In this document: piece by piece, positions 1-64,000 of the stretch | Numbering within the stretch: position 1 is the first letter of the stretch | Layout of the letters: each line of letters begins with the position of its first letter | Assembly: GCA_964387675.1 (NCBI GenBank) | Contig: CAYLWL010000001.1 | Span: 1,099 to 65,098, forward strand | DNA length: 64,000 nt | DNA from: an uncultured Candidatus Saccharibacteria bacterium | GTDB lineage: Bacteria > Patescibacteriota > Minisyncoccia > UBA6257 > 2-01-FULL-56-20 | Direction: 5' to 3' | Notes under the pieces: model-generated | Seen by the model: only the letters and a program-made list of their open reading frames with translations | What the model was told of the DNA's origin: nothing | Database searches by the model: none | Position numbers and translations under genes: made by a program

Positions 1-332
1 ACTTTCCCGGTCTTGATGTATTCATCGCGAAGTTTCGGTTCGACTTGGGTGAAAAACTTTCCGCAGAACGGACACTGATAATCGCCGTATTCGATGAACG
101 CGACCGGCGCCTTCGGGTCTCCCAAAATAACGTCGCGGGAAGATATGTCTGTCGCGGCGCTTGCTCCGACATTCGCCAGCTGATTTTTGAGGTTTCCGAC
201 CGCGGCCGGAGCTGAATTCTTGTTTCCGACAAGATAGACAATCGAGCCGGAAATCATAATCCCGGCAACAAGAATGCTTGCGGGCAAAAAATAGTCGCGT
301 CGCTGGCCGGATGCTTCTTTCATCTCTTCCAT
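1..332 (-). CDS. DsbA-like thioredoxin-fold protein, truncated by the window edge
   Basis: Minus-strand translation runs MEEMKEAS...FIEYGDYQCPFCGKFFTQVEPKLRDEYIKTGK. It has a CPFC redox motif and an N-terminal membrane anchor. The start codon is at 332. Confidence 0.6.
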   Translation of the reverse strand, partial: MEEMKEASGQRRDYFLPASILVAGIMISGSIVYLVGNKNSAPAAVGNLKNQLANVGASAATDISSRDVILGDPKAPVAFIEYGDYQCPFCGKFFTQVEPKLRDEYIKTGK

Positions 333-377
333 GTAAGTCAGTATATCAAAACGCTCGCGACGGTCAAGCGGCAAAAA

Positions 378-1028
378 TCATACATCCCGCAAGGCGCGGT
401 CGTTGGGAAACAGGTTTCCGGCAATCTTGAAAATTCCGTACGTAATGAACGGGGCCGCGAAAACGTCTATGGAATAGTGGGCGTGGGCCAAGAGCATTGT
501 CGCCGCGAAAAGAACGGTCGCGGCGCAGAAAAATCTTCGCCACAATTTTTCTTTCCAAAACAGCAGCATCATAAGAAAAGGGAAGCCGGTGTGGCCGGAA
601 AAAAAATAATTTCCCGGAAAAGTAAAAATACCCAAAAAGCCGCCGATGGTGCCGCCGGGATCGATCGAGGTATCGTTCGGATACACCCCGATATGGGTAA
701 GACTCATAAAGAAAGACCTGAAGATAATGAAGAGCGCGGACGCTTTCAGGCCGAAAAGCAAATACCGGGGACGAAGAACCATAAAAATGACGCAAAACGC
801 CCAAAAGAGAAACGCGACTGTCCCGATCATAAAATCCAAATTGACCACCGGCAGATTGTCCAAGAATATATCGCCGACGGAATTCGCGGAAAGGGCCTGT
901 TTTTCGGAATACTTGCCGACGCCGATCTGGATCACTAAGCTCAAAACGACAAGGAGGATGGCAAGGTAAAGCGAATGCTTGTGGCGCTCGGTCCAGAATC
1001 CTTTGTGTTCGGAAAATAAACTTCGCAT
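378..1028 (-). CDS. PAP2-family membrane phosphatase
   Basis: 216-aa multi-transmembrane protein. PAP2 motifs are present: RP, FSGHTG and AHAHYSIDV. Confidence 0.5.
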   Translation of the reverse strand: MRSLFSEHKGFWTERHKHSLYLAILLVVLSLVIQIGVGKYSEKQALSANSVGDIFLDNLPVVNLDFMIGTVAFLFWAFCVIFMVLRPRYLLFGLKASALFIIFRSFFMSLTHIGVYPNDTSIDPGGTIGGFLGIFTFPGNYFFSGHTGFPFLMMLLFWKEKLWRRFFCAATVLFAATMLLAHAHYSIDVFAAPFITYGIFKIAGNLFPNDRALRDV

Positions 1029-1076
1029 GTACGCTCATTATCTCACATCTCCCGCGGAAGTGATAGAATAAAGCAC

Positions 1077-1679
1077 ATGGCGACCTCAACCTTAGCGGCA
1101 GCGACACAGTGGGCGGTAAGCTACGGCTATCCGCTCATGTTTCTCGCGATGTTCGTCGAAGGACCCGCCGTTACCGCGATAGGAGCTTTCGCCGCCGCCT
1201 TAGGATACTTCGATATTCGGATTGTCTTCTTTCTATCCATTTTAGGAAGCTTGATTCCGGACGTGGCTTATTATGCGCTTGGTTTTTGGGGACGAAAAAA
1301 ATTAATAGATAAATACGGGCGCTATTTCGGCATCACCCCCGAACGCTCGGCCAAGGTTGAAAAACTCATAAACCAGAATGTCGGTAAAGCGCTCGCCTTC
1401 ATAAAACTCTTTCCGCTGATTGCCACGCCCGGCCTGATCATTGCCGGCGCAAGCCGCGTTGACCTTAAAAAATACGTTTGGTGGAGTTTGATTATCACCG
1501 TTCCGAGTTCCGGTTTCTTTCTCGTTCTCGGCTACTACTTCGGCGCGGCGTACGATAAGATCGTAAACTACCTTAACTACGGCGGCTATCTCGCGGCTCT
1601 GGCGCTCGTGATGTTCGTATTGATCTCCTATGTTTGGAAAAAGCTATCCGCGAAGTTCGCCGAAAAACTCGGCGAGTGA
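1077..1679 (+). CDS. DedA/VTT-family membrane protein
   Basis: 200-aa membrane protein with the DedA-like pattern (FVEGP...GY...LIPDVAYYALG...RVDLKKYVWWSLI). Confidence 0.6.
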   Translation: MATSTLAAATQWAVSYGYPLMFLAMFVEGPAVTAIGAFAAALGYFDIRIVFFLSILGSLIPDVAYYALGFWGRKKLIDKYGRYFGITPERSAKVEKLINQNVGKALAFIKLFPLIATPGLIIAGASRVDLKKYVWWSLIITVPSSGFFLVLGYYFGAAYDKIVNYLNYGGYLAALALVMFVLISYVWKKLSAKFAEKLGE

Positions 1680-1728
1680 TTCAGGTATCAAACGTTAGAT
1701 ACTGTGTATGTACTATGCGTTCATATTT

Positions 1729-1764
1729 CTTGACACTTGACGCCTGACGCCTGACACTTGACAC
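1729..1764. repeat. Tandem heptad repeat (CTTGACA/CCTGACG x5) ending about 10 nt before the GT4 start codon
   Basis: cttgacacttgacgcctgacgcctgacacttgacac read directly. A near-identical array lies upstream of the NYN gene at 32467-32510. Confidence 0.8.
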
Positions 1765-1773
1765 AAAACCAAC

Positions 1774-2967
1774 ATGCGCATAGCAATTTTTTCAGACGTG
1801 TTTTATCCGGAACTGTCCGGAGTGTCGGACTCCGTCGTCTCTCTTTCAAAAGAGCTCGCCAAACAAGGCCACTTTATAAACTTTTACGTTCCGAGATATT
1901 CTCCGGAGGACTACAAGAAAGTCGGTGTGCCGGAAAAAGAACCCGACTTCGGCCAGAATATAAAAATCGTCCGCTTTTCTTCCATCCACATAAGCGCCGG
2001 CACCGGACAAGGGCGCGGTGTGATACCTTCTTTTTGGAGATGGCGCGAGGTAAAAAAATTCCGGCCGGACGTGATACACGCACAGCTCTTCTTCGGCGTG
2101 GGGCTTGAAGCCCTCATCGCCTCGCGAAGGATCGGAGTTCCTCTCATCGGCACGAACCACACCGCCGTCAAAGAATTTCTCCGCTACTCGCCCGTGAGGT
2201 CGGAAAGAACGGATCGTTGGATCCTTCAATATGTAAACTGGTACTACGGCAAATGTGTTCTCACAACCGCGCCGTCACAATCGGTGATTGACGAAATGGA
2301 GCGATACGGATTCAAAGGAAAAAGCGCCGTGCTTTCAAATCCAATTGATACGAACGTTTTCCGCCCTGCCGGCAATAAAACGGCGCTCAAGAAAAAATAC
2401 GGCTTGTCCGATTTCTGCCTGATGTACGCCGGCAGATTAGCGCCGGAGAAAAACGTGGACGTAATAATAAAGGCCTTGGCGCTCGCAAAAAAATCTATTC
2501 CCGAAGCACAACTTGCGATCGCCGGCACCGGCACCGAAGAGCAAAACCTTAAACACCTTGCCGGTTCTCTGGGCGTAGAAAAGTCCATAAAGTTTTTGGG
2601 ATTTCTCGACCACGCAAAACTTGCCGAGGCCTACAACGCCTCGGAGGCATTCGTTATGATGAGCACATCGGAAACCCAGGGCCTCGTAATGATGCAGGCA
2701 ATGGCTTGTGGCATTCCGGTGATAGGAGCGCGAGCAAGAGCGCTCCCGGAGTATATCAATACAGAAAACGGGATTTTGGTGGAACCGGATGATCACAAAA
2801 CGCTCGCCGAGAAAATAGTTTTTCTTCTTACCAACGATAATGTAAGAAAAAAACTTGGCGCGGGAGCGCGGGAATCGGTTCAGAAGTTTTCAGCGCCGGC
2901 TGTCGCCAAAGAATGGGAGCAAATTTACGAAAGGGCGATTGCGGACTACAATAGAAGTAATCGCTAA
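1774..2967 (+). CDS. Glycosyltransferase family 4
   Basis: 397 aa. N-terminal MRIAIFSDVFYPELSGV, and a C-terminal GT4 core (E..G..MMQAMACGIPVIG). Confidence 0.75.
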   Translation: MRIAIFSDVFYPELSGVSDSVVSLSKELAKQGHFINFYVPRYSPEDYKKVGVPEKEPDFGQNIKIVRFSSIHISAGTGQGRGVIPSFWRWREVKKFRPDVIHAQLFFGVGLEALIASRRIGVPLIGTNHTAVKEFLRYSPVRSERTDRWILQYVNWYYGKCVLTTAPSQSVIDEMERYGFKGKSAVLSNPIDTNVFRPAGNKTALKKKYGLSDFCLMYAGRLAPEKNVDVIIKALALAKKSIPEAQLAIAGTGTEEQNLKHLAGSLGVEKSIKFLGFLDHAKLAEAYNASEAFVMMSTSETQGLVMMQAMACGIPVIGARARALPEYINTENGILVEPDDHKTLAEKIVFLLTNDNVRKKLGAGARESVQKFSAPAVAKEWEQIYERAIADYNRSNR

Positions 2968-3059
2968 TAACGCGAATAACACGGGGTAATAATGCGAATA
3001 CAACAGGAAATTAAATTCGCGTTATTAAAATAAAAATTAGCATTATTCGCGATTACTCC
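2968..3059. repeat. Intergenic repeat family L1, copy A, abutting the GT2 start codon
   Basis: About 90 bp with internal inverted repeats (taataacgcgaataa ... ttattcgcattatta). It is about 85% identical to the reverse complement of 63270-63372. It ends in cgcgattactccATG. Confidence 0.75.
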
Positions 3060-3956
3060 ATGAAACTAAGCTTCGTCATCCCCGCCTACAATGAGGAGCG
3101 CCATATTGGTCTGTGTCTTGATTCTATTTTTAAAGAACTGCGCGGCACCTCGTACGATGTGGAGGTTATTGTCGTCAACAACGCCTCGACGGATCGAACG
3201 CGCGAGATCGCGGCGCGGTACAAGGAAGCAAGAATCGTTGACGAACCTCGAAAGGGCCTCGTCTGGGCCCGCCGCGCGGGTTTTTTGGCTTCAACCGGTG
3301 ATTTGATTGCCAACATTGACGCCGACACGATACTGCCGTCCGGCTGGCTCAAGAAAGCATTTGACGAGTTCGGTGAAAACCAGAAGCTTATTGCCCTGAG
3401 CGGACCGTACATTCTTTACGATTTGCCGCCGACGATAAACTTTTTCGTGAAAACTTTTTTCTTCCCCATTTCTTTTTTGGGATATATGGTCAACCGATTC
3501 ATATTACGGGGCGGATCGATGGTGCTGGGAGGCAACTACGTCATAAGAAAATGGGCGCTTCAAAAAATAGGCGGTTACAACACCGAAATCGGATTCTACG
3601 GCGAGGACGCGGACATCTCCCGGCGCGCGGCCAAGCTGGGACCGGTGAAGTTCACGTATAAATTTCCGATCTACACCTCCGGCCGGCGCATCGCGAAAGA
3701 GGGCGCTTTTACCATGGGGGTGAGATACGGCGCGAACTATCTTTCCATGATGATTTTCCAAAGACCGAAGACCAAAACGTATGTAGACGTGAGGATTGAA
3801 AACGGCGGAGAGAAGCTAAAGTATGAACCGGAAAATAAATCGAAGGAATGGACGATTGCCTCGATTACGATTATTATTCTCTTTGCGATCATCGCGGGGC
3901 TGGGATTCGGAGCGTATCGGCTTGGCATCGTGATCGCGCGGCTCTTGTTCCTTTGA
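3060..3956 (+). CDS. Glycosyltransferase family 2
   Basis: N-terminus LSFVIPAYNEERHIGLCLDS...VIVVNNASTDRT, with a C-terminal transmembrane helix. Its stop overlaps the next start as TGATG. Confidence 0.7.
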   Translation: MKLSFVIPAYNEERHIGLCLDSIFKELRGTSYDVEVIVVNNASTDRTREIAARYKEARIVDEPRKGLVWARRAGFLASTGDLIANIDADTILPSGWLKKAFDEFGENQKLIALSGPYILYDLPPTINFFVKTFFFPISFLGYMVNRFILRGGSMVLGGNYVIRKWALQKIGGYNTEIGFYGEDADISRRAAKLGPVKFTYKFPIYTSGRRIAKEGAFTMGVRYGANYLSMMIFQRPKTKTYVDVRIENGGEKLKYEPENKSKEWTIASITIIILFAIIAGLGFGAYRLGIVIARLLFL

Positions 3957-5293
3957 TGAATATCTTCAATAAATCGAAAATATTGATGCTCATAGCGGGC
4001 GACGTGATCGCTCTCTACTGCAGTTTGTTTTTGGCGCTCTTTATACGATACGGCGGTGATTTTTACGGCCAATTCGCCGAAAATCATGTTACTCCGTTCA
4101 CGGTCGTCTTTCTTCTGTGGATCGCTATTTTCTATATTTCCGGGCTCTATGACCTCCGCCGCCTCCGCAACAACTTGGAATTCCTGAAAACGCTGTGGCT
4201 TGCCCTTGTGGTTAACGCGGTCTTTGCCGTCTTTTTCTTCTACCTCGTCCCCGCGTTCGGCATCACCCCGAAAACAAATCTTTTTATCTTTATGGCCATC
4301 TTCGCCCTCTTCGAAACGTACTGGCGCAGGTTTTTTAATCGCGCCGTTTCTTCCGGAGAGGCGCCCTACAAAGTGCTCGCGGTCGGCAACGGCGACACCG
4401 CCAGGGAAATCTACGAATTCGTGAAGCAAAACCCCCAGCTGGGATATAAGATCGAAGAAAGCGTCAAAGAAGACGCGGTAGAATCAAATCCCAAAAAAAT
4501 TTACGAACTGGCAATTTCCAAAAAAATAAATTTGATCATCATCCCGCGGCATCTGAAAAGCAACCCCTTCTTAATCCGCGAACTCTACGGCCTGCTGAAC
4601 AAGGGCGTGGAGATCAGAGATCTGCCGAACTTTTACGAACTCACCCTGCGGAAGGTGCCCCTCGCGGACCTCGAAGAAGCGTGGTTCCTTGAAAATCTCG
4701 TTGGCCAGCAACGATTCTACGACCAGCTGAAACGGGCCGCCGAACTCCTCTTCGCGCTCGTTCTCGGGATAATACTCTTGCCCATCGAACTCATCATCGC
4801 CGCAATCATCAAGATTGCTTCGCCGGGGCCGCTCGTATATAAACAGATACGGACCGGAAAAAACGGCAGAGCATTTATGCTCTACAAGTTCCGGACAATG
4901 AAAATTGACGCAGAGAAAAACGGCGCAGAGTGGGCAAGCGAGAAAGATTCACGAGCCACCGCTTTCGGAAAGATTCTCCGCCACACGCATCTTGACGAGC
5001 TCCCCCAGCTTATTAACATCATAAAAGGAGACCTTTCTTTCGTCGGGCCGAGGCCGGAAAGACCGGAATTCGTGGCGCCGCTCAAAGAGCGAATTCCTTA
5101 TTACGAAGTGCGCCTCCTCGTAAAACCTGGGGTAACCGGATGGGCCCAGATCAGTTACCGTTACGGCGCCTCCGTCGAGGACGCCTACGAGAAACTGCAA
5201 TACGACATCTACTACATAAAAAATCGCTCGGTTATTTTCGACCTCACCATCATCTTGAGAACAATAAAAACGTTATTTACAGCGCCGAAATGA
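3956..5293 (+). CDS. Polyprenyl-phosphate sugar phosphotransferase (WbaP/PglC-type bacterial sugar transferase)
   Basis: N-terminal transmembrane helices. C-terminal conserved block PLVYKQIRTGKNGRAFMLYKFRTM...LDELPQLINIIKGDLSFVGPRPERPEF. Confidence 0.75.
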   Translation: MNIFNKSKILMLIAGDVIALYCSLFLALFIRYGGDFYGQFAENHVTPFTVVFLLWIAIFYISGLYDLRRLRNNLEFLKTLWLALVVNAVFAVFFFYLVPAFGITPKTNLFIFMAIFALFETYWRRFFNRAVSSGEAPYKVLAVGNGDTAREIYEFVKQNPQLGYKIEESVKEDAVESNPKKIYELAISKKINLIIIPRHLKSNPFLIRELYGLLNKGVEIRDLPNFYELTLRKVPLADLEEAWFLENLVGQQRFYDQLKRAAELLFALVLGIILLPIELIIAAIIKIASPGPLVYKQIRTGKNGRAFMLYKFRTMKIDAEKNGAEWASEKDSRATAFGKILRHTHLDELPQLINIIKGDLSFVGPRPERPEFVAPLKERIPYYEVRLLVKPGVTGWAQISYRYGASVEDAYEKLQYDIYYIKNRSVIFDLTIILRTIKTLFTAPK

Positions 5294-6210
5294 AAATACT
5301 TATAACGGGCGGCGCCGGCTTCATTGCTTCACACGTTGCCGATGCCTATATAAAATCGGGACATAAGGTTGTCGTTGTGGACAATCTCTTAACCGGCTTC
5401 AGAAAAAATGTGAATCCAGGGGCGAAGTTTTATAAAGCCGATATTCAGAACCTCCGGGTGATGGAAAAAATATTCAAAAAGGAACGGCCGGAGGTCGTGA
5501 ACCATCACGCCGCGATAGCCGAAGTGGTAAAATCCCTCCGCAACCCGATCCCCACGATGGAGACGAACGTTATCGGAACCACAAATTTGCTTGTTGCTTT
5601 CGGAAAATACGCGCGCGGTAAAAAGAAAAGGTTTCTTTTTTCGTCTACCGGAGGGGCGATTTACGGCGAACCGAAAAAGATCCCGGCCGACGAAAACACC
5701 CCCGCCGTTCCCCTTTCTCCGTATGGCCTCTCAAAACTGCTCGGCGAGGAAATCATAAAGTTCTACGCCCGCCAGTACGGCTTCGAATATCTCATATTCA
5801 GGTATCCGAACGTCTACGGCCCGAGGCAAAATCCGAAAGGCGAAGCCGGAGTCATCGCCATTTTCGGCTGGCTGATGAAGAACGGGAAAAAGCCGACGAT
5901 TTTCGGCGACGGCACGAAAGCCCGCGATTATATGCACGTGGGAGACATCGTGCGGGGAAATGTGGCGGCTCTCCGCAGAGGCAAAAACGAAATCGTAAAT
6001 CTTGGCTGGGGCAAGAAAGTGACTGATCGGATGATTTTCGACGCGATTGCCAAAAATGTCGGCTTCGAGGGCGGTCCTCGCTATGCCCCCTACCGGAAAG
6101 GAGAAGTGTATCAAATCGCGATAGACGCAAGAAAGGCGAAAAGAATCCTCGGCTGGAAACCGAAAATCACATTTACGGAAGGAATCAAACGAACGGTCGC
6201 GTCGTTATAG
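5290..6210 (+). CDS. NAD-dependent sugar epimerase/dehydratase (GalE-like)
   Basis: MKILITGGAGFIASHVADAY Rossmann motif. SDR active-site Y..xK (SPYGLSK). ATGA overlap with the upstream gene. Confidence 0.7.
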   Translation: MKILITGGAGFIASHVADAYIKSGHKVVVVDNLLTGFRKNVNPGAKFYKADIQNLRVMEKIFKKERPEVVNHHAAIAEVVKSLRNPIPTMETNVIGTTNLLVAFGKYARGKKKRFLFSSTGGAIYGEPKKIPADENTPAVPLSPYGLSKLLGEEIIKFYARQYGFEYLIFRYPNVYGPRQNPKGEAGVIAIFGWLMKNGKKPTIFGDGTKARDYMHVGDIVRGNVAALRRGKNEIVNLGWGKKVTDRMIFDAIAKNVGFEGGPRYAPYRKGEVYQIAIDARKAKRILGWKPKITFTEGIKRTVASL

Positions 6211-6211
6211 A

Positions 6212-6712
6212 TTACTTTCTTTTTCTCGTCGGGCTGGTTCTCGCAGCCAACGTTTTATATTTGTTCAAGAGCCAAGAACTGGATTGCACCTTGCCGCCAT
6301 CGCCGACGTTGTACACCATTCCGATGCCAAGCTTTTTGCATACCGCCACCTCGGGAACCGGATCGCCGTCGGGTTTCCGGTCGCCTCCGTTCGCAAACAC
6401 ATCCGGTTTCAAAGTCCGGAGTTCTCTCACCACGCTCATATCGGACGGGTTCGGCCCGTGGCCGCTCACCACCACACGATCCACGCCAGCAAGCGATTCG
6501 ATCACTTCTTTGCGCTCTTCCTGGGGCATAAAAGCATATCCCTTTTTCTTCTTTAACCAGTTATCATTATTTAATATGACCACCAGCTCATTCCCCAGTT
6601 TCTTGGCTCTTTTAAACAGGCGCACATGACCGACGTGCACGGGATCGAACCCACCGCTCACGGCCACCACCAACCTTTTTCTTTTTGCCGCTTTTCTACG
6701 CCGAGCAATCAT
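6212..6712 (-). CDS. Cytidylyltransferase-like sugar-phosphate nucleotidyltransferase (RfaE/HldE domain II-like)
   Basis: 166 aa. VAVSGGFDPVHVGHVRLF carries an HxGH nucleotidyltransferase motif. Confidence 0.55.
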   Translation of the reverse strand: MIARRRKAAKRKRLVVAVSGGFDPVHVGHVRLFKRAKKLGNELVVILNNDNWLKKKKGYAFMPQEERKEVIESLAGVDRVVVSGHGPNPSDMSVVRELRTLKPDVFANGGDRKPDGDPVPEVAVCKKLGIGMVYNVGDGGKVQSSSWLLNKYKTLAARTSPTRKRK

Positions 6713-6730
6713 TAACTTAATATACTATCT

Positions 6731-8251
6731 ATGTGGAACAACGTCAAGAAGCTTCTGTTTAAAAATACGTCAACTCGCCAAACCGTCGCCAAAAACACTT
6801 TTTGGCTCGCAGTGTCGAACGTGGGCGGACGGCTTACGCGCGCGGTCATCATCATCTACTCGGCGCGGGTTCTGGGAGCCGCCGAGTGGGGAATTTTTTC
6901 GTACGCCGTATCCCTTGTTGGATTTGTCTCGGTTTTCACCGACATCGGTATCAGCCCAATCCTCGTGCGAGAAACCGCGAAGTCACGAGAAGATCCCGAG
7001 AGGCAAAGAAAGATACTTTCCACCTCCTTCTATCTCAAAGTGTTTCTCCTCGCCCTCGGTGTCCTGGCCGTCATATTTATTGCCCCGCGCTTTATGTCGC
7101 TCGAAAGCCCGAGCGTCAGCACAGTTCTTGTTTTCGTCACATTCATCCTCGCCTTCGACACTATGCGCGAGTTCGGCTTCTCGCTGATCCGAGCGCTCGA
7201 AAAAATGGAGTGGGAAGCGGGTCTCTACCTTCTCACGAACCTCGCCATTGTCGTGACAGGATTCGCGGCGCTCTACCTCTCGCGATCAGTCGTATCCTTC
7301 ACCTTCGCGTACGCCCTCGGAACCGGCATTGGTATGATGGCAACAATCTTCATCCTTTGGACCACTTTTCGAGAAAAGATACGCGGCCTCTTCTTCAGCT
7401 TTTCCAAAAAACTCATGTGGTACGTTCTGGAATCGGCGTGGCCATTCGCCATTTCGAGTTTCTTGGGTGTCTTGCTGATCAATACCGACATTTTGATCAT
7501 CGGCTGGCTCCGCTCCGCGGAAGACGTGGGTCTCTATTCCGCCGGCCAACGGGTGGTCCAGTTATTGTATTTACTTCCTTCAATAATTAATACGAGCTTG
7601 CTACCCACGTTCTCGCGCCTCGCAGGGAAGGACGACCAGAAGTTGCGCTCGACGCTCGAAGGGGTATTGGCATTTGTTTTTCTCATCGCCATCCCCCTCT
7701 CCCTTGGCGGACTGATCTTAGGAAAAGAAATAATCGGCTTTCTCTTTGGAGGGGGCTATGTGAAAGCGGCGCTTCCGTTCCAGGTACTCATGCTCACCAT
7801 GCTTATCGATTTCCCCACCGTGATACTCTCAAGCATGATCTTCGCGTACGACAAGCAAAAAAATCTGATGATCTACTCCGCGATCGGTGGAGTTTCTAAT
7901 GTTATATTCGATCTGCTCTTTATCCCTCGATTCGGCATCGCGGGATCAGCCATTGCCACGTTATCCGCCCAGTTTTTGGGCCAAATCTACCTGAGGCACA
8001 CCGCCAAGAAAGTTAATTACTTCGTGATAGCTCCTCATCTCAAAAAAATCTTCACGGCCGCGGCGGTCATGATGCTTCCTTTACTGCTTCTCAAACTAGC
8101 CGGAGCGCACGTGCTCCTTACGATTGTCGTTTCCGCCGCGGTCTACCTCGGAGTATTGCTTTTCCTCAAAGAACCCATAGTCCGAGAGGCAAAACTCATC
8201 CTACGAGCAGGCGCTTCAGCCGCGCCAGAGGAAAGTGTATCGCTTTCTTGA
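6731..8251 (+). CDS. Polysaccharide biosynthesis protein, Wzx-like flippase (MOP superfamily)
   Basis: 506 aa with about 12-14 predicted transmembrane helices. It sits inside the glycan locus. Confidence 0.6.
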   Translation: MWNNVKKLLFKNTSTRQTVAKNTFWLAVSNVGGRLTRAVIIIYSARVLGAAEWGIFSYAVSLVGFVSVFTDIGISPILVRETAKSREDPERQRKILSTSFYLKVFLLALGVLAVIFIAPRFMSLESPSVSTVLVFVTFILAFDTMREFGFSLIRALEKMEWEAGLYLLTNLAIVVTGFAALYLSRSVVSFTFAYALGTGIGMMATIFILWTTFREKIRGLFFSFSKKLMWYVLESAWPFAISSFLGVLLINTDILIIGWLRSAEDVGLYSAGQRVVQLLYLLPSIINTSLLPTFSRLAGKDDQKLRSTLEGVLAFVFLIAIPLSLGGLILGKEIIGFLFGGGYVKAALPFQVLMLTMLIDFPTVILSSMIFAYDKQKNLMIYSAIGGVSNVIFDLLFIPRFGIAGSAIATLSAQFLGQIYLRHTAKKVNYFVIAPHLKKIFTAAAVMMLPLLLLKLAGAHVLLTIVVSAAVYLGVLLFLKEPIVREAKLILRAGASAAPEESVSLS

Positions 8252-9023
8252 TCCACCCCGGCAAAAAAGCATAGCAGTATTGCAGTTCGTTCAACGCGAG
8301 AGCCGGAAGATAGTGCGGATAACTTTTCCTGTACCGTTTCATGACCACGAGCGACGCCTTCAGGTGCGGCTTGATTTTGGCAATCGACGTATTCACATTG
8401 CTCATTGTGTAGTAAGAAAAATACTCCGGGAAGTTATACAATTTTCCAACGAGTCCCATCTTGAGCCAAAAGTCCCGGTCGCCGGAATATCGCGTTGTTT
8501 CATCGTACCGGCCAACCTGTTCGCCAACCGCTCGCCGGAAAACGGTGGTGCTGTTCGCTATCGGATTCCCGAAGAGCATCCTCTCTCTTATTTCTTTGTC
8601 GGTTTCCGGCTTCAGGTAACGATACAATTCTTTTCCGGCCTCATTTACGACGACAACGCCGCCGCCGCAACCAACGTACTCTGGATTTTTTTCTAAAAAA
8701 TCTATCTGTCTTTTTAACTTGTCTTTGCCTATCCAAGCGTCGTCGTCGTCGATCATCGCCACATATTCGCCTTTCGCGACGTTCAGTCCTTTGTTATAGT
8801 TTTTGGAAATGCCGTCGTTTGTTTCGCTTCTCACATACACGATCCTCGGCTCTCTCTTTTGCCATTCACGCACCACGATCGGCGTCTCGTCGGTTGAGCC
8901 GTCGTCGGCAATAATAAGCTCCCAATCGCCGAAGCTCTGCATACGCACAGATTCGATCGCCGGGCCAAGTTTTTTGGCGCGGTTCCAGGTCGCCAGAAGA
9001 ATACTTACTTGAGGATTCGTCAT
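8196..9023 (-). CDS. Glycosyltransferase family 2
   Basis: VSILLATWNRAKKLGPAIESVRMQSF...LIIADDGSTDET...MIDDDD (DxD). Confidence 0.65.
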   Translation of the reverse strand: MTNPQVSILLATWNRAKKLGPAIESVRMQSFGDWELIIADDGSTDETPIVVREWQKREPRIVYVRSETNDGISKNYNKGLNVAKGEYVAMIDDDDAWIGKDKLKRQIDFLEKNPEYVGCGGGVVVVNEAGKELYRYLKPETDKEIRERMLFGNPIANSTTVFRRAVGEQVGRYDETTRYSGDRDFWLKMGLVGKLYNFPEYFSYYTMSNVNTSIAKIKPHLKASLVVMKRYRKSYPHYLPALALNELQYCYAFLPGWIKKAIHFPLARLKRLLVG

Positions 9024-9118
9024 CCACTCAAAATAACAGGAAAAAAATCATTTGACAATTCACCGATTATCCGCTACAATCTAGCCAGCTGAATTCACTA
9101 CAATACTGGAGAATTTCG

Positions 9119-9958
9119 ATGGCTGGACAAGTTTCTCGTCTACCTCGTGGAATTGCGACGCTCTGCGGAGGCACGCGAACAACGTTGAAGACGGATCGAC
9201 CATGGCAAGTTCCACTCGCATATCCGAATCGTGGAAAATGCGGGCTTTGCAACAAAGACGACGAAAGTAAGCACATTCCCGGTCCCGGCTGGAAATCGTT
9301 CCAAAATGCGTTCACGCCCTACCCATACCACCGCATCCTCGTCCCCGACACGTGTTGGGAAAATGAAAAACTGCGGTCGCTTGGAGGGGCGGATACTATA
9401 CGCACGGCTTTGGGCTACGCACTCGCCGAAGTGAAACGAACGCGGATCGAGCCATTCCCGATCTGGATTTTCACCCACGTTGGCTACGGCTCTGGGCAGA
9501 ACTTTCCGCATCATCACTGGCATATTCTCGAGCCGGCCACAGAACCGGAAAGTTTTTTGACGGCCGACGACTTTAATCAAATGGAAGCGACGACCATCAG
9601 CGAATCCGAACACTTTTCTGCAGCACTTTGGGGAATTAAAGCGGGACAAACGTTCATCGTCCCAAAGTACGACACAAGCAAGTCCATGGGAGCGTCTTCT
9701 CTCTTTGGCGACGCGGAACTGCTCCGCGAGCTCGCTGAAGAAATGGGCGCGATTGTCGATCTCTTCAACCAAAAGTTCAACAGCCCCGATTACTGCCTCC
9801 ATCTTGATCTCAGTCACGAGTACGATTGGTTTGCCGTATACACGCCGATTCTCAACAACTGGGGCGGAACGGAATTTATCGCTCCGTATCGCGGGACGCC
9901 GTACACACTCCCCTGGCCGCATAAGATAACTGCCGCGTATTTGCGCGGAGAACCGTAG
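9119..9958 (+). CDS. Hypothetical protein, possibly a HIT/GalT-like nucleotidyltransferase
   Basis: Contains CGLC and HHHWH (HxHxH-like) motifs. A hairpin plus T-run terminator follows at 9968-9997. The internal start is uncertain. Confidence 0.3.
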   Translation: MAGQVSRLPRGIATLCGGTRTTLKTDRPWQVPLAYPNRGKCGLCNKDDESKHIPGPGWKSFQNAFTPYPYHRILVPDTCWENEKLRSLGGADTIRTALGYALAEVKRTRIEPFPIWIFTHVGYGSGQNFPHHHWHILEPATEPESFLTADDFNQMEATTISESEHFSAALWGIKAGQTFIVPKYDTSKSMGASSLFGDAELLRELAEEMGAIVDLFNQKFNSPDYCLHLDLSHEYDWFAVYTPILNNWGGTEFIAPYRGTPYTLPWPHKITAAYLRGEP

Positions 9959-9967
9959 AAAATGATT

Positions 9968-9997
9968 GCCGCTTCCGAAACCGGAAGCGGTGTTTTT
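9968..9997 (+). terminator. Intrinsic terminator
   Basis: gccgcttccgaaaccggaagcggt followed by TTTTT. Confidence 0.6.
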
Positions 9998-10063
9998 ATT
10001 GGACAATTTTCATTTTCCGGGCTAAAATACAGCTAGTAATTCAGATACAAACAGGGGGCGGCT

Positions 10064-10813
10064 TTGCACAACATTCCACATTCGGAACTCATCGCCGTTT
10101 TAGGGAGAGGCATCGAGCTTGCGGGAAGCGGCGCATTCAGGAGATGGAGGCCGACGCGATACATAGAACGCTTCGATGAGAATAACTGGCATCCGGGAGT
10201 GCGAATCCTAGGGATAACGGCTGACAGCCCCGACGAAAAAGTTGTCGTTGGCGGCATGAATGCCAACACACTCGCCGCCGGAGAATTTGTTCGAAGATTG
10301 TGGCTTCACGGAAAAACCCCGAAGGTAGTGGCCTTTATCGGTGGCAGGCCCCAGTATCTTTCTGCCGAACCGGAAGATTTGACCGGAGCGAAAATCGCTG
10401 CGGAAGAATTTATACGGAGGTCGCGGAGATTCCACGTTTCAGCCGACATCGAAGTTCTTGCTTGTGGAGAGAAAAACAAGAATACCAAAGATGACCTTGT
10501 AACGGCTCTCGCTCTCGCGATGGAACGAGGGTTCAGAACCACAGCAATCATCACGGTTGCCGTGCACATTCCCCGCTCCGAAGAATTCATGAAAGTCATC
10601 CGAAGAGAAAGAGCCGAATTCAGAGGAATCGGCGTGAGGTTTCTCTCTTCGGAGCACATCCTCGTGGGGAGAGATCGTCGTTACCGAAACATTCTCGTCA
10701 GGGCCATACTTTCCCGCGCTTACGAACGCACTCGAATGCGAGAGGAGAAAGAAGTCCTGCTGATTCGCAAAAGATCGTACGTATCGCTCCAGGACCGACA
10801 ACGAAACCGATAG
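10064..10813 (+). CDS. Hypothetical protein (possibly a DUF218/YdcF-like fold)
   Basis: 249-aa ORF with good coding periodicity. It ends with a C-terminal Arg/Glu-rich tail. No firm motif was found. Confidence 0.3.
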   Translation: MHNIPHSELIAVLGRGIELAGSGAFRRWRPTRYIERFDENNWHPGVRILGITADSPDEKVVVGGMNANTLAAGEFVRRLWLHGKTPKVVAFIGGRPQYLSAEPEDLTGAKIAAEEFIRRSRRFHVSADIEVLACGEKNKNTKDDLVTALALAMERGFRTTAIITVAVHIPRSEEFMKVIRRERAEFRGIGVRFLSSEHILVGRDRRYRNILVRAILSRAYERTRMREEKEVLLIRKRSYVSLQDRQRNR

Positions 10814-10825
10814 TACAAGAACACG

Positions 10826-10850
10826 GCGGCCGCATCTCGTTGGATGCGGC
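10826..10850. terminator. Bidirectional hairpin terminator between convergent genes
   Basis: ggccgcatctcgttggatgcggcc followed by attttatt. Confidence 0.5.
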
Positions 10851-10854
10851 CATT

Positions 10855-11592
10855 TTATTCCCGCGGATTCTTGGAAACGTACTCTTCCACCTGTTTATAT
10901 CGCTCCATCGTCCCGATGTCTTTGAGATATTCCTTCGTTTCGTACCCGTAAAACTTTTCTCCTTTCGATAAAACATCCGGCAGAAGTTGGTGATCGATTT
11001 CGTAATACGCGTTCGCCGGAATGTAACCGAGTATCCGCTCGTTGAATATGAACGCGGCCGCGCGCATTGCTTTGTATCGCGAAGGCAAGGCGCTGTGGGG
11101 TTTGGGATGAATTTTGATAAACCGCACGTCGTCCGCCACCTCAACCAAATCGGAATCCTCCGGATGATCGGTGTCTCCCACGACCGTCATCCCGACGGCT
11201 CCCGGTCGCGAGTAAAAGGCGTCTCTCATCTTGCCGAGATCAACGCGGCTGAACACGTCTCCGTAGCACACAAAGAAATCCCCGCGGAGTTTCCCTTCGA
11301 AGTCTTTCACGCCGCCGGCGGTGCCCCGTATCGCGGGCTCCTCAAGACAGTAATCGATATGCACGCCCCACCGCGAACCATCCTCGAAGTAATTTCTCAC
11401 AACCTCCGGTAAATAGAAAAGATTGATAAAGAACTCCGAAACGCCGAATGACTTAAGACGCTCAATGTGCCACTCGAGGAGCGGCTTGCCGCCGATCGGC
11501 AACATCACCTTCGGGACGTCCTCGGTGAGCGGCAGGAGACGGGTTCCTAGACCGGCCGACAAAAGAACGGCTTGTGTAATTTTATTTTGCAT
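10855..11592 (-). CDS. Sugar-1-phosphate nucleotidyltransferase (HddC/RmlA-like)
   Basis: LLSAGLGTRLLPLTEDVPKVMLPIGGKPLLEW NTP-transferase signature. The ATG at 11592 is preferred over the GTG at 11619, because the heptad repeats lie between them. Confidence 0.65.
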   Translation of the reverse strand: MQNKITQAVLLSAGLGTRLLPLTEDVPKVMLPIGGKPLLEWHIERLKSFGVSEFFINLFYLPEVVRNYFEDGSRWGVHIDYCLEEPAIRGTAGGVKDFEGKLRGDFFVCYGDVFSRVDLGKMRDAFYSRPGAVGMTVVGDTDHPEDSDLVEVADDVRFIKIHPKPHSALPSRYKAMRAAAFIFNERILGYIPANAYYEIDHQLLPDVLSKGEKFYGYETKEYLKDIGTMERYKQVEEYVSKNPRE

Positions 11593-11640
11593 CGCGGATA
11601 ATCCCTTGTCACTTGTCACTTGTTGCTTGTCTCTACGAGA
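11593..11640. repeat. Tandem heptad repeat (ACAAGNN x4) directly upstream of the hddC-like start
   Basis: The minus strand reads acaagcaacaagtgacaagtgacaaggg, about 10 nt before the ATG. Confidence 0.7.
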
Positions 11641-12218
11641 TGATCGAAGTAATCCTTAAAGTACTTGGTCATCAGGTGAAAAATCGCCGTATGCGCCGCC
11701 TCCACCACTTCGTACTCGCCTTTTTCGGTGCTCACCAAAATCCTAATGTCGGCCAGCTCGTTCAGTTTGCCGCCGTCAAAACCCGACACGCCGATGACGG
11801 GGACCTTGCGGGCCTTGGCGAGCTCGACCGCCTTGATGATATTCGGCGAATTGCCGGAGCTTGAGATGGCAACGACGACGTCCGAATCCTGCAAATAATT
11901 TTGCAGTGGCCCGGCAAACACCATATCGTAGCCGACATCGTTCGCCCATGCGGTGAGTTCGGACTCGGTGGATGGCAAACGAATCGCCTGGAAACGGCGG
12001 CCAAGTTTGTCGAGGTGATGGCTAAAGACGGTTTTGTTGAAATCGCTCACCCAATGCGTCGCGATGGCAAGCGATCCGCCGTTGCCGAAAATGTATATTC
12101 TGCCGTCCCGCTCGTACGCCGCCTGGAAAACGTTGATGGCTTTTGCGATCTCTTCGGCAGGGAGGTTTTTGAGAGAGTCGATGACTTTGTCAGAAAAACT
12201 TTTGATGTAGCCTTCCAT
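11616..12218 (-). CDS. gmhA: Phosphoheptose isomerase (SIS domain)
   Basis: IYIFGNGGSLAIATHWVSDF...VVVAISSSGNSPNIIKAVELAKARKVPVIGVSGFDGG matches the typical GmhA sequence. Confidence 0.7.
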   Translation of the reverse strand: MEGYIKSFSDKVIDSLKNLPAEEIAKAINVFQAAYERDGRIYIFGNGGSLAIATHWVSDFNKTVFSHHLDKLGRRFQAIRLPSTESELTAWANDVGYDMVFAGPLQNYLQDSDVVVAISSSGNSPNIIKAVELAKARKVPVIGVSGFDGGKLNELADIRILVSTEKGEYEVVEAAHTAIFHLMTKYFKDYFDHLVETSNK

Positions 12219-12224
12219 GCTTGC

Positions 12225-13244
12225 TTACGCGAAGTTTGTTTGGTGGTCGGCGTTATACAGAACTTCGGCGCCGGATTGCACAAACTTGACCGGTATTTCC
12301 CGGAACTCCCGGAGATTGTTGTCTTTGGCAATTTTCGTGACGGCATCTCGCACCGCCGCTTTTTTATCCGGCGAAGCAAAGAACATCACGCAACCGCCGC
12401 CGCCGGCGCCCAGTACTTTTCCGCCCCAAGCACCGGCCGACATCCCGGCGTCATATAAGGTATCGATTGCGGAATTCGACATATTCGACGCCAACATTTT
12501 TTTTCTCGCCCACCCTTGATGGAGCATGCGCCCCAGCCCCTCAAACTCGCCGGCCGAAAGCTTTGCTTTGAACTCGGGCACCGAAGCGGCCATTTCTTTG
12601 AGCGTCTCGAATTTTTTGTCAATATTGCTCTTTTGCTCGGCAAGAACGCTTGAGGCGATCCTGGTAAGTCCCGTAAAGAAAAGTAAAATACGATCCTCGA
12701 GGCCAAGCCGCTTTTTATAATCAAGAAGCACCGGCTCAACGCCGACCGAATGGTCGGGGTTGAACTTGAAAACGTTAAAGCCGCCGAACGACGCGGCGTA
12801 TTGATCCTGCTTACCGATCGGCTCGCCCACTAAATCTATTTCCAGGCGGCTCGCCTGCTCGGCCGCTTCGGTTTTATCGATTTTTTTTCCGTTAAAAGCA
12901 TGGAGTCCCTTCACGAGAGCAACCGAGAAGCTGGAAGACGAACCAAGTCCGGTTTTCGCCGGAAGCGACGCGAACGAAGCAATCTCGATATTCTTGTTGA
13001 TGCCGAGGTCGGTGAGCGCCGCCCTGATGCGGGTGTGCTGAAGCTCGCTCGGGTGGCCGACGGTTTCCGAAACGGAATACCGCGCCGAAATTTTATCGAT
13101 GAGCGGGGTACGGTTAATAACCACGTACACAAACTTGTCGATGGCCGTCGAGATAACACTACCGGGGCTTTTCTTATAAAAATCCGGCAGGTCTGTCCCC
13201 CCGCCGACAAAGCTGATGCGTAATGGCGCGCGGACTACGATCAT
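12225..13244 (-). CDS. GHMP-family sugar kinase (HddA-like D-glycero-D-manno-heptose 7-phosphate kinase)
   Basis: MIVVRAPLRISFVGGGTDLPDFY at the N-terminus. GHMP ATP-binding loop PAKTGLGSSSSFSVAL. Confidence 0.65.
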   Translation of the reverse strand: MIVVRAPLRISFVGGGTDLPDFYKKSPGSVISTAIDKFVYVVINRTPLIDKISARYSVSETVGHPSELQHTRIRAALTDLGINKNIEIASFASLPAKTGLGSSSSFSVALVKGLHAFNGKKIDKTEAAEQASRLEIDLVGEPIGKQDQYAASFGGFNVFKFNPDHSVGVEPVLLDYKKRLGLEDRILLFFTGLTRIASSVLAEQKSNIDKKFETLKEMAASVPEFKAKLSAGEFEGLGRMLHQGWARKKMLASNMSNSAIDTLYDAGMSAGAWGGKVLGAGGGGCVMFFASPDKKAAVRDAVTKIAKDNNLREFREIPVKFVQSGAEVLYNADHQTNFA

Positions 13245-13373
13245 CCCTCACCTTTCGAGGATTGCGCGGCGGCAATCTCGTTGATTTAATTTCCACGACT
13301 TTTTATTGCGGAATATCATTGTTTTGTTGGAGGCCTCGCCCAGAAGACATTAATCCTCGATAAGGTGAGGGAT
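13245..13373. repeat. MITE-like repeat family L2, copy A, with 21-bp terminal inverted repeats, abutting the hddA-like start codon
   Basis: atccctcacctttcgaggatt ... aatcctcgataaggtgagggat. It is about 95% identical to 23051-23179 in inverted orientation. Confidence 0.8.
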
Positions 13374-13461
13374 CATAAGAAGACTATAGGGCAAACCCTG
13401 TGCTTAGTCAATAAAGTATAAGAGTTTAATTCGAATCGAAAAGAATTTATTTAAACCTCGG

Positions 13462-14403
13462 TCAGCCGAATAGTTTCTTTTTCAACTTATGCGTATTTCC
13501 GTGGCCAAGGAGTCCACGATATGAGGCGGAGGTTTCGTCAGACAGATTTTCACCCAATCGTCTGGCCATCCGCCGCCTTGTCGCGGCCCTCAAAGTCCGG
13601 TGATACGGAAAGTGAACCCAACCGAGGAAGTCGACGCCGGAGGCGAACGTTTTGATAGAAACTTTGTCAGGATGAAGTGATATGTGTAGCCGCGTCTCGA
13701 GAAAACCTGAAGTTTTCGGAATAATGCTTTCCAAGTATCGCTTATCCTCGTGTACAATCACAAAATCGTCGGCATAGCGAACGCAATGGCGAATCTTCAG
13801 CTTCCGCTTCAAGAACTGGTCGAACTCGTTCATGTAAATATTCACGAGGAGCTGGCTCGTGAGGTTGCCAAGCGGCAGGCCGACGCCCGGCTTGTCCTTT
13901 GTATGGAAGCTGTCAATGGTTTCGGCCAAGAGCCATAAAATATCGTTATCTTCGATGTACCGCTTCAAAATGTCTTTTAATGTTCCATGATCGATGCTCG
14001 CGAAAAATTTCCTGATGTCGCATTTAAGGATCCATGCCGTCCGCGCGTGATTGCGCGAGACGACCCTCGTATATTTCTTGAAACGATCCATCGCGCGGTA
14101 CGTGCCTTTGTCGTAGCGACAGGAATACGAATCGAAGATGAATTTCTTATCGAAATAGGGATACAAAATCCGGTAAATCGCGTGGTGCAGCAAGCGGTCG
14201 CGTACTTCGGCCTTGTGGATTTCACGCGGCTTCGGGTCGTTGATTTTGAATGGCCGGTACGGACCGTGCCGGTATGTTTTGTCCGATAATTCCCGGTGAA
14301 GCGCGAGGATATTGCCCGTAAGATTCAAAGAAAACAATGCAACATCTTTGCGTTTTCGCTTGCCGCGTAAAAATTCGCGCCACGCGGAAAGCAGATTTTC
14401 CAC
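13462..14403 (-). CDS. Diversity-generating retroelement (DGR) reverse transcriptase
   Basis: 313 aa. RT motifs 1-7, including YADDFVIV. Carries the DGR-specific motif GLPLGNLTSQLLVNIY where other RTs have QGxxxSP. The N-terminus LSAWREFLRGKRKRKDVALF is typical of Brt-like RTs. Confidence 0.85.
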   Translation of the reverse strand: MENLLSAWREFLRGKRKRKDVALFSLNLTGNILALHRELSDKTYRHGPYRPFKINDPKPREIHKAEVRDRLLHHAIYRILYPYFDKKFIFDSYSCRYDKGTYRAMDRFKKYTRVVSRNHARTAWILKCDIRKFFASIDHGTLKDILKRYIEDNDILWLLAETIDSFHTKDKPGVGLPLGNLTSQLLVNIYMNEFDQFLKRKLKIRHCVRYADDFVIVHEDKRYLESIIPKTSGFLETRLHISLHPDKVSIKTFASGVDFLGWVHFPYHRTLRAATRRRMARRLGENLSDETSASYRGLLGHGNTHKLKKKLFG

Positions 14404-14445
14404 GGAAATGATATCATGGAAATCATGACGCGGCCAGGCGATTCG

Positions 14446-14471
14446 TCTCTCTCTCTCTCTCTCTCTCTCTC
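14446..14471. repeat. (TC)13 dinucleotide microsatellite
   Basis: tctctctctctctctctctctctctc lies in the divergent intergenic region between the RT and the avd-like gene. Confidence 0.9.
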
Positions 14472-14510
14472 GATAAGGCCTCGATTCTCGCGAGAATCAA
14501 AGAGGGGTAT

Positions 14511-14834
14511 TTGTTTTGGATGAATCTTGTGCCGCATATTGCTAAGGGTACCCGATATACGCTCGGTGCGCGAATTGAAAATAAGTTTCTTGATCTTTTG
14601 GAACTGTCCTACGCCGCGTACTTCACGGAAAAAGAAAAGAAAGTGGAGAAAATTACGGAATGCGTCTTCATAACAGACATACTCAAGTTTTTGGTCTCCG
14701 TTGCGTGGGAAGGCGAGGTTATCTCCGACCACCAATGCGAAGGCATCGCGGTAAAACTGGAGGAGATCGGCAAAATGCTCGGCGGCTGGAAAAAGAGTTT
14801 GGGCAATCCCGAAAAGAAAAACCGCGCTCTCTGA
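14511..14834 (+). CDS. Avd-like four-helix-bundle accessory protein, on the opposite strand to the RT and target
   Basis: 107 aa, helical. The C-terminus LEEIGKMLGGWKKSL resembles the Avd C-terminus AEVGRILGSWIARV. It is adjacent to the TR. Confidence 0.5.
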   Translation: MFWMNLVPHIAKGTRYTLGARIENKFLDLLELSYAAYFTEKEKKVEKITECVFITDILKFLVSVAWEGEVISDHQCEGIAVKLEEIGKMLGGWKKSLGNPEKKNRAL

Positions 14835-14855
14835 ACGCGGAAAGAACGAACTTTC

Positions 14856-14982
14856 GGAGGCGGAAGACAAACTCATTGTCGGGATTCCACGTATTGCCCG
14901 GATTCGTCCAATTGTCGTTCAGCCACAGACCGTCTTCGTTTCGTTCCAAGTTGAAGACGTTCGGGTTGCCGTCACGATCGGT
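14856..14982 (-). repeat. DGR template repeat (TR)
   Basis: 127 bp that aligns with 15333-15459. About 18 mismatches, every one at a plus-strand T in TR, which is a sense-strand A. Encodes the Asn-rich sequence GLWLNDNWTNPGNTWNPDNEFVFRLRK. Confidence 0.85.
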
Positions 14983-15307
14983 TCTGTGCGCCGCGCCATC
15001 CGCGCCACTGCCCGTCTAAATAAAGAGACTGGGCTGTATTTTATATGGGAGCATGACTCCACCAGCGCAGCGCACCAAGTTGTTTCTTTTTTGTTGACAA
15101 CTATGCGAATCCTCTCCGTCAAGCCGTAACCGGACGGACTCTCAATATGCATATGCCGGAAGGGTCTCGAAAAACCGCCTGGCCCGAGCGAGGTCGAAGG
15201 CTAGCCGTCCGATATAACCCATCTGATTTAATAATAGCAAAAAATTACGGCGGGATACAAAAAGAATCAAAGGGTTAAAGCGCCAAAGTTTCAGAAACGC
15301 AAAGATT

Positions 15308-17212
15308 CTAAGTTTTCAAGTTTTTCAACTTGCGGAGGCGGAAGACAAACTCATCGTCGGGATCCCACGTATCGCCCGGACCCGTCCAAAGGCCGTACAG
15401 CCACAGACCGCCTCCGTACCGAGCCAAGTAGAAGACGTCCGGGTTGCCGTCACGATCGGCTATTTGTTTCATGCCAATGCGGAACCATTTATTTAGGGGT
15501 TGGTTTGCATATTTGAGCCGATAATGCGGTCCGGTTTCGGCTGGACAGAGTTCCAATCCCAATTCTTCGATGCGTTTGTAAACTTCGTCTGTTGTCGGGT
15601 ATTTGTCTTTGGGAAAACCGAGGTCGCCAACTTTGAGGCGGATGAGAATTTCTTCCTCTGATTTTTTGAGGACGGTGAAATCCTTGCTTTTCAACATATC
15701 CATCGCATAGTCCGAGATGTTGATCTTTTTCTCGCGCATTTCATTAATGAGCGTTTTGGCATCTTTACCGCCGATTTCCAGTTGTTCTTTGCGAATTCTG
15801 CCTTCGGGGAAGGAAGTGTAGACGTGTTCGATGCCATATCTCTGGACTTTGTCGAAGATGCCGGGGACGAGGGAGCCGACATAGGCCTTTGTGTCTTCTT
15901 TGATTTCGGATATGTCTCGTGCGATTTGATCTTTTTCGCACTCAAACACTACTGCCATGTCTTCTTCGGGATTTCTTTGAGAGCGGAGCTCCCTGACGCG
16001 GGGATCATTCGTTCCATAACCAAAGCTTTCTATGGGTGCGTTGATTTCGTAAAGAAAAATAAGGTCGTCTTTCGAGAGCGTTGCGCCTGTTCCTGTCTTT
16101 TTCTTGATCGCGGTTAATGTTTCCATATCGCTGGCCTTCTTTTCGTATTTCTGGCCGTCGGGATGAGCCGCAAGTTTTTCCTTGATTACGTTGTTGATAC
16201 GGGGATCGATGTGCTCGTCTTCGGCCACACCACGGACTTCGGAGATGATTCCACCTGCGCTTACGATCACCGCGCGCGGCACGGTTGGTTTGCCTTCTTT
16301 GTCAAGCGAGTAAAAAATTTCAAGATCGTTTCCTTGAAGATATCTTCGTGCCATAGACTCGCCTCGCAAGCACCAGCCAGTGCCATAAGGAGCGATCGAT
16401 TCTACAAGACGCATTGGGTCGGATCCTTGGGGATATGCTATCCACGTTCCCTCGGTAACCTTGAGTAGTTCTTCGGGTATGGGCTTGAACTCTTCGACGG
16501 CCAAGGCGTAGAGCTTGGCAAAGTTCTTTTGTTTGAGGAGTTGAAGAAAGCTTTGCTTGGTTGCTTCTTCTATGTCGTAGCCGAATTTGACGGGTTCGCC
16601 CCTCTCTTGCCGCTCAAACGATTCAAGCACGATGGCCAGGGCCTCGCGATTGAGGTCGGGAAAGGGAGCAATGGCCCCGCCGGTTCTCTCAGAAAAAGCT
16701 TTCTTTTTCTTGTCGTATCTACCCATACGCAAGATGCTGCGGAAAGCGAAGTATTTGAGATAGTCAGGATATTTGGCGTCATCTGACGCTAGATAATCGA
16801 CCCATTCGTCAAGAGAGTTCTTTTGGTCGGTAGTAATTGTTTCCGCGAGTTCTTTCCGTATATCGCCCGGTATTTCATCAAGGGGGCGGCCTTCTTCTTC
16901 GTGCCTCTTTTTTACGGATTCGAAGTAAGCTTCGGGAATGTCCTCTGGTTTGATGACGAACTGGTCATAGAGGGAGCGCTTCAGCGTCTCGAGATTTCTC
17001 TCTCCTCTTTCGAAACCTTCGTGACCCGCCAGTCGTGCTGGATGAATTACTGATTTTAGTCGGTCGAGATAATTTTGTATGCGGGCGTCTGCTCCTTCTA
17101 CTGTATCGAGCGTGAGCTTTTTCCCTGTCCGTTTTTCGGTACGCTTTGCAGCCCGTTCTACTTCGTGGCTTTTATGCAAGCCATATTTTTCTCTTAAGAA
17201 GCTCTTTTCCAT
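15308..17212 (-). CDS. DGR variable (target) protein with the VR at its C-terminus
   Basis: 634 aa. C-terminus ...RYGGGLWLYGLWTGPGDTWDPDDEFVFRLRKLKNLKT corresponds to the TR-encoded sequence. The N-terminal roughly 560 aa is uncharacterised. Confidence 0.8.
   Translation of the reverse strand: MEKSFLREKYGLHKSHEVERAAKRTEKRTGKKLTLDTVEGADARIQNYLDRLKSVIHPARLAGHEGFERGERNLETLKRSLYDQFVIKPEDIPEAYFESVKKRHEEEGRPLDEIPGDIRKELAETITTDQKNSLDEWVDYLASDDAKYPDYLKYFAFRSILRMGRYDKKKKAFSERTGGAIAPFPDLNREALAIVLESFERQERGEPVKFGYDIEEATKQSFLQLLKQKNFAKLYALAVEEFKPIPEELLKVTEGTWIAYPQGSDPMRLVESIAPYGTGWCLRGESMARRYLQGNDLEIFYSLDKEGKPTVPRAVIVSAGGIISEVRGVAEDEHIDPRINNVIKEKLAAHPDGQKYEKKASDMETLTAIKKKTGTGATLSKDDLIFLYEINAPIESFGYGTNDPRVRELRSQRNPEEDMAVVFECEKDQIARDISEIKEDTKAYVGSLVPGIFDKVQRYGIEHVYTSFPEGRIRKEQLEIGGKDAKTLINEMREKKINISDYAMDMLKSKDFTVLKKSEEEILIRLKVGDLGFPKDKYPTTDEVYKRIEELGLELCPAETGPHYRLKYANQPLNKWFRIGMKQIADRDGNPDVFYLARYGGGLWLYGLWTGPGDTWDPDDEFVFRLRKLKNLKT
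15333..15459 (-). repeat. DGR variable repeat (VR) with the IMH-like GC-rich 3' end
   Basis: It differs from the TR only where TR has A: TR Asn, Glu and Asp codons become Tyr, Leu, Gly, Asp and Ala. The shared 3' end GTCTTCCGCCTCC is identical to TR. Confidence 0.85.
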
Positions 17213-17255
17213 GAGAGTATTATGCCGCGGAAATTGATGGAAATCAATACAAGAA

Positions 17256-17849
17256 TCAAAACAGCGTCGCCATACTGCTTGCGAAACTTACCCTCATGAC
17301 TTCGCCGGTCATCTTGTTCGGAACCAAGAGCGACCTGTCTTTCTGGTAAAGATCATAGAGTTCTTTCGTTAGTTTCACGTCGTTCAAGCAATAGGATTTC
17401 AATTCTTCGATTTTTCCGTCCTTCCACAGACCGATCGCCTCCGAGCCGTGGCGATCTTTTTTCACGCCCAAGTTCGCCTCGGAAAGCTTGCTCAAGCTTA
17501 TCCTCTGCCCCACCATCCGCTCGATCTCTTCCGAAAGGTCCACGCGTTCTTTTCCCCAAATTCTTGGAGCGGAGGGTCCGAGTCGCTGAAAATGGAGGTT
17601 CAAAACCGGAACGTCGTAGCGGTTGATGCTGAATCCAACAATCCTGTCGCAACTATGAAAAATATCTGTCAGCTTTTCCAGTTCGTTTTCGGCAAAGCAG
17701 GAATATGTATCCTGCGCGTAGGAATAAACCCCGACAGCGGAAATTTTGAGCGCATCAAAATTATCCCAGCCGACATCAGGATCGGTAAAAAAGTTTTGCG
17801 TTTCGATGTCGAATACGAGGGTGTCCATTGTAGTAAATGCAAAGGTCAA
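17256..17849 (-). CDS. DEDDy-type 3'-5' exonuclease domain protein
   Basis: Exo I motif VFDIETQNF. Exo III motif YCLNDVKLTKELYD. Confidence 0.55.
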   Translation of the reverse strand: MTFAFTTMDTLVFDIETQNFFTDPDVGWDNFDALKISAVGVYSYAQDTYSCFAENELEKLTDIFHSCDRIVGFSINRYDVPVLNLHFQRLGPSAPRIWGKERVDLSEEIERMVGQRISLSKLSEANLGVKKDRHGSEAIGLWKDGKIEELKSYCLNDVKLTKELYDLYQKDRSLLVPNKMTGEVMRVSFASSMATLF

Positions 17850-17884
17850 ATATCAAAAATCAAAATGTAATTCAAAATGAAAAA

Positions 17885-18256
17885 TTACCTTTTGCCCTTA
17901 AGAGTTAGTACGCTGGATCCGATTATCTTGGAAATTTCTTCAGCTTCCCGGTAAAGGGGTGCTGCCGCAGAACCGATCTCCGGCTTACTTTCTTGCACGA
18001 CAGTCAACCAATACTTAGTTTCGTTTGCAGATTTCAGCGCTATCTCAAAAAATTTGATGTAATCTCTTCTTGAGCTTGAAGATTTAGCTTCGGTAACGTT
18101 CGCGCCGACAGAACTAGCACTCCTGATTAATTGGTCGCTAAGCGACCACAAACTTCTATGCACGCCCAACTTTTCGCAAAAAGATATAATATCTACCGAA
18201 AACCGAATTAATCTCTTAGTAAAATCCTCTTTAAATTTTGCTTTTTCATTTTGCAT
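17885..18256 (-). CDS. Four-helix-bundle protein (23S-rRNA-IVS / Avd family)
   Basis: SDQLIRSASSVGANVTEAKSSSSRRDYIKFFEIALKSANETKYWL matches the family consensus (SQ..R...SI..NIAEG ... F..iA.gS..E). Confidence 0.7.
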   Translation of the reverse strand: MQNEKAKFKEDFTKRLIRFSVDIISFCEKLGVHRSLWSLSDQLIRSASSVGANVTEAKSSSSRRDYIKFFEIALKSANETKYWLTVVQESKPEIGSAAAPLYREAEEISKIIGSSVLTLKGKR

Positions 18257-18281
18257 TTTGACTTTTGATTCTTGATCTTCT

Positions 18282-18761
18282 TCAAACGTGCCTGTCGGCC
18301 ACGTTCGACGCCGCGTAACTCTCCGGCTTCGTTTTCGGCTCGAAGTTATTTGCCCGAATGATGGAAACCACCTCCTGAATCATTTGCTTCGTCGGGCCGT
18401 TCTCGCCGATGTCGGCGTGAATTTCGAAAGAAAAAACCGGGAGGTCAAACTTTTTGAGTTCCGAAAGCACTTCTTTCGCGATATCGAGCGATACCAAAAC
18501 CTCGCGTATGATCCTGTCGCGGAGCGTGTGCATTTTGTCGAGTTCGAATCTTCGCCAAAAATACCTGCCGCCGTTCCCGATCCGGTGCACCACAACGGCC
18601 GTAACGAAATCGGCCCGGTTGCCGCTCAAAAGCTCCGAATCGGTGCCGATGGTCACTTTGTACTTTCTCAAGGGTTCCGTTCGCATGAACGCGATAACCT
18701 CGGCGACCACTTCGGGAACCGTGAGGCGCAATCCCAATGAACTGTGAAGAAATTCGGGCAT
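18282..18761 (-). CDS. DUF458/YkuK-like RNase H-fold protein
   Basis: MPEFLHSS...KVTIGTDSE...FVTAVVVH pattern. The first ATG of the ORF (18803) may not be the true start. Confidence 0.45.
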   Translation of the reverse strand: MPEFLHSSLGLRLTVPEVVAEVIAFMRTEPLRKYKVTIGTDSELLSGNRADFVTAVVVHRIGNGGRYFWRRFELDKMHTLRDRIIREVLVSLDIAKEVLSELKKFDLPVFSFEIHADIGENGPTKQMIQEVVSIIRANNFEPKTKPESYAASNVADRHV

Positions 18762-18863
18762 GAATATTGTGGTAATAGTATGTTTTGCTTGACAAAATGT
18801 CAAACTCCTCTTGCGTAAAAAAAGATTATCTGGTAGTATGCCATTAGCTTTTATGAACGGTCA

Positions 18864-19235
18864 ATGGAGGTCGGCATGCACTACAGAGATCAAACGCTCC
18901 CGACAGAAACAGAATCCCCGAATCCGAAAACAGAAACGAGAGTTGAGGAGGAAAAGATAAGGCGCGTTCTCACAGAGTGGTTGGAAAGGATGCTGCGCAA
19001 TTTCCGAACACTGCGCGGCTGTTCGACGGATGCTCATATCGATTGCCCGGGCTGCGCCAACCTAAGAGCGATCTCGTATCAACACGGCGGTTGGTCTTGT
19101 CTATACCGATGCGGCTTCGAATTCCCGAAGCACATAATGCCTCCGTCTCCGGAAGAACTGGAGCGCGAGTGGAAAAGAAGGCGAGAAGAGAGTAGGGTCA
19201 ATCAGCTTGAGCGTATCGCGGGAGTCAAGATCTAG
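18864..19235 (+). CDS. Hypothetical zinc-ribbon protein
   Basis: Four cysteines spaced as CPGC...C...C. 123 aa. Confidence 0.35.
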   Translation: MEVGMHYRDQTLPTETESPNPKTETRVEEEKIRRVLTEWLERMLRNFRTLRGCSTDAHIDCPGCANLRAISYQHGGWSCLYRCGFEFPKHIMPPSPEELEREWKRRREESRVNQLERIAGVKI

Positions 19236-19317
19236 CGCCGCGAAACTGTTCAACGCCCGGTCACCCGACTGGGCATCAATTTTTTTATTAAAATTGTTTC
19301 CGATTGAAATTAAAATC

Positions 19318-19360
19318 ATTTCCGTTATAACATAATATTATGTTATAACGGAAACGATTT
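19318..19360. terminator. Perfect 17-bp-arm palindrome between convergent genes (bidirectional terminator or operator)
   Basis: ttccgttataacataat|attatgttataacggaa. Confidence 0.55.
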
Positions 19361-19381
19361 TTCTTTTCTTTACTCCAATCC

Positions 19382-20833
19382 CTAATCCAACGAACTAAGA
19401 TTAACCGCCAACTCGTCTTTCCAAATCATTTCTGGGTAGCTCTCAAGGAGCGTTCTCGCGTATTTCTTCCGCTCGTCGTATGTTTTTTGGTCCCGCGCCT
19501 CAAACTTTACGGTGATATAGGGGCCGTTTTGCGAGTAACGAAAAATCATCATCCCGTCGTCAAAATCGGCGCGGGTTCCGTCGTCGTCCGGAATAACGGC
19601 GGCGTCCGTAATCTTCGCTTGTGGGAAGTCGTTTTTGAACTTAACGGAGAGATCTCGAATAACCTCGACCTTCTTTTCGTCAGGACAACCAATCTTAATC
19701 TCTGGAGAAGAAATATATTTAGGGAATCCCTCGTACAACTGGCTCAAGGATACGTTTTTATCCGAAAGATATTCGAGCACGCGCAATACCGCGTACGTTC
19801 CGTCATCATAGCCATAGGCATTGTCGGCGAAAAAGAAGTGCCCCGACAGCTCTCCTCCGAATACCGCATGCTCTTCGGCGATTTTCGCTTTAATGAAGGG
19901 GTAGCCCACGCGCCACATAATCGGCACTCCGCCATTTTCTTCAATCACTTTCGAGGTAAGTTGAGAGCAAAGCGTGTTGTGGATAATTTTCGATTTCGGG
20001 AAACGTTCAAGAATTTCTTTGGCAAAGATGGCAACAAGCACATCATTCCATAAAATATTGCCTTTTTCATCAACAATGCCAACACGGTCGCCGTCGCCGT
20101 CGAATGCGACACCGAAGTCGGCGCCTTCTTTGAGCACCTCGTCCCGGACGCGCTCCATCACAACAGTCGCGGTGGGGTCGGGCGTGCCGATCGGAAAATG
20201 CCCGTCGGGTTCAAGATTCTTGCCGATAACCTCGCAACCGGCCCGCTCAAAGATTTTTGGGTTGAATAATCCGGTTGTCCCCCTCCACGCGTCAACGACA
20301 ACCTTAAACTTTTTCTTGAGGCGCACGCGTTTCAACACGTCGCGGGCATAATCTTCGAGAAATTCTTCGCGCTTCGAACCCTCGAGTTTCGTGACCGCGC
20401 CTTGCTCTTCGGACTTAAAAAACGTTTCGTCCCCGGTGATCCTGCGTATTTCTTGAACGTCTTCTATTTCGGTATTGCGCGAGAATCCCGTTGCCAGCTT
20501 GAATCCGTTGTAGTTCCACGGGTTGTGGGAGGCGGTGATCATCACTCCTCCGTTCGTCTGGAACCGGTATTGCCCGAAATAAGACATCTGCGTCATAACC
20601 ATCCCCAGGTCGATAACATCTATTCCCATTGCCAGCATTCCTTTCGTGAAAGCCGAATTATATTCCTCGCTGCTCAAGCGACAATCGTGTCCAATAACGG
20701 CTTGTCTGATTTTTCTCCGGCGCAGGAACGTGCCATAGGCCTTTCCGATGGCCTCCACTTTCTCGCAGTCCAAATCCACGCCGGCGATCCCCCGTATGTC
20801 GTAATTTCTAAAAATGTATGGGTTTATTTTCAT
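19382..20833 (-). CDS. Phosphoglucomutase/phosphomannomutase (alpha-D-phosphohexomutase)
   Basis: Active-site loop TASHNPWNYNGFKL. Metal-binding loop DGDGDR. Confidence 0.8.
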   Translation of the reverse strand: MKINPYIFRNYDIRGIAGVDLDCEKVEAIGKAYGTFLRRRKIRQAVIGHDCRLSSEEYNSAFTKGMLAMGIDVIDLGMVMTQMSYFGQYRFQTNGGVMITASHNPWNYNGFKLATGFSRNTEIEDVQEIRRITGDETFFKSEEQGAVTKLEGSKREEFLEDYARDVLKRVRLKKKFKVVVDAWRGTTGLFNPKIFERAGCEVIGKNLEPDGHFPIGTPDPTATVVMERVRDEVLKEGADFGVAFDGDGDRVGIVDEKGNILWNDVLVAIFAKEILERFPKSKIIHNTLCSQLTSKVIEENGGVPIMWRVGYPFIKAKIAEEHAVFGGELSGHFFFADNAYGYDDGTYAVLRVLEYLSDKNVSLSQLYEGFPKYISSPEIKIGCPDEKKVEVIRDLSVKFKNDFPQAKITDAAVIPDDDGTRADFDDGMMIFRYSQNGPYITVKFEARDQKTYDERKKYARTLLESYPEMIWKDELAVNLSSLD

Positions 20834-20897
20834 ATCTGATCTTGTCTCTAAATAATACCATTTGAATCAATGCGTTTTTTGAGGTTAAATAGATGTA

Positions 20898-22994
20898 ATG
20901 GCGACCAAAGGAAAAAGTGGAGGTGACGAAAGATCGTCGAATCCAAAAATACAAAAAGAACATCGGCTCCACCCCGACGCCGAAAAAAGCATCTGGGCAA
21001 TCGCGCTTTTCGTTCTCGCCGTCATTCTCACGCTCGCTTTTTGGGGAAAAGCGGGACTGGTCGGAGCATACTCGTACGAACTGCTCTCCGCGCTTTTGGG
21101 GTGGGGATATTTGATCTTGCCGGCCGCGTTTTTGCTCACCTCCATCATATTCTTAACCTCCGAACGGCAGCATATCGTCGGCCTCACGCTCTCCGGCGCG
21201 GGACTTTTGATCGTATCCGTCTTGGGGCTTATAGAAATAACCTCTCCGGCGCACGGCGGCTGGCTGGGACTGGCGTTGGGATCGCTGCAATATCTCTTCG
21301 GACAAGCGGCTGCGGTCATCGTAAACGGGGGTCTCGTGGCGATATCCGTTATTGTCATTTTGAACGTTCCCTTGCGGATCACATGGCCTGAAAAAAATAA
21401 ACCATCCCGGCTCGAAGTATCCGTAGCGAAGGCCGCAACCTCCGAGCGCGAAGAAGAGGGCGAAGACGAAACAGGCGGCGACGAAGAGGAAAAACAATCC
21501 GAGGACGAACTAGAAATAAAAGAGGGCGCGTCGGCCATCCCGCCAAAAACGAAAAAATCAGCCGCAAAAACATTGCCCAATTATGTGGCGCCTCCGCTTG
21601 CGCTCCTCAAGTCCGCGAGCGATAAGCCGACGACCGGAGACCTTTTGGCGAATGCCAATATCATCAAACGAACGCTCGACAGCTTCGGCATACCCGTCGA
21701 AATGGGCGAGATCAACGTGGGGCCGGCCGTTACGAGGTACACTCTGAAGCCCGCCGAAGGGGTCAAACTTTCGAGAATCACGGCCTTGAATCAAGACCTG
21801 GCTTTGGCGCTTGCGGCGCATCCCATAAGAATCGAGGCGCCGATTCCCGGCAAGTCCCTCGTCGGCATCGAAGTTCCAAACAAAACGGCGGCCCTGGTGC
21901 GGCTCGGATCTCTGATGGGCTATCCTGAATTTCAAAAGTCCGGCCCCTTGGGCTTTGTGCTGGGGCGGGACGTTTCCGGCGAACCGGTTTTTGCCGACGT
22001 CGAAAAAATGCCGCACCTCCTCGTCGCCGGAGCAACGGGGAGCGGCAAGTCCATTTTGATACACTCGCTTATTATTTCTCTGCTCTATAAAAACTCGCCG
22101 GAGACGTTGAAGCTGATTCTCGTCGATCCGAAAAGAGTCGAACTCTCCCTATATGAAGGGCTCCCGCATCTCGTGAGCCCCGTCATCATCGAGAGCAAAA
22201 AGGCGGTTGGGGTTTTTCGGTGGGCGATCGCCGAGATGGAGCGAAGATATGACGTCTTGCTCCAAGCCGGCAGCCGCGACGTCAAAAGCTACAACGCGAG
22301 CGCCGGGAAAAACAATCCCCTGCCGTATCTTTTAATCGTTATCGACGAATTGGCCGATTTGATGACTTCCTATGGCCGGGAGGTGGAGGGATCGATTGTG
22401 CGGCTCGCGCAGATGGCGAGGGCAACCGGGCTCCACCTCGTGCTCTCCACTCAACGGCCGTCGGTCGAGGTGATCACCGGGCTCATCAAAGCGAATATCA
22501 CGAGCCGAGTCGCGCTTCAGGTCGCAAGCCAAATCGATTCGAGAACCATCATCGACACTTCGGGAGCCGAAAAGTTGCTCGGCCACGGCGACCTCTTGTA
22601 TATCGCATCCGATCTCTCGAAGCCGAAAAGAATCCAAAGCTCCTATCTCACCGAAGAAGAAATGAAGAAGGTCACCGAATTCATAAGAGACAACAACGGG
22701 ACTCCGGAAGAGTCGGAAGGGGTGAGTTTTGAAGAAACTCCGGGCGCTTCGCCGGTTAATTTCGACGAGTATCTGGAAGACGAAGAAGACGAGCTGTACG
22801 ACGAGGCCGTGCAAATCGTTTCTCAAGCGCAAAAAGCTTCGGCTTCGCTCTTGCAAAGGCGACTGAAGGTGGGGTATGCTCGAGCGGCGCGGCTCTTGGA
22901 CCTTATGGAGGCGAAAAATGTCATCGGTCCGGGAGACGGCGCGAAGCCGAGAGAAGTGTTTATGGACCGGATACCACCCGGGGATATGGTATAA
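20898..22994 (+). CDS. ftsK: DNA translocase FtsK/SpoIIIE
   Basis: N-terminal transmembrane helices. Walker A GATGSGKS. C-terminal gamma domain (LLQRRLKVGYARAARLLDLME). Confidence 0.85.
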   Translation: MATKGKSGGDERSSNPKIQKEHRLHPDAEKSIWAIALFVLAVILTLAFWGKAGLVGAYSYELLSALLGWGYLILPAAFLLTSIIFLTSERQHIVGLTLSGAGLLIVSVLGLIEITSPAHGGWLGLALGSLQYLFGQAAAVIVNGGLVAISVIVILNVPLRITWPEKNKPSRLEVSVAKAATSEREEEGEDETGGDEEEKQSEDELEIKEGASAIPPKTKKSAAKTLPNYVAPPLALLKSASDKPTTGDLLANANIIKRTLDSFGIPVEMGEINVGPAVTRYTLKPAEGVKLSRITALNQDLALALAAHPIRIEAPIPGKSLVGIEVPNKTAALVRLGSLMGYPEFQKSGPLGFVLGRDVSGEPVFADVEKMPHLLVAGATGSGKSILIHSLIISLLYKNSPETLKLILVDPKRVELSLYEGLPHLVSPVIIESKKAVGVFRWAIAEMERRYDVLLQAGSRDVKSYNASAGKNNPLPYLLIVIDELADLMTSYGREVEGSIVRLAQMARATGLHLVLSTQRPSVEVITGLIKANITSRVALQVASQIDSRTIIDTSGAEKLLGHGDLLYIASDLSKPKRIQSSYLTEEEMKKVTEFIRDNNGTPEESEGVSFEETPGASPVNFDEYLEDEEDELYDEAVQIVSQAQKASASLLQRRLKVGYARAARLLDLMEAKNVIGPGDGAKPREVFMDRIPPGDMV

Positions 22995-23050
22995 AATCCT
23001 AAGCACTCAATCCTAAACAAATTCCAAGATTGTGGCTTGTTTAGAATATG

Positions 23051-23179
23051 GATCCCTCACCTTTCGAGGATTAATATCTTCTGGGCGAGGCCTTCAACAA
23101 AACAATGATATTCCGCAATAAAAAGTCGTGGAAATTAGATCAACGAGGTTGCCGCCGCGCAATCCTCGAAAGGTGAGAG
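23051..23179. repeat. MITE-like repeat family L2, copy B, abutting the rodZ-like start codon
   Basis: Terminal inverted repeats gatccctcacctttcgaggatt ... aatcctcgaaaggtgagag, followed immediately by ATG 23180. Confidence 0.8.
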
Positions 23180-23830
23180 ATGGACGATCAAAACTTTTTT
23201 TCTTTTCTCAATGGTCGCATCAAGGATAAGGGGCTCAACCTCAAAAAGATTTCCGAGCTCTCGGGGATCTCTTTGAAACACCTGGAGGCACTCGGCCGAG
23301 AAGATTTTTCGGCGATGCCGCCGGCGCCGTATTTTCGGGGATATCTCATAAAACTCGGGGAAATATTGGATTTCGATCCCGATCCGTGGTGGTCAAAAAT
23401 AAAAAGCGCCGGCGCCGTGAGAAATTCGGGGGAGGAAGACGCTCCTCCCCGGAATCGGTTCATCAAGCCCCAGTTCCTGAAATTCATCTGGGCCGCGATC
23501 GTCGGGCTTGTTGTTTTGCTGTACATCTCGCTCCAATCTTCAAGAATCCTTGGCAAGCCAAACATTCAAGTGGTGTATCCCGAGACAAATCCGGCCGTTG
23601 CGGCGAGCAACACCATAACGCTCAAGGGGAGCGTTTCCAACTGGAACGAACTCACGCTGAACGGCGAGCCGATATCGGTTAGTCGCGACGGGGAGTGGGA
23701 AAAAATCGTGCTTCTGGAGCCGGGCCTCAACTCCCTCGAACTAAAAGCTAAAAAGTTCCTGGGGGGCGAGATCAAGGTGATAGAGCAGATCATATACCAA
23801 CCCACCAGTACTATTGGGGCTTCTTCATAA
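23180..23830 (+). CDS. RodZ-like helix-turn-helix membrane protein
   Basis: N-terminal HTH (LKKISELSGISLKHLEALGRED), a single transmembrane helix, and a C-terminal beta domain. Confidence 0.5.
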   Translation: MDDQNFFSFLNGRIKDKGLNLKKISELSGISLKHLEALGREDFSAMPPAPYFRGYLIKLGEILDFDPDPWWSKIKSAGAVRNSGEEDAPPRNRFIKPQFLKFIWAAIVGLVVLLYISLQSSRILGKPNIQVVYPETNPAVAASNTITLKGSVSNWNELTLNGEPISVSRDGEWEKIVLLEPGLNSLELKAKKFLGGEIKVIEQIIYQPTSTIGASS

Positions 23831-23842
23831 CCACTGTTTATG

Positions 23843-23998
23843 ATTGCGCCCCGCGCAGTCCTTTCGGAAACAGCCTCGATTTGCTCCAGCGGCAAATCGG
23901 ACTTCGCTCTCGGCGAAAAACCGAGCACATAACGCCTATGTGCTCGGACCAATCTTTTTCGCCTCCGAGATATTCCTCAAGAACAGCGCGAGGCTCAC
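23843..23998. repeat. Structured repeat R1, copy 1 (inverted relative to 29557-29712)
   Basis: Its reverse complement aligns with 29557-29712 (for example ctcggtttttcgccgagagcga.gcccgatttgccgctggagcaaatcgagg). It contains an 11-bp hairpin ccgagcacata-acgcc-tatgtgctcgg. Confidence 0.75.
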
Positions 23999-24051
23999 CC
24001 TACCATCACGACTCCCGGAGCATTGCCTTCATGTGCCGATAAATCACGTAC

Positions 24052-24198
24052 CATAAGTCCTTACGCGCGGCTCTTCGGCCGAGCTGGCAGGGTGCCGAGC
24101 ACATAATGCGTTATGTGCTCGGCGAGCGAGGACGAAGCGCCAGCGAGAAGTCGCGCTGGGACTTCGAGCGGTAGCGGAAGGGCTTGTGGTACGAGATC
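24052..24198. repeat. Structured repeat R2, copy 1, directly upstream of recA
   Basis: It aligns with 27953-28096 (gcgcggctcttcg...gccagcga.aa.tc.cgctggg.a.tt.gagcggtagc.gaagg.cttgt). Includes a 12-bp hairpin ccgagcacataa-tgcg-ttatgtgctcgg. Confidence 0.75.
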
Positions 24199-24236
24199 TC
24201 TTGACTCTCTTTCGGAATGTCATAAAATTAACTACA

Positions 24237-25262
24237 ATGACTCCGCAACCAAAAAAGCCCAGGGACGAAAACAGCAAAGAACTCGACAATCTTCTCTCTG
24301 CGCTTCAAGGAAAGTTCGGCGAGGGCGCGATCATGAAGCTCGGAGAAGCAAGAAAGGTTGACGTCGCCGTGGTTCCCACCGGTTCTTTCTCGCTCGATCT
24401 CGCGCTCGGCGTCGGCGGCCTGCCGCGCGGAAGAATCGTGGAAATTTTCGGCCCGGAAGGGAGCGGGAAGAGCACTCTCGCGCTGAACGTCGTGGCCCAG
24501 GCGCAGAAGCAGGGCGGCAAAGCCGCGTATATCGACGCCGAACACGCGATGGATCCCGAATACGCCGCGCGCCTCGGCGTGAATATCCACGAACTTTTGA
24601 TTTCCCAGCCGTCAAGCGGCGAGGAGGGTCTTAATATTTTGGACAGCTTGGTGCGTTCCGGCATGATCTCGGTTGTCGTCGTGGACTCCGTCGCGGCCTT
24701 AACTCCGCAAGCGGAGCTTGAAGGCGAAATGGGCGAACAGCACGTGGGGCGGCAGGCGCGGATGATGGGACAGGCCCTCCGCAAGCTCACCGCGATCGCC
24801 GCGAAAACGCAGACACTTATTATTTTCATAAACCAGATCAGAATGAAGATTGGCGTGATGTTCGGTTCACCCGAAACGACGCCGGGCGGCAGAGCGCTCC
24901 CGTTTGCGGCATCCGTCCGCATCGACGTGCGCCGCATCGCGCAAGTGAAGAAGGGCGAAGAAACCGTCGGCAGTCGGGTGAAGGCGAAAGTGGTGAAAAA
25001 CAAAGTCGCGCCGCCTTTCAGGCAGGCGGAGTTCGATATTATGTTCGGCCAAGGTATCTCGTATGAGGCGGACGTGCTGAACGCGGCGATCAATCGCGAT
25101 GTCGTAAAAAAATCCGGCGCGAGCTACAGTTTCGGCGGAGAAAAACTGGGGAGCGGCTTCGATAATGTCCGCGAAAAACTGAAGGGAGAGAAAAGGATTT
25201 TGAACGAGATCAAGAAAGCGGTCATTGCGGCTATCAAGGACGCGGAAACGAAGGACAAGTGA
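24237..25262 (+). CDS. recA: Recombinase RecA
   Basis: Walker [13 protein letters not shown], and loop motifs typical of RecA. Confidence 0.9.
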
Positions 25263-25451
25263 ATGCGGCGCGGACAAGAAGGCGGATTGTTGACAAATTT
25301 CCCAAAACAGAATAAGCTTATAAAGATATGAACGGCAAAAAACTTATCTCTCCGAAATATTATTTTTGGTTTATACTCAAACCTCTTTCAAGGAAGGGCT
25401 TTTTGCCGAGCGCGAACTAAGTAGCTACAGGAGGAAACTCCCATAAAGCAA

Positions 25452-25480
25452 AAACCTCTTCCCCGGAAGAGGTTTTTGCT
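25452..25480 (+). terminator. Intrinsic terminator after recA
   Basis: aaacctcttccccggaagaggttttt: a hairpin followed by a T-run. Confidence 0.6.
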
Positions 25481-25511
25481 TCTTCCGGGGCACCTTGAAA
25501 GGAGGTTGGCT

Positions 25512-26378
25512 ATGGGAAAGGACTATGACTTGCTTCTCTCGGACGACATCGCGTTAGACATTGTGGCAGAACGCAGGATTGCCGCAGAAGATGTCCAATG
25601 GAAGTTCTTGGCGAAAGCCGGAGTGGTAGGGGGAGGACTTACGAAACTCCTCCGGGAACTTGGCGCGATCGCGCCAGGAAAGTACGAACAAAAGACGATC
25701 GCTCGGCTTCTTGGGGCGGGCAAGAACATCTCGTTCCTCTCGGTCGTCTGTCCCGACTACGCGACGCGCGAAGAGAAAGGCACGATGCGCTACACGTTCG
25801 ATTCGCTCGGCGAGGGCGTCGGCGTCGTTGCCGGTCGGGCGCTTGAGGTGCACGCCCGCCTCGCGAAGTTTTTCGCGGAGCATGAGGCGTCGGCAAGGGT
25901 GAGTTTTACTCTCGCGATGGCAGATCAGGAAGCGAGCGAGGAAAACTGCGGACGGGTCGGCATTGATCGCGACGAATTCACGAGAAGACTGCGAAAAAGC
26001 CAGGAGGCGCTCGGTGATCAGGCCAAATCTCTCGGCGTCACCCTCGAAACTCCTCTCCTCTCCGAAATCGACCCTCCCCGCTGGGAAACAGCTCGACGCG
26101 AAGCGAAAGAAATGCTCGGGCGAGTGTCTCCCGGACTTCTCGAGTCCGCGCGGAGGGTCCGCCATCTTTTCTACGACCGATGGGCCGGACGGCGGCTTGA
26201 AAACAGTGAAGCGATGGCGATGCTCCTCACGCAAGTCGAAGAATACATTGCCGTCGGCAGGTACCTCGCCGAAGACGGACGGGTGATTCTGGGCCTGGAT
26301 GCGCCCGTTATGGCCCCCTTTGTGCGTCATGGTGCGAGCGGAACGCCGGTCATCTATTTCGAACGACCGGAGTACTAA
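25512..26378 (+). CDS. Hypothetical protein (higher-GC gene)
   Basis: Strong SD (aaggagg) 7 nt before ATG 25512. A 289-aa ORF with no recognised motif. Confidence 0.4.
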   Translation: MGKDYDLLLSDDIALDIVAERRIAAEDVQWKFLAKAGVVGGGLTKLLRELGAIAPGKYEQKTIARLLGAGKNISFLSVVCPDYATREEKGTMRYTFDSLGEGVGVVAGRALEVHARLAKFFAEHEASARVSFTLAMADQEASEENCGRVGIDRDEFTRRLRKSQEALGDQAKSLGVTLETPLLSEIDPPRWETARREAKEMLGRVSPGLLESARRVRHLFYDRWAGRRLENSEAMAMLLTQVEEYIAVGRYLAEDGRVILGLDAPVMAPFVRHGASGTPVIYFERPEY

Positions 26379-26383
26379 CTAAG

Positions 26384-26420
26384 CCGGTTCGCGTATGAAT
26401 TCATACGCGAACCGGCCCCA
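26384..26420. terminator. 15-bp-stem palindromic hairpin
   Basis: gccggttcgcgtatgaattcatacgcgaaccggc. Confidence 0.5.
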
Positions 26421-26432
26421 CAATTTCCAAAC

Positions 26433-26789
26433 ATGAAACAAAAATCAAAAAAGTTCGTTATTAATGGCGGCACGCGTGGCATCATATACCCCGATCACCC
26501 TCGCGGCGAACACACGATCGCAAAAATCATCATGAACGGAACATATCCGGTCGCGGGATATTCGATCAATCAAAAGTGCAGCGAAACGATACTGATGCTT
26601 TCCGGAATCTTTCGCGTCAGAACCAACAATACGATTCGCGAAATCAGACCGGGAGACATTCTCGTAATCCTGCCCAAAACAAAATATCGCGTTGAAGGCA
26701 GAGGCGAAGCGCTCGATATTATTACGCCCGCTTGGGACAAAAAACAAAACAATATCGTTCCCGACAAAAGCTTCACCATAAGGCCATGA
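26433..26789 (+). CDS. Cupin-domain protein
   Basis: 118 aa with a beta-rich cupin-like pattern. ATGA overlap with the downstream gene. Confidence 0.45.
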   Translation: MKQKSKKFVINGGTRGIIYPDHPRGEHTIAKIIMNGTYPVAGYSINQKCSETILMLSGIFRVRTNNTIREIRPGDILVILPKTKYRVEGRGEALDIITPAWDKKQNNIVPDKSFTIRP

Positions 26790-27907
26790 CCAAAACTCGA
26801 ATTATCTACGCCAACACAAAAAACTCCGATATGTTCTACGCCGTACGAACGACGATCCCGGACGCTTTTTTTCTTGTAGAACTCGGCGCGCGGAAAGTTA
26901 TATTTTTGGACAAGCGTGAAATCGGAATCTTCCAAGAACACGATACCGGTAAAAAGTTTGAAGTTATTCCCCTTGAACCGCTTGTCGAAAAAGCGCGGCA
27001 ACAAACAGGCGCAGAAGGCCTCGTCTGTCGCCTGGCTCTCGTCATCATCAACGAATTCGCGCCGAGGCGTGGCGAGGCCGAGGTGCCAGCATACTTTCCT
27101 CTCGACATGGCGGACTTTTTGCGTTCGCGGGGAATCTTCTTGAAAGTGGTACATCCGTTTTTTCCAGAAAGGGCTGTCAAGAACCACTTTGAGATACGCG
27201 CGATCGAAACATCTCTTAAAAAAACCGCGGCGGTATACCAGAGGATCGAAGAAATCCTCAAACGCTCCTCAATTGCGGGCGATCGCATTGTCTTCGAACA
27301 AGAAGCGCTCACGAGCGAGTTTTTGAAACAAGAAGTCGATCGTGTTCTGCTCGCGCAGAATATGCTGAACACCGAAGGCATCATTATCGCCTCCGGAAAA
27401 CAGGCCGCTCTGCCGCACCACCAGGGCTCGGGGCCGCTTCTGCCCAATGAACCGATTATCTGTGACATATTCCCCAAAGATACGTTGAGCGGCTACTTCG
27501 CCGACATGACGAGAACATACGTGAAAGGCGTTGCCTCCCCCGAAATGAGAAAAATCTACCGAGCGGTGCTCCGAGCGCAAGAGGCCGGAATCACCTCGGT
27601 GAAACCGGGAGTAGCGTGCGGCGATGTTCATAAAGCGTGCTGCGACTCGTTTCTCAAAAACGGCTACGATGTCGGAGAAAGGGGCTTCGTGCACAATACA
27701 GGCCACGGCCTGGGATTGGATATCCACGAGCCGCCGTATCTCTCCGGCGCAAGCGACGACATACTGAAACCCGGCAACATCATCACCGTGGAACCCGGCC
27801 TGTATTACGAAGAACGCGGCTCCGCAAGAATCGAGGATGTGCTCTTGGTCACCGAAACCGGGTCGCGCAATCTCACGGATTACCCAAGGACTCTAGAAAT
27901 TCCATAA
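26786..27907 (+). CDS. M24-family Xaa-Pro aminopeptidase
   Basis: Creatinase-like N-terminal domain plus M24 metal ligands (HNTGHGLGLDIHEPP, E..E). Confidence 0.8.
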   Translation: MTKTRIIYANTKNSDMFYAVRTTIPDAFFLVELGARKVIFLDKREIGIFQEHDTGKKFEVIPLEPLVEKARQQTGAEGLVCRLALVIINEFAPRRGEAEVPAYFPLDMADFLRSRGIFLKVVHPFFPERAVKNHFEIRAIETSLKKTAAVYQRIEEILKRSSIAGDRIVFEQEALTSEFLKQEVDRVLLAQNMLNTEGIIIASGKQAALPHHQGSGPLLPNEPIICDIFPKDTLSGYFADMTRTYVKGVASPEMRKIYRAVLRAQEAGITSVKPGVACGDVHKACCDSFLKNGYDVGERGFVHNTGHGLGLDIHEPPYLSGASDDILKPGNIITVEPGLYYEERGSARIEDVLLVTETGSRNLTDYPRTLEIP

Positions 27908-27952
27908 AAAAGAACGCCGGGGTTTTCCTTGGCGTTAAAAGTTCCCGATCAT

Positions 27953-28096
27953 GGCAGACACAAGCCCTTCGGCGCGGCTCTTCGACTGAGCGGGCATGGT
28001 TCCTGAGCCGCGTCGAAGGAGAGCGAAGGAGAAGTGCCAGCGAAAATCCTCGCTGGGGATTTGAGCGGTAGCCGAAGGACTTGTATCTGTCATCTC
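27953..28096. repeat. Structured repeat R2, copy 2
   Basis: See 24052-24198. The hairpin ccagcga-aaatcc-tcgctgg covaries with ccagcg-agaagtcg-cgctgg in copy 1. Confidence 0.7.
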
Positions 28097-28103
28097 CCGA
28101 TTC

Positions 28104-29045
28104 TCACAGCCGCGCCGCCGCCTCTTTGAGTCCCTCTTCCGACGTACTCAAAATCAGATACCCGCGGAACCATCCGTATACAAACGAAGCTCCGGAACTG
28201 AATTTCAAAACTCTCGCCGGTTGGCCGTTCACAACCGTATCTTTAAATCCACCGATTACGGAGCCGGGCGAACTCACAAAAAAGCTCTCCATCTTTTGCG
28301 GTTTTTCGAGTTGGGCCGAAACCTCATCGCGGAGGAACAGCCAATTCTCGCTCGGCTTTAGTGCCAAAACATATCCCGGCCAAAGCCCGTTTCTGTCTCG
28401 ATACACGAAAACCGTGAGATCCGAGTTGAAGCGCCGAAGGGCGAACGAGGGATCGAGCGGCGCCGCTCCGGCGGCGGAAAAAGTTTCGTTCATGGTGAGA
28501 TCGTGTCCGTCTGCGCCTTGTATGCCGACTTCGTAAAAAGCCGGTGTTTGGATTCCGTAGCCGAGATCCCTGATCTGCTGGGTGTATGTTTGGGGACTAA
28601 TCCCGCCCTGCGTATTTTTGCCGATCATAAGCGCCAAAACTTCGTCCGGAGGACTTTTGAAAGACGAATGGTGAGTAAAGCCGGCTGGCTGAACCGGCGC
28701 CTGCGGCCCGGCGGCGACGGGCGAAGGAGAAACGTTTTCCGTGGTCGTTGACGACGATTTGAGGAGTATCTGATACGAGAAGTAGACAATGCCAAGGGTC
28801 AAGAGAATCGCGAGAACGGCGACGACTATCGTCTTGGTTTTGTTGGCCGGCTTCTCTGTCGCGTCAGCTACTTGTTTCTCAAAATCGGCAAGCGACGGCC
28901 CCTTGACCGTCTGAAACTGCGGAACGGCGCCGCCGCTTTTCGCCATCGATTCGAGATCCGAGCGCAATGTTCTCACTTTCACCTCGAGCGGCGGCGGCGG
29001 AACGTTGGGTAAGGATTGATTTGGATTTTGCTCCGAATCGCTCAT
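28104..29045 (-). CDS. Hypothetical membrane-anchored secreted protein
   Basis: 313 aa. Pro-rich N-terminus, a single transmembrane helix (IVVAVLAILLTLGIVYF), and a long extracellular domain. Confidence 0.4.
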   Translation of the reverse strand: MSDSEQNPNQSLPNVPPPPLEVKVRTLRSDLESMAKSGGAVPQFQTVKGPSLADFEKQVADATEKPANKTKTIVVAVLAILLTLGIVYFSYQILLKSSSTTTENVSPSPVAAGPQAPVQPAGFTHHSSFKSPPDEVLALMIGKNTQGGISPQTYTQQIRDLGYGIQTPAFYEVGIQGADGHDLTMNETFSAAGAAPLDPSFALRRFNSDLTVFVYRDRNGLWPGYVLALKPSENWLFLRDEVSAQLEKPQKMESFFVSSPGSVIGGFKDTVVNGQPARVLKFSSGASFVYGWFRGYLILSTSEEGLKEAAARL

Positions 29046-29131
29046 GTTGTTCTTATTCTAACAATAAATTGACAAAAGTAATAAGTGGAAATAGAATATG
29101 GGCAGTATTCGGAGATGCGAGGAGGTTGAAA

Positions 29132-29302
29132 ATGCGCAGATTCCCTGTGATTCCCGTGTTGGGTGGTATTACCGGCTTTGTCATGGGGGCACTAGGATAC
29201 TCACTGTTAGTAACGATGTTTACTATATCGGGGGCCCTTTTGATTTACATCGTAATAAGCGCGGCGCTCAATGCGGCGCGGACAAGCAAGGGGAATGTTT
29301 GA
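29132..29302 (+). CDS. Small hydrophobic membrane peptide (56 aa)
   Basis: SD gaggagg precedes the ATG. MRRFPVIPVLGGITGFVMGALGYSLLV... Confidence 0.35.
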   Translation: MRRFPVIPVLGGITGFVMGALGYSLLVTMFTISGALLIYIVISAALNAARTSKGNV

Positions 29303-29430
29303 TGAAACCAACTTCTTTCCGTATTCGCTTGGCGGCCGTTGCGTTTTTCCTGGTCACGACACCGTGGTTTGCCGCTCTCTGTGGGTTTACGGCTGTCATC
29401 ATTTTTTTCCTTTCGCGCTTTTACAGGTAA
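29302..29430 (+). CDS. Small hydrophobic membrane peptide (42 aa)
   Basis: TGATG overlap with the previous peptide. MKPTSFRIRLAAVAFFLVTTPWFAALCGF... Confidence 0.3.
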   Translation: MKPTSFRIRLAAVAFFLVTTPWFAALCGFTAVIIFFLSRFYR

Positions 29431-29461
29431 ACCGCATCCCCTTCTTCGTAGAGCATAATAG

Positions 29462-29482
29462 GCCACACCTTTCGGTGTGGCT
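29462..29482 (+). terminator. Hairpin terminator
   Basis: ggccacacctttcggtgtggc followed by taaaaag. Confidence 0.4.
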
Positions 29483-29556
29483 AAAAAGTTTCCCCCACCC
29501 TCACCTATGAGGGCTTTCGATTTTAAGCAGACCCAAAAAGAAAAGTGCAACGTGAA

Positions 29557-29712
29557 GCTCCGCCGCAGTGTTCTTGAGGAACATCTCGGAGGCGAAAAAG
29601 ATCGGTCCGAGCATCGAATGCGTTCGATCTCGGTTTTTCGCCGAGAGCGAGGCCCGATTTGCCGCTGGAGCAAATCGAGGCCGTTTCCGAAAGAATACTG
29701 CGGCGGAGCGAA
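29557..29712. repeat. Structured repeat R1, copy 2
   Basis: A 13-bp closing stem gctccgccgcagt/actgcggcggagc encloses about 125 nt. An internal hairpin ccgagcatcgaa-tgcg-ttcgatctcgg covaries with copy 1. Confidence 0.75.
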
Positions 29713-29723
29713 ACCGGCGCAGT

Positions 29724-31877
29724 CTACTGCAGCTGTTTGATTGAAAGCCCGATCCTGCCTTCTTCAACGCGGACGATCTTCGCCCGCACATGATCGCCCA
29801 TTTTCAAAACTTCGTCGACGGTCTTCACGTAGCCGTTTTTCAGTTCGGAGATGTGCACCATGCCGTCCCATCCTCCGCCAAGATCAACGATCGCTCCGAA
29901 ATCCATAATCTTTATCACGTTCCCTTCGACGATCTCGCCGACTTTGAACTCTTTAGTGATTGCCGTCGCTTCGGCAACCGCCGCTTCGACGGAATCCACA
30001 TCCGTCCCGGAAATAAACACGCTTCCGTCGTCATCGATATCTATCGCGCTCAAGCCGTACTTCTTCACCAGGCCGTTGATGATTTTCCCGCCCGGACCGA
30101 TCAAGGCGCCTATCTTTTCGGTGCTGATCTTGATGATCTTGATCGCAGGAACGTATTTCGAAAGCTTTGGCTTCGGTTCCGCGATAACGGATTTGATGAA
30201 CTGCAATATCTCGAGGCGCGCTTTCTTCGCCTGCCTGAAAGCATCTTCGAGCATCTCGATACTCAAGCCGTCAACTTTAACATCCATTTGCAGGGCATTG
30301 ATCCCGTCTTCGGTGCCGGCCACCTTCAGGTCCATATCTCCGTGGTGATCTTCCGGCCCCTGGATGTCGGTGAGAACTTTGTAGTTTGGCTCTTTGCCCT
30401 TAGCTCTCTGCTCTTTGCCATCAACCATAAGTCCCATCGCGATCCCCGCGGCGGGTTTTTTGATCGGCACACCGGCGTCCATAAGAGACATGACCGTTGC
30501 GCATACCGTCGCCATCGAAGAAGAACCGTTTGAAGAAAGTATTTCTGAAACCACCCTGATCGTATACGGAAACTGTTCTTTGTCGGGAATCAAAGGCACA
30601 ATCGCTTTCCTTGCCAAGTTGCCGTGGCCGATGTCGCGCCGGCCAGGCCCCCGAAACGATCCGACTTCTCCCACCGAGTACGGCGGGAAGTTGTAGTGCA
30701 GGAGAAAACGTCTTTTTTCGGTTCTCTCCATTGTTTCTATGAGTTGTTCCGCGCCGGGAGCGTCAAGCGTCGTTATCCCTAAGGCCTGGGTGTTACCGCG
30801 GATGAACACGGCCGAGCCGTGGGTTCTCGGGAACAAGCCGATTTCTCCGTTCAGCGCGCGAAGCTGGTCCAGCTTCCTCCCGTCCGGACGCTTTTCCTTT
30901 TCCAAAACGTTTTTATGAACCAAGGTATTGATCTGCTCTTCAAACAGGGCGTCGACGGCTTTGAGATTCGGTTCCTGAAAGTGTTCCGTGATGTAGGCCA
31001 AGAGCGAATCTTTCAAGGCCCCAAGCTTCCCAAGATACTCAACTTTGTTCGGCTGGTAAATCGCTTCTTCGAGCCGGTTCTCCAAAAACTTTTCTATCGC
31101 CGCCTTGAGCGCCGGGTCGAATTCAAAAAGAGCGATTTCTGTTTTTGGTTTTCCTATTTCCCGTATGATCTTGTTCTGGAAATCGATCAGAGCGTTTATT
31201 TCTTTTTGGGCAACGCGGAAACCGGAAACGACTTCTTGCTCCGGAGCGTCATCTCCCCCCAGTTCGATCATGTTGATCGTGTCTTTCGAGCCGGCGACGA
31301 ACGCGTCGAAGACCGCCTTTGATGCCGCGACCTCCGAATTCGACGGGTTGATTTTAAGCTCATTGCCGATCTTCGCGAGGCGCACTCCGGCCACCGGCCC
31401 GCCCCACGGAACGTTCGAAATGCCCAAAGCCGTGGACGCGCCGAGAAGGCCCAAAAACTCCGGGTCGTTTTCTCCGTCAATTTCCAAGACCGTAACCACG
31501 ACTTGAATCTCCCGGCGGATTCGATTGTCGAAAAGCGGCCGGATCGCGCGATCCACCAGCCGGCCGGCAAGAACCGCCTCTTCGGACGCCCTGCCCTCTC
31601 TTCTCACAAAACGGCTGCCAAGAATCTTTCCGGCGGCGTAAAACTTCTCTTCGTAATCGACTTTCAGGGGCAAATAATCCGTGTCCGCGTCTTTGTGGGA
31701 CATAACAACCGTCGCCAACACAATGGTTTCTCCGTATTTCACGATAACCGCGGCATTGGCCTGATCCGCCAGAGACGAATGCTCTACGGTGAGTGTTTTT
31801 CCGGCAACCTCCGTGGTGAATGTTTTTCTTTGAATCGGCATGGCCCTAAGAATAGCAATGTAAGATGCAAAAATCAA
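29724..31877 (-). CDS. pnp: Polyribonucleotide nucleotidyltransferase (PNPase)
   Basis: 717 aa with two RNase PH domains, KH and S1 domains (GDHVRAKIVRVEEGRIGLSIKQ). Confidence 0.9.
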   Translation of the reverse strand: MIFASYIAILRAMPIQRKTFTTEVAGKTLTVEHSSLADQANAAVIVKYGETIVLATVVMSHKDADTDYLPLKVDYEEKFYAAGKILGSRFVRREGRASEEAVLAGRLVDRAIRPLFDNRIRREIQVVVTVLEIDGENDPEFLGLLGASTALGISNVPWGGPVAGVRLAKIGNELKINPSNSEVAASKAVFDAFVAGSKDTINMIELGGDDAPEQEVVSGFRVAQKEINALIDFQNKIIREIGKPKTEIALFEFDPALKAAIEKFLENRLEEAIYQPNKVEYLGKLGALKDSLLAYITEHFQEPNLKAVDALFEEQINTLVHKNVLEKEKRPDGRKLDQLRALNGEIGLFPRTHGSAVFIRGNTQALGITTLDAPGAEQLIETMERTEKRRFLLHYNFPPYSVGEVGSFRGPGRRDIGHGNLARKAIVPLIPDKEQFPYTIRVVSEILSSNGSSSMATVCATVMSLMDAGVPIKKPAAGIAMGLMVDGKEQRAKGKEPNYKVLTDIQGPEDHHGDMDLKVAGTEDGINALQMDVKVDGLSIEMLEDAFRQAKKARLEILQFIKSVIAEPKPKLSKYVPAIKIIKISTEKIGALIGPGGKIINGLVKKYGLSAIDIDDDGSVFISGTDVDSVEAAVAEATAITKEFKVGEIVEGNVIKIMDFGAIVDLGGGWDGMVHISELKNGYVKTVDEVLKMGDHVRAKIVRVEEGRIGLSIKQLQ

Positions 31878-31893
31878 ATCGCATTTTCACTTC

Positions 31894-32466
31894 CTATCTT
31901 TTTATGATAATCCTCGGTATTTCTTCTATGTTGATAAATCTATCGGCGACTTCTTGTACTTTGAGGGAAGCGCTCCTCTTGAACGCCGCGACTTCCACGA
32001 ACCTTCCGACTCCCCATTTGAGGTAGTCGATCAGGGGAATAAAATCACCGTCGCCGGTGACAAGAATCACGACGTCGAGAAACGACGCCATCCTGATGGC
32101 GTCAACCGCCATACCGACGTCCCAATCCGCTTTTTTCATTCCGCCGGCGAAAACCTGCAAGTCCTTCACGCGGAGTTCCAAACCGGCCTTCTCCAGCGCC
32201 TCGAAAAAAGACGCCTCCGACGAAAGCGGCACCGGTCTGCCGCCGCGGCCGCTCCGGACGCTCGGTTCTCGGTGCGCCACCTCTACGATTCCTTCGCTCT
32301 TTACGACATACGCCATGGCGCGGATGAGCTGCCTCCCGCCAACGAGATATTTGATGAGCTCGCCATAATTCACCCGCCCGCCGTACAGATTCTTCGCCGA
32401 GTGATACAAATTCTGAACATCGACGAAAATGCCGACGCGCTGATTAGGATTGGTTGCTTGCTTCAT
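31894..32466 (-). CDS. NYN/LabA-like domain protein
   Basis: VGIFVDVQNLYHSA...VILVTGDGDFIPL matches the NYN nuclease fold signature. Confidence 0.65.
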   Translation of the reverse strand: MKQATNPNQRVGIFVDVQNLYHSAKNLYGGRVNYGELIKYLVGGRQLIRAMAYVVKSEGIVEVAHREPSVRSGRGGRPVPLSSEASFFEALEKAGLELRVKDLQVFAGGMKKADWDVGMAVDAIRMASFLDVVILVTGDGDFIPLIDYLKWGVGRFVEVAAFKRSASLKVQEVADRFINIEEIPRIIIKR

Positions 32467-32510
32467 TTTCGTGTCAAGTGTCAGGTGTCAGGCATCAAGA
32501 TCGTTTCTAC
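32467..32510. repeat. Tandem heptad repeat (CTGACAC x4) directly upstream of the NYN start codon
   Basis: The minus strand reads cttgatgcctgacacctgacacttgacacgaaaATG. Confidence 0.75.
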
Positions 32511-32534
32511 CCCGCGACACACGATACGTGATAC

Positions 32535-32801
32535 TTATTTTTTTAGTTCCAGTTTTCTAATGGTTTTCTCGTACATCTTGACGTCGTTCTTTTTCAAGTA
32601 CGCCAAAAACCGCCTGCGTTTTCCGACAAGCTTTAAAAGACCTCGCCGCGAGTGGTGGTCTTTCGGGTTCTTTTTCAGATGCTCGGCAAGTTCGTTCACT
32701 CTCCTTGTGATAACCGCGATCTGAACCTGCGCCGAACCCGTGTCTTTTTCGTGGGTTTGATGCTCTTTGATGATTTTGGATTTTACGCGCTTGGTCAGCA
32801 T
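32535..32801 (-). CDS. rpsO: 30S ribosomal protein S15
   Basis: 88 aa. ...[29 protein letters not shown]. Confidence 0.9.
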
Positions 32802-32880
32802 GGAGTAATCGCGAACCTGCCTACCGGCTGGCAGGTAACGCTAATTAATTCTAGGTAATAATGCGAATCTACCCTTGTTG
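32802..32880. repeat. Partial, divergent copy of the L1 repeat upstream of rpsO
   Basis: It shares ggtaataatgcgaat, and also cgcgattactccATG placed against the rpsO start. Confidence 0.5.
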
Positions 32881-32960
32881 CTTTCGTGAATTAATAGTAA
32901 TGGGTTTTCGCGGAAAATGCAAACTTTGTCGACCCGCGCCTTCTGTCGTAAAATGTATAT

Positions 32961-33881
32961 ATGGCAGAAGTCGACAAACTCCTCCACGATTACCTCAACT
33001 ATCTCGAAATAGAGAGAAACCGTTCGCCGAAGACGCGCGAAAACTACGAGCGCTATCTCAAGGAATTTTTGAAGTTCTCCGGGGCTAAATCCCCCAACGA
33101 TATTACCGAGGACGCCGTCCGGGAATTCCGCCTAGCCATGGCTAGGCCTAAGTTCCATGGAAAAAACCTCAAAAAAATAACCCAGAGCTATTATGTCATC
33201 GCCCTGCGGAACTTTTTGAAGTATCTCGCGAGGCGCGACATAAAAACGCTCGCCCCCGAAAAAATAGAACTTCCCAAAATCCCCGATCGGCAGATAGAAA
33301 TTCTGGACTACAAAGATTTAGAACGATTGATGCAATCCCCCAGAGGGAATAGCTTGAGAGATCTTCGCGACAAGGCGATTCTCGAACTGTTCTTCTCGAC
33401 GGGGCTCCGGCTCTCCGAACTCTGCTCGCTCGAGAGATACCTGGATCTCGCCCGCGGCGAAGTGAGTGTCCGCGGCAAAGGAGAAAAGTTGCGGGTGGTG
33501 TTTCTCTCCGACGGCGCGAAAAGGGCAATCAAAAATTATCTCGACAAAAGGACGGACGCGGAAGAGTCGCTTTTCGTGAGTTTGGCGAAAGGGTCAAGGG
33601 TCAAGGGTCAAGGGTCAAGGGTTATCGGCCCGATCACGCCGCGGGCGGTGCAACGAGTGGTGGAACGCCGCGCGCGCGAAGCCGGCATTGCGAAAAAAAT
33701 CCACGCGCACCAACTAAGGCATAGCTTCGCGACAGACCTTTTGATAAACGGCGCGGATATCCGCTCCGTGCAAGAACTGCTCGGCCACTCGAACATATCA
33801 ACGACGCAAGTATACACCCACCTCACCAACAAAGAATTGCGCGAGGTGCACAAGGCGTTTCACGCGAGACGAAGAAAATAG
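32961..33881 (+). CDS. Tyrosine recombinase XerC/XerD-like
   Basis: Catalytic residues R...HxxR...Y (HQLRHSFATDLL...GHSNISTTQVYTH). Confidence 0.8.
   Translation: MAEVDKLLHDYLNYLEIERNRSPKTRENYERYLKEFLKFSGAKSPNDITEDAVREFRLAMARPKFHGKNLKKITQSYYVIALRNFLKYLARRDIKTLAPEKIELPKIPDRQIEILDYKDLERLMQSPRGNSLRDLRDKAILELFFSTGLRLSELCSLERYLDLARGEVSVRGKGEKLRVVFLSDGAKRAIKNYLDKRTDAEESLFVSLAKGSRVKGQGSRVIGPITPRAVQRVVERRAREAGIAKKIHAHQLRHSFATDLLINGADIRSVQELLGHSNISTTQVYTHLTNKELREVHKAFHARRRK
33592..33623 (+). repeat. GGGTCAAG x4 tandem octamer inside the xerC/D-like CDS
   Basis: Read directly. It encodes KGSRVKGQGSRV. The unit length is not a multiple of 3. Confidence 0.9.
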
Positions 33882-33886
33882 GTCCC

Positions 33887-34432
33887 CTATTTTTTTCTTT
33901 GATTCTTTTTAGCTCTAGAAAATTTTATTGGCAAATAAGCCGATACGTCGCTTTGTGAATAGCCACGTTCTCTAAAGAAATCAATCACTTTTATGACCGT
34001 GGCCTTACTCGCTTGATCGGGATCCCTCAACGATAAAACTTCGTCGGCAATATCTTCGGCGAAGTTATCGTACAGTTCTTGCGCCAAACTCTCGTCTAAT
34101 TCTTCTCCCTCTTCCATAACGTCAATGGCGCTGAAGAGGTCGGCAAAGGTGGCGTCTTTTGATATTGCTACTTTTAGGTCCCACTCTCCGCTTTCCTTTT
34201 TCTCTTCTTTTTCTCTTTCTTTTTGTTCCCGTTTTTGTGTCACAGCTTCATTTTCACCGCTGGCACGCCTCCACTCATCGCTGTCTCTCCCGTAAACATC
34301 TTCGGCCATAGCCATTGCCGAATCAAAACATCCGTGATCGAATAAGAAACGGTACGCTTCCTCGCCGGCGGCTCTTATTTCTTCCTCACTGCCTATCTTC
34401 ATATTTCTTCTCAAGTAATAAAGGGGGGGCAT
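33887..34432 (-). CDS. Hypothetical acidic protein
   Basis: 181-aa ORF, Glu/Asp-rich. Confidence 0.3.
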   Translation of the reverse strand: MPPLYYLRRNMKIGSEEEIRAAGEEAYRFLFDHGCFDSAMAMAEDVYGRDSDEWRRASGENEAVTQKREQKEREKEEKKESGEWDLKVAISKDATFADLFSAIDVMEEGEELDESLAQELYDNFAEDIADEVLSLRDPDQASKATVIKVIDFFRERGYSQSDVSAYLPIKFSRAKKNQRKK

Positions 34433-34634
34433 AATTTCCCTCTACCTTCTCGCGAGCAGCATAGTCTTGAAAAAAAGTGTCCAGCTCTTCCTGCGGCACG
34501 CCCATCTCTTTCCCTCGTTTCAGGATGGCGGCGCCAGCCCGGCCTTGTTTTAATTTTCCCCACTCGGCTTTATTGTACTTCTCAACCGGTTCTGGTTTTT
34601 CTTTTGATGATGGTCCTTTTAGCGGTTGTTCCAT
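34386..34634 (-). CDS. Hypothetical small protein
   Basis: 82-aa ORF that overlaps the neighbouring gene. Confidence 0.2.
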   Translation of the reverse strand: MEQPLKGPSSKEKPEPVEKYNKAEWGKLKQGRAGAAILKRGKEMGVPQEELDTFFQDYAAREKVEGNYAPPLLLEKKYEDRQ

Positions 34635-34651
34635 GGTTTTATCTTAACATC

Positions 34652-36481
34652 TTAAACCGACATTGGCTTCAGTTTGAACGGCGCGAGTACCCTGTTGAAT
34701 TCTTCCTGCTCCAACGTTTCTTTTTCGATTAAGGTTTCCGCAAGCTTCTTCAAAACTTTTTTGCGCTGGGTGAGGATATTTTTCGCGGTTTCGTACGCGT
34801 GATTGATAAAGTTCCGCACCTCGCCGTCTATCTTCGCCGCCACCTCCTCCGAATAATTCCGTTCGGTCGAAATCTCGCGGCCCAAAAACACCATCTCTTC
34901 GGTGTTTCCGAATGTCTGCGGCCCGAGTTCGCTCATGCCGTATTTCGTCACAAGCTTTCTCGCAAGGTCGGTCGCCACCTTCAGGTCGTTCGAGGCGCCC
35001 GTCGAAACATCGCCGAACGTCAGCTGTTCCGAAGCATATCCGCCCATCATCATCGCGAGATCCGCCATAAATTGTTTCTTGCTTCTTAAATGCTGGTCTT
35101 CTATGGGAAGCTTCATAGTGTACCCTCCGGCAAGGCCGCGGCTCACGATGGAAACCTTGTGGACCGGGTCGGCGTCTTTCAAGGAGGCGGCAACGAGCGC
35201 GTGGCCCCCTTCGTGATAGGCCGTAATCTCTTTTTCTTTTTTGGAAATGACGCGGCTTTTGCGCTCCGGCCCAAGCATCACTTTTTCAACGGCCTCAAAA
35301 AATTCGCTCTGGCCGATTGATTTTTTGCCCCGGCGAGCGGCCAAAATCGCTCCCTCGTTCATCAGATTCGCTAAGTCAGCTCCCGAAAATCCCGGCGTGC
35401 GAACCGCCACTTTTCTCAAGTCGACATTTTTATCAATGACTTTCTCTTGGGCGTGGATTTTGAGAATCTCCTCTCGGTCGTTCAGATCGGGCAGGTCCAA
35501 AATGACCCGCCGGTCGAATCGGCCGGGGCGCAGAAGCGCCGGATCCAAAACATCTGGTCTGTTTGTTGCCGCGAGGACTATTACGCGGGTGTCGCGGTCA
35601 AAGCCGTCGAGTTCAACGAGGATTTGATTGAGCGTTTGCTCGCGTTCGTCGTTGCCGCCACCCAAGCCCGCTCCACGCTGGCGGCCCACGGCGTCTATCT
35701 CGTCTATAAAAAGAATCGCGGGGGCGGCGCGCTTTGCCGTCATAAACGCATCGCGGGTGCGGCTCGCGCCAACGCCTACAAACATTTCCACGAATTCAGA
35801 CGCAGAAATGTAAAAGAATGGCACGTTGCTCTCTCCCGCAACGGCCCGGGCGATTAAGGTTTTCCCCGTTCCCGGCGGACCCATCAGTAAAATTCCCCGC
35901 GGAATACGCGCGCCGAGATCCAAAAACTTTTTCGGATTCTTCAAAAAGTCAATTACCTCCACCAACTCTTCTTTGGCTTCCTTGAGCCCCGCGACATCCT
36001 TGAAGAGCACTTTGTCTTTAAACGTCGAGAGCCGCAAATTCGAACGACCGAAGCTGAATGCCTGGTTCACTCCGGTCTTCGCCTGCCGGAACATAAGCCA
36101 AAAGATAAACCCGATAATAATCAACGGGAGAAGCGTCGGGATCAAAATGCCCGCCCAGAATTGCCAGCCCGATTGGCTTTGAATGGAAAATTCCACCTTC
36201 GAGAGCTCGGCGGGCGAGACATTCAGATTTTTCAGGGTCTCGCTGAAGCCCGCTTCCGCTTCTTTCTTGGCAATGCCGCTTGAGCCGTCCTTCAGTTTGA
36301 TCTCGAGGTCTTCGCCGTTCACTTTGATCTGAGCAACGGCGCCTTCGTTTATTTTCTGCACCAGCTGATTGAGACTCAAATTCTGCGGGGGCTTTTTCGG
36401 CTCAAGAAACAGCGAAAAGACAAGCGATATCACGAGAAGCGTGAGGATTGCCCACGCGATGTTTTTAAACAGGTTGCTCAT
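34652..36481 (-). CDS. ftsH: ATP-dependent zinc metalloprotease FtsH
   Basis: Walker A GPPGTGKT. Second region of homology. Zinc-binding motif HEGGHA. Confidence 0.9.
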
Positions 36482-36559
36482 ATTTTCAACAATAACTATA
36501 ACAGAGATTTGAAAAAGCAAAAAACGCCGCAGTATCTACCACCTACTACCTACCACTCA

Positions 36560-36883
36560 CTACTTACCCGTCATATTCTTCGCCGCCTTGATCAGTTGGA
36601 ATTCGTTTTCCACCGCCTCTTCTATTTTTTCGGCAAGTCCCGGCACGCCGGCGCACAGCGACGCGATTTCATCTTCCGCGTGCCGGCCCCGGAGCGCCGC
36701 CTTGAACTTTTTTACGCCTTCGTCGTCCAGATTCAGAATGGCGGTTTCGATGATCACTTTATTAAAGTGATCGAAGAGCGCGTCCAGGACTTCTTTTTTG
36801 TCTTTGTCGGGAAGATCTCCGATACCAAGCTCTTTGAGCAAAAACTCTGTGTCGCGAGAAAAAATGAGGTTTGTTTTGGTCAT
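36560..36883 (-). CDS. Hypothetical protein
   Basis: 107-aa ORF, acidic and helical. Confidence 0.3.
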   Translation of the reverse strand: MTKTNLIFSRDTEFLLKELGIGDLPDKDKKEVLDALFDHFNKVIIETAILNLDDEGVKKFKAALRGRHAEDEIASLCAGVPGLAEKIEEAVENEFQLIKAAKNMTGK

Positions 36884-36894
36884 GATGTGGTGGG

Positions 36895-39800
36895 TTATTT
36901 GCCGAGGTTGTCTTCGATAAACCTTTTCATACTCTCTGGAGAAGCGTCAACGGTAATGTTGAAAACGCGCACGAATTTTTCCATCCGTCTTCCGTTCTCT
37001 CGGACCTCTTTTTTTCTCGTGCCAACAGACATTCTTGCCGACTCGCCGTACGCGGGTTGAAAGAAGTTGATGGCTGTGCCGTTCAATTTTTCCGGCCCGA
37101 TTTCCTCTATCACTTTTGATATTTGAGGAAATCGATTTATCACGGCGGCCCTCTCCGAATCGCGGGCAGTAGATAGTATGATTCCCTTTTTCCGATAGGG
37201 ATCGACGAGCTTATTGAATATCTGCTCGGCGCTCTTCGGCTTTTCCGGCGCCGCCGTCGCGGCTTCCGCGGGCCGAGCAACATCGACGTGGACTTCACCC
37301 GCAACCGAAGACGGAGGGGCCTCGGCTCCGGAAACCGGAACACTTTGAGCGGAAACGCCCAAACTCTCCTCTATAAACTTCTTAATTTCTACTTCCGATT
37401 GATTGATATTTATATAAAGCACCTTTTGCGCGGCGTCGTAGTCCATCCGACTGTCATCTAGATATAAATGAATTCCGCTGAATGCCGCGGCTCCGATGCC
37501 GTCAATTGCTCTTTTGATTTTATCGGCCTCCCGAAGCACCGAGCCGCACGTGGGAAACATGGTTTTGCTAATCTGTATACCCCTTGCTCTGTATTCGGCA
37601 AACAAGCGGCTGAGTTCTTTGGAGGCCTCCTCTTCGGCGTTCGCCAAAAGTAGAGCCGACTCCGCGTTGGCTCTAAGAAAAGCAATCATATCCTCCGCCG
37701 AGTCGGTGTGCCTTAAGTATATCCTCCCCCCTCTTTCCGATACCCACGATGGGTTTTCGAGATCCAACGTTATGCTCAACGGGTACCGAAGCTTCTCCGC
37801 TCCAACCGACTTCACAACTTTGTGGAGTTTTTCAACCAATAATTTCTTCTCTTGCGCCGGCATTTCATCGAACTTCAAAAAAAGCGATGATGTTATGTCC
37901 ACTCCATACATCCTTCTAAGATCTCCAAAATCCGCCGGAACTTTGCCTGCTTCTATTGCTTCTATTACTACTTTCTCTCCCCCTGGCGCTCGAGGAGTTT
38001 CCCACGGAACAGTAACCGCGGCTTCGGGAGTTGCTGGTGCTTCTTTTCCGCCACCTTTACTGCGTCTAAGAGCTTTGAGGATAGAAGATTCTCTTTTTTC
38101 GCCGCGCTCGGCTTCTTTTAGCCCCGCCGCAGGAACAGGCCCCGCTTCTTCTGCTTCTTCTGCGACCCTCCCTTTACGTATTTTATAAATCCTCCTTGCA
38201 ATCAGCGCTCCCGCAGCGGCGATACTTGCCGCAAGAATCGCTTTCAAAATCCTGTCTCCATGACGGGCCGCTTTTTCTGCGGCTTCCCTCCGCGTTTCTT
38301 CCGCAACTTGAGCTTGCGCCTCCGCGGCGAGCGCCGCGTTCACTCGCGACACGGCTTCTGCCGCCGCTTCCTTTGCTTCGTGAATGGCGTTGTCGGAAAA
38401 ATTGTTGTCCGCGTTCAAGACCTGATCGAAATGAGTAATTCTTTCAACCGTTTCCGAAGAAAGTTGGTGGCCCGGCTCTTTGATGAGTTCTCCGAGGTGG
38501 CTTATTTTTTCCGGAGTCAGATTCAGGGCCTTGCCAACTGCTTTTGAGACATCTTCTCCGGACAGCTCAAAATGGTCTCCTGCGTGGAAGCCCTTCGCGG
38601 CCGCCTTCGCCACTGTTTTCTGCAGTGTATCCTCAACATAGACCATCTGCTCGGGCGAAAACTCCCCAAAAGCAGACGGGTTGAGTTGGCGCTCGTTCAC
38701 CAAATAATCGTGCGCGATCTTCCGCGCCACGTGCGTCGCGCCCTCTCCTTTTTCCACCACGGCGCCGAATTTCTGCTCCAGGATTTCCGCTTGCGCTTTC
38801 GCGAGAACCCTTTTAGTCGCCGCTCCCGCCGTTTCTGTTTTTCTCGCTAAAACTTCCTGATTCGCGGCGGCTCGCGCCGCGGCGGCCGCTTGCGAAGCTG
38901 CTTGGGTTTTGGCCGCGGCAACTTGCTCGGCGCCGTGGTGGAAGTATGTTGAAAAGTAATCCGCCAAGGCGCCGCCAATCGCGCCACCGACGGCGCCGAC
39001 GGCCGCGCCCCGCAAAATCGCTTTCGCGACTTTCGCTCGGTCAACTTTTTTGTATTCAAAATTTACTTCTTTCAGCGTCTCTCTCGTAAACTCGGGCGGC
39101 ACAAGAGAAATTCCCGCGCGGGCCTTGTCGGACGACTCGAGTATCGCAAGAACTTGATCTCGAGAACCAACCATGCCAATTTCGCCCACCTCCTGCGCCT
39201 CTGCCTCAACCAAGACCCTCATAGCCCGCAATTCTTCTCCAAGAATTTTTATATCTTCCTCTTTGCCGGCAATCCTGGCATCTTTATAGGCCGCTTCCGC
39301 TTTGGCGAGAATCGCCGCTCGCCTTCTAAGCTGATAAGTGTCCGCTTGATGAGGCACCTCTCGAAGTTTCTCGAGAACATTCTCCACGGCAAACTTTCTG
39401 CGGATGCCGCCGCGCTCTTTTATGAGTTCGCGCACGCCGCCCGCGAGCGCGCCGCCGACGGCACCGGCCATGGAGCCCACCACCGCGCCTGCCGCGATGC
39501 CGGCTCCGAAAGTGCCGCCGAAACCCGCTACAATCGCGGCCTTCACCCCCGTTCTCGCGGCCCCGCCGACTCCGCCAACTCCAAGGCCAACCCAAAACTC
39601 GCGGCTTTTCAGGTAATCAGAAATTTTGCCGGCCAAGTTCCGCCTTCCGCTCTCGCTCTGAATTTCCTGAACGATTTCTTCCCGTTCTCGAAGCGGCATA
39701 TCCGTCGGCGCGGCGCCTTCAACAACCGCCCGGGCATCCTCGGGCCTACCAACGAGAGTATCAGCCGCTTCCCTGGCGATTCTTTCTCTTTCCGCCGCCT

Positions 39801-40434
39801 GCTCCACCTCAACCGCTCGCCTCGAAAGGCCAATGAGCTCGGGGTCATCAGATGCTCCGGGCGATCCCGTTGGTCTGTCTTCTCCGGTGGGTTTTCGCGC
39901 TTCCTCGCTTGTAACTCGCGGCGCGACTGGCTCGGCCGTATTTCCAGGCACGCCCTCTTCGAGTCGATCACTTAATTTTCTCATCAAAATAAGCGGGTCT
40001 CCCGTCTCGATTTCTGTTTTGCTAAACCCGTACGCGCTTAACACTCCTTCCATTTCCGATGGAGTAAGGTCTGGGACACCCCCCTTACTCACGGCGGCCA
40101 CCATATCCTCTGCCATCTTTCTCGTCGCAGGAGGAACTTCTTTCCCGGGACTCGGTCTTGCCTCGTCTGCCGTCTTCAATCTATCGTTGATCTCTTCGTC
40201 AATAAGACCTTCCGCGAATATAAGCTCCCGGCGACGAGTTCTTTCCTCCGGTGGCGCGTCAAACATCCATTTGATCCGATCCCAGTCTTCTTCGTCTATT
40301 TCACCTTTCGCCCATAATTTCTGCAGCTGCTTTTTGATATCTTCGCTTGTTTCTCGAGGCCTTATTTCGTTTTCGGGGCCAGCTCCTTCGTGACGAAGGC
40401 CTTTATTTTCTCTGATCATTCCTTTGTCTCCCAT
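36895..40434 (-). CDS. Giant low-complexity protein (Ala/Glu/Arg-rich, with Gly-zipper-like membrane segments)
   Basis: 1179-aa ORF. Contains GFGGTFGAGIAAGAVVGSMAGAVGGALAGG and GAAVGAVGGAIGGALADYF segments. Confidence 0.45.
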   Translation of the reverse strand: MGDKGMIRENKGLRHEGAGPENEIRPRETSEDIKKQLQKLWAKGEIDEEDWDRIKWMFDAPPEERTRRRELIFAEGLIDEEINDRLKTADEARPSPGKEVPPATRKMAEDMVAAVSKGGVPDLTPSEMEGVLSAYGFSKTEIETGDPLILMRKLSDRLEEGVPGNTAEPVAPRVTSEEARKPTGEDRPTGSPGASDDPELIGLSRRAVEVEQAAERERIAREAADTLVGRPEDARAVVEGAAPTDMPLREREEIVQEIQSESGRRNLAGKISDYLKSREFWVGLGVGGVGGAARTGVKAAIVAGFGGTFGAGIAAGAVVGSMAGAVGGALAGGVRELIKERGGIRRKFAVENVLEKLREVPHQADTYQLRRRAAILAKAEAAYKDARIAGKEEDIKILGEELRAMRVLVEAEAQEVGEIGMVGSRDQVLAILESSDKARAGISLVPPEFTRETLKEVNFEYKKVDRAKVAKAILRGAAVGAVGGAIGGALADYFSTYFHHGAEQVAAAKTQAASQAAAAARAAANQEVLARKTETAGAATKRVLAKAQAEILEQKFGAVVEKGEGATHVARKIAHDYLVNERQLNPSAFGEFSPEQMVYVEDTLQKTVAKAAAKGFHAGDHFELSGEDVSKAVGKALNLTPEKISHLGELIKEPGHQLSSETVERITHFDQVLNADNNFSDNAIHEAKEAAAEAVSRVNAALAAEAQAQVAEETRREAAEKAARHGDRILKAILAASIAAAGALIARRIYKIRKGRVAEEAEEAGPVPAAGLKEAERGEKRESSILKALRRSKGGGKEAPATPEAAVTVPWETPRAPGGEKVVIEAIEAGKVPADFGDLRRMYGVDITSSLFLKFDEMPAQEKKLLVEKLHKVVKSVGAEKLRYPLSITLDLENPSWVSERGGRIYLRHTDSAEDMIAFLRANAESALLLANAEEEASKELSRLFAEYRARGIQISKTMFPTCGSVLREADKIKRAIDGIGAAAFSGIHLYLDDSRMDYDAAQKVLYININQSEVEIKKFIEESLGVSAQSVPVSGAEAPPSSVAGEVHVDVARPAEAATAAPEKPKSAEQIFNKLVDPYRKKGIILSTARDSERAAVINRFPQISKVIEEIGPEKLNGTAINFFQPAYGESARMSVGTRKKEVRENGRRMEKFVRVFNITVDASPESMKRFIEDNLGK

Positions 40435-40443
40435 TTCTTTAAT

Positions 40444-42132
40444 TTATGCTCCTTTCGATCTCTTGATATAACGCAACATCCGATCCTTCTCTTCTCCGGA
40501 GATCCTTTTGAGTACGCAGGCCCTCTCCGCTTCTCCGGCTGGATTTGTGTTCGCGAACACGCTTTCTGCAACGGACTTCAGCCGATCCCAATCTTCTCCA
40601 TTTTCTATTTCTCCAGAGGCGTAGCGCAGATCAATATCGTTCATATAACCATTGAGGTCGGGCGCAACTTCTTCTCTTTCTTTCAATCCTGCGACAATTT
40701 CGTCGTAATCAGCCGGACTCAATAAATTTCTGTCTCTGGCATTCTCGAGGGCAAGATCGACGTCTTCCGCGCGCGATATTCTCAAAAGAAGTTCGAGGAT
40801 TTTGCCGTATTCTCTGCTTGTTTCGTATCTCCTCTCTTTTTTTGGTCCGCCGATTTCTCTCCTTAACGAATCGGCGAGGTTTCCAACGTTCCTTAAAAGT
40901 TTTGACGCCCTTTCTCTTTCGGCTTTATTGGTCTGTACTTTTCCGCCGCTCACGATTTCCTCGGTCGTCAAAGTAGGCGGCTCCAGCTGCTTGAGGTACT
41001 CCAAATAATCCCTGTAATGATCTCTCTCTGCGTCTCCTCTCGAAGCAGTTCTTTCCTGTCTCCGAGAATCCTCGATAAACTCGCGCCTCTCTTTCATCTC
41101 TACGACTTTTGCTTCGCGTTCCAAATAGTTAGCAAGGGCATCTTTGCGCGCAACTACTTGCAAGGAAGGAATAAGGCCTACGTCAAATTCTCGGTCTCTT
41201 ATTTTTTCCCAAAGCGATTCTGCTTCTGCCCGAATCTCAACAACCTCCAGCTGTTTTTGCGCAAGTTCCGAAGATGGAACAAAGTCATCTTCTAAGAAGC
41301 GGTCTTCGTCGGCAAATTCTCCCCGCGCTTCTTCTATTGACGTCGTTAACTTTCCCCCGAGACGGCCTTTCGTTGATTTCGTTTGTTTTCCCCTCTCTTC
41401 GATTCTTCCCGACGCGGTCTTTCCTTGCGCTCTTCTCTCGCTCCTGGCCTTCTCTCTTTTTTCTCTTTCGATAGCCCGAACACGACTTAAGCTTGCCTTA
41501 ACGCGCGAGAGAAAGGTGCTTGGCGGTTTGGCCTGAGATTCCGCTACTCTCGTTTCTTCTTGTGCCTCTTGTGTCTCCGCGGTTTCGGTTGTTCCCGGCA
41601 TCGCCGTCTCAACTTCCTCTGGGGGCTGAACCTCGCCGAGTCCTTCGGTTTCTTTTTTTTCAACTTCCACGGGTTCCGCAAGCGGCTCCGCCTCGATTCC
41701 TCCTTCAACTCCCGCCTCGGTTACTTCATTTACTGCCTGCTCTTCTTTTTTCATAACTTCTTCTATTGGGGCAACAGTCGGACCGGCAACCGCCGCTTCG
41801 CGTTCTTTTTGCCACTCCCTCATAATTTCGTGGAAGCGTTCTTCTGTTACCAACCTCTCATCCCTGAACAAGTCGAATACTTCTTTGGCTTCTTTTCGCG
41901 TTTGCGCCTCACGTATCATATTTTCCAAAGATCTTCGATTCTGTTCGGCGGCCTCACGCCTTTGTTCCGTGGTTATTTCTGTTGGTGAAATATTTTTCGC
42001 GCCGCCCGGCTGCTTTTTTTTCGCGGCATCTTTCGCCGCTCTTTTCAACTCACGTTGCCGCTCTTTACTTGGCGATCCGGCCTGATCCCTAGGTTGCTCT
42101 ATACTTTTGTTGTTCTCTGGTGATTTGCTCAT
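40444..42132 (-). CDS. Large charged hypothetical protein (Glu/Arg/Lys-rich)
   Basis: 562-aa ORF with a coiled-coil-like composition. Confidence 0.4.
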   Translation of the reverse strand: MSKSPENNKSIEQPRDQAGSPSKERQRELKRAAKDAAKKKQPGGAKNISPTEITTEQRREAAEQNRRSLENMIREAQTRKEAKEVFDLFRDERLVTEERFHEIMREWQKEREAAVAGPTVAPIEEVMKKEEQAVNEVTEAGVEGGIEAEPLAEPVEVEKKETEGLGEVQPPEEVETAMPGTTETAETQEAQEETRVAESQAKPPSTFLSRVKASLSRVRAIEREKREKARSERRAQGKTASGRIEERGKQTKSTKGRLGGKLTTSIEEARGEFADEDRFLEDDFVPSSELAQKQLEVVEIRAEAESLWEKIRDREFDVGLIPSLQVVARKDALANYLEREAKVVEMKERREFIEDSRRQERTASRGDAERDHYRDYLEYLKQLEPPTLTTEEIVSGGKVQTNKAERERASKLLRNVGNLADSLRREIGGPKKERRYETSREYGKILELLLRISRAEDVDLALENARDRNLLSPADYDEIVAGLKEREEVAPDLNGYMNDIDLRYASGEIENGEDWDRLKSVAESVFANTNPAGEAERACVLKRISGEEKDRMLRYIKRSKGA

Positions 42133-42139
42133 GTTTTTA

Positions 42140-43261
42140 TTAGCCCAGTAGTATGCGCGCTATTTTTTCGAGCCGTTGCGCTTTCCGTATAAGCTTGCCG
42201 TGATCTCTATCGTCGCGAGGAATGTCTGAAGCATTCTCTCGGTAAACCCTGGCGTCTCTCATGGCAACCCGGCCCATCACCATGGCTTCTTCTCTGTCCA
42301 TTTCTCTCGCAACCCGCGTAATCCTTTCTTCGAAGGCCGATTCGTCAAGCTCGCCGGCGTCGTATTCTCTTCCAAGTTCTTCGAGCCGAAGTTCCGGAGC
42401 TTGCTGTCGCGCTTCCTGCTCGGCTTTTACCTCTAATTGTCTGGAGTGCAAACTTAATATTTTTCTAATTGATGGTATTGCCGCAGGAAGTTCCGCGCCG
42501 CTCCTTTCACCGGGCACGCCGCGAACACCCTCCCAAAGACCTTCTATCTCGCCTTGCGTCTCCCGCGATTCTCTTTCGGCTTCCTCGGGCGTCGCGGGAC
42601 GGACTCCGCCCAGCACAGACATTTCTTCTTCAAAAGCTCTTTCTTTCTTTGCTTCCGGTTTCAGGTAATCTCTTCTGAATTCCGCGAAGAGCGCGTTCCA
42701 CACGGCTTCATTCCGCGTACTCCACAAGTCCTCCATTATTTCTCCGTCCGCTTTTTCCGCCGCTGCCACGCGCGCAATTTCCTCCGGCGTTTTCGCTCTT
42801 CCTTTGAGAGAAGCGAGTTTTTGTTTCAATGCTTTGTGAACTTCAAATAAAAGGTTGGCGAGGCCAGTCCTTTTGTGGCTTGCGGTTTGGAAATCCGTAA
42901 GCGCTATGATGTCTCTTGCGCCGCGAGCAGTATCAAGAGAATGCTTGCCGAACAAAGCCCACAGAAGCGTCCAATCTGCCTCGTCCAAGTCCTCCCCGAT
43001 GATTGCGTCTTTCAGCATTTGGCTGCGCGTGATCCAAAAATCTCTATCCGGAAGCAAGCGATGAACCTTATCTCTTATTTCACCGGCTTCCGCTCTCGAG
43101 ATCGTCTTACCTCCATCCCGAAGAGCGAGTATTTGAGTGCTCACCGTATCCAAAAAACCAAGCCAGCGCTCTTGGCGCAACTCCCTTTGCCGAAAGTCAA
43201 CTTGCGCTTGACCCTCTTCGCCGCCTGCTTGTTGGATTTTTCCTTCGTTTCTATTAGTCAT
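42140..43261 (-). CDS. Hypothetical charged protein
   Basis: 373-aa ORF, Glu/Arg-rich. Confidence 0.4.
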   Translation of the reverse strand: MTNRNEGKIQQAGGEEGQAQVDFRQRELRQERWLGFLDTVSTQILALRDGGKTISRAEAGEIRDKVHRLLPDRDFWITRSQMLKDAIIGEDLDEADWTLLWALFGKHSLDTARGARDIIALTDFQTASHKRTGLANLLFEVHKALKQKLASLKGRAKTPEEIARVAAAEKADGEIMEDLWSTRNEAVWNALFAEFRRDYLKPEAKKERAFEEEMSVLGGVRPATPEEAERESRETQGEIEGLWEGVRGVPGERSGAELPAAIPSIRKILSLHSRQLEVKAEQEARQQAPELRLEELGREYDAGELDESAFEERITRVAREMDREEAMVMGRVAMRDARVYRENASDIPRDDRDHGKLIRKAQRLEKIARILLG

Positions 43262-43476
43262 TGTTGTATATTATATTCTTTAATTTTAGCATAATACCAG
43301 TAAGAAGTCAAGTCCTCGATTTGTGCCTCTTAGGCCTAAATATAGATATAAAGTAACATAAAAAATACTAAATTAAAAGAAGTGCCCGGGCTGGGAGTCG
43401 AGTTGGACCGTGAAGTCCTTCTCTGTCCCAGCGCCGGGCTGGTTGCTCCGCGTTGCGCGGAGCGCTGACTGGAGGA

Positions 43477-44841
43477 TCAGCTCAGGCTGACGAGCCCGAG
43501 CTCGACGGCGCGGGCGACCGCCTTCGGCCGGTCGTACCGCTTCGCCACTTCGTGGGCGGAGACGATCGACTTGGCCATCTCCTGGCCACCGTCGGCCAGG
43601 TTCCTGATTTCCGCGTACATCGCGGCGAGGCGCTCGTCGGTGAGCCCCTCGATGAAGGTCAGGATCTCCATCGACTTCGTCCGACCGTTGCCGGCCACCG
43701 CGGGCTTCGTGGCGGGCGCCACGGTCTTCGTCGTGGGTGCCGCAACCGGCGTGGCCGCCGTCTTGACCTTCGGAGTGATGGACTTGACCTCAACGGCGGG
43801 AGCCGCCGGGGTCAGCTTCGCGAGCTCGGTCTCGAGCTGGGAGATCTCAGCCTTGGACGCCTTGAGCGCGTCGCCATCCTCGGCTTCCAACGCCTTGGCC
43901 TTGCGGGCCTTGGCCTCGGTGAGCCGGATATTGAGCGCCACGCGCGGGTCGGGCCTGCTGGCCTCCGCGAGCTTCGCGAGCTCGGCCTCGATCTGGGAGA
44001 TCTCGGCCTTGGACGCCTTGAGCGCGTCGCCATCCTCGGCTTCCAACGCCTTGGCCTTGCGGGCCTTGGCCTCGGTGAGCCGAGAGTTGAGCGTCGCCTT
44101 CTGGTCGGCGGGCTTGGCGGGCGCCTTGCCCTGCTGGCTCTTCGGCGCGGCCGTCGCCTCGAACTCCTTGCGGAGCTCGGCGCCGACCGTTACGTTCTTC
44201 CTTTCGAACCAGCCGAGGAGCTTCTCGAAGCTCTGCCTGTCCCACGTCCTCGTCTTCGAGGCTTTCGCCTTCGAATCCGAGTCCGCGAGCCGCTGCTTCA
44301 AGCGCGCCAAGAACCCCGTCGCCGCCTCGCCGCTGGCCTGCTCTTTCGGTTCCGTCGCGCCGACCGGCTTGCGGAACTTTTTGAGCCCCGCACGCAGGAG
44401 CGCCTCGACGCTCTCCTGGTTGAACCGATCGATCGGATGGCCCGACGTCCTGCCGAGCTTCTTCGCCGCCCGGAGAAGCTCCAGGCGACCCTTGCCCGAC
44501 AGGTAGAGAATAACGTAGTTGCCCACGTTCTTCTCCTCGTCACCGACCATGTCGATGAAGGAGTCTGTCAGGTACAACATGTCGAGCTCCCCCTGAAGGG
44601 GACCCCTGTCCTCCTCCGGGATGGCCGCCATGCTCTTGCTGAGCGCGTCGACTGCGCCCCACATGGCCTTCTCTCTCGCCGAGAGCTCCTCCGATTGAGG
44701 AACTCCTTCCGGTCCGCGCGCGGCCCTGATCGCCAAAAGCTCGACAGCGATTCTGCCTGCCTCCGCCACGATGTCTCCGTGCTTCTCCACCATCGCCTGA
44801 TGCTCGTTCGCCATGACTGTCCTCCAAATGCCCCACGCCAT
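43477..44841 (-). CDS. Coiled-coil protein with an internal 40-aa tandem duplication, inside the high-GC island
   Basis: LNSRLTEAKARKAKALEAEDGDALKASKAEISQIEAELAKL occurs twice. The nucleotide repeat is at about 43830-43910 and 43950-44030. The plus-strand overlapping ORF is an R/G/L-rich artefact. Confidence 0.45.
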   Translation of the reverse strand: MAWGIWRTVMANEHQAMVEKHGDIVAEAGRIAVELLAIRAARGPEGVPQSEELSAREKAMWGAVDALSKSMAAIPEEDRGPLQGELDMLYLTDSFIDMVGDEEKNVGNYVILYLSGKGRLELLRAAKKLGRTSGHPIDRFNQESVEALLRAGLKKFRKPVGATEPKEQASGEAATGFLARLKQRLADSDSKAKASKTRTWDRQSFEKLLGWFERKNVTVGAELRKEFEATAAPKSQQGKAPAKPADQKATLNSRLTEAKARKAKALEAEDGDALKASKAEISQIEAELAKLAEASRPDPRVALNIRLTEAKARKAKALEAEDGDALKASKAEISQLETELAKLTPAAPAVEVKSITPKVKTAATPVAAPTTKTVAPATKPAVAGNGRTKSMEILTFIEGLTDERLAAMYAEIRNLADGGQEMAKSIVSAHEVAKRYDRPKAVARAVELGLVSLS

Positions 44842-44942
44842 GCGCGGAGCTTTTCACGTGTTTTCGATTCGGGGCCTTACCCCGACACAGGCGGCCCCGA
44901 AGGAGTCACCTGATTATTGCTGACTCAATACTAGCAAACTAT

Positions 44943-44971
44943 TTGACTTTTGTCAAGGGGGGGTATATAAT
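44943..44971 (+). promoter_or_regulatory. Sigma70-like promoter (TTGACT-17-TATAAT)
   Basis: ttgacttttgtcaagggggggtatataat read directly. Confidence 0.55.
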
Positions 44972-44999
44972 TGAGCTAGTTTATTAAAAACCCGTTTCG

Positions 45000-45089
45000 G
45001 GACCAAGAATCTGCGGCGCACATTTTACAATTAGCCGAGAACCTATCTGGGTTCTCTGTGTCGCGGATTCTTGGTCCTGAAGAAGGAGG
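45000..45089 (+). promoter_or_regulatory. Structured 5' leader of the MBL-fold gene
   Basis: A 12-bp stem ggaccaagaatc/gattcttggtcc encloses the hairpin gagaacctatctgggttctc. The SD aggagg lies 4 nt before the GTG. Confidence 0.5.
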
Positions 45090-45093
45090 AAAA

Positions 45094-46689
45094 GTGACCA
45101 ACGAACCGTTCCTTGTTGAAGAGTTGCTGATTGTGCTCGGAGGCAGCGCCGATCCCGAAAGGTTCGGGTCTGCGTTTTATCTCTACCGAAGAATTTATAG
45201 TGACGGCAGTTCAAAGAATGTTGTCTTTGACTGTGGCGCCGAGCTTTACGATGACGTCGAGAATGACGCAACCGGCAAAGAAGTCAAAGTGAAAAGAGTC
45301 CGTGGCGGCAATTTTGACTACCTCAAAGAAAACAATATCACTGTTCACGCGGTGGTCATCAGCCACGGGCATCTCGACCACGTCGGCATGGTGGCGAAAC
45401 TCAAGCGCTACCTCGCGCCAGGCGCATTGATCTGGGCGTCGCCGCAAACGCATGACATCTTTCACGACCTCTGCTGGGAAACGCTGAAGTTCAGCCCCGG
45501 CACGTTCACGTATTTTGAGGTCCTTGACGTCACAAGCAAGAGACGGCGCGCGATCCTTGTGCCGGGTGAAAACGAAATTCTCCCGGGGCTCATAATCTTT
45601 GCCGGCCCGAACGGACACGTTCCCGGTTCGGCATTCTTTATTGTGGGCAACGCGCTCCTTTTGAACGATTTCTGCATTCACGACCAGCCGGTTGTGACCG
45701 GCGCCCGACCTTTCTCGCAATGCGTGCCGGAAGAGTGGCGGCGAAAAGTGAAGAAGGTGCCTGTCACCGACCTCACTTATGGCAACGCTTCCCGGAAAAA
45801 CTGGGTGGAACAGCTTATCCTCTTTGAAGCGTGGATTGACGGAATTCACGCCCGTGGAGGCAAAGCGATCGTCCCGGCTTTCCGCTTCGGCCGCGAACAG
45901 AACTTGGCTCTTGAGCTTGCCCGTGACGGATTCGAGGTCGTCGTAGACGGCGGCGGCCGCAGCACGTTCTTGAGCTTCCTTCGACATCGCTGGTCTCCGA
46001 ACGATCAAAACGACTTCTCGTTTAAGAACATCAGCTTTGTCTACAGCAAGCGCGTGATGCACGAACTTGAGGATGAAGCTGCCGCGGCCGAGGCCTGCGG
46101 GAAGATCGGCCTTGCCGGAGAATTGCGGCAGTTGTCTCTACGCTTGATTACACGCGACGAACTCGCGTCATCAACCAGACCTGTTGTTATTTTGACGACA
46201 GCAGGTATGGGCGATGGGGGTCCGTTCGGCTACTACGCACAGCGTTCTCTTGGTAACCCTAAAGATGGAATTGCCCGCGTGGGTTTCTGCTCGCCCGGCA
46301 CAACCATGGACAGAATCATCAAGGCCAAGAAAAGCGGTGAGCGAGTCATAATCCCGGTGGATGACGAGATTGATGACTTGGGAAATGCCGTCAACTTCGC
46401 CGAGTTTAGCGTGGAGTGTGATGTGGGAGAATTCAGCTTCTCCGCTCACGGCGACCTCGAGGACTCGGCGGCATATCTCGCCGACCTCGTTGCGGCGAAC
46501 GGCATGAAGTTTGAACTCATCGGTCTCGCGCACGGCTCCCGGGAGAGCAAAGAAAATGGGCGCAGACGCTTCGCGGACCTGGTTGAGAGTAAAACGGGTC
46601 TCGTGGACTGCGAACCCAATACGGTTATCCGCTTGTATTGTTTGCAAAAAAACGAGGCGTCCTCCCGGGGACGCCATTTTTATTTTTAA
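45094..46689 (+). CDS. Metallo-beta-lactamase-fold hydrolase (beta-CASP/RNase J-like)
   Basis: The MBL motif HxHxDH appears as VISHGHLDHVG. Likely start is the GTG at 45094, which follows a perfect SD. Confidence 0.55.
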   Translation: MTNEPFLVEELLIVLGGSADPERFGSAFYLYRRIYSDGSSKNVVFDCGAELYDDVENDATGKEVKVKRVRGGNFDYLKENNITVHAVVISHGHLDHVGMVAKLKRYLAPGALIWASPQTHDIFHDLCWETLKFSPGTFTYFEVLDVTSKRRRAILVPGENEILPGLIIFAGPNGHVPGSAFFIVGNALLLNDFCIHDQPVVTGARPFSQCVPEEWRRKVKKVPVTDLTYGNASRKNWVEQLILFEAWIDGIHARGGKAIVPAFRFGREQNLALELARDGFEVVVDGGGRSTFLSFLRHRWSPNDQNDFSFKNISFVYSKRVMHELEDEAAAAEACGKIGLAGELRQLSLRLITRDELASSTRPVVILTTAGMGDGGPFGYYAQRSLGNPKDGIARVGFCSPGTTMDRIIKAKKSGERVIIPVDDEIDDLGNAVNFAEFSVECDVGEFSFSAHGDLEDSAAYLADLVAANGMKFELIGLAHGSRESKENGRRRFADLVESKTGLVDCEPNTVIRLYCLQKNEASSRGRHFYF

Positions 46690-46853
46690 GAGCCTATCTG
46701 GAAACCCTCTTTCGTCGCAACATGCCGAGATTTTCGAGCGAAAGGCGCGAAGCCCGACGAAGGCGTAGCCATAGCTACGTCGAGGAGGAATGAGCGGCTT
46801 GCAGCCGAAAAGATCGGCGTGCTTGCAGAATACGGGGTTTCCAGATAGGCTCT
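46689..46853. repeat. Structured element R3: a 19-bp perfect long-range stem enclosing about 125 nt
   Basis: agagcctatctggaaaccc ... gggtttccagataggctct. The interior resembles R2 (gagcgaaagg..cgaagc...gagcgg...ccgaaaag). Confidence 0.6.
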
Positions 46854-46861
46854 AAATGTTT

Positions 46862-46884
46862 ATGCCGGCGCTTTGCGCCGGCAT
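46862..46884. terminator. GC-rich hairpin between convergent genes
   Basis: atgccggcgc ttt gcgccggcat. Confidence 0.45.
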
Positions 46885-46887
46885 TGA

Positions 46888-47520
46888 TCACAGATTCTTG
46901 TAGGACTTGAAGAGAGCCCAGGCGGTCGCCTGGCCCTTAAAGAACTCTCCGCGGCGCGCGAGATCGTCAATCTGCGCCGCGGTCATCTTATGCGCCTCGA
47001 ATTGCTCTTTGCCCGGGCGGATCTCGGTGTCCGCGGGCAACTCGATCGTAAAGACGCAAAAGTGCAGAGGCCGGATGCCGCGATCGTTCTTGATGACGAA
47101 CTCGCCGACGAAATCATCTTCAGTGACTTCCGCGTCCGCCGGCACCCACCGCCTCATCTCTTCCAACCTAAGCTCCAGGGTGTCGATCTCTCCCCGAATC
47201 TCGTCGGCAGAGCGGGCCGTCGTGGCGTACTTTTCGGCATCGCCGAGCTCCTCCCGGAGATCCTTCAGCTTCTCTTCGGTCTCCAGTATCGGAGCGTCGA
47301 AGAGCTCCTCGAGGAGTTCGCGCGTGGCCGTCTGCCACGTCGTCTCATCGGTTGGATCAGTGACCCCGAACGGAAAGCTGTACTTCACGCTAGGTTTCCC
47401 GTCCTCCGACTTATCTTCATAAAGAACGCTGTAGGTCGTCTTGCGCTCCGGCGCGACGAACTGGACGATCGTGCAGGAACCAACGATCTGCTCCTGACGA
47501 AGTCGGATTTTCAAAGGCAT
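46888..47520 (-). CDS. Hypothetical protein
   Basis: 210-aa ORF with no recognised motif. Confidence 0.35.
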   Translation of the reverse strand: MPLKIRLRQEQIVGSCTIVQFVAPERKTTYSVLYEDKSEDGKPSVKYSFPFGVTDPTDETTWQTATRELLEELFDAPILETEEKLKDLREELGDAEKYATTARSADEIRGEIDTLELRLEEMRRWVPADAEVTEDDFVGEFVIKNDRGIRPLHFCVFTIELPADTEIRPGKEQFEAHKMTAAQIDDLARRGEFFKGQATAWALFKSYKNL

Positions 47521-47558
47521 TGCGCCTCCTTTCTGCCTAGAAATCTACCATATAAAAT

Positions 47559-47984
47559 CTATTTCGTCAAGTCCTCCAGAATCTTCTCGAACACCCTCCG
47601 GTGGTTCGGGAAAAAGTCGTGCAGGGCAAGGATTTCTTTTGGCGAAAACACTTTTATCTCTTCCCCTTCGTCGCCTTGATGCTTGAGGCGTGGAAGCGAT
47701 TCCAATCGCGCGACAAAAAGGGCAAGAATATGCGACCCCTTGTCTTCTTCGTAGACGAGCGAGAGGTCTTTTTCATGCAAACGTATCCCGATTTCTTCTT
47801 TTGCCTCCCGAAGAACGGCAGCCTCCGCGCCTTCTCCCGGATTGCTCCGGCCGCCCGGCGCTTTCCAAAACACCGGCGGCGGTTTTTTGGGGTCGCGGAT
47901 CAAGGGAATCCCTTGCGACGTGATTATGAAAACGGCAACGGCGTAGCTCTGGTTCAAAGGCGCGCCCTTCTCACTGCTTGGCAT
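47559..47984 (-). CDS. NUDIX hydrolase
   Basis: Nudix box GGRSNPGEGAEAAVLREAKEEIGI. Confidence 0.6.
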   Translation of the reverse strand: MPSSEKGAPLNQSYAVAVFIITSQGIPLIRDPKKPPPVFWKAPGGRSNPGEGAEAAVLREAKEEIGIRLHEKDLSLVYEEDKGSHILALFVARLESLPRLKHQGDEGEEIKVFSPKEILALHDFFPNHRRVFEKILEDLTK

Positions 47985-48246
47985 GAAGTTGTATCGCAAG
48001 AAACAATTCAGCAACCGCCACATCCGCTTCGTCGTACTCGGCCGATTCGTAGTAGGGTATTTGGCTCTCTTTCGCGGCAAGGCGACCTGTCGCGATCCAC
48101 TTACCGTCGGGGGTGCGGCGCAAGCTCCAAAAATTCTTGTCGCACGCCGCGAGGAGTTCGGAAAGCGTCGGGGAATAAGGGTTGCCCGATTTGGCGCCCT
48201 GCGGAAACCCGGCGTCTTTTAATTTTCGCGCGAGTTCGACGGTCAT
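47971..48246 (-). CDS. Hypothetical small protein
   Basis: 91-aa ORF. Confidence 0.25.
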   Translation of the reverse strand: MTVELARKLKDAGFPQGAKSGNPYSPTLSELLAACDKNFWSLRRTPDGKWIATGRLAAKESQIPYYESAEYDEADVAVAELFLAIQLHAKQ

Positions 48247-48884
48247 TCTTCTTCCATAGTATCACGCGGAGACGCGCCGAGCAAGGAAAAGATGTATTTC
48301 ACGAGTTTCGTGGCAAGATAACTCAAAATCAAAAACGACACGATCCCGACCAAAAATGCTATTTCGAACTCCCTGAAGACGGCGACGCTCTGAAGCGGAG
48401 TGAGCCCCAGCGTGAGACCGTACGCAATGCCCGTGAGAATAGGGACCCAAATGCAGTTCGAGATGAAAGACATTTTGAAGAACTTTTGGAGCCCCATGCC
48501 GAACCAGCCGATCGAAAAAATAATCGGGAGCGCCGAGCCGTACACGAACCGCGCCATGAAAATCAGATTCGTGCCGTTTTTCTTCAAACTCTCTTCCAGT
48601 TCCGCATATTTGGGCAGGCGATTTTTTACGAAATTGCCGAATCGGGTTTCTTTGAGCGCGCCGCCGAAAGAATACCACAAGAGATCGCCGCTCGCGCTCG
48701 AAAGAATGACGACGGCGGGAAAAACGAGCAGGCCCCACGGGCCGAAAAATCCCTTGAACACCAGCCAGAAGCCGGTAAACTCGGCGATCGTCCCCAAAAA
48801 CATAACGGCGATGTAAAAGATAAAATAGGCCAAAAAGTAATTTTGGCTTGCCAAAAGTCCGAGGTCGTTGATGAAATCAGGCAC
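48243..48884 (-). CDS. DedA/VTT-family membrane protein
   Basis: 213-aa multi-transmembrane protein with a DedA-like pattern. Confidence 0.5.
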   Translation of the reverse strand: MPDFINDLGLLASQNYFLAYFIFYIAVMFLGTIAEFTGFWLVFKGFFGPWGLLVFPAVVILSSASGDLLWYSFGGALKETRFGNFVKNRLPKYAELEESLKKNGTNLIFMARFVYGSALPIIFSIGWFGMGLQKFFKMSFISNCIWVPILTGIAYGLTLGLTPLQSVAVFREFEIAFLVGIVSFLILSYLATKLVKYIFSLLGASPRDTMEEE

Positions 48885-48944
48885 AGAGTTTATTATAGCA
48901 TTTGAAAAAGTCGGTAAGACCAGGTAAGTTGGAAGTATTAGTAT

Positions 48945-49016
48945 GGTGCCTATGGTGTAATGGCAGCACTAGAATCTGTGGCATTCTCGGAACGGGTTCG
49001 AATCCCGTTAGGCACC
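48945..49016 (+). tRNA. tRNA-His (anticodon GTG) with genome-encoded G-1
   Basis: Acceptor stem GTGCCTA/TAGGCAC. G-1 (48945) pairs with C73. Anticodon loop CTGTGGC. T-arm ACGGGTTCGAATCCCGT. Confidence 0.8.
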
Positions 49017-49093
49017 CAAAAAACCCGGCTTCTCTTTTCGCTTCGGTTGGGTTATAAACAAATCAGTATCTAACACAATTACGGAGGTGGCCG

Positions 49094-49642
49094 TTGGTCG
49101 ACTTTTTACTAGACATCTTAATCAAGGCGCTTTTCGGCCCGTGGTTCTTTGCCATCATGAGCGTAGAGAAAGTCAGGGGTTATTTGGGAGATGGCTACTC
49201 ATTTGCGGGGTCGTTTACGCTTTTCCTTTTCGTTTTTGTTATTGTCATTGCGCTCGCAACGGGGAGAGGAAGGTGGCGCTCCGTGGGTAAATCGCCGAAG
49301 TTCTCAAGATTTGTCATAAACAGCCTGCTCGTGAGCGCTGTTACTGGTACGCTTGGCGCGTTTTCAAACTTCCTGGCGATCGCCTTCAACAACTTTGAAA
49401 TGCCGATTACCGTGTCGGGAGGCCGAAACAGTTCCGTGCGTCTCATATGGTTAACCGACTGGATTGACGTCAATAGGTGGTCCCTGGCTCGATTCTTCTG
49501 GAGATACACATGGCAGGATGTCAGCCCGGGAGATTTAATGCTCATGATCTCTTACCTCTTTTTATGGTGGTTGATACTGATCGTCTTCTGCTACGCTGGA
49601 TTTCGCGGAGTCCGCCACTTTGCGAAATCCCTCCCATACTAA
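49094..49642 (+). CDS. Hypothetical membrane protein
   Basis: 182 aa with several transmembrane helices. Confidence 0.35.
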   Translation: MVDFLLDILIKALFGPWFFAIMSVEKVRGYLGDGYSFAGSFTLFLFVFVIVIALATGRGRWRSVGKSPKFSRFVINSLLVSAVTGTLGAFSNFLAIAFNNFEMPITVSGGRNSSVRLIWLTDWIDVNRWSLARFFWRYTWQDVSPGDLMLMISYLFLWWLILIVFCYAGFRGVRHFAKSLPY

Positions 49643-49710
49643 AATACCCTTCCATGTCTGCGGGAAGGGTATTACATTTTTCGGCTGGCCGTATATTATT
49701 AAGAATAGAC

Positions 49711-50592
49711 ATGAGAGCGCCAGAATTTCCGCAAAATTTAAGATGGTTAAATTCGAAGCCGTTAGTGATGAAAGGGTTGAAGGGTAGCGTCGTGCTCATC
49801 GATTTTTGGACATACTCTTGCGTGAACTGCATCCGCGCACTCCCCCATCTCCGGGAATGGAACAAAAAGTATTCTGAAAAGGGCCTCGTGATTATCGGCG
49901 TTCACACTCCGGAATTCGAGTTCGAGAAAAACTTGGAGAACGTTTCGCGCGCCGTAAAGAACTTTGGGATAGAATACCCCGTGGTGATGGACAACGATTA
50001 CCAAATATGGAGTTTATACTCCAATCAGTTCTGGCCGAGAAAATTCCTCATCAACAAAGACGGCCAGATCGTTTACGATCACGCCGGCGAGGGTAACTAT
50101 AAAGAAACGGAGAGACAAATTCAAAAAGCGCTTCTTGAGATCGATCCCGAACTGAAACTGCCTCCACCGAGCGACGAAGAGGGATCGGACGGTATCTGCT
50201 ATCCCGTCACTCCTGAAACTTATCTTGGCGCCATGCGCGGCAGAACCGGAAAAACCTGGAGCTTCAAGGGTTTGTGGAAGGTATACCCTGAATTTATCGA
50301 GCACGGAGAGAGAAAAAATAATTTTGAGGATTACCTCGAGCTCAACTTCGAAGGAACCGAGGTGAATCTGGTGATGGAGTCGCTCGCCGACCAGCCGGTG
50401 AAAATTCGACTCGAACTTGACGGCAAGTTTCTCAGAGAAGTCGGTGTTCACGAAGCCAAGATGTATAACCTTGTTCTGCCCGCCGATATGATCCCCGCCG
50501 CCACGGCCCGGGGCGGGCGTGGTCAATTAAAAATCTTTTCCAAAGACCAGGGACTCCGGGCGTACGCTTTCACGTTTGGCGGCTGCGCGTAG
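49711..50592 (+). CDS. Thioredoxin-fold thiol-disulfide oxidoreductase (TlpA/redoxin-like) with a C-terminal domain
   Basis: VVLIDFWTYSCVNCIRALPHL carries a CxxC motif. Start chosen at ATG 49711. Confidence 0.55.
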   Translation: MRAPEFPQNLRWLNSKPLVMKGLKGSVVLIDFWTYSCVNCIRALPHLREWNKKYSEKGLVIIGVHTPEFEFEKNLENVSRAVKNFGIEYPVVMDNDYQIWSLYSNQFWPRKFLINKDGQIVYDHAGEGNYKETERQIQKALLEIDPELKLPPPSDEEGSDGICYPVTPETYLGAMRGRTGKTWSFKGLWKVYPEFIEHGERKNNFEDYLELNFEGTEVNLVMESLADQPVKIRLELDGKFLREVGVHEAKMYNLVLPADMIPAATARGGRGQLKIFSKDQGLRAYAFTFGGCA

Positions 50593-50652
50593 CAACTCAA
50601 GCTTCTCGCGATGGATTTGCAAAAATGGCGTTTATAAAATAATCTGAAATCC

Positions 50653-51336
50653 ATGCTCCTCTCTCGCGATCAAATTCTCAAACACATGGATCGGGGAACG
50701 ATTATTATCTCCCCGTTTGACGACCGCAATCTCAAAACCACGAGCTATGACGTTACGCTCGGAAGTTGGTATTGGCGAGAAAAAAATCCCGCGAATCCCA
50801 AAAGCATCCACAACCCCTATGACAGAAAGTCCACCGAGAATGTTTGGTGCGGGCCGCAGGAAGCGAAAACGGCAAAGGCGTTAAGAGAAGAGTCGGGTAT
50901 GGATCTCGAAAACGTTCCCGACGAATCCGAAGTTATTCTCCTCGAACCGGGAGAAACCATCCTTGCTCATACGAGGGAATTCATCGGCGGGCGGGATATT
51001 TGCGTTGCCAAGATGTACGCGCGCTCATCTTTGGGAAGAAACTTCATCGAGGTCTGCAAGGACGCCGGATGGGGAGATGTGGGATACTTCAATCGCTGGA
51101 CGATGGAGGTCACCAACAACTCCCGATACTTTTCGATTCCTCTTGTCGTCGGCAGACGCATCGGGCAGATGGTTTTCTACGAGGTCGCGCCCTTGGCAGC
51201 CGCGAAAATCGATTACGTTGGCGAAGGGGGGAAATATCAATCGTCGCAGGACGTAGAAGAGGTAAAAAAATCCTGGCGGCCGGAGATGATGCTCCCGAAA
51301 ATGCATATGGATTGGGAAATAAGATATAGTAATTAG
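50653..51336 (+). CDS. dcd: dCTP deaminase family protein
   Basis: IIISPFDDRNLKTTSYDVTLG...LEPGETILAHTREFIG shows the dCTP deaminase/dUTPase fold signature. Confidence 0.65.
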   Translation: MLLSRDQILKHMDRGTIIISPFDDRNLKTTSYDVTLGSWYWREKNPANPKSIHNPYDRKSTENVWCGPQEAKTAKALREESGMDLENVPDESEVILLEPGETILAHTREFIGGRDICVAKMYARSSLGRNFIEVCKDAGWGDVGYFNRWTMEVTNNSRYFSIPLVVGRRIGQMVFYEVAPLAAAKIDYVGEGGKYQSSQDVEEVKKSWRPEMMLPKMHMDWEIRYSN

Positions 51337-51382
51337 TAACTAGACATTAGTAATTAGGGGCTTTCGACTCATGCCCTTTGTC

Positions 51383-51411
51383 CTAATGTCTAATGTCTGG
51401 TAACTAATGTC
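51383..51411. repeat. Tandem heptad repeat (CTAATGT x3-4) ending 5 nt before the glyA ATG
   Basis: ctaatgtctaatgtctggtaactaatgtc. It is part of an imperfect inverted repeat with 51343-51363. Confidence 0.75.
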
Positions 51412-51416
51412 TTTTT

Positions 51417-52655
51417 ATGCGCGACAAAGTATTAGAAAGCTTAATCAAAAAGGAAATCGGGCGTCAGAAGGAAACGCTCGACTTGATTCCGTCGGAAAAC
51501 ATCGCCTCGCCCGCTGTTTTGCGCGCGCTCGGCTCGCCGCTCGCCAATAAATATTCCGAAGGGTATCCGAAGAAAAGATACTATGCGGGTAATTCCGTTA
51601 TTGACGAGATTGAATTGCTGGCGCAAGAGCGGGCCCGAAAAGTTTTCCGGCTTGGTAAAAACTGGCACGTGAACGTCCAGCCATATTCCGGCTCTCCGGC
51701 GAATATGGCTGTCTATTTCGCGCTTCTGAAACCGGGTGACAAGATTATGGGAATGAGTTTGCCGTTTGGGGGGCACCTCACGCATGGATGGCGAGCCAAT
51801 TTTTCGGGGCAGCTCTATGCGTCGATACAATACAAGCTCAAGCAGGATGGTTTTCTGGACTACAAAGAAATCTACCGCATGGCCAAGAAAGAGAAACCAA
51901 AAATCATCGTCGCCGGCGCGACTGCGTATCCAAGAATCTTCGACTTCAAAAAACTCGGCGGCATCGCAAGGAATGTCGGCGCGTACTTTCTTGCGGATAT
52001 TTCGCATATCGCGGGACTCGTCGCCGCGGGCGCGCATCCATCGCCATTCCCCTACGCCGACGTGGTGACCACAACAACCCACAAAACTCTCCGCGGGCCG
52101 AGAGGGGCGATTATATTTAGCAAAGAGCAAAGAGCAAAGAGCAAAGAGCAAGTGGTAACGATTGCGGAGGCGATAGATAAAGCTGTTTTTCCCGGACTCC
52201 AGGGCGGGCCGCACGATAATCAGACTGCGGCAATCGCCACGGCGCTTTTCGAAGCGAACACAACACAATTCAAAAAGTACGGACGCCAAACCGTGAAAAA
52301 CGCCAAAGTGCTCGCTCGCGAACTCACGCGGCTCGGATTCAACCTCGTAAGCGGCGGCACGGACAATCACTTGATACTTATCGACCTGACAAATTTGGGC
52401 ATCTCCGGCCGGGAGGCGCAAGATCGCCTTGAGGCGAGCGGAATAATAACAAACAGGAATGCCGTGCCCTACGACACGCGCTCGCCGTTCGATCCATCGG
52501 GAATCCGCATCGGCACGCCGGCCCTCACCACGCGCGGGATGAAGGAGAGAGAAATGAGAGAAGTCGCGGAGTTGATTTCTGACATACTCATACGGCGCAA
52601 AGTAACGAGCGTCGCAGTGCGGCAGCTTTGCAGACAATTCCCGCTTCCGTATTAA
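51417..52655 (+). CDS. glyA: Serine hydroxymethyltransferase
   Basis: PLP-lysine region TTTHKTLRGPRG, and SHMT N-terminal motifs. Confidence 0.9.
   Translation: MRDKVLESLIKKEIGRQKETLDLIPSENIASPAVLRALGSPLANKYSEGYPKKRYYAGNSVIDEIELLAQERARKVFRLGKNWHVNVQPYSGSPANMAVYFALLKPGDKIMGMSLPFGGHLTHGWRANFSGQLYASIQYKLKQDGFLDYKEIYRMAKKEKPKIIVAGATAYPRIFDFKKLGGIARNVGAYFLADISHIAGLVAAGAHPSPFPYADVVTTTTHKTLRGPRGAIIFSKEQRAKSKEQVVTIAEAIDKAVFPGLQGGPHDNQTAAIATALFEANTTQFKKYGRQTVKNAKVLARELTRLGFNLVSGGTDNHLILIDLTNLGISGREAQDRLEASGIITNRNAVPYDTRSPFDPSGIRIGTPALTTRGMKEREMREVAELISDILIRRKVTSVAVRQLCRQFPLPY
52120..52147 (+). repeat. GCAAAGA x4 tandem heptad inside glyA
   Basis: Read directly. It encodes the KEQRAKSKEQ insert. The unit length is not a multiple of 3. 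Confidence 0.9.
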
Positions 52656-52731
52656 GTTTGTGTTTGTTGCTTTTTTAGCAACAATAAGAAATAATACTGG
52701 TGCGGGTTTTACGTTGGTTGTAAGTTTTTAC

Positions 52732-53028
52732 ATGCCCATCAATTTTCGCTCAAAACTGCATCAGGCGCTCCTCGAACATTACTTTTTGAATCCTCGCGCG
52801 GAGTATTACGTGCGCGACCTATCAAGGATTCTTTCGTTCGACGTCGCCTTCCTCTCTCGCGAGCTCAACGCGCTCACCCGCGCCGGCATCTTTGTTTCTT
52901 CTATGCGCAACCGTCAAAAATACTTTCGCTTAAACCACGACCATCCTCTCTACAACGAAATTAAAAACATCACCGCGCACGTTGTTGCTAAAAAAGCAAC
53001 AAAGAGGGGTGATGCTTTCACCGTTTAG
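52732..53028 (+). CDS. Hypothetical protein (possibly a winged-helix regulator)
   Basis: 98-aa ORF with a helix-rich central region. Confidence 0.25.
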   Translation: MPINFRSKLHQALLEHYFLNPRAEYYVRDLSRILSFDVAFLSRELNALTRAGIFVSSMRNRQKYFRLNHDHPLYNEIKNITAHVVAKKATKRGDAFTV

Positions 53029-53051
53029 CGGCCAGTGGCATTAGATTATTA

Positions 53052-53897
53052 TTGTGCATGATCATCGACGGCAGAAAAATAGCGGGTGAGATTTTGGACA
53101 ATCTCAAAAAACTGCCGGTGCCAAGAAAGTTTTTGGGCGCGGTTTTGGTTGGCGATGATCCCGCCTCGCTCAACTTTCTCAAACAAAAAGAGAAAGCGGC
53201 TGAAGAGTTGGGAATTTCCTTTCGACTCTACAAGCTGCCGCTCGATATAAAAACTGACGAATTGCGGCAAGAAATCGGGCGCCTCTCCTCGCCAAGACCG
53301 TGCGGCGGATTCATCGTCCAACTCCCCCTGCCCGATCAAATAAACAAACACTACGCCCTCAACGCCATTCCCAAAGAAAAAGATGTTGATCTGTTGGGCG
53401 AAGCGGCGCTTGGAGCATTTTACAGCGGCAGGCACAACATTGTGCCACCGTCGGTCGGCGCCGTAGAAGAAATCCTCAAACGTAGCAACCTTAATCTTCG
53501 GCAGTCGAAAATCGTTTTGATCGGCGCGGGGTTCTTAATAGGAAAGCCCGTTGGTTTCTGGCTGCAAAACAAAGTGGCGGAACTTACTGTTTTTGATTCC
53601 AGCGCGCAGGAATTAAGAGCTAAACTGAAAGATGCGGACGTGGTTGTAAGCGGCGTGGGACAAGCCAACCTCTTCGGCGCGGAAGACCTGAAGACCGGCG
53701 CTCTCGTCATCGACTTCGGCTACAATGTAGAAGAAATGAGAAATGAGAAAGGAGAAATTAGGAAAAAAGTAGTCGGTGATTTCGATCCGGCCGGCACCGA
53801 GGAGAAAAATATTTCCTACACCAGGACCCCCGGCGGCACGGGGCCGATTCTTGTGGCAAAGCTGTTTGAGAATTTTTATGAACTCAACCGGGGATGA
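53052..53897 (+). CDS. folD: Bifunctional methylenetetrahydrofolate dehydrogenase/cyclohydrolase
   Basis: MIIDGRKIAGEIL...AVLVGDDPAS...GAGFLIGKPV. Confidence 0.85.
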   Translation: MCMIIDGRKIAGEILDNLKKLPVPRKFLGAVLVGDDPASLNFLKQKEKAAEELGISFRLYKLPLDIKTDELRQEIGRLSSPRPCGGFIVQLPLPDQINKHYALNAIPKEKDVDLLGEAALGAFYSGRHNIVPPSVGAVEEILKRSNLNLRQSKIVLIGAGFLIGKPVGFWLQNKVAELTVFDSSAQELRAKLKDADVVVSGVGQANLFGAEDLKTGALVIDFGYNVEEMRNEKGEIRKKVVGDFDPAGTEEKNISYTRTPGGTGPILVAKLFENFYELNRG

Positions 53898-53905
53898 TTT
53901 TTAGC

Positions 53906-53980
53906 GGTGGGCGCTGAGGGATTTGAACCCCCGACTTCTTCCGTGTAAAGGAAGCACTCTGACCACTGAGTTAAGCGCCC
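53906..53980 (-). tRNA. tRNA-Val (anticodon TAC)
   Basis: The reverse complement reads GGGCGCTTAACTCAGTGGTCAGAGTGCTTCCTTTACACGGAAG...GGGGGTTCAAATCCCTCAGCGCCCACC. Confidence 0.8.
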
Positions 53981-54016
53981 CGTCTTCTCCTATACTGCCA
54001 CGCACGTAAAGTAATT

Positions 54017-54790
54017 TCAATCGAATTCCAAGATCATCGGCAGGTGATCGGAAACTTCAAGATCGGGAACTTGAAAACTTTTTATTTTAATGTCGGGCGA
54101 CGCGAACGTATAGTCCGCGAACGGCTGAAAATCCTCCTTGCCGTAGAATGGCGAGAGCCGGCTCCTTGTCCTTTCGATATTAAAAATGGAAATAAGATTT
54201 TTCATTTTCGCGTCAATCATTTTAATACTCTCCGTATCCGGCATTAAATTGAAGTCGCCGCAAAGGATTTTCTGGCCGTCCATTCCGTCCAAAAATTCCT
54301 GTATTTTCTCCGATTGTCGCAGCCGCTCCGGCGTATCAAGTTTATCCCCGGGGAAAGCAAGCCCGTGGAAGTTGCAAATGGTAGGTTTTTTATTTCTGTC
54401 TTCGATCTGAACATAATTGATCGCCGCCGGAATGGTTTGGATATTTTCCGCCCCGTTACGATCCCTGTAGACGAAAATTTCTCCCGCGCCGCCTACGTTC
54501 AATGATTTCTTCGCGAATATCGCCTGGCCGGTCTCGATCTCAAAGTCAACGAAATTCTCCAAATCAACGCCCTTCTGCACGGGACAAAAATAACATTGAA
54601 AGCCCTCGAGCGCGAAAACCAGGTCGGCGAGGATGTTTGTCCGCGTGCCATGGCTTTCGACTGGTCCCCCAGAAGACCGAAACACTTCCTGAAAACAAAA
54701 AATGTCCGTGTCCGGAGCCACACTTTTTACAAACGCCATAAGCGGCTCAAAGATCTTCCCGCCCAAGATGTTTAGGGAAATTAGCTTCAT
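54017..54790 (-). CDS. Endonuclease/exonuclease/phosphatase-family nuclease (Exo III-like)
   Basis: MKLISLNILGG...FCFQE...GDFN...SDHLP. Confidence 0.6.
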   Translation of the reverse strand: MKLISLNILGGKIFEPLMAFVKSVAPDTDIFCFQEVFRSSGGPVESHGTRTNILADLVFALEGFQCYFCPVQKGVDLENFVDFEIETGQAIFAKKSLNVGGAGEIFVYRDRNGAENIQTIPAAINYVQIEDRNKKPTICNFHGLAFPGDKLDTPERLRQSEKIQEFLDGMDGQKILCGDFNLMPDTESIKMIDAKMKNLISIFNIERTRSRLSPFYGKEDFQPFADYTFASPDIKIKSFQVPDLEVSDHLPMILEFD

Positions 54791-54826
54791 TGGTTTTTGC
54801 CAAGGTCATTTTTCGGAAGCTACGAC

Positions 54827-54980
54827 GTATATCTTTTTGGAGCCGCGGTTCGTCCCGCTCCAGCGGCGGTACGCCCGCTACTTCCCTGCCTGCCGGCAGG
54901 CAGGTCGGTGGTTCGACTCCGACCGCGGTCGGAGACCAAGCTCGAATCATCTCCGAAAGCTTCCAAAAAGATATACGTCG
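54827..54980. repeat. Element of about 150 bp flanked by 24-bp inverted repeats, with a tRNA-like T-arm remnant
   Basis: gctacgacgtatatctttttggag ... ctccaaaaagatatacgtcgtagc. The interior contains GGTTCGACTCC, but no valid cloverleaf can be folded. Confidence 0.5.
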
Positions 54981-54987
54981 TAGCTCG

Positions 54988-55058
54988 TCGGAGCGCCGGG
55001 AATCGAACCCGAACCTCGTGCTCCCAAAGCACGTATACTACCACTATACTACGCTCCG
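54988..55058 (-). tRNA. tRNA-Pro (anticodon TGG)
   Basis: The reverse complement reads CGGAGCGTAGTATAGTGGTAGTATACGTGCTTTGGGAGCACGAGGTTCGGGTTCGATTCCCGGCGCTCCGA. Confidence 0.8.
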
Positions 55059-55125
55059 GTAGTTACACTTCAAATTATCTCATTTTTGTTTTAGAATCAA
55101 TTCGAAATAAAGCAATCGCCAAATT

Positions 55126-55197
55126 GCCCTCGTAGTTCAATGGATAGAACTCTGGACTTCTAAGCCAGATATGGGGGTTCGATTCCTCCCGAGGGCG
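55126..55197 (+). tRNA. tRNA-Arg (anticodon TCT)
   Basis: GCCCTCGTAGTTCAATGGATAGAACTCTGGACTTCTAAGCCAG...GGGGTTCGATTCCTCCCGAGGGCG. There is an A31-G39 mismatch in the anticodon stem. Confidence 0.6.
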
Positions 55198-55271
55198 CAA
55201 ACGCGAAATAGACCGTTTGACTTCCCTCTTGGGCGGCGTTTTAATATAACTAGAAGTTTGAACGAGCGGAG

Positions 55272-56273
55272 GTGGCAGAAATGCGGAATCCTCGAATTGC
55301 GTGCGTCTTCGCTCCCGGCTTTAAGCGCGGCGCGATGGCAGTTGGTGCGTCTCGTTGCCTTTTTGAAAATGACATTCGACCCGGAATCATCGCGGGTTGT
55401 TCAGCCGGAGCCCTGGCCGCAGGGAGTGTTGCCGCATGGGACGAAGAAGAAATCGAAAGGGCGCAGAAAATCTGGTCCGCGCTCAGCCCCGGGAAAATCT
55501 CTCGACCGAGATGGGCCGACGACCTCTTTCTCGGCTCGCTCGTGGCCGGCTCCCTCTTGCACGTGATCCCGCCCCTCGCGAAGGGCGAGAAATCGAGAAA
55601 AGCGGAACGAGTCGTCCGCGCGCTCCTTTCTCTTGGAATGCATGCCGCTTCCATTATGGCTTTCTTGAGACAATCGTCGATCTTCTCGAACGACCCGCTC
55701 TATAAACTGCTTACCGCGCTTGACGCGGAAAAAATCTTCGCTTCAAAAACGAAAATGATTGCCACGGCGGCGAAGTACGGAAGCGGAGAACGATCGATAT
55801 ACACCAACTTTCTCCAAAGAGATCGGAGCGGGGAACGATTACTGAAGGGGCTTATGGCTTCTTCGACTATCGTCCCGACTTTTCCTCCGATTGAGATCGA
55901 CGGGGAATACGAATTTGACGGCGTATTCGCGAAGCAGGACTTTTTGGCGTTCGACTTGGTCGAGAAATACTGCGCGTGCGATTATATCCTCTTCTTCGTG
56001 TTTTACTGGCTGCCCAGGGCGGAAGAAGTGGGCGGATTCCTTTCGGTTTCCGACCACGCGCACGAACTGATGGTCGAATACAGAATGCGGAGTATCCTGG
56101 AGCGGCTGCCCCAAGCAACAAAAGACAAGCTGATCATTGTTGAGCTTAGTGAGCCGCCCGAGAAAGCGGATCTCCGGAGGTTTTCGAAATACGACGTTCA
56201 GGATTGGATCTCCGAAGGGCATAGAACCACCGAGAGAATGCTCGTTGAAAGAGGATGGGCAAAAGAGAGGTGA
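55272..56273 (+). CDS. Patatin-like phospholipase
   Basis: GxSxG serine motif in GCSAGALAAG, and a Gly-rich oxyanion region. Confidence 0.6.
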   Translation: MAEMRNPRIACVFAPGFKRGAMAVGASRCLFENDIRPGIIAGCSAGALAAGSVAAWDEEEIERAQKIWSALSPGKISRPRWADDLFLGSLVAGSLLHVIPPLAKGEKSRKAERVVRALLSLGMHAASIMAFLRQSSIFSNDPLYKLLTALDAEKIFASKTKMIATAAKYGSGERSIYTNFLQRDRSGERLLKGLMASSTIVPTFPPIEIDGEYEFDGVFAKQDFLAFDLVEKYCACDYILFFVFYWLPRAEEVGGFLSVSDHAHELMVEYRMRSILERLPQATKDKLIIVELSEPPEKADLRRFSKYDVQDWISEGHRTTERMLVERGWAKER

Positions 56274-56403
56274 TGTCGTGGATATTCCTCGCGCAGCGCG
56301 CGAGGAATAATGTTACGCCGTTCCGTCTTGCGCAAGGCAACGTGCCAAGCGAAAAGACGGAAGGGCCTCTTTTTTTTGATTTTGTTTTAGTAACGGCATT
56401 TTG

Positions 56404-56487
56404 TGGGCGAGGTGGGATTTGAACCCACACTTCCTTTCGGAAACACGGTTCTAAGCCGTGCGCCTATACCAGTTCGGCTACTCGCCC
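56404..56487 (-). tRNA. tRNA-Leu (anticodon TAG) with a long variable arm
   Basis: The reverse complement reads GGGCGAGTAGCCGAACTGGTATAGGCGCACGGCTTAGAACCGTG...GTGGGTTCAAATCCCACCTCGCCCA. Confidence 0.8.
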
Positions 56488-57114
56488 GTAAAATCTTTGC
56501 GTCACCGCGAACTTTCGGGATAGCTTACAAACTGATTGATTATAGTACATAAACGAAAATAATTTTAGAGAGTCGGCTTTCGCGTAAACCAGTACGCCGA
56601 TGCCGTCTTTTTTCGATTCGATCCAACCTCCTTCTATTTTCGTGATATTCTGAATTTCCGACTTAACCCACTCTAAAAACCTTGGACTGGCGGAGCACAA
56701 TCTAATTCTTAGCTGCGGATATTTACTTTCGGGATGAGAAAAAAATCCGATGCTCCCATCTCCGTCAATACAACCACGGAAAAAATCAGCGAAGTATTCT
56801 TTCGGAATTTTTAACTCCGTAAGTGTCTTGGATTTTGCCGGTTTCAGACCTATGGTGGCCAGAAAATCGTAAAAATCCCTATCGCCAAATTGCACAACAA
56901 AATATTTCTTTTCCTTTGACCCACCCCTACTCTTGCGACCTATTCTGTTTGACAATCCCAGGCATAGCTTAAAAATGAGAACCAGTTCCTCGTCTTTGCT
57001 TGTAAAGTTAATATGTCTTCCGTCTATGGACAAATTCCCGTCGGTGGTTATTAGTCCTATGGCATAAGCGAATCTCGAACTCCACACAATTTTTACCTTT
57101 CTCATCCTGTGCAC
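56464..57114 (-). CDS. LAGLIDADG homing endonuclease (two-motif, single-chain)
   Basis: AYAIGLITTDGNLSIDG and FFRGCIDGDGSIG motifs. The 3' end of the ORF overlaps the 5' 24 nt of tRNA-Leu. Confidence 0.7.
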   Translation of the reverse strand: MHRMRKVKIVWSSRFAYAIGLITTDGNLSIDGRHINFTSKDEELVLIFKLCLGLSNRIGRKSRGGSKEKKYFVVQFGDRDFYDFLATIGLKPAKSKTLTELKIPKEYFADFFRGCIDGDGSIGFFSHPESKYPQLRIRLCSASPRFLEWVKSEIQNITKIEGGWIESKKDGIGVLVYAKADSLKLFSFMYYNQSVCKLSRKFAVTQRFYGRVAELV

Positions 57115-57221
57115 AGGTTTATTATACTAAACCACATAGCGTCTGCCAATGTTTTTGACAAACGGATTTCCGCGTGGTAATATGTTGGCAGCTCAACGTT
57201 GACAAGAAGGTGGAGGAAACA

Positions 57222-58325
57222 ATGTCTGCGAGATCCAGGCTTCTGTTTGTAATTGCCGTTCTTGCAACCGTCGTTGCTTTGAGATACGCCTACAACAGTT
57301 CCGCGATTACAGGGGCTATCTTTGGAGTTTTGAATCTCGCCTTTGTCGCTTTCGTCGTTCTTCTCGGCTTCGCTTCGTTTTGGCCAATCCCCGCAATCTG
57401 CTATGGAGAACGAAGATTTTGGGGTTGGAGAGATTCGCGCCTAGTGAGCGGTTGGACGTTCTGGATTCCCGAGAAACTCGGAGGAAGAATAGCAACTTTA
57501 TCGACCACGCCGCAGGAAGCAACGGGGAGTGTGGCTTTCACGACGAACGACACAATCTTCGAGAGCAGCAGGGCGAAGCCGCAAGTTATATGCGACTATT
57601 ACCTGAAATACAAAGCGGATCCGAACGTCAGAGATAGTGCCAAACGCAATGCCTTTCTCGGCACAACGCCAGCCGCCATCGAAAGAGAAATCAACGCGAC
57701 TCTGAAGGGGAAGCTTGGAAACCTCGGCGGAGTCATTGGAAGCAATGACTTTCTCGTGAACCGGAGCGCGATCGAGGACTTCATCCGCTGTACGCTCCAA
57801 ATGGAAGTACCGCCGCATAAACGCCACAATGGCTGCCGAGTTCCCGGTTGCAACTATGTGGGAACAAGAGAAATCCCGAGCGGAAAAATTCTGGATTTCT
57901 ACAACACCCACCGCGAGGCCATCGGCGAAGAAATCCGCACGGAAAAAAGTAGAGCCACAGACATGTCTGGAATCGAGAGAAGCAACGGCATAGACGTCGA
58001 ACTCTTCAAACTCGAGAAGGTCGACTTCTCCGAGGAAACCAAAAAGGCGCTCAACGAAGAAGAGGTTCAAAGAGCGCGCGCTCGAGGACTTGAGATTCAG
58101 CGCCTTGAAGCAAAGAAATTGATGGACACCCTTGTCGGGCTTTCACCGGAAGAAGCCCTAACGGGCACTCAAGCGGCCTTGCTCGGAACACCGCTCAAGG
58201 ACATCAGAGTAAGAGGCGGTGGTCAAGCGGTCATTATTGAGGGCGGCATCCCCGGCCTCGGCGGAGCAAGCGGAAAGGCAGATAAAGGCGGCTCGGGCGG
58301 TGGAGGCAGAGGAGGTCGGCGATGA
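57222..58325 (+). CDS. Hypothetical membrane protein with a C-terminal coiled-coil and a Gly-rich tail (possibly SPFH-like)
   Basis: SD aaggtggagg before ATG 57222. N-terminal transmembrane helices, then GGGQAVIIEGGIPGLGGASGKADKGGSGGGGRGGRR. Confidence 0.3.
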   Translation: MSARSRLLFVIAVLATVVALRYAYNSSAITGAIFGVLNLAFVAFVVLLGFASFWPIPAICYGERRFWGWRDSRLVSGWTFWIPEKLGGRIATLSTTPQEATGSVAFTTNDTIFESSRAKPQVICDYYLKYKADPNVRDSAKRNAFLGTTPAAIEREINATLKGKLGNLGGVIGSNDFLVNRSAIEDFIRCTLQMEVPPHKRHNGCRVPGCNYVGTREIPSGKILDFYNTHREAIGEEIRTEKSRATDMSGIERSNGIDVELFKLEKVDFSEETKKALNEEEVQRARARGLEIQRLEAKKLMDTLVGLSPEEALTGTQAALLGTPLKDIRVRGGGQAVIIEGGIPGLGGASGKADKGGSGGGGRGGRR

Positions 58326-58819
58326 CACCGACCCCTACCTCTCCGCAAGCGACACCGATTGTCTCAAGTCAGCGATTCGGAAAGATTTTCAAGCTGATTG
58401 TGGTCGCGGCTCTTGTGGCGATCTTCGGCAACTGGGCGGCGAAGAAAGCACAACAAGAAATGATCCGAGGAGAAGCAAACCGGACAACCGCGGCGCTCGT
58501 GCCGGAAATCACGCTCTCGTGCGGAGGCGAGAAGGAATACCCGCGGCTCCCATCCGTGCGGTCAATCGTGCTGATTCTCAACCAGACCGGCGCGCAATGT
58601 TCGACGGCTTGGCTGCGGCGGCCAAAGAACGCGACGAACCTGAACTCCGACCCGGAGGGTGATGTCAAAATGCAAATGGCTGTTGGCGAAGGGAAAACCA
58701 CGCCCTGGCTCGACGACAGTCCGCTCATTCACCGCTTCGAGGGCCGATCCCTCAATGCCGTGAGATATCAAAACCTCGGCGAGGAGCCGGTGAAGATTCT
58801 CCTCACCATCTACTACTAA
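58322..58819 (+). CDS. Hypothetical protein
   Basis: 165-aa ORF. The N-terminus has a transmembrane helix and cysteine pairs. Confidence 0.3.
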   Translation: MTPTPTSPQATPIVSSQRFGKIFKLIVVAALVAIFGNWAAKKAQQEMIRGEANRTTAALVPEITLSCGGEKEYPRLPSVRSIVLILNQTGAQCSTAWLRRPKNATNLNSDPEGDVKMQMAVGEGKTTPWLDDSPLIHRFEGRSLNAVRYQNLGEEPVKILLTIYY

Positions 58820-58825
58820 ACCAAA

Positions 58826-58850
58826 CCGCGCACATAGATATGTGCGCGGT
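58826..58850. terminator. Hairpin terminator between convergent genes
   Basis: ccgcgcacatagatatgtgcgcgg followed by a T-rich tract. Confidence 0.5.
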
Positions 58851-58879
58851 AAAACTTTCTTTTTTTAACGTAATCGGGC

Positions 58880-59239
58880 TTAGCAGCCCCCTACGGTCGT
58901 GCTGAATAAGCTACTCACGATGAGCGGCACGCCTCGCGCGAACAGCGCGACGACGATGGCTACCGCGGCGTAAATCAGTTGATGGCTCGCGCCCTTTACT
59001 TTCTCCGGATCGCCGGCCGCGGTCAAATACTTGAAAGCGGCAATCAAAACGAAGACAACCGCGGCGATAACAAGAAACGTGAAGAGCCAGCCAACGATGA
59101 CATTACAAACAAACGACTGAAGACCGCTCACGCTCGTGATCGGCGGCGGCGGCGCGGACTGCGCTCCCACGATAAGGGGCGACAGATACGAGACGGCGCT
59201 CGCGAATGGCGCGGTCAGCTTTTTAAAACTCTTAAACAT
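58880..59239 (-). CDS. VirB2/TrbC-like pilin-type small membrane protein (paralog 1)
   Basis: Signal/transmembrane segment, then KYLTAAGDPEKVKGASHQLIYAAVAIVVAL, then a second transmembrane segment. Confidence 0.5.
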   Translation of the reverse strand: MFKSFKKLTAPFASAVSYLSPLIVGAQSAPPPPITSVSGLQSFVCNVIVGWLFTFLVIAAVVFVLIAAFKYLTAAGDPEKVKGASHQLIYAAVAIVVALFARGVPLIVSSLFSTTVGGC

Positions 59240-59293
59240 AATGATAATCTGTGGTTTTCGACCTTTCAGAAAGTTTCTACTCAAAAAGTTGGG

Positions 59294-59713
59294 TTAACCG
59301 ATGATCGCGTCGCTGCCACCGCCCCCTCCGCCGCCGCAGTTAAATCCGGGAATAGTGCCTCCGGGGAATATGCTGGAGATTAATACCGGAAAGCCCTTGG
59401 CGATTAAAGCGACAACCACTGCCACGGCCGCGTAGGTTATGGTTTTGTGCGCCTTCGAAACTTTTTCGGAGTCGTCGCCTGCCCGAAGATAAATATACGC
59501 CGCCCATATAACCATAATGGCGGCGAGAGCTATCAAAATGGTGAACATCGTGTCAAAAACGGGGCAAAGAACTTTGCTCACAACATCCTGGGCTCCCCTT
59601 AACTCTATGGCGGCATAGGCGGAGGGAAAAAGCGCGAACTGGACAACGGCGAAAATAGCTCCCCGACCAACCCATTGATTCCTTGCGATAAAACCTAAAA
59701 TCCTGTTTCTCAT
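59294..59713 (-). CDS. VirB2/TrbC-like pilin-type small membrane protein (paralog 2)
   Basis: IYLRAGDDSEKVSKAHKTITYAAVAVVVAL, with a Gly-rich C-terminus. Confidence 0.45.
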   Translation of the reverse strand: MRNRILGFIARNQWVGRGAIFAVVQFALFPSAYAAIELRGAQDVVSKVLCPVFDTMFTILIALAAIMVIWAAYIYLRAGDDSEKVSKAHKTITYAAVAVVVALIAKGFPVLISSIFPGGTIPGFNCGGGGGGGSDAIIG

Positions 59714-59736
59714 TGCTTTTTAGTATAACACATTCG

Positions 59737-60069
59737 CTATTGAACTCCAAATATGCCGAAAATCAGGCCTTGCACGCTCTTTGCAAGGAGTATGACCACA
59801 AGCCCGATTGCCGCATAGAGTATGGTTTGTCTGCCTTTCGTGAACTTCTCCGGATCGCCGGCCGCGGTCATGATCTGGAAGCCGCCCCAGAGCACCATAA
59901 TGGCGGCAATCGGCCCGCCGATCACGAAGAGAAAATCGGTAATCTTGTCGGTGATGCAGGAAAGGTCGCATCCACTCAATGGATTTAAAAGTCCGCCCCC
60001 CACGTGCGTATCGGCGTAGGCCTTGTTGAATAGTCCCGAAAAATATAAACCTGTTTTCGCGAGCCACAT
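59737..60069 (-). CDS. VirB2/TrbC-like pilin-type small membrane protein (paralog 3)
   Basis: FQIMTAAGDPEKFTKGRQTILYAAIGLVVIL. Confidence 0.5.
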   Translation of the reverse strand: MWLAKTGLYFSGLFNKAYADTHVGGGLLNPLSGCDLSCITDKITDFLFVIGGPIAAIMVLWGGFQIMTAAGDPEKFTKGRQTILYAAIGLVVILLAKSVQGLIFGIFGVQ

Positions 60070-60080
60070 AGGTAACCTTA

Positions 60081-60596
60081 TTATAGCGCTCCGCCGCAAA
60101 AGCTCAAACCCCGCGAATCCTCGCCACGGGGCAAGCCATAGCCGGACAAATCCTCGGGCGACGCGCCAACCCAAACCTTGAGCTTGCAGGCGTCGGCTTC
60201 GTTTATTCCCAAAATTTCAAGAAAATCTTTTTCCGCCAAATGTCTGTTTGTGTCAAAGGGCGCGGCAGAAATGTAAACAGAGAAACCGCTTGTGTACGTG
60301 TCGTAATTAATCCCGAAGCCGTCTGTTGATGTTATAACAACAAATTGCTCTCTCGCCCCGACCGCGGTCTTGTAAAAGTTCTTCACCTCAACCGCGCCCC
60401 TTGGAGTTCCTATGGACAGCATATCCCCTTCGGGAATGCTGGCCAATCGAGAAACGACGGAGCTGATTTCTCCGGCGACGCCGCCAGACGATCCGCCGGT
60501 CGAATCGGATCCTCCAAACAAGATCTTCGAAATAAAAAATCCTGCGGCTGTTACAAAAACGATTGCTGTTGCGACGAAGATTGTTTTCTTGCTCAT
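60081..60596 (-). CDS. Hypothetical secreted or membrane-anchored protein
   Basis: N-terminal transmembrane/signal segment, followed by a Gly/Ser-rich linker. Confidence 0.35.
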   Translation of the reverse strand: MSKKTIFVATAIVFVTAAGFFISKILFGGSDSTGGSSGGVAGEISSVVSRLASIPEGDMLSIGTPRGAVEVKNFYKTAVGAREQFVVITSTDGFGINYDTYTSGFSVYISAAPFDTNRHLAEKDFLEILGINEADACKLKVWVGASPEDLSGYGLPRGEDSRGLSFCGGAL

Positions 60597-60606
60597 GTCC
60601 TTATGT

Positions 60607-61407
60607 TTATCGAGGCGGCACCACCACGTCCCAGTGGTTGCTCTCGAGCGCGTAAATCGCCCCGCTCGGAGCCCGGTACATCTTCGCTCCGTCGCTTCTG
60701 TCGGGAAGCTGTTGGTAGTTGTTTCGAATATAGTTTGTTAACGCCGAACCCCCGTCCCGACTGCGCAAATCTACTTTATAACCGTTCGCGTGACTCACGG
60801 CACCCGACTCGTGTTCGCCGCCCGTCGCCGAAGTAACCGTAACTTCGCAAGAAGCGTTTGCGGCTTTGCAGGCATTCGTAAGGCGGATAACTTCGTCCAC
60901 GGTGCCTTGTTTGAGGCCCGCCAATCTGATCGGGCCGTTCACGGCAACACCCGCGTTGCGGAACTGGTCGTAGGATTGTTGCTGACTCAACCCAAGTCCG
61001 GCGGGGCTGCCGCCGCCAGCATCTCCACTCGATCCGCCGCCCGCCGGAATCGGCGAAAGCGCGGGCAGGGAAAGCTTGGTGAGATCGGGATTAATGATGT
61101 TCAAAATGAAGTACGCTCCGAAAAGCAGAAGTAATCCCGAGATCGCGCCCTGGATCCATTCTTTCCCTTCGGTCTGTCCGGAGGGATTGCCAGCGGCGGT
61201 CATATATTTCACTCCCCCGAAGATAATCGCGCCCAGCGCCAGTACGCCGGAGATCATCAGGGCAAAGTTGTAAAGCTGCGCTATAAATTCATTGGGTTGC
61301 GGAGCCGCCGAAAGGCCCGGGAGGCCAATGTTGATATGAACCTGCGCGAAAGCGGAGTATAGCGGCGCTGAAAATAAAACAATGGCCAGGGCAAGGCGCC
61401 TTTTCAT
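60607..61407 (-). CDS. Pilin-like N-terminal domain fused to a C-terminal extracellular domain (paralog 4)
   Basis: Signal peptide MKRRLALAIVLFSAPLYSAFA, then VKYMTAAGNPSGQTEGKEWIQGAISGLLLL, then about 150 aa more. ATGA overlap with the upstream gene. Confidence 0.45.
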   Translation of the reverse strand: MKRRLALAIVLFSAPLYSAFAQVHINIGLPGLSAAPQPNEFIAQLYNFALMISGVLALGAIIFGGVKYMTAAGNPSGQTEGKEWIQGAISGLLLLFGAYFILNIINPDLTKLSLPALSPIPAGGGSSGDAGGGSPAGLGLSQQQSYDQFRNAGVAVNGPIRLAGLKQGTVDEVIRLTNACKAANASCEVTVTSATGGEHESGAVSHANGYKVDLRSRDGGSALTNYIRNNYQQLPDRSDGAKMYRAPSGAIYALESNHWDVVVPPR

Positions 61408-61871
61408 TGGGAACTTTGGGGCACTTGGCAATTCAACGCCGAGGTGATCCCTGGCAGATCGACCCCCAAGAACGTGACGATTGATTTGATCACCACAAAC
61501 GCCAGCAAGACGATCACCATCCCGATGAGCGTCCCCCGTAAAATCTTTTTGCCGGTTTCGATGTTCCCCGGATTCGCGCCGGCCGTCAAAATCAGAATGC
61601 CGCCCCACGCGAACAAAATCGGCGTCAGGGCGAAAAGCGCGATCGTCATAACAAAGTAGATGATATTGACTCCCGTGTCGATGAAATCGCAGAAACTTTT
61701 GCAGGCGTTCGGATTCGTAGCCGGGTCGCCGTGGCAAGAGAGAAGTCCGCTATCGGGAAAACCCCAAAAACCCAAAGGGAAGATGCTCTGCGCGCGATGC
61801 GCGGTATCGGCGAAAACCAGATACGGCGCGGCCACCAAAAGCAGTAAGATTGAGAATATGACTTTTCTCAT
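61404..61871 (-). CDS. VirB2/TrbC-like pilin-type small membrane protein (paralog 5)
   Basis: Signal peptide, then LILTAGANPGNIETGKKILRGTLIGMVIVLL. Confidence 0.45.
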   Translation of the reverse strand: MRKVIFSILLLLVAAPYLVFADTAHRAQSIFPLGFWGFPDSGLLSCHGDPATNPNACKSFCDFIDTGVNIIYFVMTIALFALTPILFAWGGILILTAGANPGNIETGKKILRGTLIGMVIVLLAFVVIKSIVTFLGVDLPGITSALNCQVPQSSQ

Positions 61872-61940
61872 GAAAATGTGATACTAATCATACGAATTAG
61901 TATTACTTGTATCATTGGTATGCATTTGCATATTGGTATC

Positions 61941-63269
61941 TCATTTACTCGTCATCAACTGGCTCGCTTGGTCTTGCGCCTGCCGTAACGCGTGTTCCGA
62001 ATCCGCTTTTCCGCTTAACACCCTCGTTATCGCGTCATTTATTATTCTATCAATAATCTCGTCGTCCGCCTCGTGCCACGACTGGGCGGTAAGCGCCTGC
62101 CTCACGAAAACTCCCATATCCGGATCGTCCAGTTTTTGGGCGATGAGAGATCGGAGGGCGGGCGGGTGGCCGGTTGCGTCAAGATATAATTTCGAAGCGT
62201 CGGGGTTTGTCGTCGCGAAAAGCGCGAAATCCCATGCCCAACCGATGGATTTGCTCTGTTTTGAAACCGCGAGGCCCCAGTAACGAGGGTAGTTCACGCC
62301 GGTCTCCGACCCCGTGGGTTGGAGCATCGGAGCAACCGCGACATTCAGGAATGGGCTCTTGCCCCCGATCTTGTCAATCGCCGATTTGTAATTGAACACA
62401 ATAGCCGTCTTGCCGTTCGCGAAACTGTCGATCGAATTCTGTTGGGCATCATTCCAGGTGTACCGGGGCGAACCGGCATTCGCAAATTGAAGATAAAAGT
62501 TGAAAGCGGCCAGTCCCGGATTTTTGTTGTCGTCCCGCGCCGAAGCAAAAGTGGCCGACGAAAAGTTGTTGGTTGTCATCTGCGTGCCGTTTTGAAGCAT
62601 CAAGAGAACCAGAAGATCGACTCCCGCATCAACGCTTTGCTCGGAGCCGCCGATCGCCGCGGCCGCTCTCACGATTTGCCCGCTCTCATTCAACGTCTTG
62701 AGCCGCGGCACGATAGAGAGAAATTCATCCCATGTTTTCGGCGGAAAAACGATCGCGGCTTGGTTGAAGAGGTCTTTATTGTAGATCGTCGCCATCGTGT
62801 CCACGTACAGCGGGAGAGCGAAAATCTGCTTTGCCTCGCCTGTGGCGGGGCTCCCGGAAGCCGACACGAAGTCCTGTTCCGCAACCGCGGGGAAAAAATT
62901 TCTGAATCCCGCAAGCCCCAACTGCGCCGGCAAAATCGGGTACAATTTATTCATGTGCTTCGGCAGGGCCCTATTTCTGACATAGAGCACGTCTGGTCCG
63001 GCGCCTTCGGCCAATGCGTCAACCAGAACGCCATCGTACTTCGCGGGATCAATCTCTTTATAGGTTACTTGAACGTTTGGTCTGAACGCCTTGTAGCTCT
63101 GAATAACTTTTTCTATGGCCGCGGAGCTCTCGGTGCCCCAAAAATTCAAAGACACCTGCTCCCTAACCCCGCTGTCGCGGCGAACGTTAAGGCCAACAAC
63201 AACGAAGATAAGGATGAAGACAACGGCGATGCCCGCGAGTATGAAGATTTGTTTCTGGGAAAGTTTCAT
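61941..63269 (-). CDS. ABC transporter substrate-binding protein (sugar-type, SBP family 1)
   Basis: N-terminal transmembrane/signal anchor. 442 aa with an extracellular solute-binding pattern. Confidence 0.6.
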   Translation of the reverse strand: MKLSQKQIFILAGIAVVFILIFVVVGLNVRRDSGVREQVSLNFWGTESSAAIEKVIQSYKAFRPNVQVTYKEIDPAKYDGVLVDALAEGAGPDVLYVRNRALPKHMNKLYPILPAQLGLAGFRNFFPAVAEQDFVSASGSPATGEAKQIFALPLYVDTMATIYNKDLFNQAAIVFPPKTWDEFLSIVPRLKTLNESGQIVRAAAAIGGSEQSVDAGVDLLVLLMLQNGTQMTTNNFSSATFASARDDNKNPGLAAFNFYLQFANAGSPRYTWNDAQQNSIDSFANGKTAIVFNYKSAIDKIGGKSPFLNVAVAPMLQPTGSETGVNYPRYWGLAVSKQSKSIGWAWDFALFATTNPDASKLYLDATGHPPALRSLIAQKLDDPDMGVFVRQALTAQSWHEADDEIIDRIINDAITRVLSGKADSEHALRQAQDQASQLMTSK

Positions 63270-63372
63270 GGAGTATTCGCGAATAACGCTAATTTTTATT
63301 TAATAATGCGAATTTGGTTTCCGGTTCCATTCGCGTTATTACCCGGTATTATTCGCGTTATTAGCGATTACT
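63270..63372. repeat. Intergenic repeat family L1, copy B (inverted relative to copy A), abutting the SBP start codon
   Basis: ggagtattcgcgaataacgctaatttttatttaataatgcgaat...attcgcgttattagcgattactc is about 85% identical to the reverse complement of 2968-3059. Confidence 0.75.
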
Positions 63373-64000
63373 CTAGATAATAACGGTTCCCGCGAGCCGA
63401 TCTCCCGCCTTGAGGTTCATAATTTTGACGCCTTGGGCGGAGCGGCCCGTCGCGCGAACGGACTCGATGCTCGTCCTGATCATCTGGCCCTTTTGAGAGA
63501 GGGCGAATATTTCTTTTTCATCGCCGACAATATGAGCTGAAACCAGGGGGCCTGTCTTGGGAGTAATGTTCGCTGTTCGTATGCCGGATCCGCCGCGACT
63601 CTGCACTTTGTATTCCTTGAGCGCGGTCTGTTTGGCAAAACCGTTCGACATTACGACAAGCAAGCGCGAAGAGCCGGTGGCAATCTCTTTGCCCCCCGCT
63701 CCCTGCTCTTTGCTCTTTATTATATCAAAGCCCGCCACCTCGTCGTCTTTTTTGAGGCGCACGGCCCGCACGCCGGCGGCCGTCCGGCCCATCGCGCGGA
63801 TTTGCGCCTCCTTGAATCTGATCGACTGGCCAAGCTTGGTGGTAAGCATCACTTGATCGTTGCCGCTCGACAGCTTCACCCAGCGGAGCGCGTCTCCTTT
63901 TTTAAGGGAGATGGCGATGATTCCGGTGCGCCTGATATTTTCAAAATCCTCAAGCGACGTCTTCTTGATAAGGCCTTTTTTCGTGACCATAACTAAGTAA
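63373..64000 (-). CDS. gyrA: DNA gyrase subunit A, C-terminal beta-pinwheel domain (the gene continues beyond the window)
   Basis: Repeated blade motifs (...GRTAAGVRAVRL..., ...GRSAQGVKIMNL...). There is no in-frame stop upstream of 63990 before the window edge. Confidence 0.7.
   Translation of the reverse strand, partial: YLVMVTKKGLIKKTSLEDFENIRRTGIIAISLKKGDALRWVKLSSGNDQVMLTTKLGQSIRFKEAQIRAMGRTAAGVRAVRLKKDDEVAGFDIIKSKEQGAGGKEIATGSSRLLVVMSNGFAKQTALKEYKVQSRGGSGIRTANITPKTGPLVSAHIVGDEKEIFALSQKGQMIRTSIESVRATGRSAQGVKIMNLKAGDRLAGTVII

Follow-up and report, generated by a model that had tools for sequence, protein, structure and literature searches.

According to the searched text of Wu et al. (2018, PMC5758913), 90% of the DGRs of CPR bacteria follow Architecture B3, in which the order is TR-(avd)-RT and avd lies on the reverse strand. 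The DGR of phage BPP-1 has the order mtd-VR, avd, TR, brt (structures 4DWL and 8UB7); in that phage avd sits upstream of TR on the same strand, and the spacer between TR and brt is a non-coding RNA. The locus described in this study is part of a window of 64,000 nucleotides, which is the whole stretch of DNA that was analysed. As far as the searched text describes Architecture B3, the locus is identical to it in order and orientation, and it shares the CPR host: target gene with variable repeat (VR), template repeat (TR) and RT are on one strand, and avd is positioned between TR and RT on the other. A first-pass annotation had called this layout non-canonical, which is true only in comparison with phage BPP-1, as TR-(avd)-RT is the already described Architecture B3. 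The individual elements were found where that annotation had placed them (Table 1). RT, TR, VR and target all lie on the minus strand, the Avd-like ORF on the plus strand is divergent from the RT, the TR lies on the opposite strand just 3' of this ORF, 15 nt past the avd stop codon, and a 26-nt TC repeat is located between the annotated ORFs. RT and avd are divergent, and the B3 order is kept, in all 150 related loci that hold both genes.

Table 1. Coordinates of the features of the DGR locus in the window
Feature	Position	Strand	Remarks
DGR RT body, as annotated	13462-14403	minus	313 aa from GTG 14403; Pfam RVT_1, 71 bits
RT N-terminal residues RIAWPRHDFHDIIS	14404-14445	minus	upstream of annotated start, without a start codon of their own
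Extended -10-like element TGATATCAT	14409-14417	plus	7 nt upstream of avd ATG; overlaps RT codons for 'DII'
Putative start ATG of full-length Avd	14425-14427	plus	MTRPGDS...; opposite a His codon (CAT) of RT
Antisense overlap between avd (plus) and RT (minus) at their 5' coding ends	14425-14537		113 nt; codons in exact antiparallel register
(TC)13 simple-sequence repeat	14446-14471		26 nt, perfect (TRF)
Avd body	14484-14834	plus	four-helix bundle; helix 1 = residues 25-42; basic C-terminus NPEKKNRAL
Avd-like ORF as first flagged	14511-14834	plus	107 aa from TTG
GenBank Avd	from ATG 14520	plus	104 aa; 100% identical GenBank protein
Putative start ATG of full-length RT	14535-14537	minus	MRHKIHPKQIPLFDSRENRGLIE-(RE)n-RIAWPRHDF...; antisense to Avd His42 (CAT)
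Hairpin CCGCG...CGCGG, then UUUUUCUUUU	14840->14811	minus	directly 3' of TR; terminator scan
Template repeat (TR)	14849-14988	minus	repeat comparison with VR
DGR target gene	15308-17212	minus	634-aa ORF; VR in last 55 codons
Variable repeat (VR)	15327-15466	minus	at 3' end of target gene

The DGR cassette and its Avd protein

TR and VR share 85% identity. On the minus strand, 19 of the 21 differences are changes from a TR adenine to any nucleotide in the VR, and the remaining two sit at the 5' edge of the homology. The VR encodes the C-terminus of the target protein. With a DGR-type RT, a TR/VR pair marked by adenine-specific differences and a target gene that ends in the VR on its 3' side, the cassette is a DGR of a CPR (Patescibacteria) bacterium and belongs to the known TR-(avd)-RT type. 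The adenine-specific differences are shared with the DGR of BPP-1, as are an RT that is homologous to bRT over its whole length and an Avd with the 4DWL fold. Unlike in BPP-1, avd is inverted between TR and RT, and the equivalent of the non-coding spacer is antisense avd; moreover, RT and Avd appear to carry extra N-terminal leaders that cross the repeat, and a terminator-like hairpin lies directly 3' of the TR. The target protein yielded no Pfam domain. Relatives of its gene adjoin the cassette in most related loci (tblastn matches in 130 loci, or 131 with the window), and these matches mostly cover the N-terminal part. The 64-kb window contains no further copy of TR or VR and no dinucleotide array other than (TC)13, and no Rfam family was matched between positions 13300 and 15600.

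The plus-strand ORF scored 54.3 bits against Pfam bAvd (PF22296), above the cut-off of 40, and 57.8-58.9 bits against the NCBIfam Avd equivalog NF033474, below the cut-off of 80. The NCBIfam profile was matched from position 3 when the upstream codons were added. A sequence search of the ORF against PDB gave no match, and a fold search was needed to find one. The AF2 model (pLDDT 91.2) consists of four helices (2-18, 21-47, 50-76 and 82-107), and its top Foldseek match was Avd 4DWL (chain 4DWL_C, TM 0.82/0.86, rmsd 1.7 A, 109 columns). The predicted structure is the four-helix bundle expected of an Avd, which bears out the tentative assignment made in the first pass. The ORF is therefore a genuine Avd, and it belongs to a divergent CPR subfamily. 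The annotated Avd starts (residue 34 or 37) fall inside helix 1, and the annotated protein of 104 or 107 aa is an N-terminally truncated reading that lacks more than half of this helix. Such a short protein would lack most of helix 1 in a fold that matches 4DWL over its whole length, which favours the longer reading.

Two other ORFs were considered and discarded. A four-helix-bundle gene at 17885-18256 (PF05635/TIGR02436), a candidate for an Avd on the same strand, belongs to the 23S-IVP family and not to bAvd; together with its RNase H-like neighbours it recurs in no related locus and was rejected as the real Avd. A minus-strand ORF of 183 aa (14325-14876), antisense to avd, matched no family, and its only meaningful part is the RT leader downstream of ATG 14537.

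The 5' ends of avd and RT

The 107-nt spacer between RT and avd (14404-14510) had been regarded as an intergenic promoter region, a view that was not confirmed, since homology to Avd and to bRT extends into this stretch from either side as far as the repeat. The best PDB match of the RT was Bordetella bRT (8UB7_A; HMMER, E=1e-44, residues 10-304). Residue 10 of the RT aligns with residue 10 of bRT, which places about 14 bRT-homologous N-terminal residues upstream of GTG 14403. On the avd side, full-length homologues start with M-T/A-R/K-P...(SL)n and read on into D[KN]AS-ILxRIKEGY. The tract itself codes for (Ser-Leu)n in avd and for (Glu-Arg)n in RT. Conservation was assessed among related loci with an Avd identity of at least 58%, comprising 133 unique species-level loci. 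Between tract and body, 131 of 131 loci have an Avd frame free of stop codons. All 133 loci carry an ATG upstream of the tract, which in 129 of them is codon-aligned with the RT frame. For Avd His42, 105 loci use CAT and one uses CAC, compared with a CAT background of 61% for RT bodies and 42% for Avd bodies (p about 1e-21). Loci that are in frame have an ATG at a distance of 38-46 codons upstream of RT residue 1. The entropy at Avd wobble sites is 0.43 in codons 25-42 versus 0.81 elsewhere (p=7e-7), and this constraint has a sharp boundary at codon 42, i.e. at the antisense ATG. Part of this reduction in entropy could stem from an RNA element or an internal ribosome-binding site and not from RT coding.

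These conservation patterns indicate that both start codons are under selection at the nucleotide level, and we infer that translation starts at ATG 14425 and ATG 14537. As homology runs up to the tract on both sides and conserved ATGs are located beyond it, the tract would lie within two overlapping frames, and the supposed intergenic spacer is predicted to be coding on both strands. This would be a rare case in which the start regions of two proteins are coded on opposite strands of the same codons. It would also explain the N-terminally truncated annotation of many CPR genes, with Avd proteins of 104, 107 or 115 aa and RTs of about 313 aa. The gene order itself was already known; what is new here is the putative coding of the spacer on both strands with a repeat in the overlapping starts. 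The searched text of PMC5758913 makes no mention of a 5' overlap of RT and avd, of upstream start codons or of a repeat tract.

Signals for transcription were also analysed. The motif TGnTAnnnT of the extended -10-like element TGATATCAT occurs in 128 of the 133 loci, with the ATG 7 nt past the hexamer in 111 of them, and is a match to a consensus alone; it suggests a leaderless avd mRNA. Neither around the tract nor upstream of the TR did a sigma-70 scan detect a promoter pair. A 16-nt perfect palindrome (GATTCTCGCGAGAATC, 14483-14498) was considered as an operator and dismissed as a conserved element, since no more than 4 of 133 loci contain it. The hairpin 3' of the TR, which covers the avd stop codon and the EKKNR codons, is conserved in related loci with 15 stem variants, and its 5-bp core shows two covarying and no broken pairs in 23 sequences. 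Wobble entropy is zero in Avd codons 135-137, 0.29 in codon 134 and 0.12 in codon 138. The hairpin may act like a terminator or form part of the structure of the DGR RNA. A TR transcript running antisense through avd had been proposed; the conserved hairpin and the U-tract that directly follow the TR suggest instead that the TR RNA may end at this point.

The repeat tract and its possible role

A hypervariable repeat is found at the tract site in 132 of 133 loci, consisting of TC (104), poly-C (26), CA (1) or poly-G (1). The tracts are 8-48 nt long, and the short ones are the more stable ones. In 130 of 133 loci (TC and poly-C) the pyrimidine strand is the avd-sense strand; the two odd tracts are (CA)24 in locus L078 and poly-G9 in L089, where the purine strand is the avd-sense strand. 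The sole locus without a tract, L036, is in frame. The conserved feature thus seems to be a slippery tract and not a particular sequence. The loci are distributed uniformly over the three frames (39/48/46), which is also expected from a non-coding tract and counts against a switch. The frames of avd and RT are coupled, with 28 loci having both genes in frame, 76 having both out of frame and one being discordant. Among loci with tracts of up to 12 nt, 12 of 18 are in frame, against 19 of 86 among those with longer tracts (Fisher p=4e-4). The gene bodies are intact in 77 of 83 out-of-frame and 29 of 32 in-frame loci, which argues that OFF loci are not decaying. Variation within species was taken from a metagenome scan. 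In a trio with identical flanks, L097 carries (TC)8 and is ON, and L101 and L102 carry (TC)9 and (TC)7, respectively, and are OFF; L097 and L102 show no mismatch over 1955 nt. Altogether, five groups of related loci have flanks that are 100% identical and tracts that differ in length, and ON and OFF alleles occur within one lineage. Four poly-C locus pairs differ by 1-2 nt in the tract, and sequencing error could account for some of the poly-C length differences from one assembly to another.

The (TC)13 allele of the window places both genes out of frame and leaves stubs of 32 and 70 aa. When the tract was changed in silico to (TC)12 or (TC)15, an Avd of 135 or 137 aa and an RT of 357 or 359 aa were restored together; (TC)13 and (TC)14 gave stubs of 17-70 aa. 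As in a contingency locus, the tract is positioned between the putative start codon and the gene body, is polymorphic in length at strain level and changes the frame with its length. In the model that we propose, avd would be translated from ATG 14425 and RT from ATG 14537, their first 38 or so codons overlapping antisense, codon on codon, with the tract in the middle of the overlap between each start codon and its gene body. Because the tract separates each start from its body, tract length modulo 3 would set the frame of both genes. Both would be OFF in this genome, and a tract with one unit less or two units more would switch both ON. During replication, slipped-strand mispairing would then give rise to a minority of cells in which RT and Avd are made together and the target gene undergoes adenine mutagenesis; the other cells, whose OFF alleles presumably lack DGR activity, would keep the DGR silent. 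Such a switch would be heritable, reversible and stochastic, and would act as a master control of targeted hypermutation. On the available sequence evidence the tract is probably a slipped-strand ON/OFF frame switch for RT and avd in a CPR DGR of known type. We also lean, slightly less firmly, towards the view that across CPR one hypermutable repeat in the RT/avd overlap governs DGR mutagenesis as a conserved stochastic master switch. Face-to-face overlapping transcription of two genes that need to be co-expressed is mechanistically awkward, which counts against the model.

The first-pass annotation had suggested that slippage of the tract could modulate the divergent promoters, and it is very likely that slippage is functionally relevant; the part of the suggestion that is not supported concerns the tuning of promoters. 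According to this reading the tract lies in a bidirectional promoter and adjusts RT and avd transcription by geometry, as the (TA)n repeat of hifA/hifB does. The genes are indeed divergent, the tract is located between the annotated ORFs, a conserved extended -10-like element is nearby, and the uniform distribution over frames agrees with this reading. The tract is downstream of both conserved ATGs, however, and protein homology and wobble constraint run through the region. A promoter spacer of the hifA/hifB type has its repeat between -35 and -10 within a narrow range of lengths, for which tracts of 8-48 nt are unfit, and the promoter scan revealed no -35/-10 pair flanking the tract. The excess of short tracts in the in-frame state also speaks against promoter tuning, which is very unlikely. 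A homopyrimidine/homopurine tract could alternatively form H-DNA (non-B) or an RNA element that serves DGR mechanics or insulates face-to-face units, with an incidental effect on frame. The strand bias of the tracts and the other nucleotide-level constrained zones in avd are compatible with this idea, but (CA)24 and poly-G9 occupy the same site in L078 and L089, L036 has no tract at all, and the conserved ATGs, the frame coupling and the in-frame bias of short tracts would remain unexplained; we regard it as hardly plausible. That an assembly error caused the frameshift, or that the cassette is dead in this genome, is scarcely credible: short-read assembly is prone to errors in repeats and the window has both long ORFs interrupted, but about 94 of 133 independent assemblies show the same pattern and all three frames are seen among them, the bodies of out-of-frame loci are intact, and RT and avd of the window have no other defect next to a VR with 19 adenine-specific changes.

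Two further explanations leave the DGR active irrespective of the tract allele. The tract may be a tolerated hypermutable linker, with Avd (TTG26, TTG34 or ATG37) and RT (GTG 14403 or a near-cognate codon) starting independently of it and the DGR being constitutively competent. Internal start-type codons are common: for Avd, TTG is found at Leu34 in 124 of 133 loci and at Leu26 in 58, and ATG37, preceded by an SD-like AAAGAGG, in 59; for RT, a start-type codon lies between tract and residue 1 in 45 of 131 loci, and in the window this codon is GTG 14403. The uniform frame distribution agrees with such a linker, and intact out-of-frame loci are expected if these are still expressed. Yet the codon aligned to GTG 14403 is start-type in only 43 of 131 loci (the RT residue-1 codon is a non-start in the other 88), and 86 of 131 contain no ATG, GTG or TTG in the RT frame between tract and residue 1. 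No start-type codon precedes Avd residue 34 in 74 of 133 loci, and starting at residue 34 removes most of helix 1. In addition, both distal ATGs are fixed (105:1 for CAT, 133/133 for ATG), and a neutral repeat would not last at one site in 132 of 133 species amid motif turnover. A tolerated linker is thus unlikely. Alternatively, transcriptional slippage or programmed frameshifting could act as a rheostat that yields a small, fixed in-frame fraction from any allele and keeps RT and Avd scarce. Both ORFs must cross the slippery tract, a uniform frame distribution would be costless if every allele gave some product, and the intactness of out-of-frame loci fits as well. Reports of RNA-polymerase slippage mostly concern long A/T runs and not (TC)n, which counts against this mechanism. 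The preference of short tracts for the in-frame state indicates that the DNA frame matters, and length polymorphism is directly seen at the DNA level. We consider a rheostat decidedly unlikely, and favour the frame switch.

To our knowledge, the control of DGR activity is largely unknown, and for the very abundant CPR elements nothing is known about it. If the tract is a frame switch, one localized hypermutation device would gate another, and a heritable, reversible minority would diversify the target protein. CPR bacteria could then restrict risky mutagenesis to a subpopulation without any regulator, a point of importance for organisms whose genomes are tiny and which have few transcription factors. 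The frame of the tract is worth recording in DGR-finding pipelines and activity surveys, and reconstitution of CPR DGRs as tools for protein evolution should use the long in-frame ORFs. The proposal can be checked in existing metagenomes by comparing tract allele and VR diversity on the same reads. A search of the DGR literature in combination with phase variation, slippage, repeats and Patescibacteria retrieved no published account of such a repeat switch; the main paper on CPR DGRs, Paul et al. 2017, may contain one.

Comparison with other repeat-switched systems

Contingency loci with intragenic repeats include opa of Neisseria (CTCTT), lic1 of H. influenzae (CAAT) and the poly-G genes of Campylobacter, and in Salmonella, mutL is switched by a 6-bp repeat. 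The locus in the window resembles contingency loci (reviewed in PMC11868660) in having a hypermutable repeat soon after the putative start codon whose length modulo 3 sets the frame, in its length polymorphism at strain level and in the presence of all frames among genomes. Unlike in these loci, one tract would gate two antisense-overlapping ORFs, and the gated function would be a mutagenesis machine and not a surface antigen. The hosts also differ, as these contingency loci belong to host-adapted pathogens whereas the window stems from environmental CPR bacteria.

As outlined in the searched text of PMC11868660, the fimbrial genes hifA and hifB of H. influenzae are controlled by a (TA)n repeat in overlapping promoters, where it alters the distance between -35 and -10 (van Ham et al. 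1993). The similarity to the window is that one dinucleotide repeat between two divergent genes controls, or would control, both at once. However, the hifA/hifB switch, as described there, is transcriptional, whereas the tract of the window is downstream of both putative start codons and varies between 8 and 48 nt in related loci. Phasevarions, which depend on phase-variable mod methyltransferases (Srikhanta 2005, as listed in PMC11868660), and mutL share with the proposed switch that the repeat acts on a generator of variation or regulation and not on a structural gene. They differ from it in output: phasevarions and mutL affect methylation or mutation rate genome-wide, whereas the switch in the window would control targeted reverse-transcription mutagenesis of a single variable region.

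Cassette layout and identity of the Avd protein

The diversity-generating retroelement (DGR) comprises genes for the reverse transcriptase (RT), the accessory protein Avd and a target protein, together with a template repeat (TR) and a variable repeat (VR). Nineteen of the 21 differences between TR and VR are template adenines replaced by variable nucleotides when read on the minus strand, the remaining two lie at the 5' edge of the homology, and no further TR copy occurs within the 64-kb window. The ORFs, the RVT_1 match, the TR/VR pair and the adenine-specific differences confirm that RT, TR, VR and target all lie on the minus strand, as stated in the first-pass annotation. Its description of the layout as non-canonical has to be abandoned. 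Wu et al. (PMC5758913) have already defined the order TR-(avd)-RT, in which avd lies on the reverse strand, as Architecture B3. Moreover, loci with relatives of the window Avd were collected, 80 from species-representative genomes and 80 from metagenomes; in 150 of the 150 that contain both genes, RT is located directly upstream of avd on the opposite strand, and this gene order is thus the norm for the clade. The hosts belong to many CPR lineages, among them Liptonbacteria, Giovannonibacteria, Sungbacteria, Moranbacteria, Uhrbacteria, Daviesbacteria, Levybacteria, Peribacteria and Berkelbacteria.

Features of the window around the DGR and further perfect repeats
Feature	Position	Strand	Remark
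RT ORF	13462-14403	minus	313 aa; Pfam RVT_1
-10-like element	14409-14417		TGATATCAT
(TC)13 repeat	14446-14471		perfect dinucleotide array
Palindrome	14483-14498		16 nt, perfect; GATTCTCGCGAGAATC
Avd ORF	14511-14834	plus	Pfam bAvd, 54.3 bits
avd codons 70-73	14619-14630		GTGAAGTA in the window
GC hairpin	14840->14822	minus	CCGCGTTCAGAGAGCGCGG; directly 3' of TR
Hairpin and U-tract	14811-14840	minus	GC hairpin + UUUUUCUUUU
TR	14849-14988	minus	85% identical to VR
DGR target ORF	15308-17212	minus	634 aa; no Pfam domain
VR	15327-15466	minus	3' end of target ORF
RNase H-like/exonuclease gene	17256-17849	minus
Second four-helix-bundle gene	17885-18256	minus	PF05635/TIGR02436
RNase H-like/exonuclease gene	18282-18803	minus
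(AAGGGTC)x4.9	33589-33622		mid 306-aa ORF
(AGCAAAG)x4.7	52119-52151		mid 412-aa ORF

Relatives of the N-terminal part of the target protein were detected by tblastn in about 100 related loci, so the clade appears to travel with a single target-gene family of unknown function. One related locus (L025) harbors a second Avd-homologous stretch at 8382-8729, some 3.4 kb further downstream, which points to two DGR cassettes or a duplicated avd in that genome. In the window, the target is preceded on its own strand by a second four-helix-bundle gene (23S rRNA IVS protein family), with an RNase H-like/exonuclease gene on either side. As these three genes do not occur beside the DGR in any of the 160 related loci, they are probably not part of the cassette.

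The Avd ORF exceeds the Pfam bAvd cut-off of 40 bits and scores 57.8 bits against the NCBIfam Avd equivalog, whose strict cut-off of 80 it does not reach. GenBank contains a 100% identical 104-aa protein from a Candidatus Liptonbacteria MAG, labelled four-helix-bundle protein. Sequence search alone yielded no PDB match for Avd. An AlphaFold2 model of residues 25-140 (36-sequence alignment; pLDDT 91.2) predicts helices at 2-18, 21-47, 50-76 and 82-107. Its best PDB match is the Bordetella phage Avd 4DWL (TM 0.82/0.86, rmsd 1.7 A, 109 columns), followed by the Avd chains of the DGR RNP cryo-EM structures 8UB7 and 8UBE and then by the related bundles 2GSC and 2RLD. The superposition of the model supports the earlier assignment of the plus-strand ORF as Avd. 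The annotated 104/107-aa protein begins at residue 34 or 37, within helix 1 (residues 25-42), and according to the model would be a three-helix remnant.

Antisense overlap of the RT and avd coding ends

The 107 nt between the RT and Avd ORFs had been regarded as an intergenic promoter spacer. This is contradicted by the homology of both reading frames, which extends to the tract. Upstream of TTG 14511 the avd frame stays open through the repeat, and with these codons included the NCBIfam Avd profile match reaches profile position 3, from Ile25 (ATT 14484) just past the tract. Since full-length homologues (126-137 aa) show the pattern M-T/A-R/K-P...(S-L)n...D-K/N-A-S-I-L-x-R-I-K-E-G-Y, the predicted full-length start is ATG 14425, reading MTRPGDS, and the TC tract would encode (Ser-Leu)n within avd. 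Upstream of GTG 14403 the RT frame reads RIAWPRHDFHDIIS. The HMMER alignment of the extended RT with bRT of Bordetella phage BPP-1 (8UB7_A) opens at residue 10 opposite residue 10; the RT homology thus starts at the tract, and a start at GTG 14403 would drop 14 homologous residues. The corresponding codon is not of start type in 88 of 131 related loci, and in 86 of the 131 the RT frame contains no ATG, GTG or TTG between the tract and this position. Wherever avd is in frame, the RT frame is likewise open across the tract, and nearly all of these loci possess an RT-frame ATG 38-46 codons upstream of RT residue 1; L024, L073 and L078, which have the longest intervals, show none within the 50 codons scanned. 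In the window this ATG (14537..14535) coincides exactly, on the opposite strand, with the CAT codon for Avd His42, an invariant residue.

Conservation of both ATGs and of the overlap was assessed in 133 unique loci. An ATG precedes the tract in all 133, and in 129 its codon register matches that of the antisense RT frame. The His42 codon is CAT in 105 cases and CAC in one, whereas CAT accounts for 61% of His codons in RT bodies and 42% elsewhere in avd (binomial p ~1e-21). At the synonymous third positions of avd, mean relative entropy is 0.43 in codons 25-42 versus 0.81 in other codons (Mann-Whitney p=7e-7). It is 0.08-0.10 at codon 42 and 0.84-0.99 from codon 44 on, which indicates that the additional constraint ends at the antisense RT ATG. 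Leu34 is encoded by TTG in 101 of 101 loci using a TTR codon; with TTA the RT frame would run into a stop. Between tract and body, the avd frame is free of stops in 131 of 131 loci. The palindrome just past the tract, inside the overlap, was rejected as a conserved operator: a palindrome of such length is present in just 4 of 133 related loci and is thus lineage-specific.

The extended -10 consensus TGnTAnnnT at the site of TGATATCAT is matched in 128 of 133 loci. In 111 of these 128 an ATG follows just 7 nt past the hexamer, which suggests a leaderless avd mRNA; the conservation is ambiguous because the element also encodes RT residues. Synonymous variation is also suppressed at avd codons 70-73, where the minus-strand consensus of related loci, GTAAAATA, which the window lacks, is -10-like and located about 80 nt upstream of the RT ATG. 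This patch might serve as an RT promoter or as an element of the DGR RNA.

At the other end of avd, the hairpin 3' of the TR carries the avd stop codon in its loop and is followed directly by a U-tract, TTTTTCTTTT, antisense to the Avd codons for E-K-K-N-R. The element is kept in related loci with 15 stem variants, and RNAalifold (23 sequences) identified a core of 5 bp in which two pairs covary and none is broken. The element resembles an intrinsic terminator that would end a discrete TR RNA, or it may be a structural component of the DGR RNA; in both cases it would argue against a TR transcript simply running antisense through avd, as previously proposed. Wobble entropy is zero at avd codons 135-137, 0.29 at 134 and 0.12 at 138. 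The near-invariant C-terminus NPEKKNR overlaps these codons and may therefore owe its constraint to the antisense RNA/terminator element no less than to the function of the protein.

Tract length and reading frame

(TC)13 is the only dinucleotide array in the window, and 132 of 133 loci harbor a simple repeat at this position. Of these repeats, 104 are (TC)n (8-42 nt) and 26 are poly-C (8-18 nt), the other two being (CA)24 and poly-G9. The sole locus without a repeat, L036, is in frame. The variety of motifs indicates that a slippery tract at this position is conserved, not a given sequence or peptide. Hybrid TC/C tracts such as CTCTCTCTCCCCCCCCCTCTCTCTC (L041, L052, L055, L073) resemble transitional forms, as if the motif at one site were turning over between (TC)n and poly-C. 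Elsewhere in the window, perfect heptanucleotide repeats are located within a 306-aa and a 412-aa ORF resembling, in translation, a tyrosine recombinase and a serine hydroxymethyltransferase, respectively; slippage by one 7-nt unit would shift the frame. Imperfect heptamer arrays occur at 1729, 11605, 32471, 51327 and 53732.

Start and body of avd are in the same frame (ON) in 39 loci and out of frame (OFF) in 48 and 46, a uniform distribution (chi-square p=0.6). The two genes, avd and RT, are coupled in state, being both in frame in 28 loci and both out in 76, with one discordant locus. Of 18 loci with tracts of up to 12 nt, for which greater stability is expected, 12 are in frame, versus 19 of 86 with longer TC tracts (Fisher p=4e-4). 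In the window, (TC)13 terminates Avd from ATG 14425 after 32 aa and RT from ATG 14537 after 70 aa. In silico, (TC)14 gives 17 and 38 aa, (TC)12 gives 135 and 357 aa, and (TC)15 gives 137 and 359 aa; the restored proteins begin MTRPGDSSLSLSLSLDKASILARIKEGY... and MRHKIHPKQIPLFDSRENRGLIERERERERRIAWPRHDFHDIISVENLL... The window genome carries a predicted OFF allele, one repeat unit from ON. In public annotations, proteins of the Avd family are 104 or 107 (P0002, P0003 and others for these two), 115 (P0030, P0038, P0063 and others) or 126-137 aa long. These length classes are a systematic annotation artefact, as the gene caller chooses an internal TTG or ATG when the repeat displaces the true start from frame.

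Tract length also varies between close relatives. Among 17 groups of loci with 100% identical flanks (about 190 and 213 nt), many of them probably from the same data set, five differ in the tract: (TC)8, (TC)9 and (TC)7 in L097, L101 and L102, C14 and C12 in L025 and L132, C9 and C8 in L034 and L159, C9 and C10 in L135 and L138, and C10 and C11 in L148 and L151. Over 1955 aligned nt, L097 and L102 are free of mismatches and the tract is the only gap; L148 and L151 differ over 5342 nt by one mismatch besides the tract. The L097 lineage includes one ON and two OFF alleles.

A putative switch and its alternatives

The observed gene anatomy, conservation, frame coupling and tract polymorphism can be joined in a model in which slipped-strand mispairing alters tract length. 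The tract separates each start codon from the body of its gene, and the codons of the two frames are in exact antiparallel register, so that one change in length would turn RT and Avd both on or both off. cDNA synthesis by the BPP-1 DGR needs both proteins, as in the RNP structures 8UB7 and 8UBE, and the tract would for this reason act as a stochastic, heritable and reversible master switch for mutagenic retrohoming.

The main alternative is initiation independent of the tract, at TTG26, TTG34 or ATG37 of Avd and at GTG 14403 of RT, or at an ATG at -12 in some loci, because a non-coding tract would also give uniform frames. Artefact or pseudogene formation is less likely; RT and Avd bodies are stop-free in 77 of 83 out-of-frame and 29 of 32 in-frame loci, and the out-of-frame loci are not decaying. 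Slippage at the RNA level and a role of the tract as non-B DNA are likewise less likely. The first-pass annotation had proposed that TC slippage modulates the divergent promoters. Such a promoter spacer of the hifA/hifB type, as cited in PMC11868660, does not fit a tract that ranges from 8 to 48 nt across loci and lies downstream of both ATGs.

In the accessible parts of the literature we found no account of a single repeat that lies in the antisense overlap of two 5' coding ends, gates both DGR proteins and is conserved across CPR, and an earlier description may exist. The components of the proposed switch are known separately, namely the DGR itself, the B3 layout and repeat-mediated phase variation.

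Follow-up and report, generated by a model that had tools for sequence, protein, structure and literature searches.

Dispersed intergenic repeats with covarying, strand-specific folds in a Patescibacteria genome

Two kinds of non-coding repeat of about 150-180 nucleotides, R1 (two copies) and R2 (three copies), are dispersed singly between genes in a Patescibacteria genome, and each copy is closed by a helix of 15-21 bp that stays paired as its sequence changes. Our preferred reading, to which we give roughly even odds, is that R1 and R2, probably joined by an element at 54818-54985, constitute one lineage-specific modular intergenic family that was gained by insertion or duplication, is selected on the fold of one strand, likely as RNA, and has a cis role at transcript boundaries. 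The members follow a common plan: a long closing helix that is free in sequence surrounds a junction with a conserved core, a hairpin (P4) that can be exchanged between copies, the GAGCGARG motif and a hairpin with CGCUGG in its loop. The family is new, but its general kind, structured dispersed intergenic repeats, is known. The window, i.e. the whole stretch of DNA that was analysed, spans 64,000 nucleotides; gene calls and the third R2 copy come from contig JACQKV010000018.1 of assembly GCA_016204365.1, a MAG labelled Candidatus Liptonbacteria (Patescibacteria). The source-genome DNA examined amounts to 77 kb, in which five to six copies are known, and about 20 kb were examined from each of a few relatives.

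Blastn and self-comparison of the window were used to define the repeats. R1 (23843-23998) has an inverted match at 29557-29712 (87% over 146 nucleotides, with sub-blocks at 92-95%; E-value 4e-43), and R2 (24052-24198) has a direct match at 27953-28096 (71% over 137 nucleotides, with blocks at 79-80%; E-value 1e-12). These coordinates and orientations agree with an earlier note made from the sequence alone, and the hairpins quoted there for R1 and R2 are all present as written. A third R2 copy, R2-C (L085, 246-410), was found about 0.8 kb ahead of the window, also on the source contig. The R2-A/recA and R2-C junctions were recovered in independent Logan assemblies; the repeats are therefore not an artefact of one assembly. 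On folding, all copies were far more stable than shuffled sequences (z = -5.7, -7.6, -6.5 and -3.2).

R1-A (minus strand) and R2-A (plus strand) together occupy 23848-24193. An FtsK gene (20898-22994, plus) and a RodZ-like HTH_25 gene (23180-23830, plus) precede them, and recA (24237-25262, plus; ATG at 24237) follows. Beyond recA lie two hypothetical genes (25476-26378 and 26433-26789, plus), an M24 peptidase gene (26732-27907, plus), a 313-amino-acid ORF (28104-29045, minus) convergent with the peptidase gene, a small operon of two small hydrophobic ORFs (29133-29430, plus) and pnp (29724-31877, minus; stop at 29724). R2-B is situated between the end of the M24 peptidase gene (27907) and that of the convergent 313-amino-acid ORF (28104), and R1-B between the plus-strand two-ORF operon and convergent pnp. 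No informative match came from protein family searches with the hypothetical proteins encoded nearby. Placement with respect to flanking genes varies: two copies follow a gene in sense, on its 3' side, R2-A and the 54818-54985 element are directly 5' of a gene, and R1-A has no gene upstream of it on its own (minus) strand.

The R2 structure was derived from a gapless alignment of the three copies, anchored on the conserved core, from which a 30-nucleotide extra hairpin unique to R2-C had been removed. R2-A (24047-24193, plus; covariance-model match of 139.4 bits) consists of a closing helix P1 of 18 bp, a conserved inner helix (GCGCGG.../...GGUAGC), a CUUCG/CGAAG helix bearing the variable hairpin P4 (CCGAGCACAUAA UGCG UUAUGUGCUCGG; 24095-24122, plus), the linker GCCAGCGA, and a covarying hairpin P5 (GAAGUCGC GCU GGGACUUC; 24147-24165, plus) that presents CGCUGG. 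R2-B (27954-28090, plus; 147.6 bits) has its full closing helix at 27951-28093 and its P5 (AAAUCCUC GCU GGGGAUUU) at 28044-28062 (plus), while P5 of R2-C reads GAACUCUC-GCU-GGGAGUUC. In this structure 93.5% of cells were paired, compared with 33-45% when partners were slid by 1-3 columns. Pairs changed on both sides numbered 18, as against 6.3 +/- 2.0 in shuffles (0/500), a statistic that, like the others on covariation given here, draws on two to three copies per family from one MAG and 77 kb and so on few independent events. The P1 arms have three different sequences, every one of them paired, and 14 of the 26 pairs of the closing helix (P1 and the conserved inner pairs) have changed on both sides across copies, as have three of the eight P5 pairs among the three copies. 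RNAalifold independently recovered P1, the CUUCG/CGAAG helix and P5, and contributed one further pair, at columns 97:123, where a G-to-A change in R2-C is compensated by C-to-U. One R2 stem put forward in the earlier note as covarying, CCAGCG/CGCTGG, in fact shows no difference between the two window copies, and in R2-C it contains an A.C mismatch. Variation is confined to the 'loop' of that stem, which is the 5' arm of P5, and the two hairpins overlap and are mutually exclusive.

R1 was analysed in the same way. R1-A (23848-23994, minus) is a 147-nucleotide stem-closed element, repeated at 29560-29706 as R1-B (plus), the closing helix of which is perfect out to 29557-29709. Read on the minus strand, R1-A contains P1 (16 + 4 bp), a helix between an A-tract and a U-tract, P4 (CCGAGCACAUA GGCG UUAUGUGCUCGG; 23921-23947) followed by UUUUU (23916-23920), the segment GAGCGAAG, a hairpin with CGCUGG in its loop (CGAUUUGC-CGCUGGA-GCAAAUCG; 23877-23899, detected in a loop-motif scan) and the 3' arm of P1. 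In R1-B, the terminator-like P4 (CCGAGCAUCGAA UGCG UUCGAUCUCGG) with its UUUUU lies at 29607-29638 (plus) and the CGCUGGA-loop hairpin, detected by the loop-motif scan and by a scan for GAGCGARG-N(0-30)-CGCTGG, at 29655-29677 (plus). An alignment of the two copies in the minus sense of R1-A had 99% of cells paired and five pairs changed on both sides. When P4 was aligned on its loop, AUGCGU, three adjacent pairs proved to be exchanged (CAU/AUG versus UCG/CGA), and one copy carries one extra bulged base. The exchanged P4 pairs and the pairing of R1 uphold the claim that R1 keeps its hairpin paired through sequence change. Together with the 18 double changes in R2 they bear out the broader proposal that pairing is kept and structure selected: pairs are retained through two-sided changes beyond controls, as expected of a structured RNA, in alignments of three (R2) and two (R1) sequences.

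The two strands of the elements are not equivalent. Fold energies were -79.8 kcal/mol (minus) versus -64.5 (plus) for R1-A and -90.6 kcal/mol (plus) versus -82.5 (minus) for R1-B; for R2 the plus strand was favoured in all three copies (R2-A, -85.3 versus -70.4 on the minus strand), and across R1 and R2 copies the preference was 4-15 kcal/mol. R1 pairing was 99.0% on the putative sense strand (R1-A minus, R1-B plus) and 94.9% on the opposite one. All four one-sided changes in R1 helices give G:U pairs on the R1-A-minus/R1-B-plus strand and are unpaired on the other, and R2 cells comprise nine G:U as against two A.C. By fold energy, paired cells and G:U pairs, then, the better strand for R1 is the reverse of that on which it had been described. 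That the fold of one strand in particular is selected suggests that the elements work in single-stranded form, RNA being the most likely. Strand asymmetry alone is no proof of RNA, however, because folded single-stranded DNA also tolerates G:T.

Viewed on the putative sense strand, R1 has a GC-rich hairpin directly before a U-tract, the arrangement typical of an intrinsic terminator. On the minus strand of R1-A, a terminator scan identified a stem of 12 bp with TTTTTCGCCG directly after it, and P4 with UUUUU in R1-B has the same sequence design. R2 has no U-tract, its P4 being followed by CGAGCGAGG, and lacks that arrangement; a strong hairpin/T-run site is found downstream of R2-C.

R1 and R2 are related to each other. 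In the orientations assigned above, both present the variable hairpin P4, GAGCGARG and the CGCUGG-loop hairpin in the same order. The pattern GAGCGARG-N(0-30)-CGCTGG matches exactly the four window copies, with 0.08 matches expected by chance, and R2-C also matches; a stem-CGCUGG-stem hairpin is present in five of five copies, with covarying stems. With filters off, the R2 covariance model scored R1-B at 23.0 bits on the plus strand versus 9.9 on the minus, and R1-A at 16.7 bits on the minus strand, above the opposite strand, although generic long hairpins reach the same range (16.7-23.0 bits). Copies have also exchanged hairpin modules. R2-A and its neighbour R1-A have nearly the same P4, each read in its own sense, and P1 of R2-C and of R1-B have a 10-mer, ACTGCGGCGG, in common. 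The 168-nucleotide stem-closed element at 54818-54985 (minus), which abuts a tRNA gene and may represent a third family (R5), takes part in the exchange: its hairpin UGGUCUCCGACCGCGGUCGGAG matches P4 of R2-C at 20 of 21 nucleotides, and it has a CGCUGGA-loop hairpin in common with R1. It scored 23.8 bits with the R2 model (filters off) and probably belongs to the same family as R1 and R2. The shared module order, the swapped hairpins and the opposite senses of R1-A (minus) and R2-A (plus) also change the picture of a composite R1 + R2 repeat upstream of recA. Both parts are there, but as two related elements lying head to head rather than as one unit.

The elements were sought in relatives and in databases. 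The closest relatives are L002 (RecA, 82% identity), L090 (PNPase, 81%) and L094 (PNPase, 76%); in a recA-based genome scan L002 was the single close relative, the other matches being to distant bacteria, since RecA is overly conserved. The FtsK-RodZ-recA-pnp synteny is kept in three to four relatives, with 43-140 nucleotides between the RodZ-like gene and recA. This spacer is about 50 nucleotides long in L002, 140 in L090 and 43 in L094, and contains neither R1 nor R2. More generally, the spacers that hold R1, R2 and R3 here are short in some relatives and in others contain unrelated stem-closed elements of 100-200 nucleotides, which argues that the lineage gains and loses such elements quickly. 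The covariance-model search for further copies proposed in the earlier note, run with the R2 model against 21 sources, returned self-matches only, with none in 19 Patescibacteria loci (about 290 kb) beyond the source contig. The sole trace of the elements found in a relative, in the small genome parts searched, is a hairpin about 40 nucleotides after pnp in L090, in the orientation of R1-B: CAAUUUGC-CGCUGGA-GCAAAUUG, which differs from the R1 hairpin by a compensatory change of G:C to A:U. Rfam at the gathering threshold reported only tRNAs in the whole window, and at E <= 10 nothing credible over R1 or R2 in 23000-30500. Exact patterns of R1 and R2 had no match in viral contigs; a metagenome scan with the R1 exact pattern gave three matches, all by chance, in unrelated high-GC coding sequence; and blastn against phages and plasmids gave no match. 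Promoter scans revealed no convincing promoter-like site upstream of the copies.

The position of R1-A and R2-A directly upstream of recA invites the reading that they regulate recA specifically, as an SOS/LexA operator or as a leader of recA. We consider this very improbable, and reject the pair as a recA or SOS operator. The other copies adjoin unrelated genes (pnp, the M24 peptidase gene and a DsbA-like gene), and the elements are missing before recA in L002, L090 and L094, where the R2 model finds nothing, yet the recA promoter is kept. That promoter-like site, a near-consensus TTGACT-16-TAAAAT at 24201-24228 (plus), lies outside the element, downstream of R2-A and 8 nucleotides before the recA ATG at 24237, and the recA mRNA looks leaderless; L090, which lacks R1 and R2, has the same promoter and spacing. 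A check for LexA boxes, also proposed in the earlier note, found no E. coli, Cheo, alpha, cyanobacterial or actinobacterial box in 23800-24300, the patterns CTGT-N8-ACAG, GAAC-N4-GTTC and GTTC-N7-GTTC being absent there, although a box specific to Patescibacteria might differ. A coding origin, with the elements as decayed or very small protein genes repeated as paralogues, is barely credible. ORFs of 70 and 96 codons do cross R1, but every frame across the element is interrupted in at least one copy, with stops or frame changes brought in by the variable hairpin, and the substitutions in R1 and R2 keep base pairs, not codons, in line with the earlier judgement that these short ORFs are not genes. 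The source assembly annotation calls no gene over the elements, and a six-frame chimeric translation of both R1 copies found no relative among 5.8 billion proteins, and so no wrongly called ORF over a further copy. Small-peptide or type I toxin ORFs were likewise rejected, none being conserved between copies.

The preferred reading, a modular family selected on the fold of one strand, can be given a mechanism, which is predicted from sequence. R1-A and R2-A would have been inserted head to head between the stop codon of the RodZ-like gene and a pre-existing recA promoter. If transcribed, P4 of R1 and its U-tract, flanked by a complementary A-tract, would act as a canonical intrinsic terminator. 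The long P1 helices may form stable double-stranded RNA ends, serving as a barrier to 3' exonucleases or as RNase III substrates, and a shared factor may make contact with the CGCUGG loop and with GAGCGARG. It is on account of the central terminator of R1 and the location of R1-B between convergent units that we read the family as elements at transcript boundaries. Several points sit poorly with this reading: the copies lack a convincing upstream promoter, their placement relative to flanking genes varies, and, were termination at P4 efficient, transcription would seldom reach the 3' half of R1, a poor fit with RNA-level selection on the closing helix.

The main rival, possible but in our view doubtful, is that the elements are mobile DNA, moving in single-stranded, folded form as REP/REPIN-RAYT or IS200/IS605-like elements do, with the hairpins serving as transposase recognition sites and no RNA function. 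Selection for mobility would in that case maintain both the pairing and the strand asymmetry. Lineage-specific gain at intergenic spacers that are short in relatives, the other, unrelated stem-closed elements in equivalent spacers, and the swapping of hairpin modules between copies are all consistent with such movement. So is the absence of target-site duplications and of terminal inverted repeats conserved among copies, a trait of IS200/IS605-type and REP elements too, and contigs of independent assemblies end within the elements, as is usual at multi-copy repeats. However, none of about 35 window ORFs scanned encodes a Y1 transposase or RAYT, and the GTAG-type REP signature is absent. R1-A and R1-B, on opposite strands and 5.7 kb apart, do not fit a simple replication-strand bias, and the conserved apical loop and junction exceed what a terminal recognition hairpin needs.

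A second alternative treats the elements as paralogous genes for trans-acting small RNAs, independent units that would each bind one common target, protein or RNA, through the CGCUGG loop and GAGCGARG. Functional RNAs typically combine a conserved core with peripheral helices that covary freely, the same apical loop sits on different stems in R1, R2, L090 and the 54818-54985 element, and both the inconsistent placement relative to neighbouring genes and the hairpin/T-run site after R2-C would suit independent units. Yet every copy lacks a promoter-like site upstream, R1 carries its terminator in the middle, the model search of about 290 kb of Patescibacteria loci beyond the source contig gave no homologue, and Rfam gave no family match; we think small RNA genes unlikely. 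A bolder proposal, which we rate as quite improbable, is that R1, R2 and the 54818-54985 element belong to an unrecognised class of functional RNA in Patescibacteria, a compact multi-helix scaffold, with a closing stem free in sequence and an interchangeable hairpin cassette, that displays CGCUGG and GAGCGARG to a dedicated partner and may spread via an RNA intermediate, the window having a reverse transcriptase gene 9 kb away. This picture, if true, would explain selection on one strand despite the lack of a fixed relation to neighbouring genes.

Several known systems resemble the modular family favoured here. REP/REPIN elements of Proteobacteria often lie at the 3' ends of genes and can stabilise or terminate transcripts. 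Like R1 and R2, they are intergenic, non-coding hairpin units of about 100 nucleotides dispersed in one genome, with hairpin arms that stay complementary as copies diverge and with no target-site duplications. They differ in having a GTAG-type core and an associated RAYT, neither of which was seen in the elements or the window, and in numbering tens to hundreds of copies, compared with the five to six known so far here in 77 kb. Moreover, in REPINs the arms are the conserved unit, whereas here the interior (junction, GAGCGARG and CGCUGG loop) is conserved and the outer helix is free. Correia elements (CREE/NEMIS) of Neisseria and ERIC elements of enterobacteria are imperfect intergenic palindromes of 100-160 nucleotides, patchy among close relatives; in transcripts their long hairpins serve as terminators or as targets of RNase III and affect the stability of the mRNA. 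They have conserved terminal inverted repeats and, in the case of Correia, a TA target duplication, neither of which is found here, where a multi-branch fold with strand-specific G:U pairs takes the place of a simple palindrome. Bidirectional intrinsic terminators recall the GC-rich 11-12 bp hairpin of R1, its A-tract and U-tract, and the position of R1-B between convergent genes. In R1, by contrast, the terminator is the centre of a conserved multi-helix element of 150 nucleotides, only one of the strands has the U-tract in the right place, and R2 has the same design without a U-tract. TIGR arrays, of box C/D-like guide RNAs, consist of short tandem stem-loop units with box C/D motifs beside a Nop-domain Tas gene, and occur in CPR bacteria and phages (PMC12045711). 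Their units, too, are closed by palindromic, unit-variable stems that enclose short conserved motifs, and both are found in Patescibacteria, but the elements described here are single, dispersed units of about 150 nucleotides and not tandem.

To our knowledge, the non-coding RNAs and intergenic repeats of Patescibacteria (CPR), which have small genomes, are almost uncharted. The locus offers a testable example of a modular family, with covariation, a defined strand, conserved loop motifs and signs of recent gain and module exchange. If transcribed, the elements would be a new RNA family for Rfam and a handle on transcript termination, processing and protection in Patescibacteria; if they moved as DNA, they would be, as far as we know, the first REPIN-like elements of the phylum. 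Either way, the tempting regulatory reading in terms of recA and SOS is corrected.

A number of other identities were considered and rejected. A classical MITE does not fit, as the closing helices differ between R2 copies and the flanks lack direct repeats at the element ends. TIGR-Tas or box C/D units were dismissed in the absence of a UGAUGA box C and of any Nop-domain match in neighbouring ORFs. A dif/Xer site was rejected since the 28-nucleotide P4 of R2-A, ACATAAT...TTATGT, has a spacer of 4 rather than 6 nucleotides, and P4 of R1-B is unrelated. The elements are not a retron ncRNA: the sole reverse transcriptase gene of the window, 9 kb away, is of DGR type. Nor are they a DGR template/variable pair, as G/C and C/G exchanges are among the differences between copies of R1 and R2, and both copies lie between genes. 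A true DGR pair, showing the adenine pattern, is present elsewhere in the window.

A repeat of 156 nucleotides, R3, stands directly 5' of the start codons of two genes, the RodZ-like gene (copy at 23039-23194, plus strand) and a GHMP-kinase gene (13230-13385, minus strand), and its copies are 96% identical over 119 nucleotides. Within its long closing helix, the Shine-Dalgarno sequence AAAGGUGAG is paired with the far-off CUCACCUUU. The same design was found in L090, a relative that keeps the FtsK-RodZ-recA-pnp gene order, where the element (13983-14114 of that locus) lies 5' of a SIS-domain gene and shows a compensatory C:G to A:U change. In appearance R3 resembles a leader or a riboswitch-like element; comparison with Rfam gave no match.

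Another repeated 5' region, R4, is stem-closed, AT-rich and about 105 nucleotides long. One copy (2954-3059, plus strand) ends at the start codon of a glycosyltransferase gene and the other (63270-63374, minus strand) at that of a solute-binding-protein gene. The break of one contig from the independent Logan assemblies falls within R4.

Stem-closed elements occupy most of the longer spacers of the source genome. Large intergenic hairpin elements were located at 46689-46853, 45000-45077 and 51340-51400; the plus-strand fold is by far the more stable one for the first (-96.7 versus -78.0 kcal/mol) and for the second, a hairpin of about 30 base pairs (-56.9 versus -42.7 kcal/mol). The FtsK-RodZ spacer extends to 1.2 kb in the closest relative, L002, and contains, at 8707-9108 of that locus, a tRNA 3' fragment (GGGGTTCGACTCCCC...CCA) and a near-perfect hairpin of 198 nucleotides (-128.8 kcal/mol), which together suggest that this spacer is an insertion hot spot.

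The recA ATG lies only 7-8 nucleotides past the end of the -10 hexamer in the window (24201-24237), L002 (9890-9911) and L090 (5688-5829), and recA appears to be leaderless, or almost so, in this clade. A near-consensus promoter, TTGACA-17-TAGAAT (29069-29097), precedes a pair of small hydrophobic ORFs that overlap and have 56 and 42 codons (locus 29069-29430), the first preceded by an AGGAGG ribosome-binding site; both probably encode unannotated small membrane proteins. A tandem direct repeat of 139 nucleotides (43814-44108; units 91% identical, spacing 156) is probably a repeated protein module, lying inside an ORF (43453-44913) for which no Pfam match was found.

The window also carries a diversity-generating retroelement (13462-18256), comprising a reverse transcriptase (13462-14403, minus strand; Pfam RVT_1, E = 1.4e-19), a template repeat (~14849-14988), a variable repeat (~15327-15466) at the 3' end of an ORF (15308-17212, minus strand), and an Avd-like four-helix-bundle ORF (17885-18256, minus strand; PF05635). 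Within the aligned core, every mismatch between template and variable repeats coincides with an adenine of the template: 11 are A>G, 6 are A>T and 3 are A>C.

Follow-up and report, generated by a model that had tools for sequence, protein, structure and literature searches.

A Patescibacteria array of T4SS-pilin-family genes with one member fused to a putative LAS-type peptidase

What a bacterium makes of several pilin-like genes in a row, one of them carrying a large extra domain, is the question raised by the locus at 58880-61871 of the window, as we term the whole 64-kb stretch of DNA analysed here. A sequence-only reading had recognized five same-direction genes in tandem, and all five indeed lie on the minus strand at these coordinates (Table 1), together with one non-pilin gene, termed x. 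This interleaved gene had passed unremarked. The intergenic gaps within the pilin array range from -4 to 54 nt, and the lengths of the refined gene models agree with independent calls on public contigs. Gene p4 had been mechanically listed as an ORF of 376 aa, a model that was rejected because its start lies too early; the true ATG overlaps the stop codon of p5 (ATGA). A Candidatus Liptonbacteria MAG (Patescibacteria/CPR) encodes a protein, HY434_02595, that matches p4 at 100% identity. At its other end, the operon probably terminates at the hairpin beyond p1, which comes from a consensus scan only and is weak evidence, since the region has no more hairpins of this kind than expected from shuffled sequence.

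Table 1. Features of the pilin array and its upstream neighbour, in window positions
Feature	Position	Strand	Description
SBP gene	61941-63269	-	membrane-anchored SBP_bac_1, directly upstream of the array
p5	61404-61871	-	pilin-family paralog, 155 aa
p4	60607-61407	-	pilin::peptidase (putative) fusion, 266 aa
p4 pilin module	61078-61296	-	residues ~38-110, helix-loop-helix hairpin, Pfam T4SS_pilin stretch
p4 linker	60991-61077	-	residues ~111-139, Gly/Ser/Pro-rich, flexible, ~30 aa; PALSPIPAGGGSSGDAGGGSPAGLG
p4 C-terminal domain	60610-60990	-	residues ~140-266, ~130 aa, Hedgehog/DD-peptidase (LAS)-like
x	60081-60596	-	171 aa, between p4 and p3, non-pilin
p3	59737-60069	-	pilin-family paralog, 110 aa, ATG at 60069
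p2	59294-59713	-	pilin-family paralog, 139 aa, Gly-rich C-terminal tail
p1	58880-59239	-	pilin-family paralog, 119 aa, ATG at 59239
Terminator-like hairpin	58825-58850	-	11-bp stem, 7 G-C pairs, 30 nt past the p1 stop

Hydropathy analysis revealed a similar organization for each of the five products, which consist of an N-terminal signal-like segment and two hydrophobic helices, between which a short polar loop bears the motif, in line with the signal/transmembrane segment, motif and second transmembrane segment proposed before. The signal-like segments of p2 to p5 terminate in A-(Y/F)-A. In p5, the signal peptide (MRKV...LVFA/DT, the slash marking its end) precedes a Cys-rich N-terminal stretch and the two-helix hairpin, with hydrophobic segments at residues 1-25, 63-99 and 108-142. 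The loop motif that all five had been said to share is well preserved in p1, p3 and p4 (YLTAAGDPEK, IMTAAGDPEK and YMTAAGNPSG, respectively), but degenerate in p2 (YLRAGDDSEK) and p5 (ILTAGANPGN). In the AF2 model of p4, the hairpin is formed by helices 38-70 and 75-105 with pLDDT >90. Profile search revealed that p1 (33.2 bits), p2 (35.8 bits), p3 (57.9 bits, 1.1e-15) and p4 (40.1 bits) all exceed the gathering cut-off of PF18895 (T4SS_pilin), which is 26.6 bits, with p5 under it at 23.0 bits. Using jackhmmer, each of the five paralogs recovers the others with E <= 1e-21, p5 joining on iteration. Judged by these profiles, all five genes are members of the T4SS-pilin family, with a likeness far beyond chance.

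The more specific label of VirB2/TrbC-like pilins holds in part, being backed by PF18895 for four of the five and by one further family for p1, but not by PF04956 (TrbC/VirB2). None of the five reaches the 27.9 cut-off of PF04956, where p3 scores 21.3, p2 20.4 and p4 12.9, with no match for p1 and p5; the solved VirB2 chains are not significant against the pilin profile (E 0.28). The further family is NCBIfam NF045849 (Mbov_0395 family pilin-like conjugal transfer protein), which p1 enters with 41.7 bits against a cut-off of 40, compared to 29.9 bits for p2 and p3, 15.8 for p4 and no match for p5. The array products resemble the TrbC/VirB2 pilins, such as those of the A. tumefaciens T-pilus and the F-pilus (TraA), in the long signal peptide, the two hydrophobic helices, the short charged loop and the ~70-100 residues after cleavage. 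They differ from the Gram-negative members in scoring under the PF04956 cut-off, in their monoderm host, in the absence of VirB5, VirB7, VirB9 and VirB10, and in that no pilus has been observed. To our knowledge, no classical VirB2 bears an enzyme domain. The passing score of p1 is in keeping with the kinship reported between the Patescibacteria T4SS and the MPF-FATA class, including Tenericutes, whereas p2 to p5 fall under the cut-off and the Mbov_0395 protein of Mycoplasma ICEs is encoded by a single gene within the ICE.

Tandem VirB2-like arrays are already published for Patescibacteria, and the array itself is of this known kind, a precedent that had gone unremarked (PMC12102498; PMC10633639). 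A total of 441 such arrays were reported by Quinonero-Coronel et al. 2025 (PMC12102498), and the array SEML1_0014-0019 of S. epibionticum is essential (Wang et al. 2023, PMC10633639). The present array shares with the published ones PF18895, the phylum and the organization as a chromosomal tandem array, with 2-11 divergent members and in some cases a non-pilin gene among them; their mean within-array identity of ~25% is like the 21-44% found here. By contrast, it is not located beside virB4, is headed by an SBP gene and contains one LAS-fused member. Neither of the two papers mentions enzyme-fused pilins or gene x.

The extra C-terminal part of p4, formerly taken as one domain of ~150 aa, is an extracytoplasmic-domain fusion as supposed, but in fact comprises a ~30-aa linker and a ~130-aa domain. 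The AF2 model of the whole protein has a pLDDT of 85.8, with values of 51-60 in the linker and segments <50 at residues 124-135, and the C-terminal domain modelled alone reaches a pLDDT of 94.3 and a pTM of 0.89. Structural similarity search of this domain using Foldseek retrieved Hedgehog N-domains with a TM of ~0.55 and a probability of ~0.9, the E-values against PDB folds being weak (0.02-0.5), in addition to phage lysins and Peptidase M15B from a viral library, with a best E of 4.4e-5. As confidently modelled, the domain has a Hedgehog/DD-peptidase (LAS) fold. The sequence-only reading had made no remark on this fold. At the sequence level, no match for the domain was found in Pfam, PHROG or PDB; the M15, VanY and HH_signal models (Pfam/NCBIfam/PHROG) match neither p4 nor any of 150 family members, and Pfam detected no SLT or CHAP domain in p4. 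The relatives of the domain constitute a family of their own, which counts ~790 clusters at 50% identity and in which fusion to a T4SS pilin module predominates.

Alignment of 59 sequences of the C-terminal domain revealed eight invariant columns (H199, H206, G209, K211, D213, E255, H258 and D260), which contain the invariant motifs H206-x6-D213 and E-x-x-H-W-D (E255-S-N-H258-W-D260). Among the best 150 relatives, H199, H206, D213, E255 and H258 are still >90% conserved. VanX carries E-x-x-H, and the spacing of E255 and H258 fits the VanX type. Compared to LAS/M15 proteins, including VanX, VanY, the Streptomyces DD-carboxypeptidase, phage L-Ala-D-Glu endolysins and the Shh N-domain, the domain has the same mixed alpha/beta sandwich, the H-x6-D motif with Gly at +3 (SHANGYKVD versus LHYEGRAVD in Shh), a conserved upstream His and a Glu three residues ahead of a conserved His. 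However, it belongs to a separate family without an M15, VanY or HH_signal match in Pfam, and the canonical H-x-H of the second metal motif is not present, as p4 reads H-W-D. In the hhalign alignment, H206 and D213 coincide with H141 and D148 of Shh, which are zinc ligands according to the paper that defines the H-x(6)-D motif (PMC6027127). The C-terminal domain of p4 is probably a zinc peptidoglycan peptidase, a putative assignment as regards enzyme activity.

The pilin::peptidase fusion was detected in 27 loci, seven of which (L004-L007, L009, L015 and L016) have it within a T4SS core cluster near virB4, in the order VirB6-PrgI-TraC-like-VirB4-...-fusion and with no SBP gene present. In related loci, neighbouring pilin-domain proteins are fused to an SLT lytic transglycosylase; no SLT gene was found in the array of the window. 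The earlier statement that the window contains no VirB4 or VirD4 ATPase was confirmed, and neither VirB6, PrgI nor a TraC-like protein was found within it, by a Pfam scan covering 59 larger ORFs out of the 94 of >=150 aa and by jackhmmer with CPR-specific T4SS queries against every window ORF of >=50 aa. The published survey lists L008 (GCA_001818655.1), a related Liptonbacteria genome that has this array as well, as VirB4-positive (Table S1 of PMC12102498). No Patescibacterium has been observed with a T4SS pilus, and reviews go no further than a 'potential to elaborate conjugative pili' (PMC12857230).

The SBP gene, located between gyrA and p5 in the window, encodes a protein that matches Pfam SBP_bac_1 (5.7e-23) and has a single N-terminal TM segment; its NCBIfam matches are sugar binders only, with weak scores. 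No ABC permease or ATPase gene adjoins it in the window. An SBP gene precedes the fusion array in 8 of the 27 loci, and its orthologue heads the pilin array in L008, L012, L029, L033, L034, L035 and L039, with varying genes beyond it (gyrA versus RNase J and a methyltransferase). It is a conserved neighbour of the array and may be functionally linked to it. Gene x encodes a single-pass membrane protein with one TM anchor and a small extracytoplasmic domain, which has two invariant Cys among the invariant residues G67, F105, E122, C137 and LSFC164-167. Its homologues directly adjoin the fusion in L010, L012, L038, L026, L027 and L036, and L009 has two copies, one overlapping the start of the fusion and the other ~2 kb downstream. 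In total, gene x with its membrane anchor recurs beside the fusion gene in seven of 27 loci, placed on either side and equally often upstream and downstream. It was not found at the remaining fusion loci, including L008, L004-L007, L015 and L016, and has no match in Pfam, NCBIfam, PHROG or PDB and no similarity to known immunity families.

How these parts act together could be read in several ways. The sequence-only reading had suggested antigenic or functional diversification of a surface filament through paralog expansion. In its antigenic version, the five paralogs would be a recent expansion of the kind invoked for VirB2 in Bartonella and Anaplasma, an idea also raised for Patescibacteria by the published survey (PMC12102498). 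The paralogs are strongly divergent, with core identities of 21-44% within the array, and p2 resembles an extra copy of p1, its nearest relative (42%). However, p5, p4, p3 and p1 have positional orthologues in L008, L012, L010, L038 and L043 at 39-60% identity, which exceeds every within-genome pair except p1/p2 and p2/p3. These include p5 orthologues in L008 (9091-9555, 39%) and L012 (8446-8949, 45%), p3 orthologues in all five genomes (41-54%) and p1 orthologues in L008, L012, L010 and L038 (45-59%). That these four are closer to their orthologues than to their own paralogs argues against antigenic variation, as do the gene order conserved across genomes with differing upstream genes, the fixed enzymatic fusion of one member and the finding of no repeats or recombination cassettes. 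As for p2, no orthologue of its own was found in L008, L012, L010 and L038, whose p1-type genes match it second, and it is probably a lineage-specific later copy of the p1 type. By these identities the subunits of the array are specialised and form a set that is old and fixed, and the antigenic explanation appears very unlikely.

Alternatively, the hairpins might serve as membrane anchors of a T4SS-independent surface module, in which SBP, peptidase and x scavenge host-wall fragments with no pilus involved. Such a module would fit the >=58 kb between the array and any virB4 on one side, the SBP gene at the head of the array despite varied upstream genes, and the proposal that patescibacterial surface hydrolases free host nutrients (PMC11665869); it is nonetheless rather unlikely, as the fusion family resides inside the T4SS core cluster of seven other genomes without SBP, four more plain pilin-family genes without an enzyme domain are co-transcribed here, and the SBP gene has weak sugar-binder matches and no adjoining ABC permease/ATPase. 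We give little credence to p4 and x as a toxin-immunity pair, with the LAS domain as an antibacterial effector aimed at other cells, by delivery or display, and x guarding the producer's wall. Most fusion loci are without x, which resembles no known immunity family and shows no preferred side, even though its extracytoplasmic location, conserved Cys pair and recurrence beside the fusion would suit an immunity protein, and though the best 150 relatives of the C-terminal domain include one behind a PT-HINT pretoxin domain and one matching an eCIS core domain, in addition to stand-alone secreted copies in Streptomyces, Actinomadura and a fungus. A binding role without catalysis for the C-terminal domain, namely as a pilin-borne adhesin for the host wall or glycan comparable to the signalling use of the Hedgehog fold, is extremely unlikely: among solved structures the domain is best matched by Hedgehog ligands, not by enzymes, and the second metal motif is non-canonical, but H199, H206, D213, E255 and H258 are conserved in the way an active site would be, and the viral-library matches are lysins and M15B peptidases.

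We propose, as the reading we consider probable, that the array is a chromosomal operon of a Candidatus Liptonbacteria (Patescibacteria) genome for specialised VirB2-like PF18895 pilins of a monoderm-type T4SS, to which p4 adds a wall-cutting peptidase. Each array product carries a predicted Sec-type signal peptide and a two-helix hairpin. After signal-peptidase cleavage, the ends of the hairpin would face outwards and the TAAGDPEK loop would be cytoplasmic; a VirB4/VirB6/PrgI machine, whose genes would lie elsewhere in the genome, would then pull the hairpins from the membrane into a surface filament or channel stalk, following established VirB2 biology. The putative LAS-fold zinc-peptidase domain of p4, borne on its flexible linker, should lie outside the membrane because it comes after the second helix, and most likely cleaves the peptide stems or cross-links of peptidoglycan there. 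p4 may thereby provide the peptidase half of a VirB1-like wall opening that lets the apparatus through the cell's own wall; alternatively, p4 incorporated in the filament could attack the wall of the epibiont's host cell. Gene x may encode a membrane-anchored partner of the p4 enzyme, with an accessory or inhibitory role.

The VirB1-like hydrolases of Gram-positive systems, TraG of pIP501, PrgK of pCF10 and CD419/TrsG, are likewise extracytoplasmic proteins with a membrane anchor, and their genes lie in T4SS clusters. These enzymes join glycan- and peptide-cutting activity, which would be matched by the pilin::SLT and pilin::LAS proteins of related loci acting as a glycosidase-peptidase pair. 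Compared to the plain N-terminal TM anchor and the CHAP/NlpC or LytM peptidase of TraG, PrgK and CD419, combined in one polypeptide, the proteins described here have a pilin-hairpin anchor and a LAS-fold peptidase, with the two activities on separate proteins.

More tentatively, and with considerable doubt, the T4SS pilin hairpin of Paceibacteria (CPR) might be a carrier for wall-degrading enzymes on or in the filament, which breach the host wall while SBP captures the products. The LAS-type peptidase in the window and the lytic transglycosylases in sister loci would then be peptide- and glycan-cutting tools, and the pilus an enzymatic drill for epibiotic feeding. A secretion system described as having a 'completely unknown' role would thereby gain a concrete function.

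A similar domain is described in Southlakia epibionticum, where an essential protein of 1113 aa encoded beside virB4, SEML1_0007, has a Hedgehog/DD-peptidase domain at its C-terminus; SEML1_0006 is lysozyme-like (Table S2, PMC10633639). By this description, SEML1_0007 is four times longer than p4 and is not reported as a pilin fusion, but has the same C-terminal fold class, the same phylum and the same T4SS-cluster site as the L004-L007-type orthologues.

Six closely packed genes, with intergenic gaps of -4 to 54 nt, occupy window positions 58880-61871 on the minus strand. Five of them, p1 to p5, are the co-oriented pilin-like genes that the sequence-only reading had described, and they are indeed present; the interleaved sixth gene is termed x. 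The lengths of all six gene models are exactly matched by public gene calls from three independent metagenome contigs, and a Candidatus Liptonbacteria MAG encodes a protein, HY434_02595, with 100% identity to p4, which places the organism in the Patescibacteria (CPR), class Paceibacteria. A 376-aa ORF was rejected as the true p4, since its upstream part overlaps p5 in a different frame and the public calls agree on 266 aa. A terminator-like hairpin 3' of p1 is a weak hint at most, as the promoter and terminator scans performed no better than shuffled controls.

Coordinates of the array, of compared features in other loci (L handles) and of further features of the window
Feature	Locus	Position	Strand	Remarks
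SBP (SBP_bac_1)	window	61941-63269		head of array
p5	window	61404-61871	-	155 aa
p4	window	60607-61407	-	266 aa; ATG overlaps p5 stop as ATGA
x	window	60081-60596	-	171 aa
p3	window	59737-60069	-	110 aa
p2	window	59294-59713	-	139 aa
p1	window	58880-59239	-	119 aa
pilin::SLT	L013	10360-11412		beside fusion
pilin::SLT	L016	10339-11415		beside fusion
pilin::SLT	L019	10174-11100		beside fusion
pilin::SLT	L035	9099-10169		beside fusion
subtilase + pilin module + SLT	L034	10406-12892		one protein, beside fusion
VirB4	L006	6245-8116		
23S_rRNA_IVP protein	L004	5923-6294		inside T4SS cluster
23S_rRNA_IVP protein	L005	5566-5961		inside T4SS cluster
23S_rRNA_IVP relative	window	17888-18379		
patatin-like phospholipase; SPFH/Band-7-like protein	window	55272-56273; 57174-58325		
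tRNA-Leu(tag)	window	56403-56487	-	
LAGLIDADG_3 homing-endonuclease-like ORF	window	56464-57114	-	
four large ORFs	window	36895-44841	-	1179, 562, 373, 454 aa
diversity-generating retroelement	window	13462-17212		
reverse-transcriptase ORF	window	13462-14403	-	RVT_1 1.4e-19
template repeat	window	14849-14988		140 nt
variable repeat	window	15327-15466		C-terminal end of 634-aa ORF
634-aa ORF	window	15308-17212	-	no Pfam match

The proposed architecture of a signal or transmembrane segment, a (K/Q)(Y/I)(M/L)TAAG(D/N)P(E/S)xK motif and a second transmembrane segment is common to all five paralogs, whereas the motif itself, readily recognised in p1, p3 and p4, is degenerate in p2 and p5. Each N-terminus is signal-like, ending in A-(Y/F)-A in p2 to p5, and is followed by two hydrophobic helices with the motif on the short polar loop between them. 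Against a cut-off of 26.6 bits, PF18895 (T4SS_pilin) matches p1 (33.2), p2 (35.8), p3 (57.9) and p4 (40.1), with p5 (23.0) staying below; jackhmmer connects all five at E <= 1e-21. In addition, p1 passes NCBIfam NF045849, the model for a pilin-like conjugal transfer protein found in Mycoplasma ICEs. The classical TrbC/VirB2 model leaves all five under its cut-off (best 21.3 versus 27.9), so the earlier assignment to T4SS pilins stands by way of PF18895 for p1 to p4, but not by way of TrbC/VirB2. Altogether, p1 to p5 are very probably members of the T4SS-pilin family.

The extra C-terminal part of about 150 aa noted earlier on p4 is present, but it includes a Gly/Ser/Pro-rich linker of low pLDDT (residues ~111-139) that follows the hairpin, and only then a compact domain (residues ~140-266), here called the C-domain. 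No match to the C-domain was found in Pfam, NCBIfam, PHROGs or PDB sequences, and p4 and its family profile gave nothing significant against PDB sequences. CPR metagenomes hold ~60 full-length p4 homologues, and residues G164, H199, H206, G209, K211, D213, E255, H258 and D260 are invariant in a 59-sequence alignment. The resulting pattern, ...TGGxH...SHANGYKVD...ExxHWD, consists of an H-x6-D motif and an E-x-x-H. AlphaFold2 gave a pLDDT of 85.8 for full p4, and of 94.3 with a pTM of 0.89 for the C-domain alone. Structural similarity search using Foldseek against the PDB revealed the Hedgehog N-terminal domain, with a query-normalised TM of ~0.55 and a probability of 0.9-1.0 at weak E-values; among the best matches in predicted viral structures (E 4.4e-5 and 5.4e-4) are a multi-domain phage lysin and Peptidase M15B proteins. 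By hhalign, VTSATGGEH..SHANGYKVD of p4 is aligned to VTEGWDEDGHH..LHYEGRAVD of Shh, which makes H206 and D213 coincide with H141 and D148, the zinc ligands of Shh (ligands and metal motif as defined in PMC6027127). The canonical second motif of LAS enzymes, H-x-H, is replaced by H-W-D in p4. The spacing of the E-x-x-H is similar to that in VanX. On these models a LAS-type (Hedgehog/DD-peptidase) fold is likely for the C-domain, and we lean towards a putative zinc peptidase that would most probably act on peptidoglycan peptides. HMMER, run exhaustively over 1.84 billion cluster representatives, recovered 786 C-domain relatives at E <= 1e-3, of which 264 reach E <= 1e-10; PF18895 is also matched by 91 of the best 150, and peptidase models by none of these 150.

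The distribution of the pilin::LAS fusion was surveyed by scanning one genome per species with a pattern based on a 17-sequence alignment, which yielded 46 loci; ORF and HMM analysis took in these and the loci fetched earlier. The scan relied on a single exact peptide pattern and is biased to canonical SHA[NS]GYK[VI]D sequences, so that the locus counts are lower bounds. The fusion is found in at least 27 loci, the window included, and every one of the 27 is on a contig of CPR type (Zambryskibacteria, Liptonbacteria, Paceibacterota, Moraniibacteriota and some MAGs labelled otherwise). Seven loci carry it within a T4SS core cluster adjoining yidC-rnpA-dnaA, in the order VirB6(TrbL_3) ... PrgI, TraC-like, VirB4, one or two small genes, the fusion and a conserved ~400-aa protein. 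In eight loci, among them the window and the related Liptonbacteria locus L008, the fusion belongs to a pilin array whose first gene encodes an SBP_bac_1 solute-binding protein (SBP); the others are L012, L029, L033-L035 and L039, and the SBP is membrane-anchored. This linkage is kept despite differing upstream genes, gyrA in one set and genes for RNase J and a methyltransferase in another, which suggests a functional tie between the SBP and the pilin/peptidase genes. The SBP gene of the window has no adjoining ABC permease or ATPase gene.

Unfused secreted copies of the C-domain occur in Streptomyces, Actinomadura and Nocardioides, and more distant ones in Negativicutes and one fungus (Coprinopsis cinerea). 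Single further cases are a copy that follows a PT-HINT pretoxin domain and one contained in a giant protein of 2624 aa, whose contig is labelled Pacearchaeota (unfused or odd cases: P0120; L017, L020, L021, L023, L025, L030, L031, L041; alignment A5).

Beside the fusion, several loci encode a second hybrid in which PF18895 is joined to a lytic-transglycosylase (SLT) domain, and in L034 a subtilase, a pilin module and SLT share one protein. In S. epibionticum, the essential 1113-aa SEML1_0007, directly downstream of virB4, has a C-terminal Hedgehog/DD-peptidase domain, and its neighbour SEML1_0006 combines lysozyme-like and cysteine proteinase parts (Table S2, PMC10633639). Taken together, these neighbours make the pair of glycosidase and LAS peptidase recurrent in CPR T4SS loci, with pilin hairpins anchoring both members in the Paceibacteria branch.

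Gene x does not encode a pilin. Its product combines a single membrane anchor with a low-complexity linker and a small domain in which two cysteines are invariant, and gave no match in Pfam, PDB or PHROGs; neighbouring unknown ORFs likewise had no PHROG match. It adjoins the fusion, on either side, in 7 of the 27 loci and is absent from the remainder.

Over their core domains, p5, p4, p3 and p1 share 39-60% identity with positional orthologues in L008, L012, L010, L038 and L043, whereas the paralogs within the window share only 21-44% with one another, indicating that the set is old and functionally differentiated. By sequence, the paralogs appear to be ancient specialised subunit types, comparable to major and minor subunits. 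The closest relative of p2 is p1 (42%); p2 has no orthologue of its own and is probably a later copy. The antigenic diversification put forward earlier is contradicted by this orthology pattern, the set being unlike a fast-varying antigen family.

The window encodes glycosyltransferases, FtsK, RecA, PNPase, FtsH, SHMT, FolD and GyrA (Pfam) and is ordinary chromosome. Pfam detected no VirB4, VirD4, VirB6, PrgI or TraC-like protein in the 59 larger ORFs scanned of the 94 with at least 150 aa, and the T4SS proteins of two CPR clusters, used as jackhmmer seeds, found no match among all window ORFs of at least 50 aa, bearing out the reported absence of VirB4 and VirD4 from the window. A related Liptonbacteria genome that carries the same array appears among the VirB4-positive ones in Table S1 of PMC12102498. 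No pilus has ever been observed in Patescibacteria (PMC12857230).

We propose, with moderate confidence, that the pilin set, a T4SS and a wall-cutting p4 act together. Judging from the signal peptides, all array products would be exported by Sec and cleaved, and the hairpins would span the membrane so that both ends face outwards, as in VirB2 topology. A VirB4/VirB6/PrgI machine encoded elsewhere may build them into a surface structure, at whose outer face, or on a filament, the flexible linker would keep the p4 enzyme domain to trim peptidoglycan peptide links. The target may be the cell's own wall, opened for the apparatus in a VirB1-like role, or the wall of the host; the former is slightly favoured because the orthologues sit in T4SS clusters.

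It is possible that at this locus the SBP, the hydrolase and x form a scavenging module independent of a T4SS, although the same fusion is found in virB4 clusters elsewhere. The adjacency of x to the fusion, together with the PT-HINT linkage of one C-domain relative, has suggested a toxin-immunity pair of p4 and x, against which stands the lack of x in most loci. A C-domain serving as a non-catalytic adhesin is unlikely because the catalytic-type residues are invariant.

The T4SS is essential in the sole genetically tractable Patescibacterium, and its function is still a puzzle (PMC11665869). When PF18895 and PF04956 were searched against 3,035 Patescibacteria genomes, VirB2-like pilins were reported from 1,948 VirB4-positive assemblies, and most genomes with such pilins had no recognisable VirB1 wall hydrolase (Quinonero-Coronel et al. 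2025, PMC12102498). In Southlakia epibionticum, Tn-seq identified the run of pilin genes within the T4SS cluster as essential (Wang et al. 2023, PMC10633639). Given these published arrays, the tandem array as such is already known: it is real, of the published kind and ordinary for Patescibacteria. The searchable literature yielded no account of the pilin::LAS family, the pilin::SLT siblings, the partners x and SBP or ancient specialised paralog types. The points that stand out are the unannotated pilin::LAS-peptidase family of ~790 clusters, its pilin::SLT siblings, the two partners and the evidence on paralog age. Both kinds of fusion are candidates for the missing VirB1-type function and offer a testable handle on how ultrasmall epibionts pass through the cell wall, their own or the host's. 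Moreover, fixed specialised subunits in place of variable antigens would alter the reading of such arrays.

At least 120 relatives of the VirB4 of L006 (P0258-P0377), each its own 90%-identity cluster, share 87-100% identity with the query; nearly all of those listed fall at 87-92%, and none of them comes from the HY434 assembly. Pilin-family proteins from the same loci share only 20-60%. The T4SS clusters of L004 and L005 contain a small four-helix-bundle 23S_rRNA_IVP protein, of which a 37%-identical relative lies in the window, distant from the array and close to the retroelement. The gene for a patatin-like phospholipase is some 2.6 kb away from the array, and an SPFH/Band-7-like membrane protein with a Gly-rich tail is encoded on the opposite strand, directly adjoining the array; for Patescibacteria, it has been suggested that surface phospholipases serve as host-envelope effectors (PMC11665869). 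A tRNA-Leu(tag) gene abuts and slightly overlaps the homing-endonuclease-like ORF. The four large co-oriented ORFs, sited in a stretch of strongly negative GC and AT skew, show no Pfam or PHROG match except a sub-threshold Duffy_binding on the 373-aa ORF, and no similarity to the T4SS proteins of L004 and L005. In the diversity-generating retroelement, 19 of the 21 mismatches between the repeats fall at adenines of the template copy.
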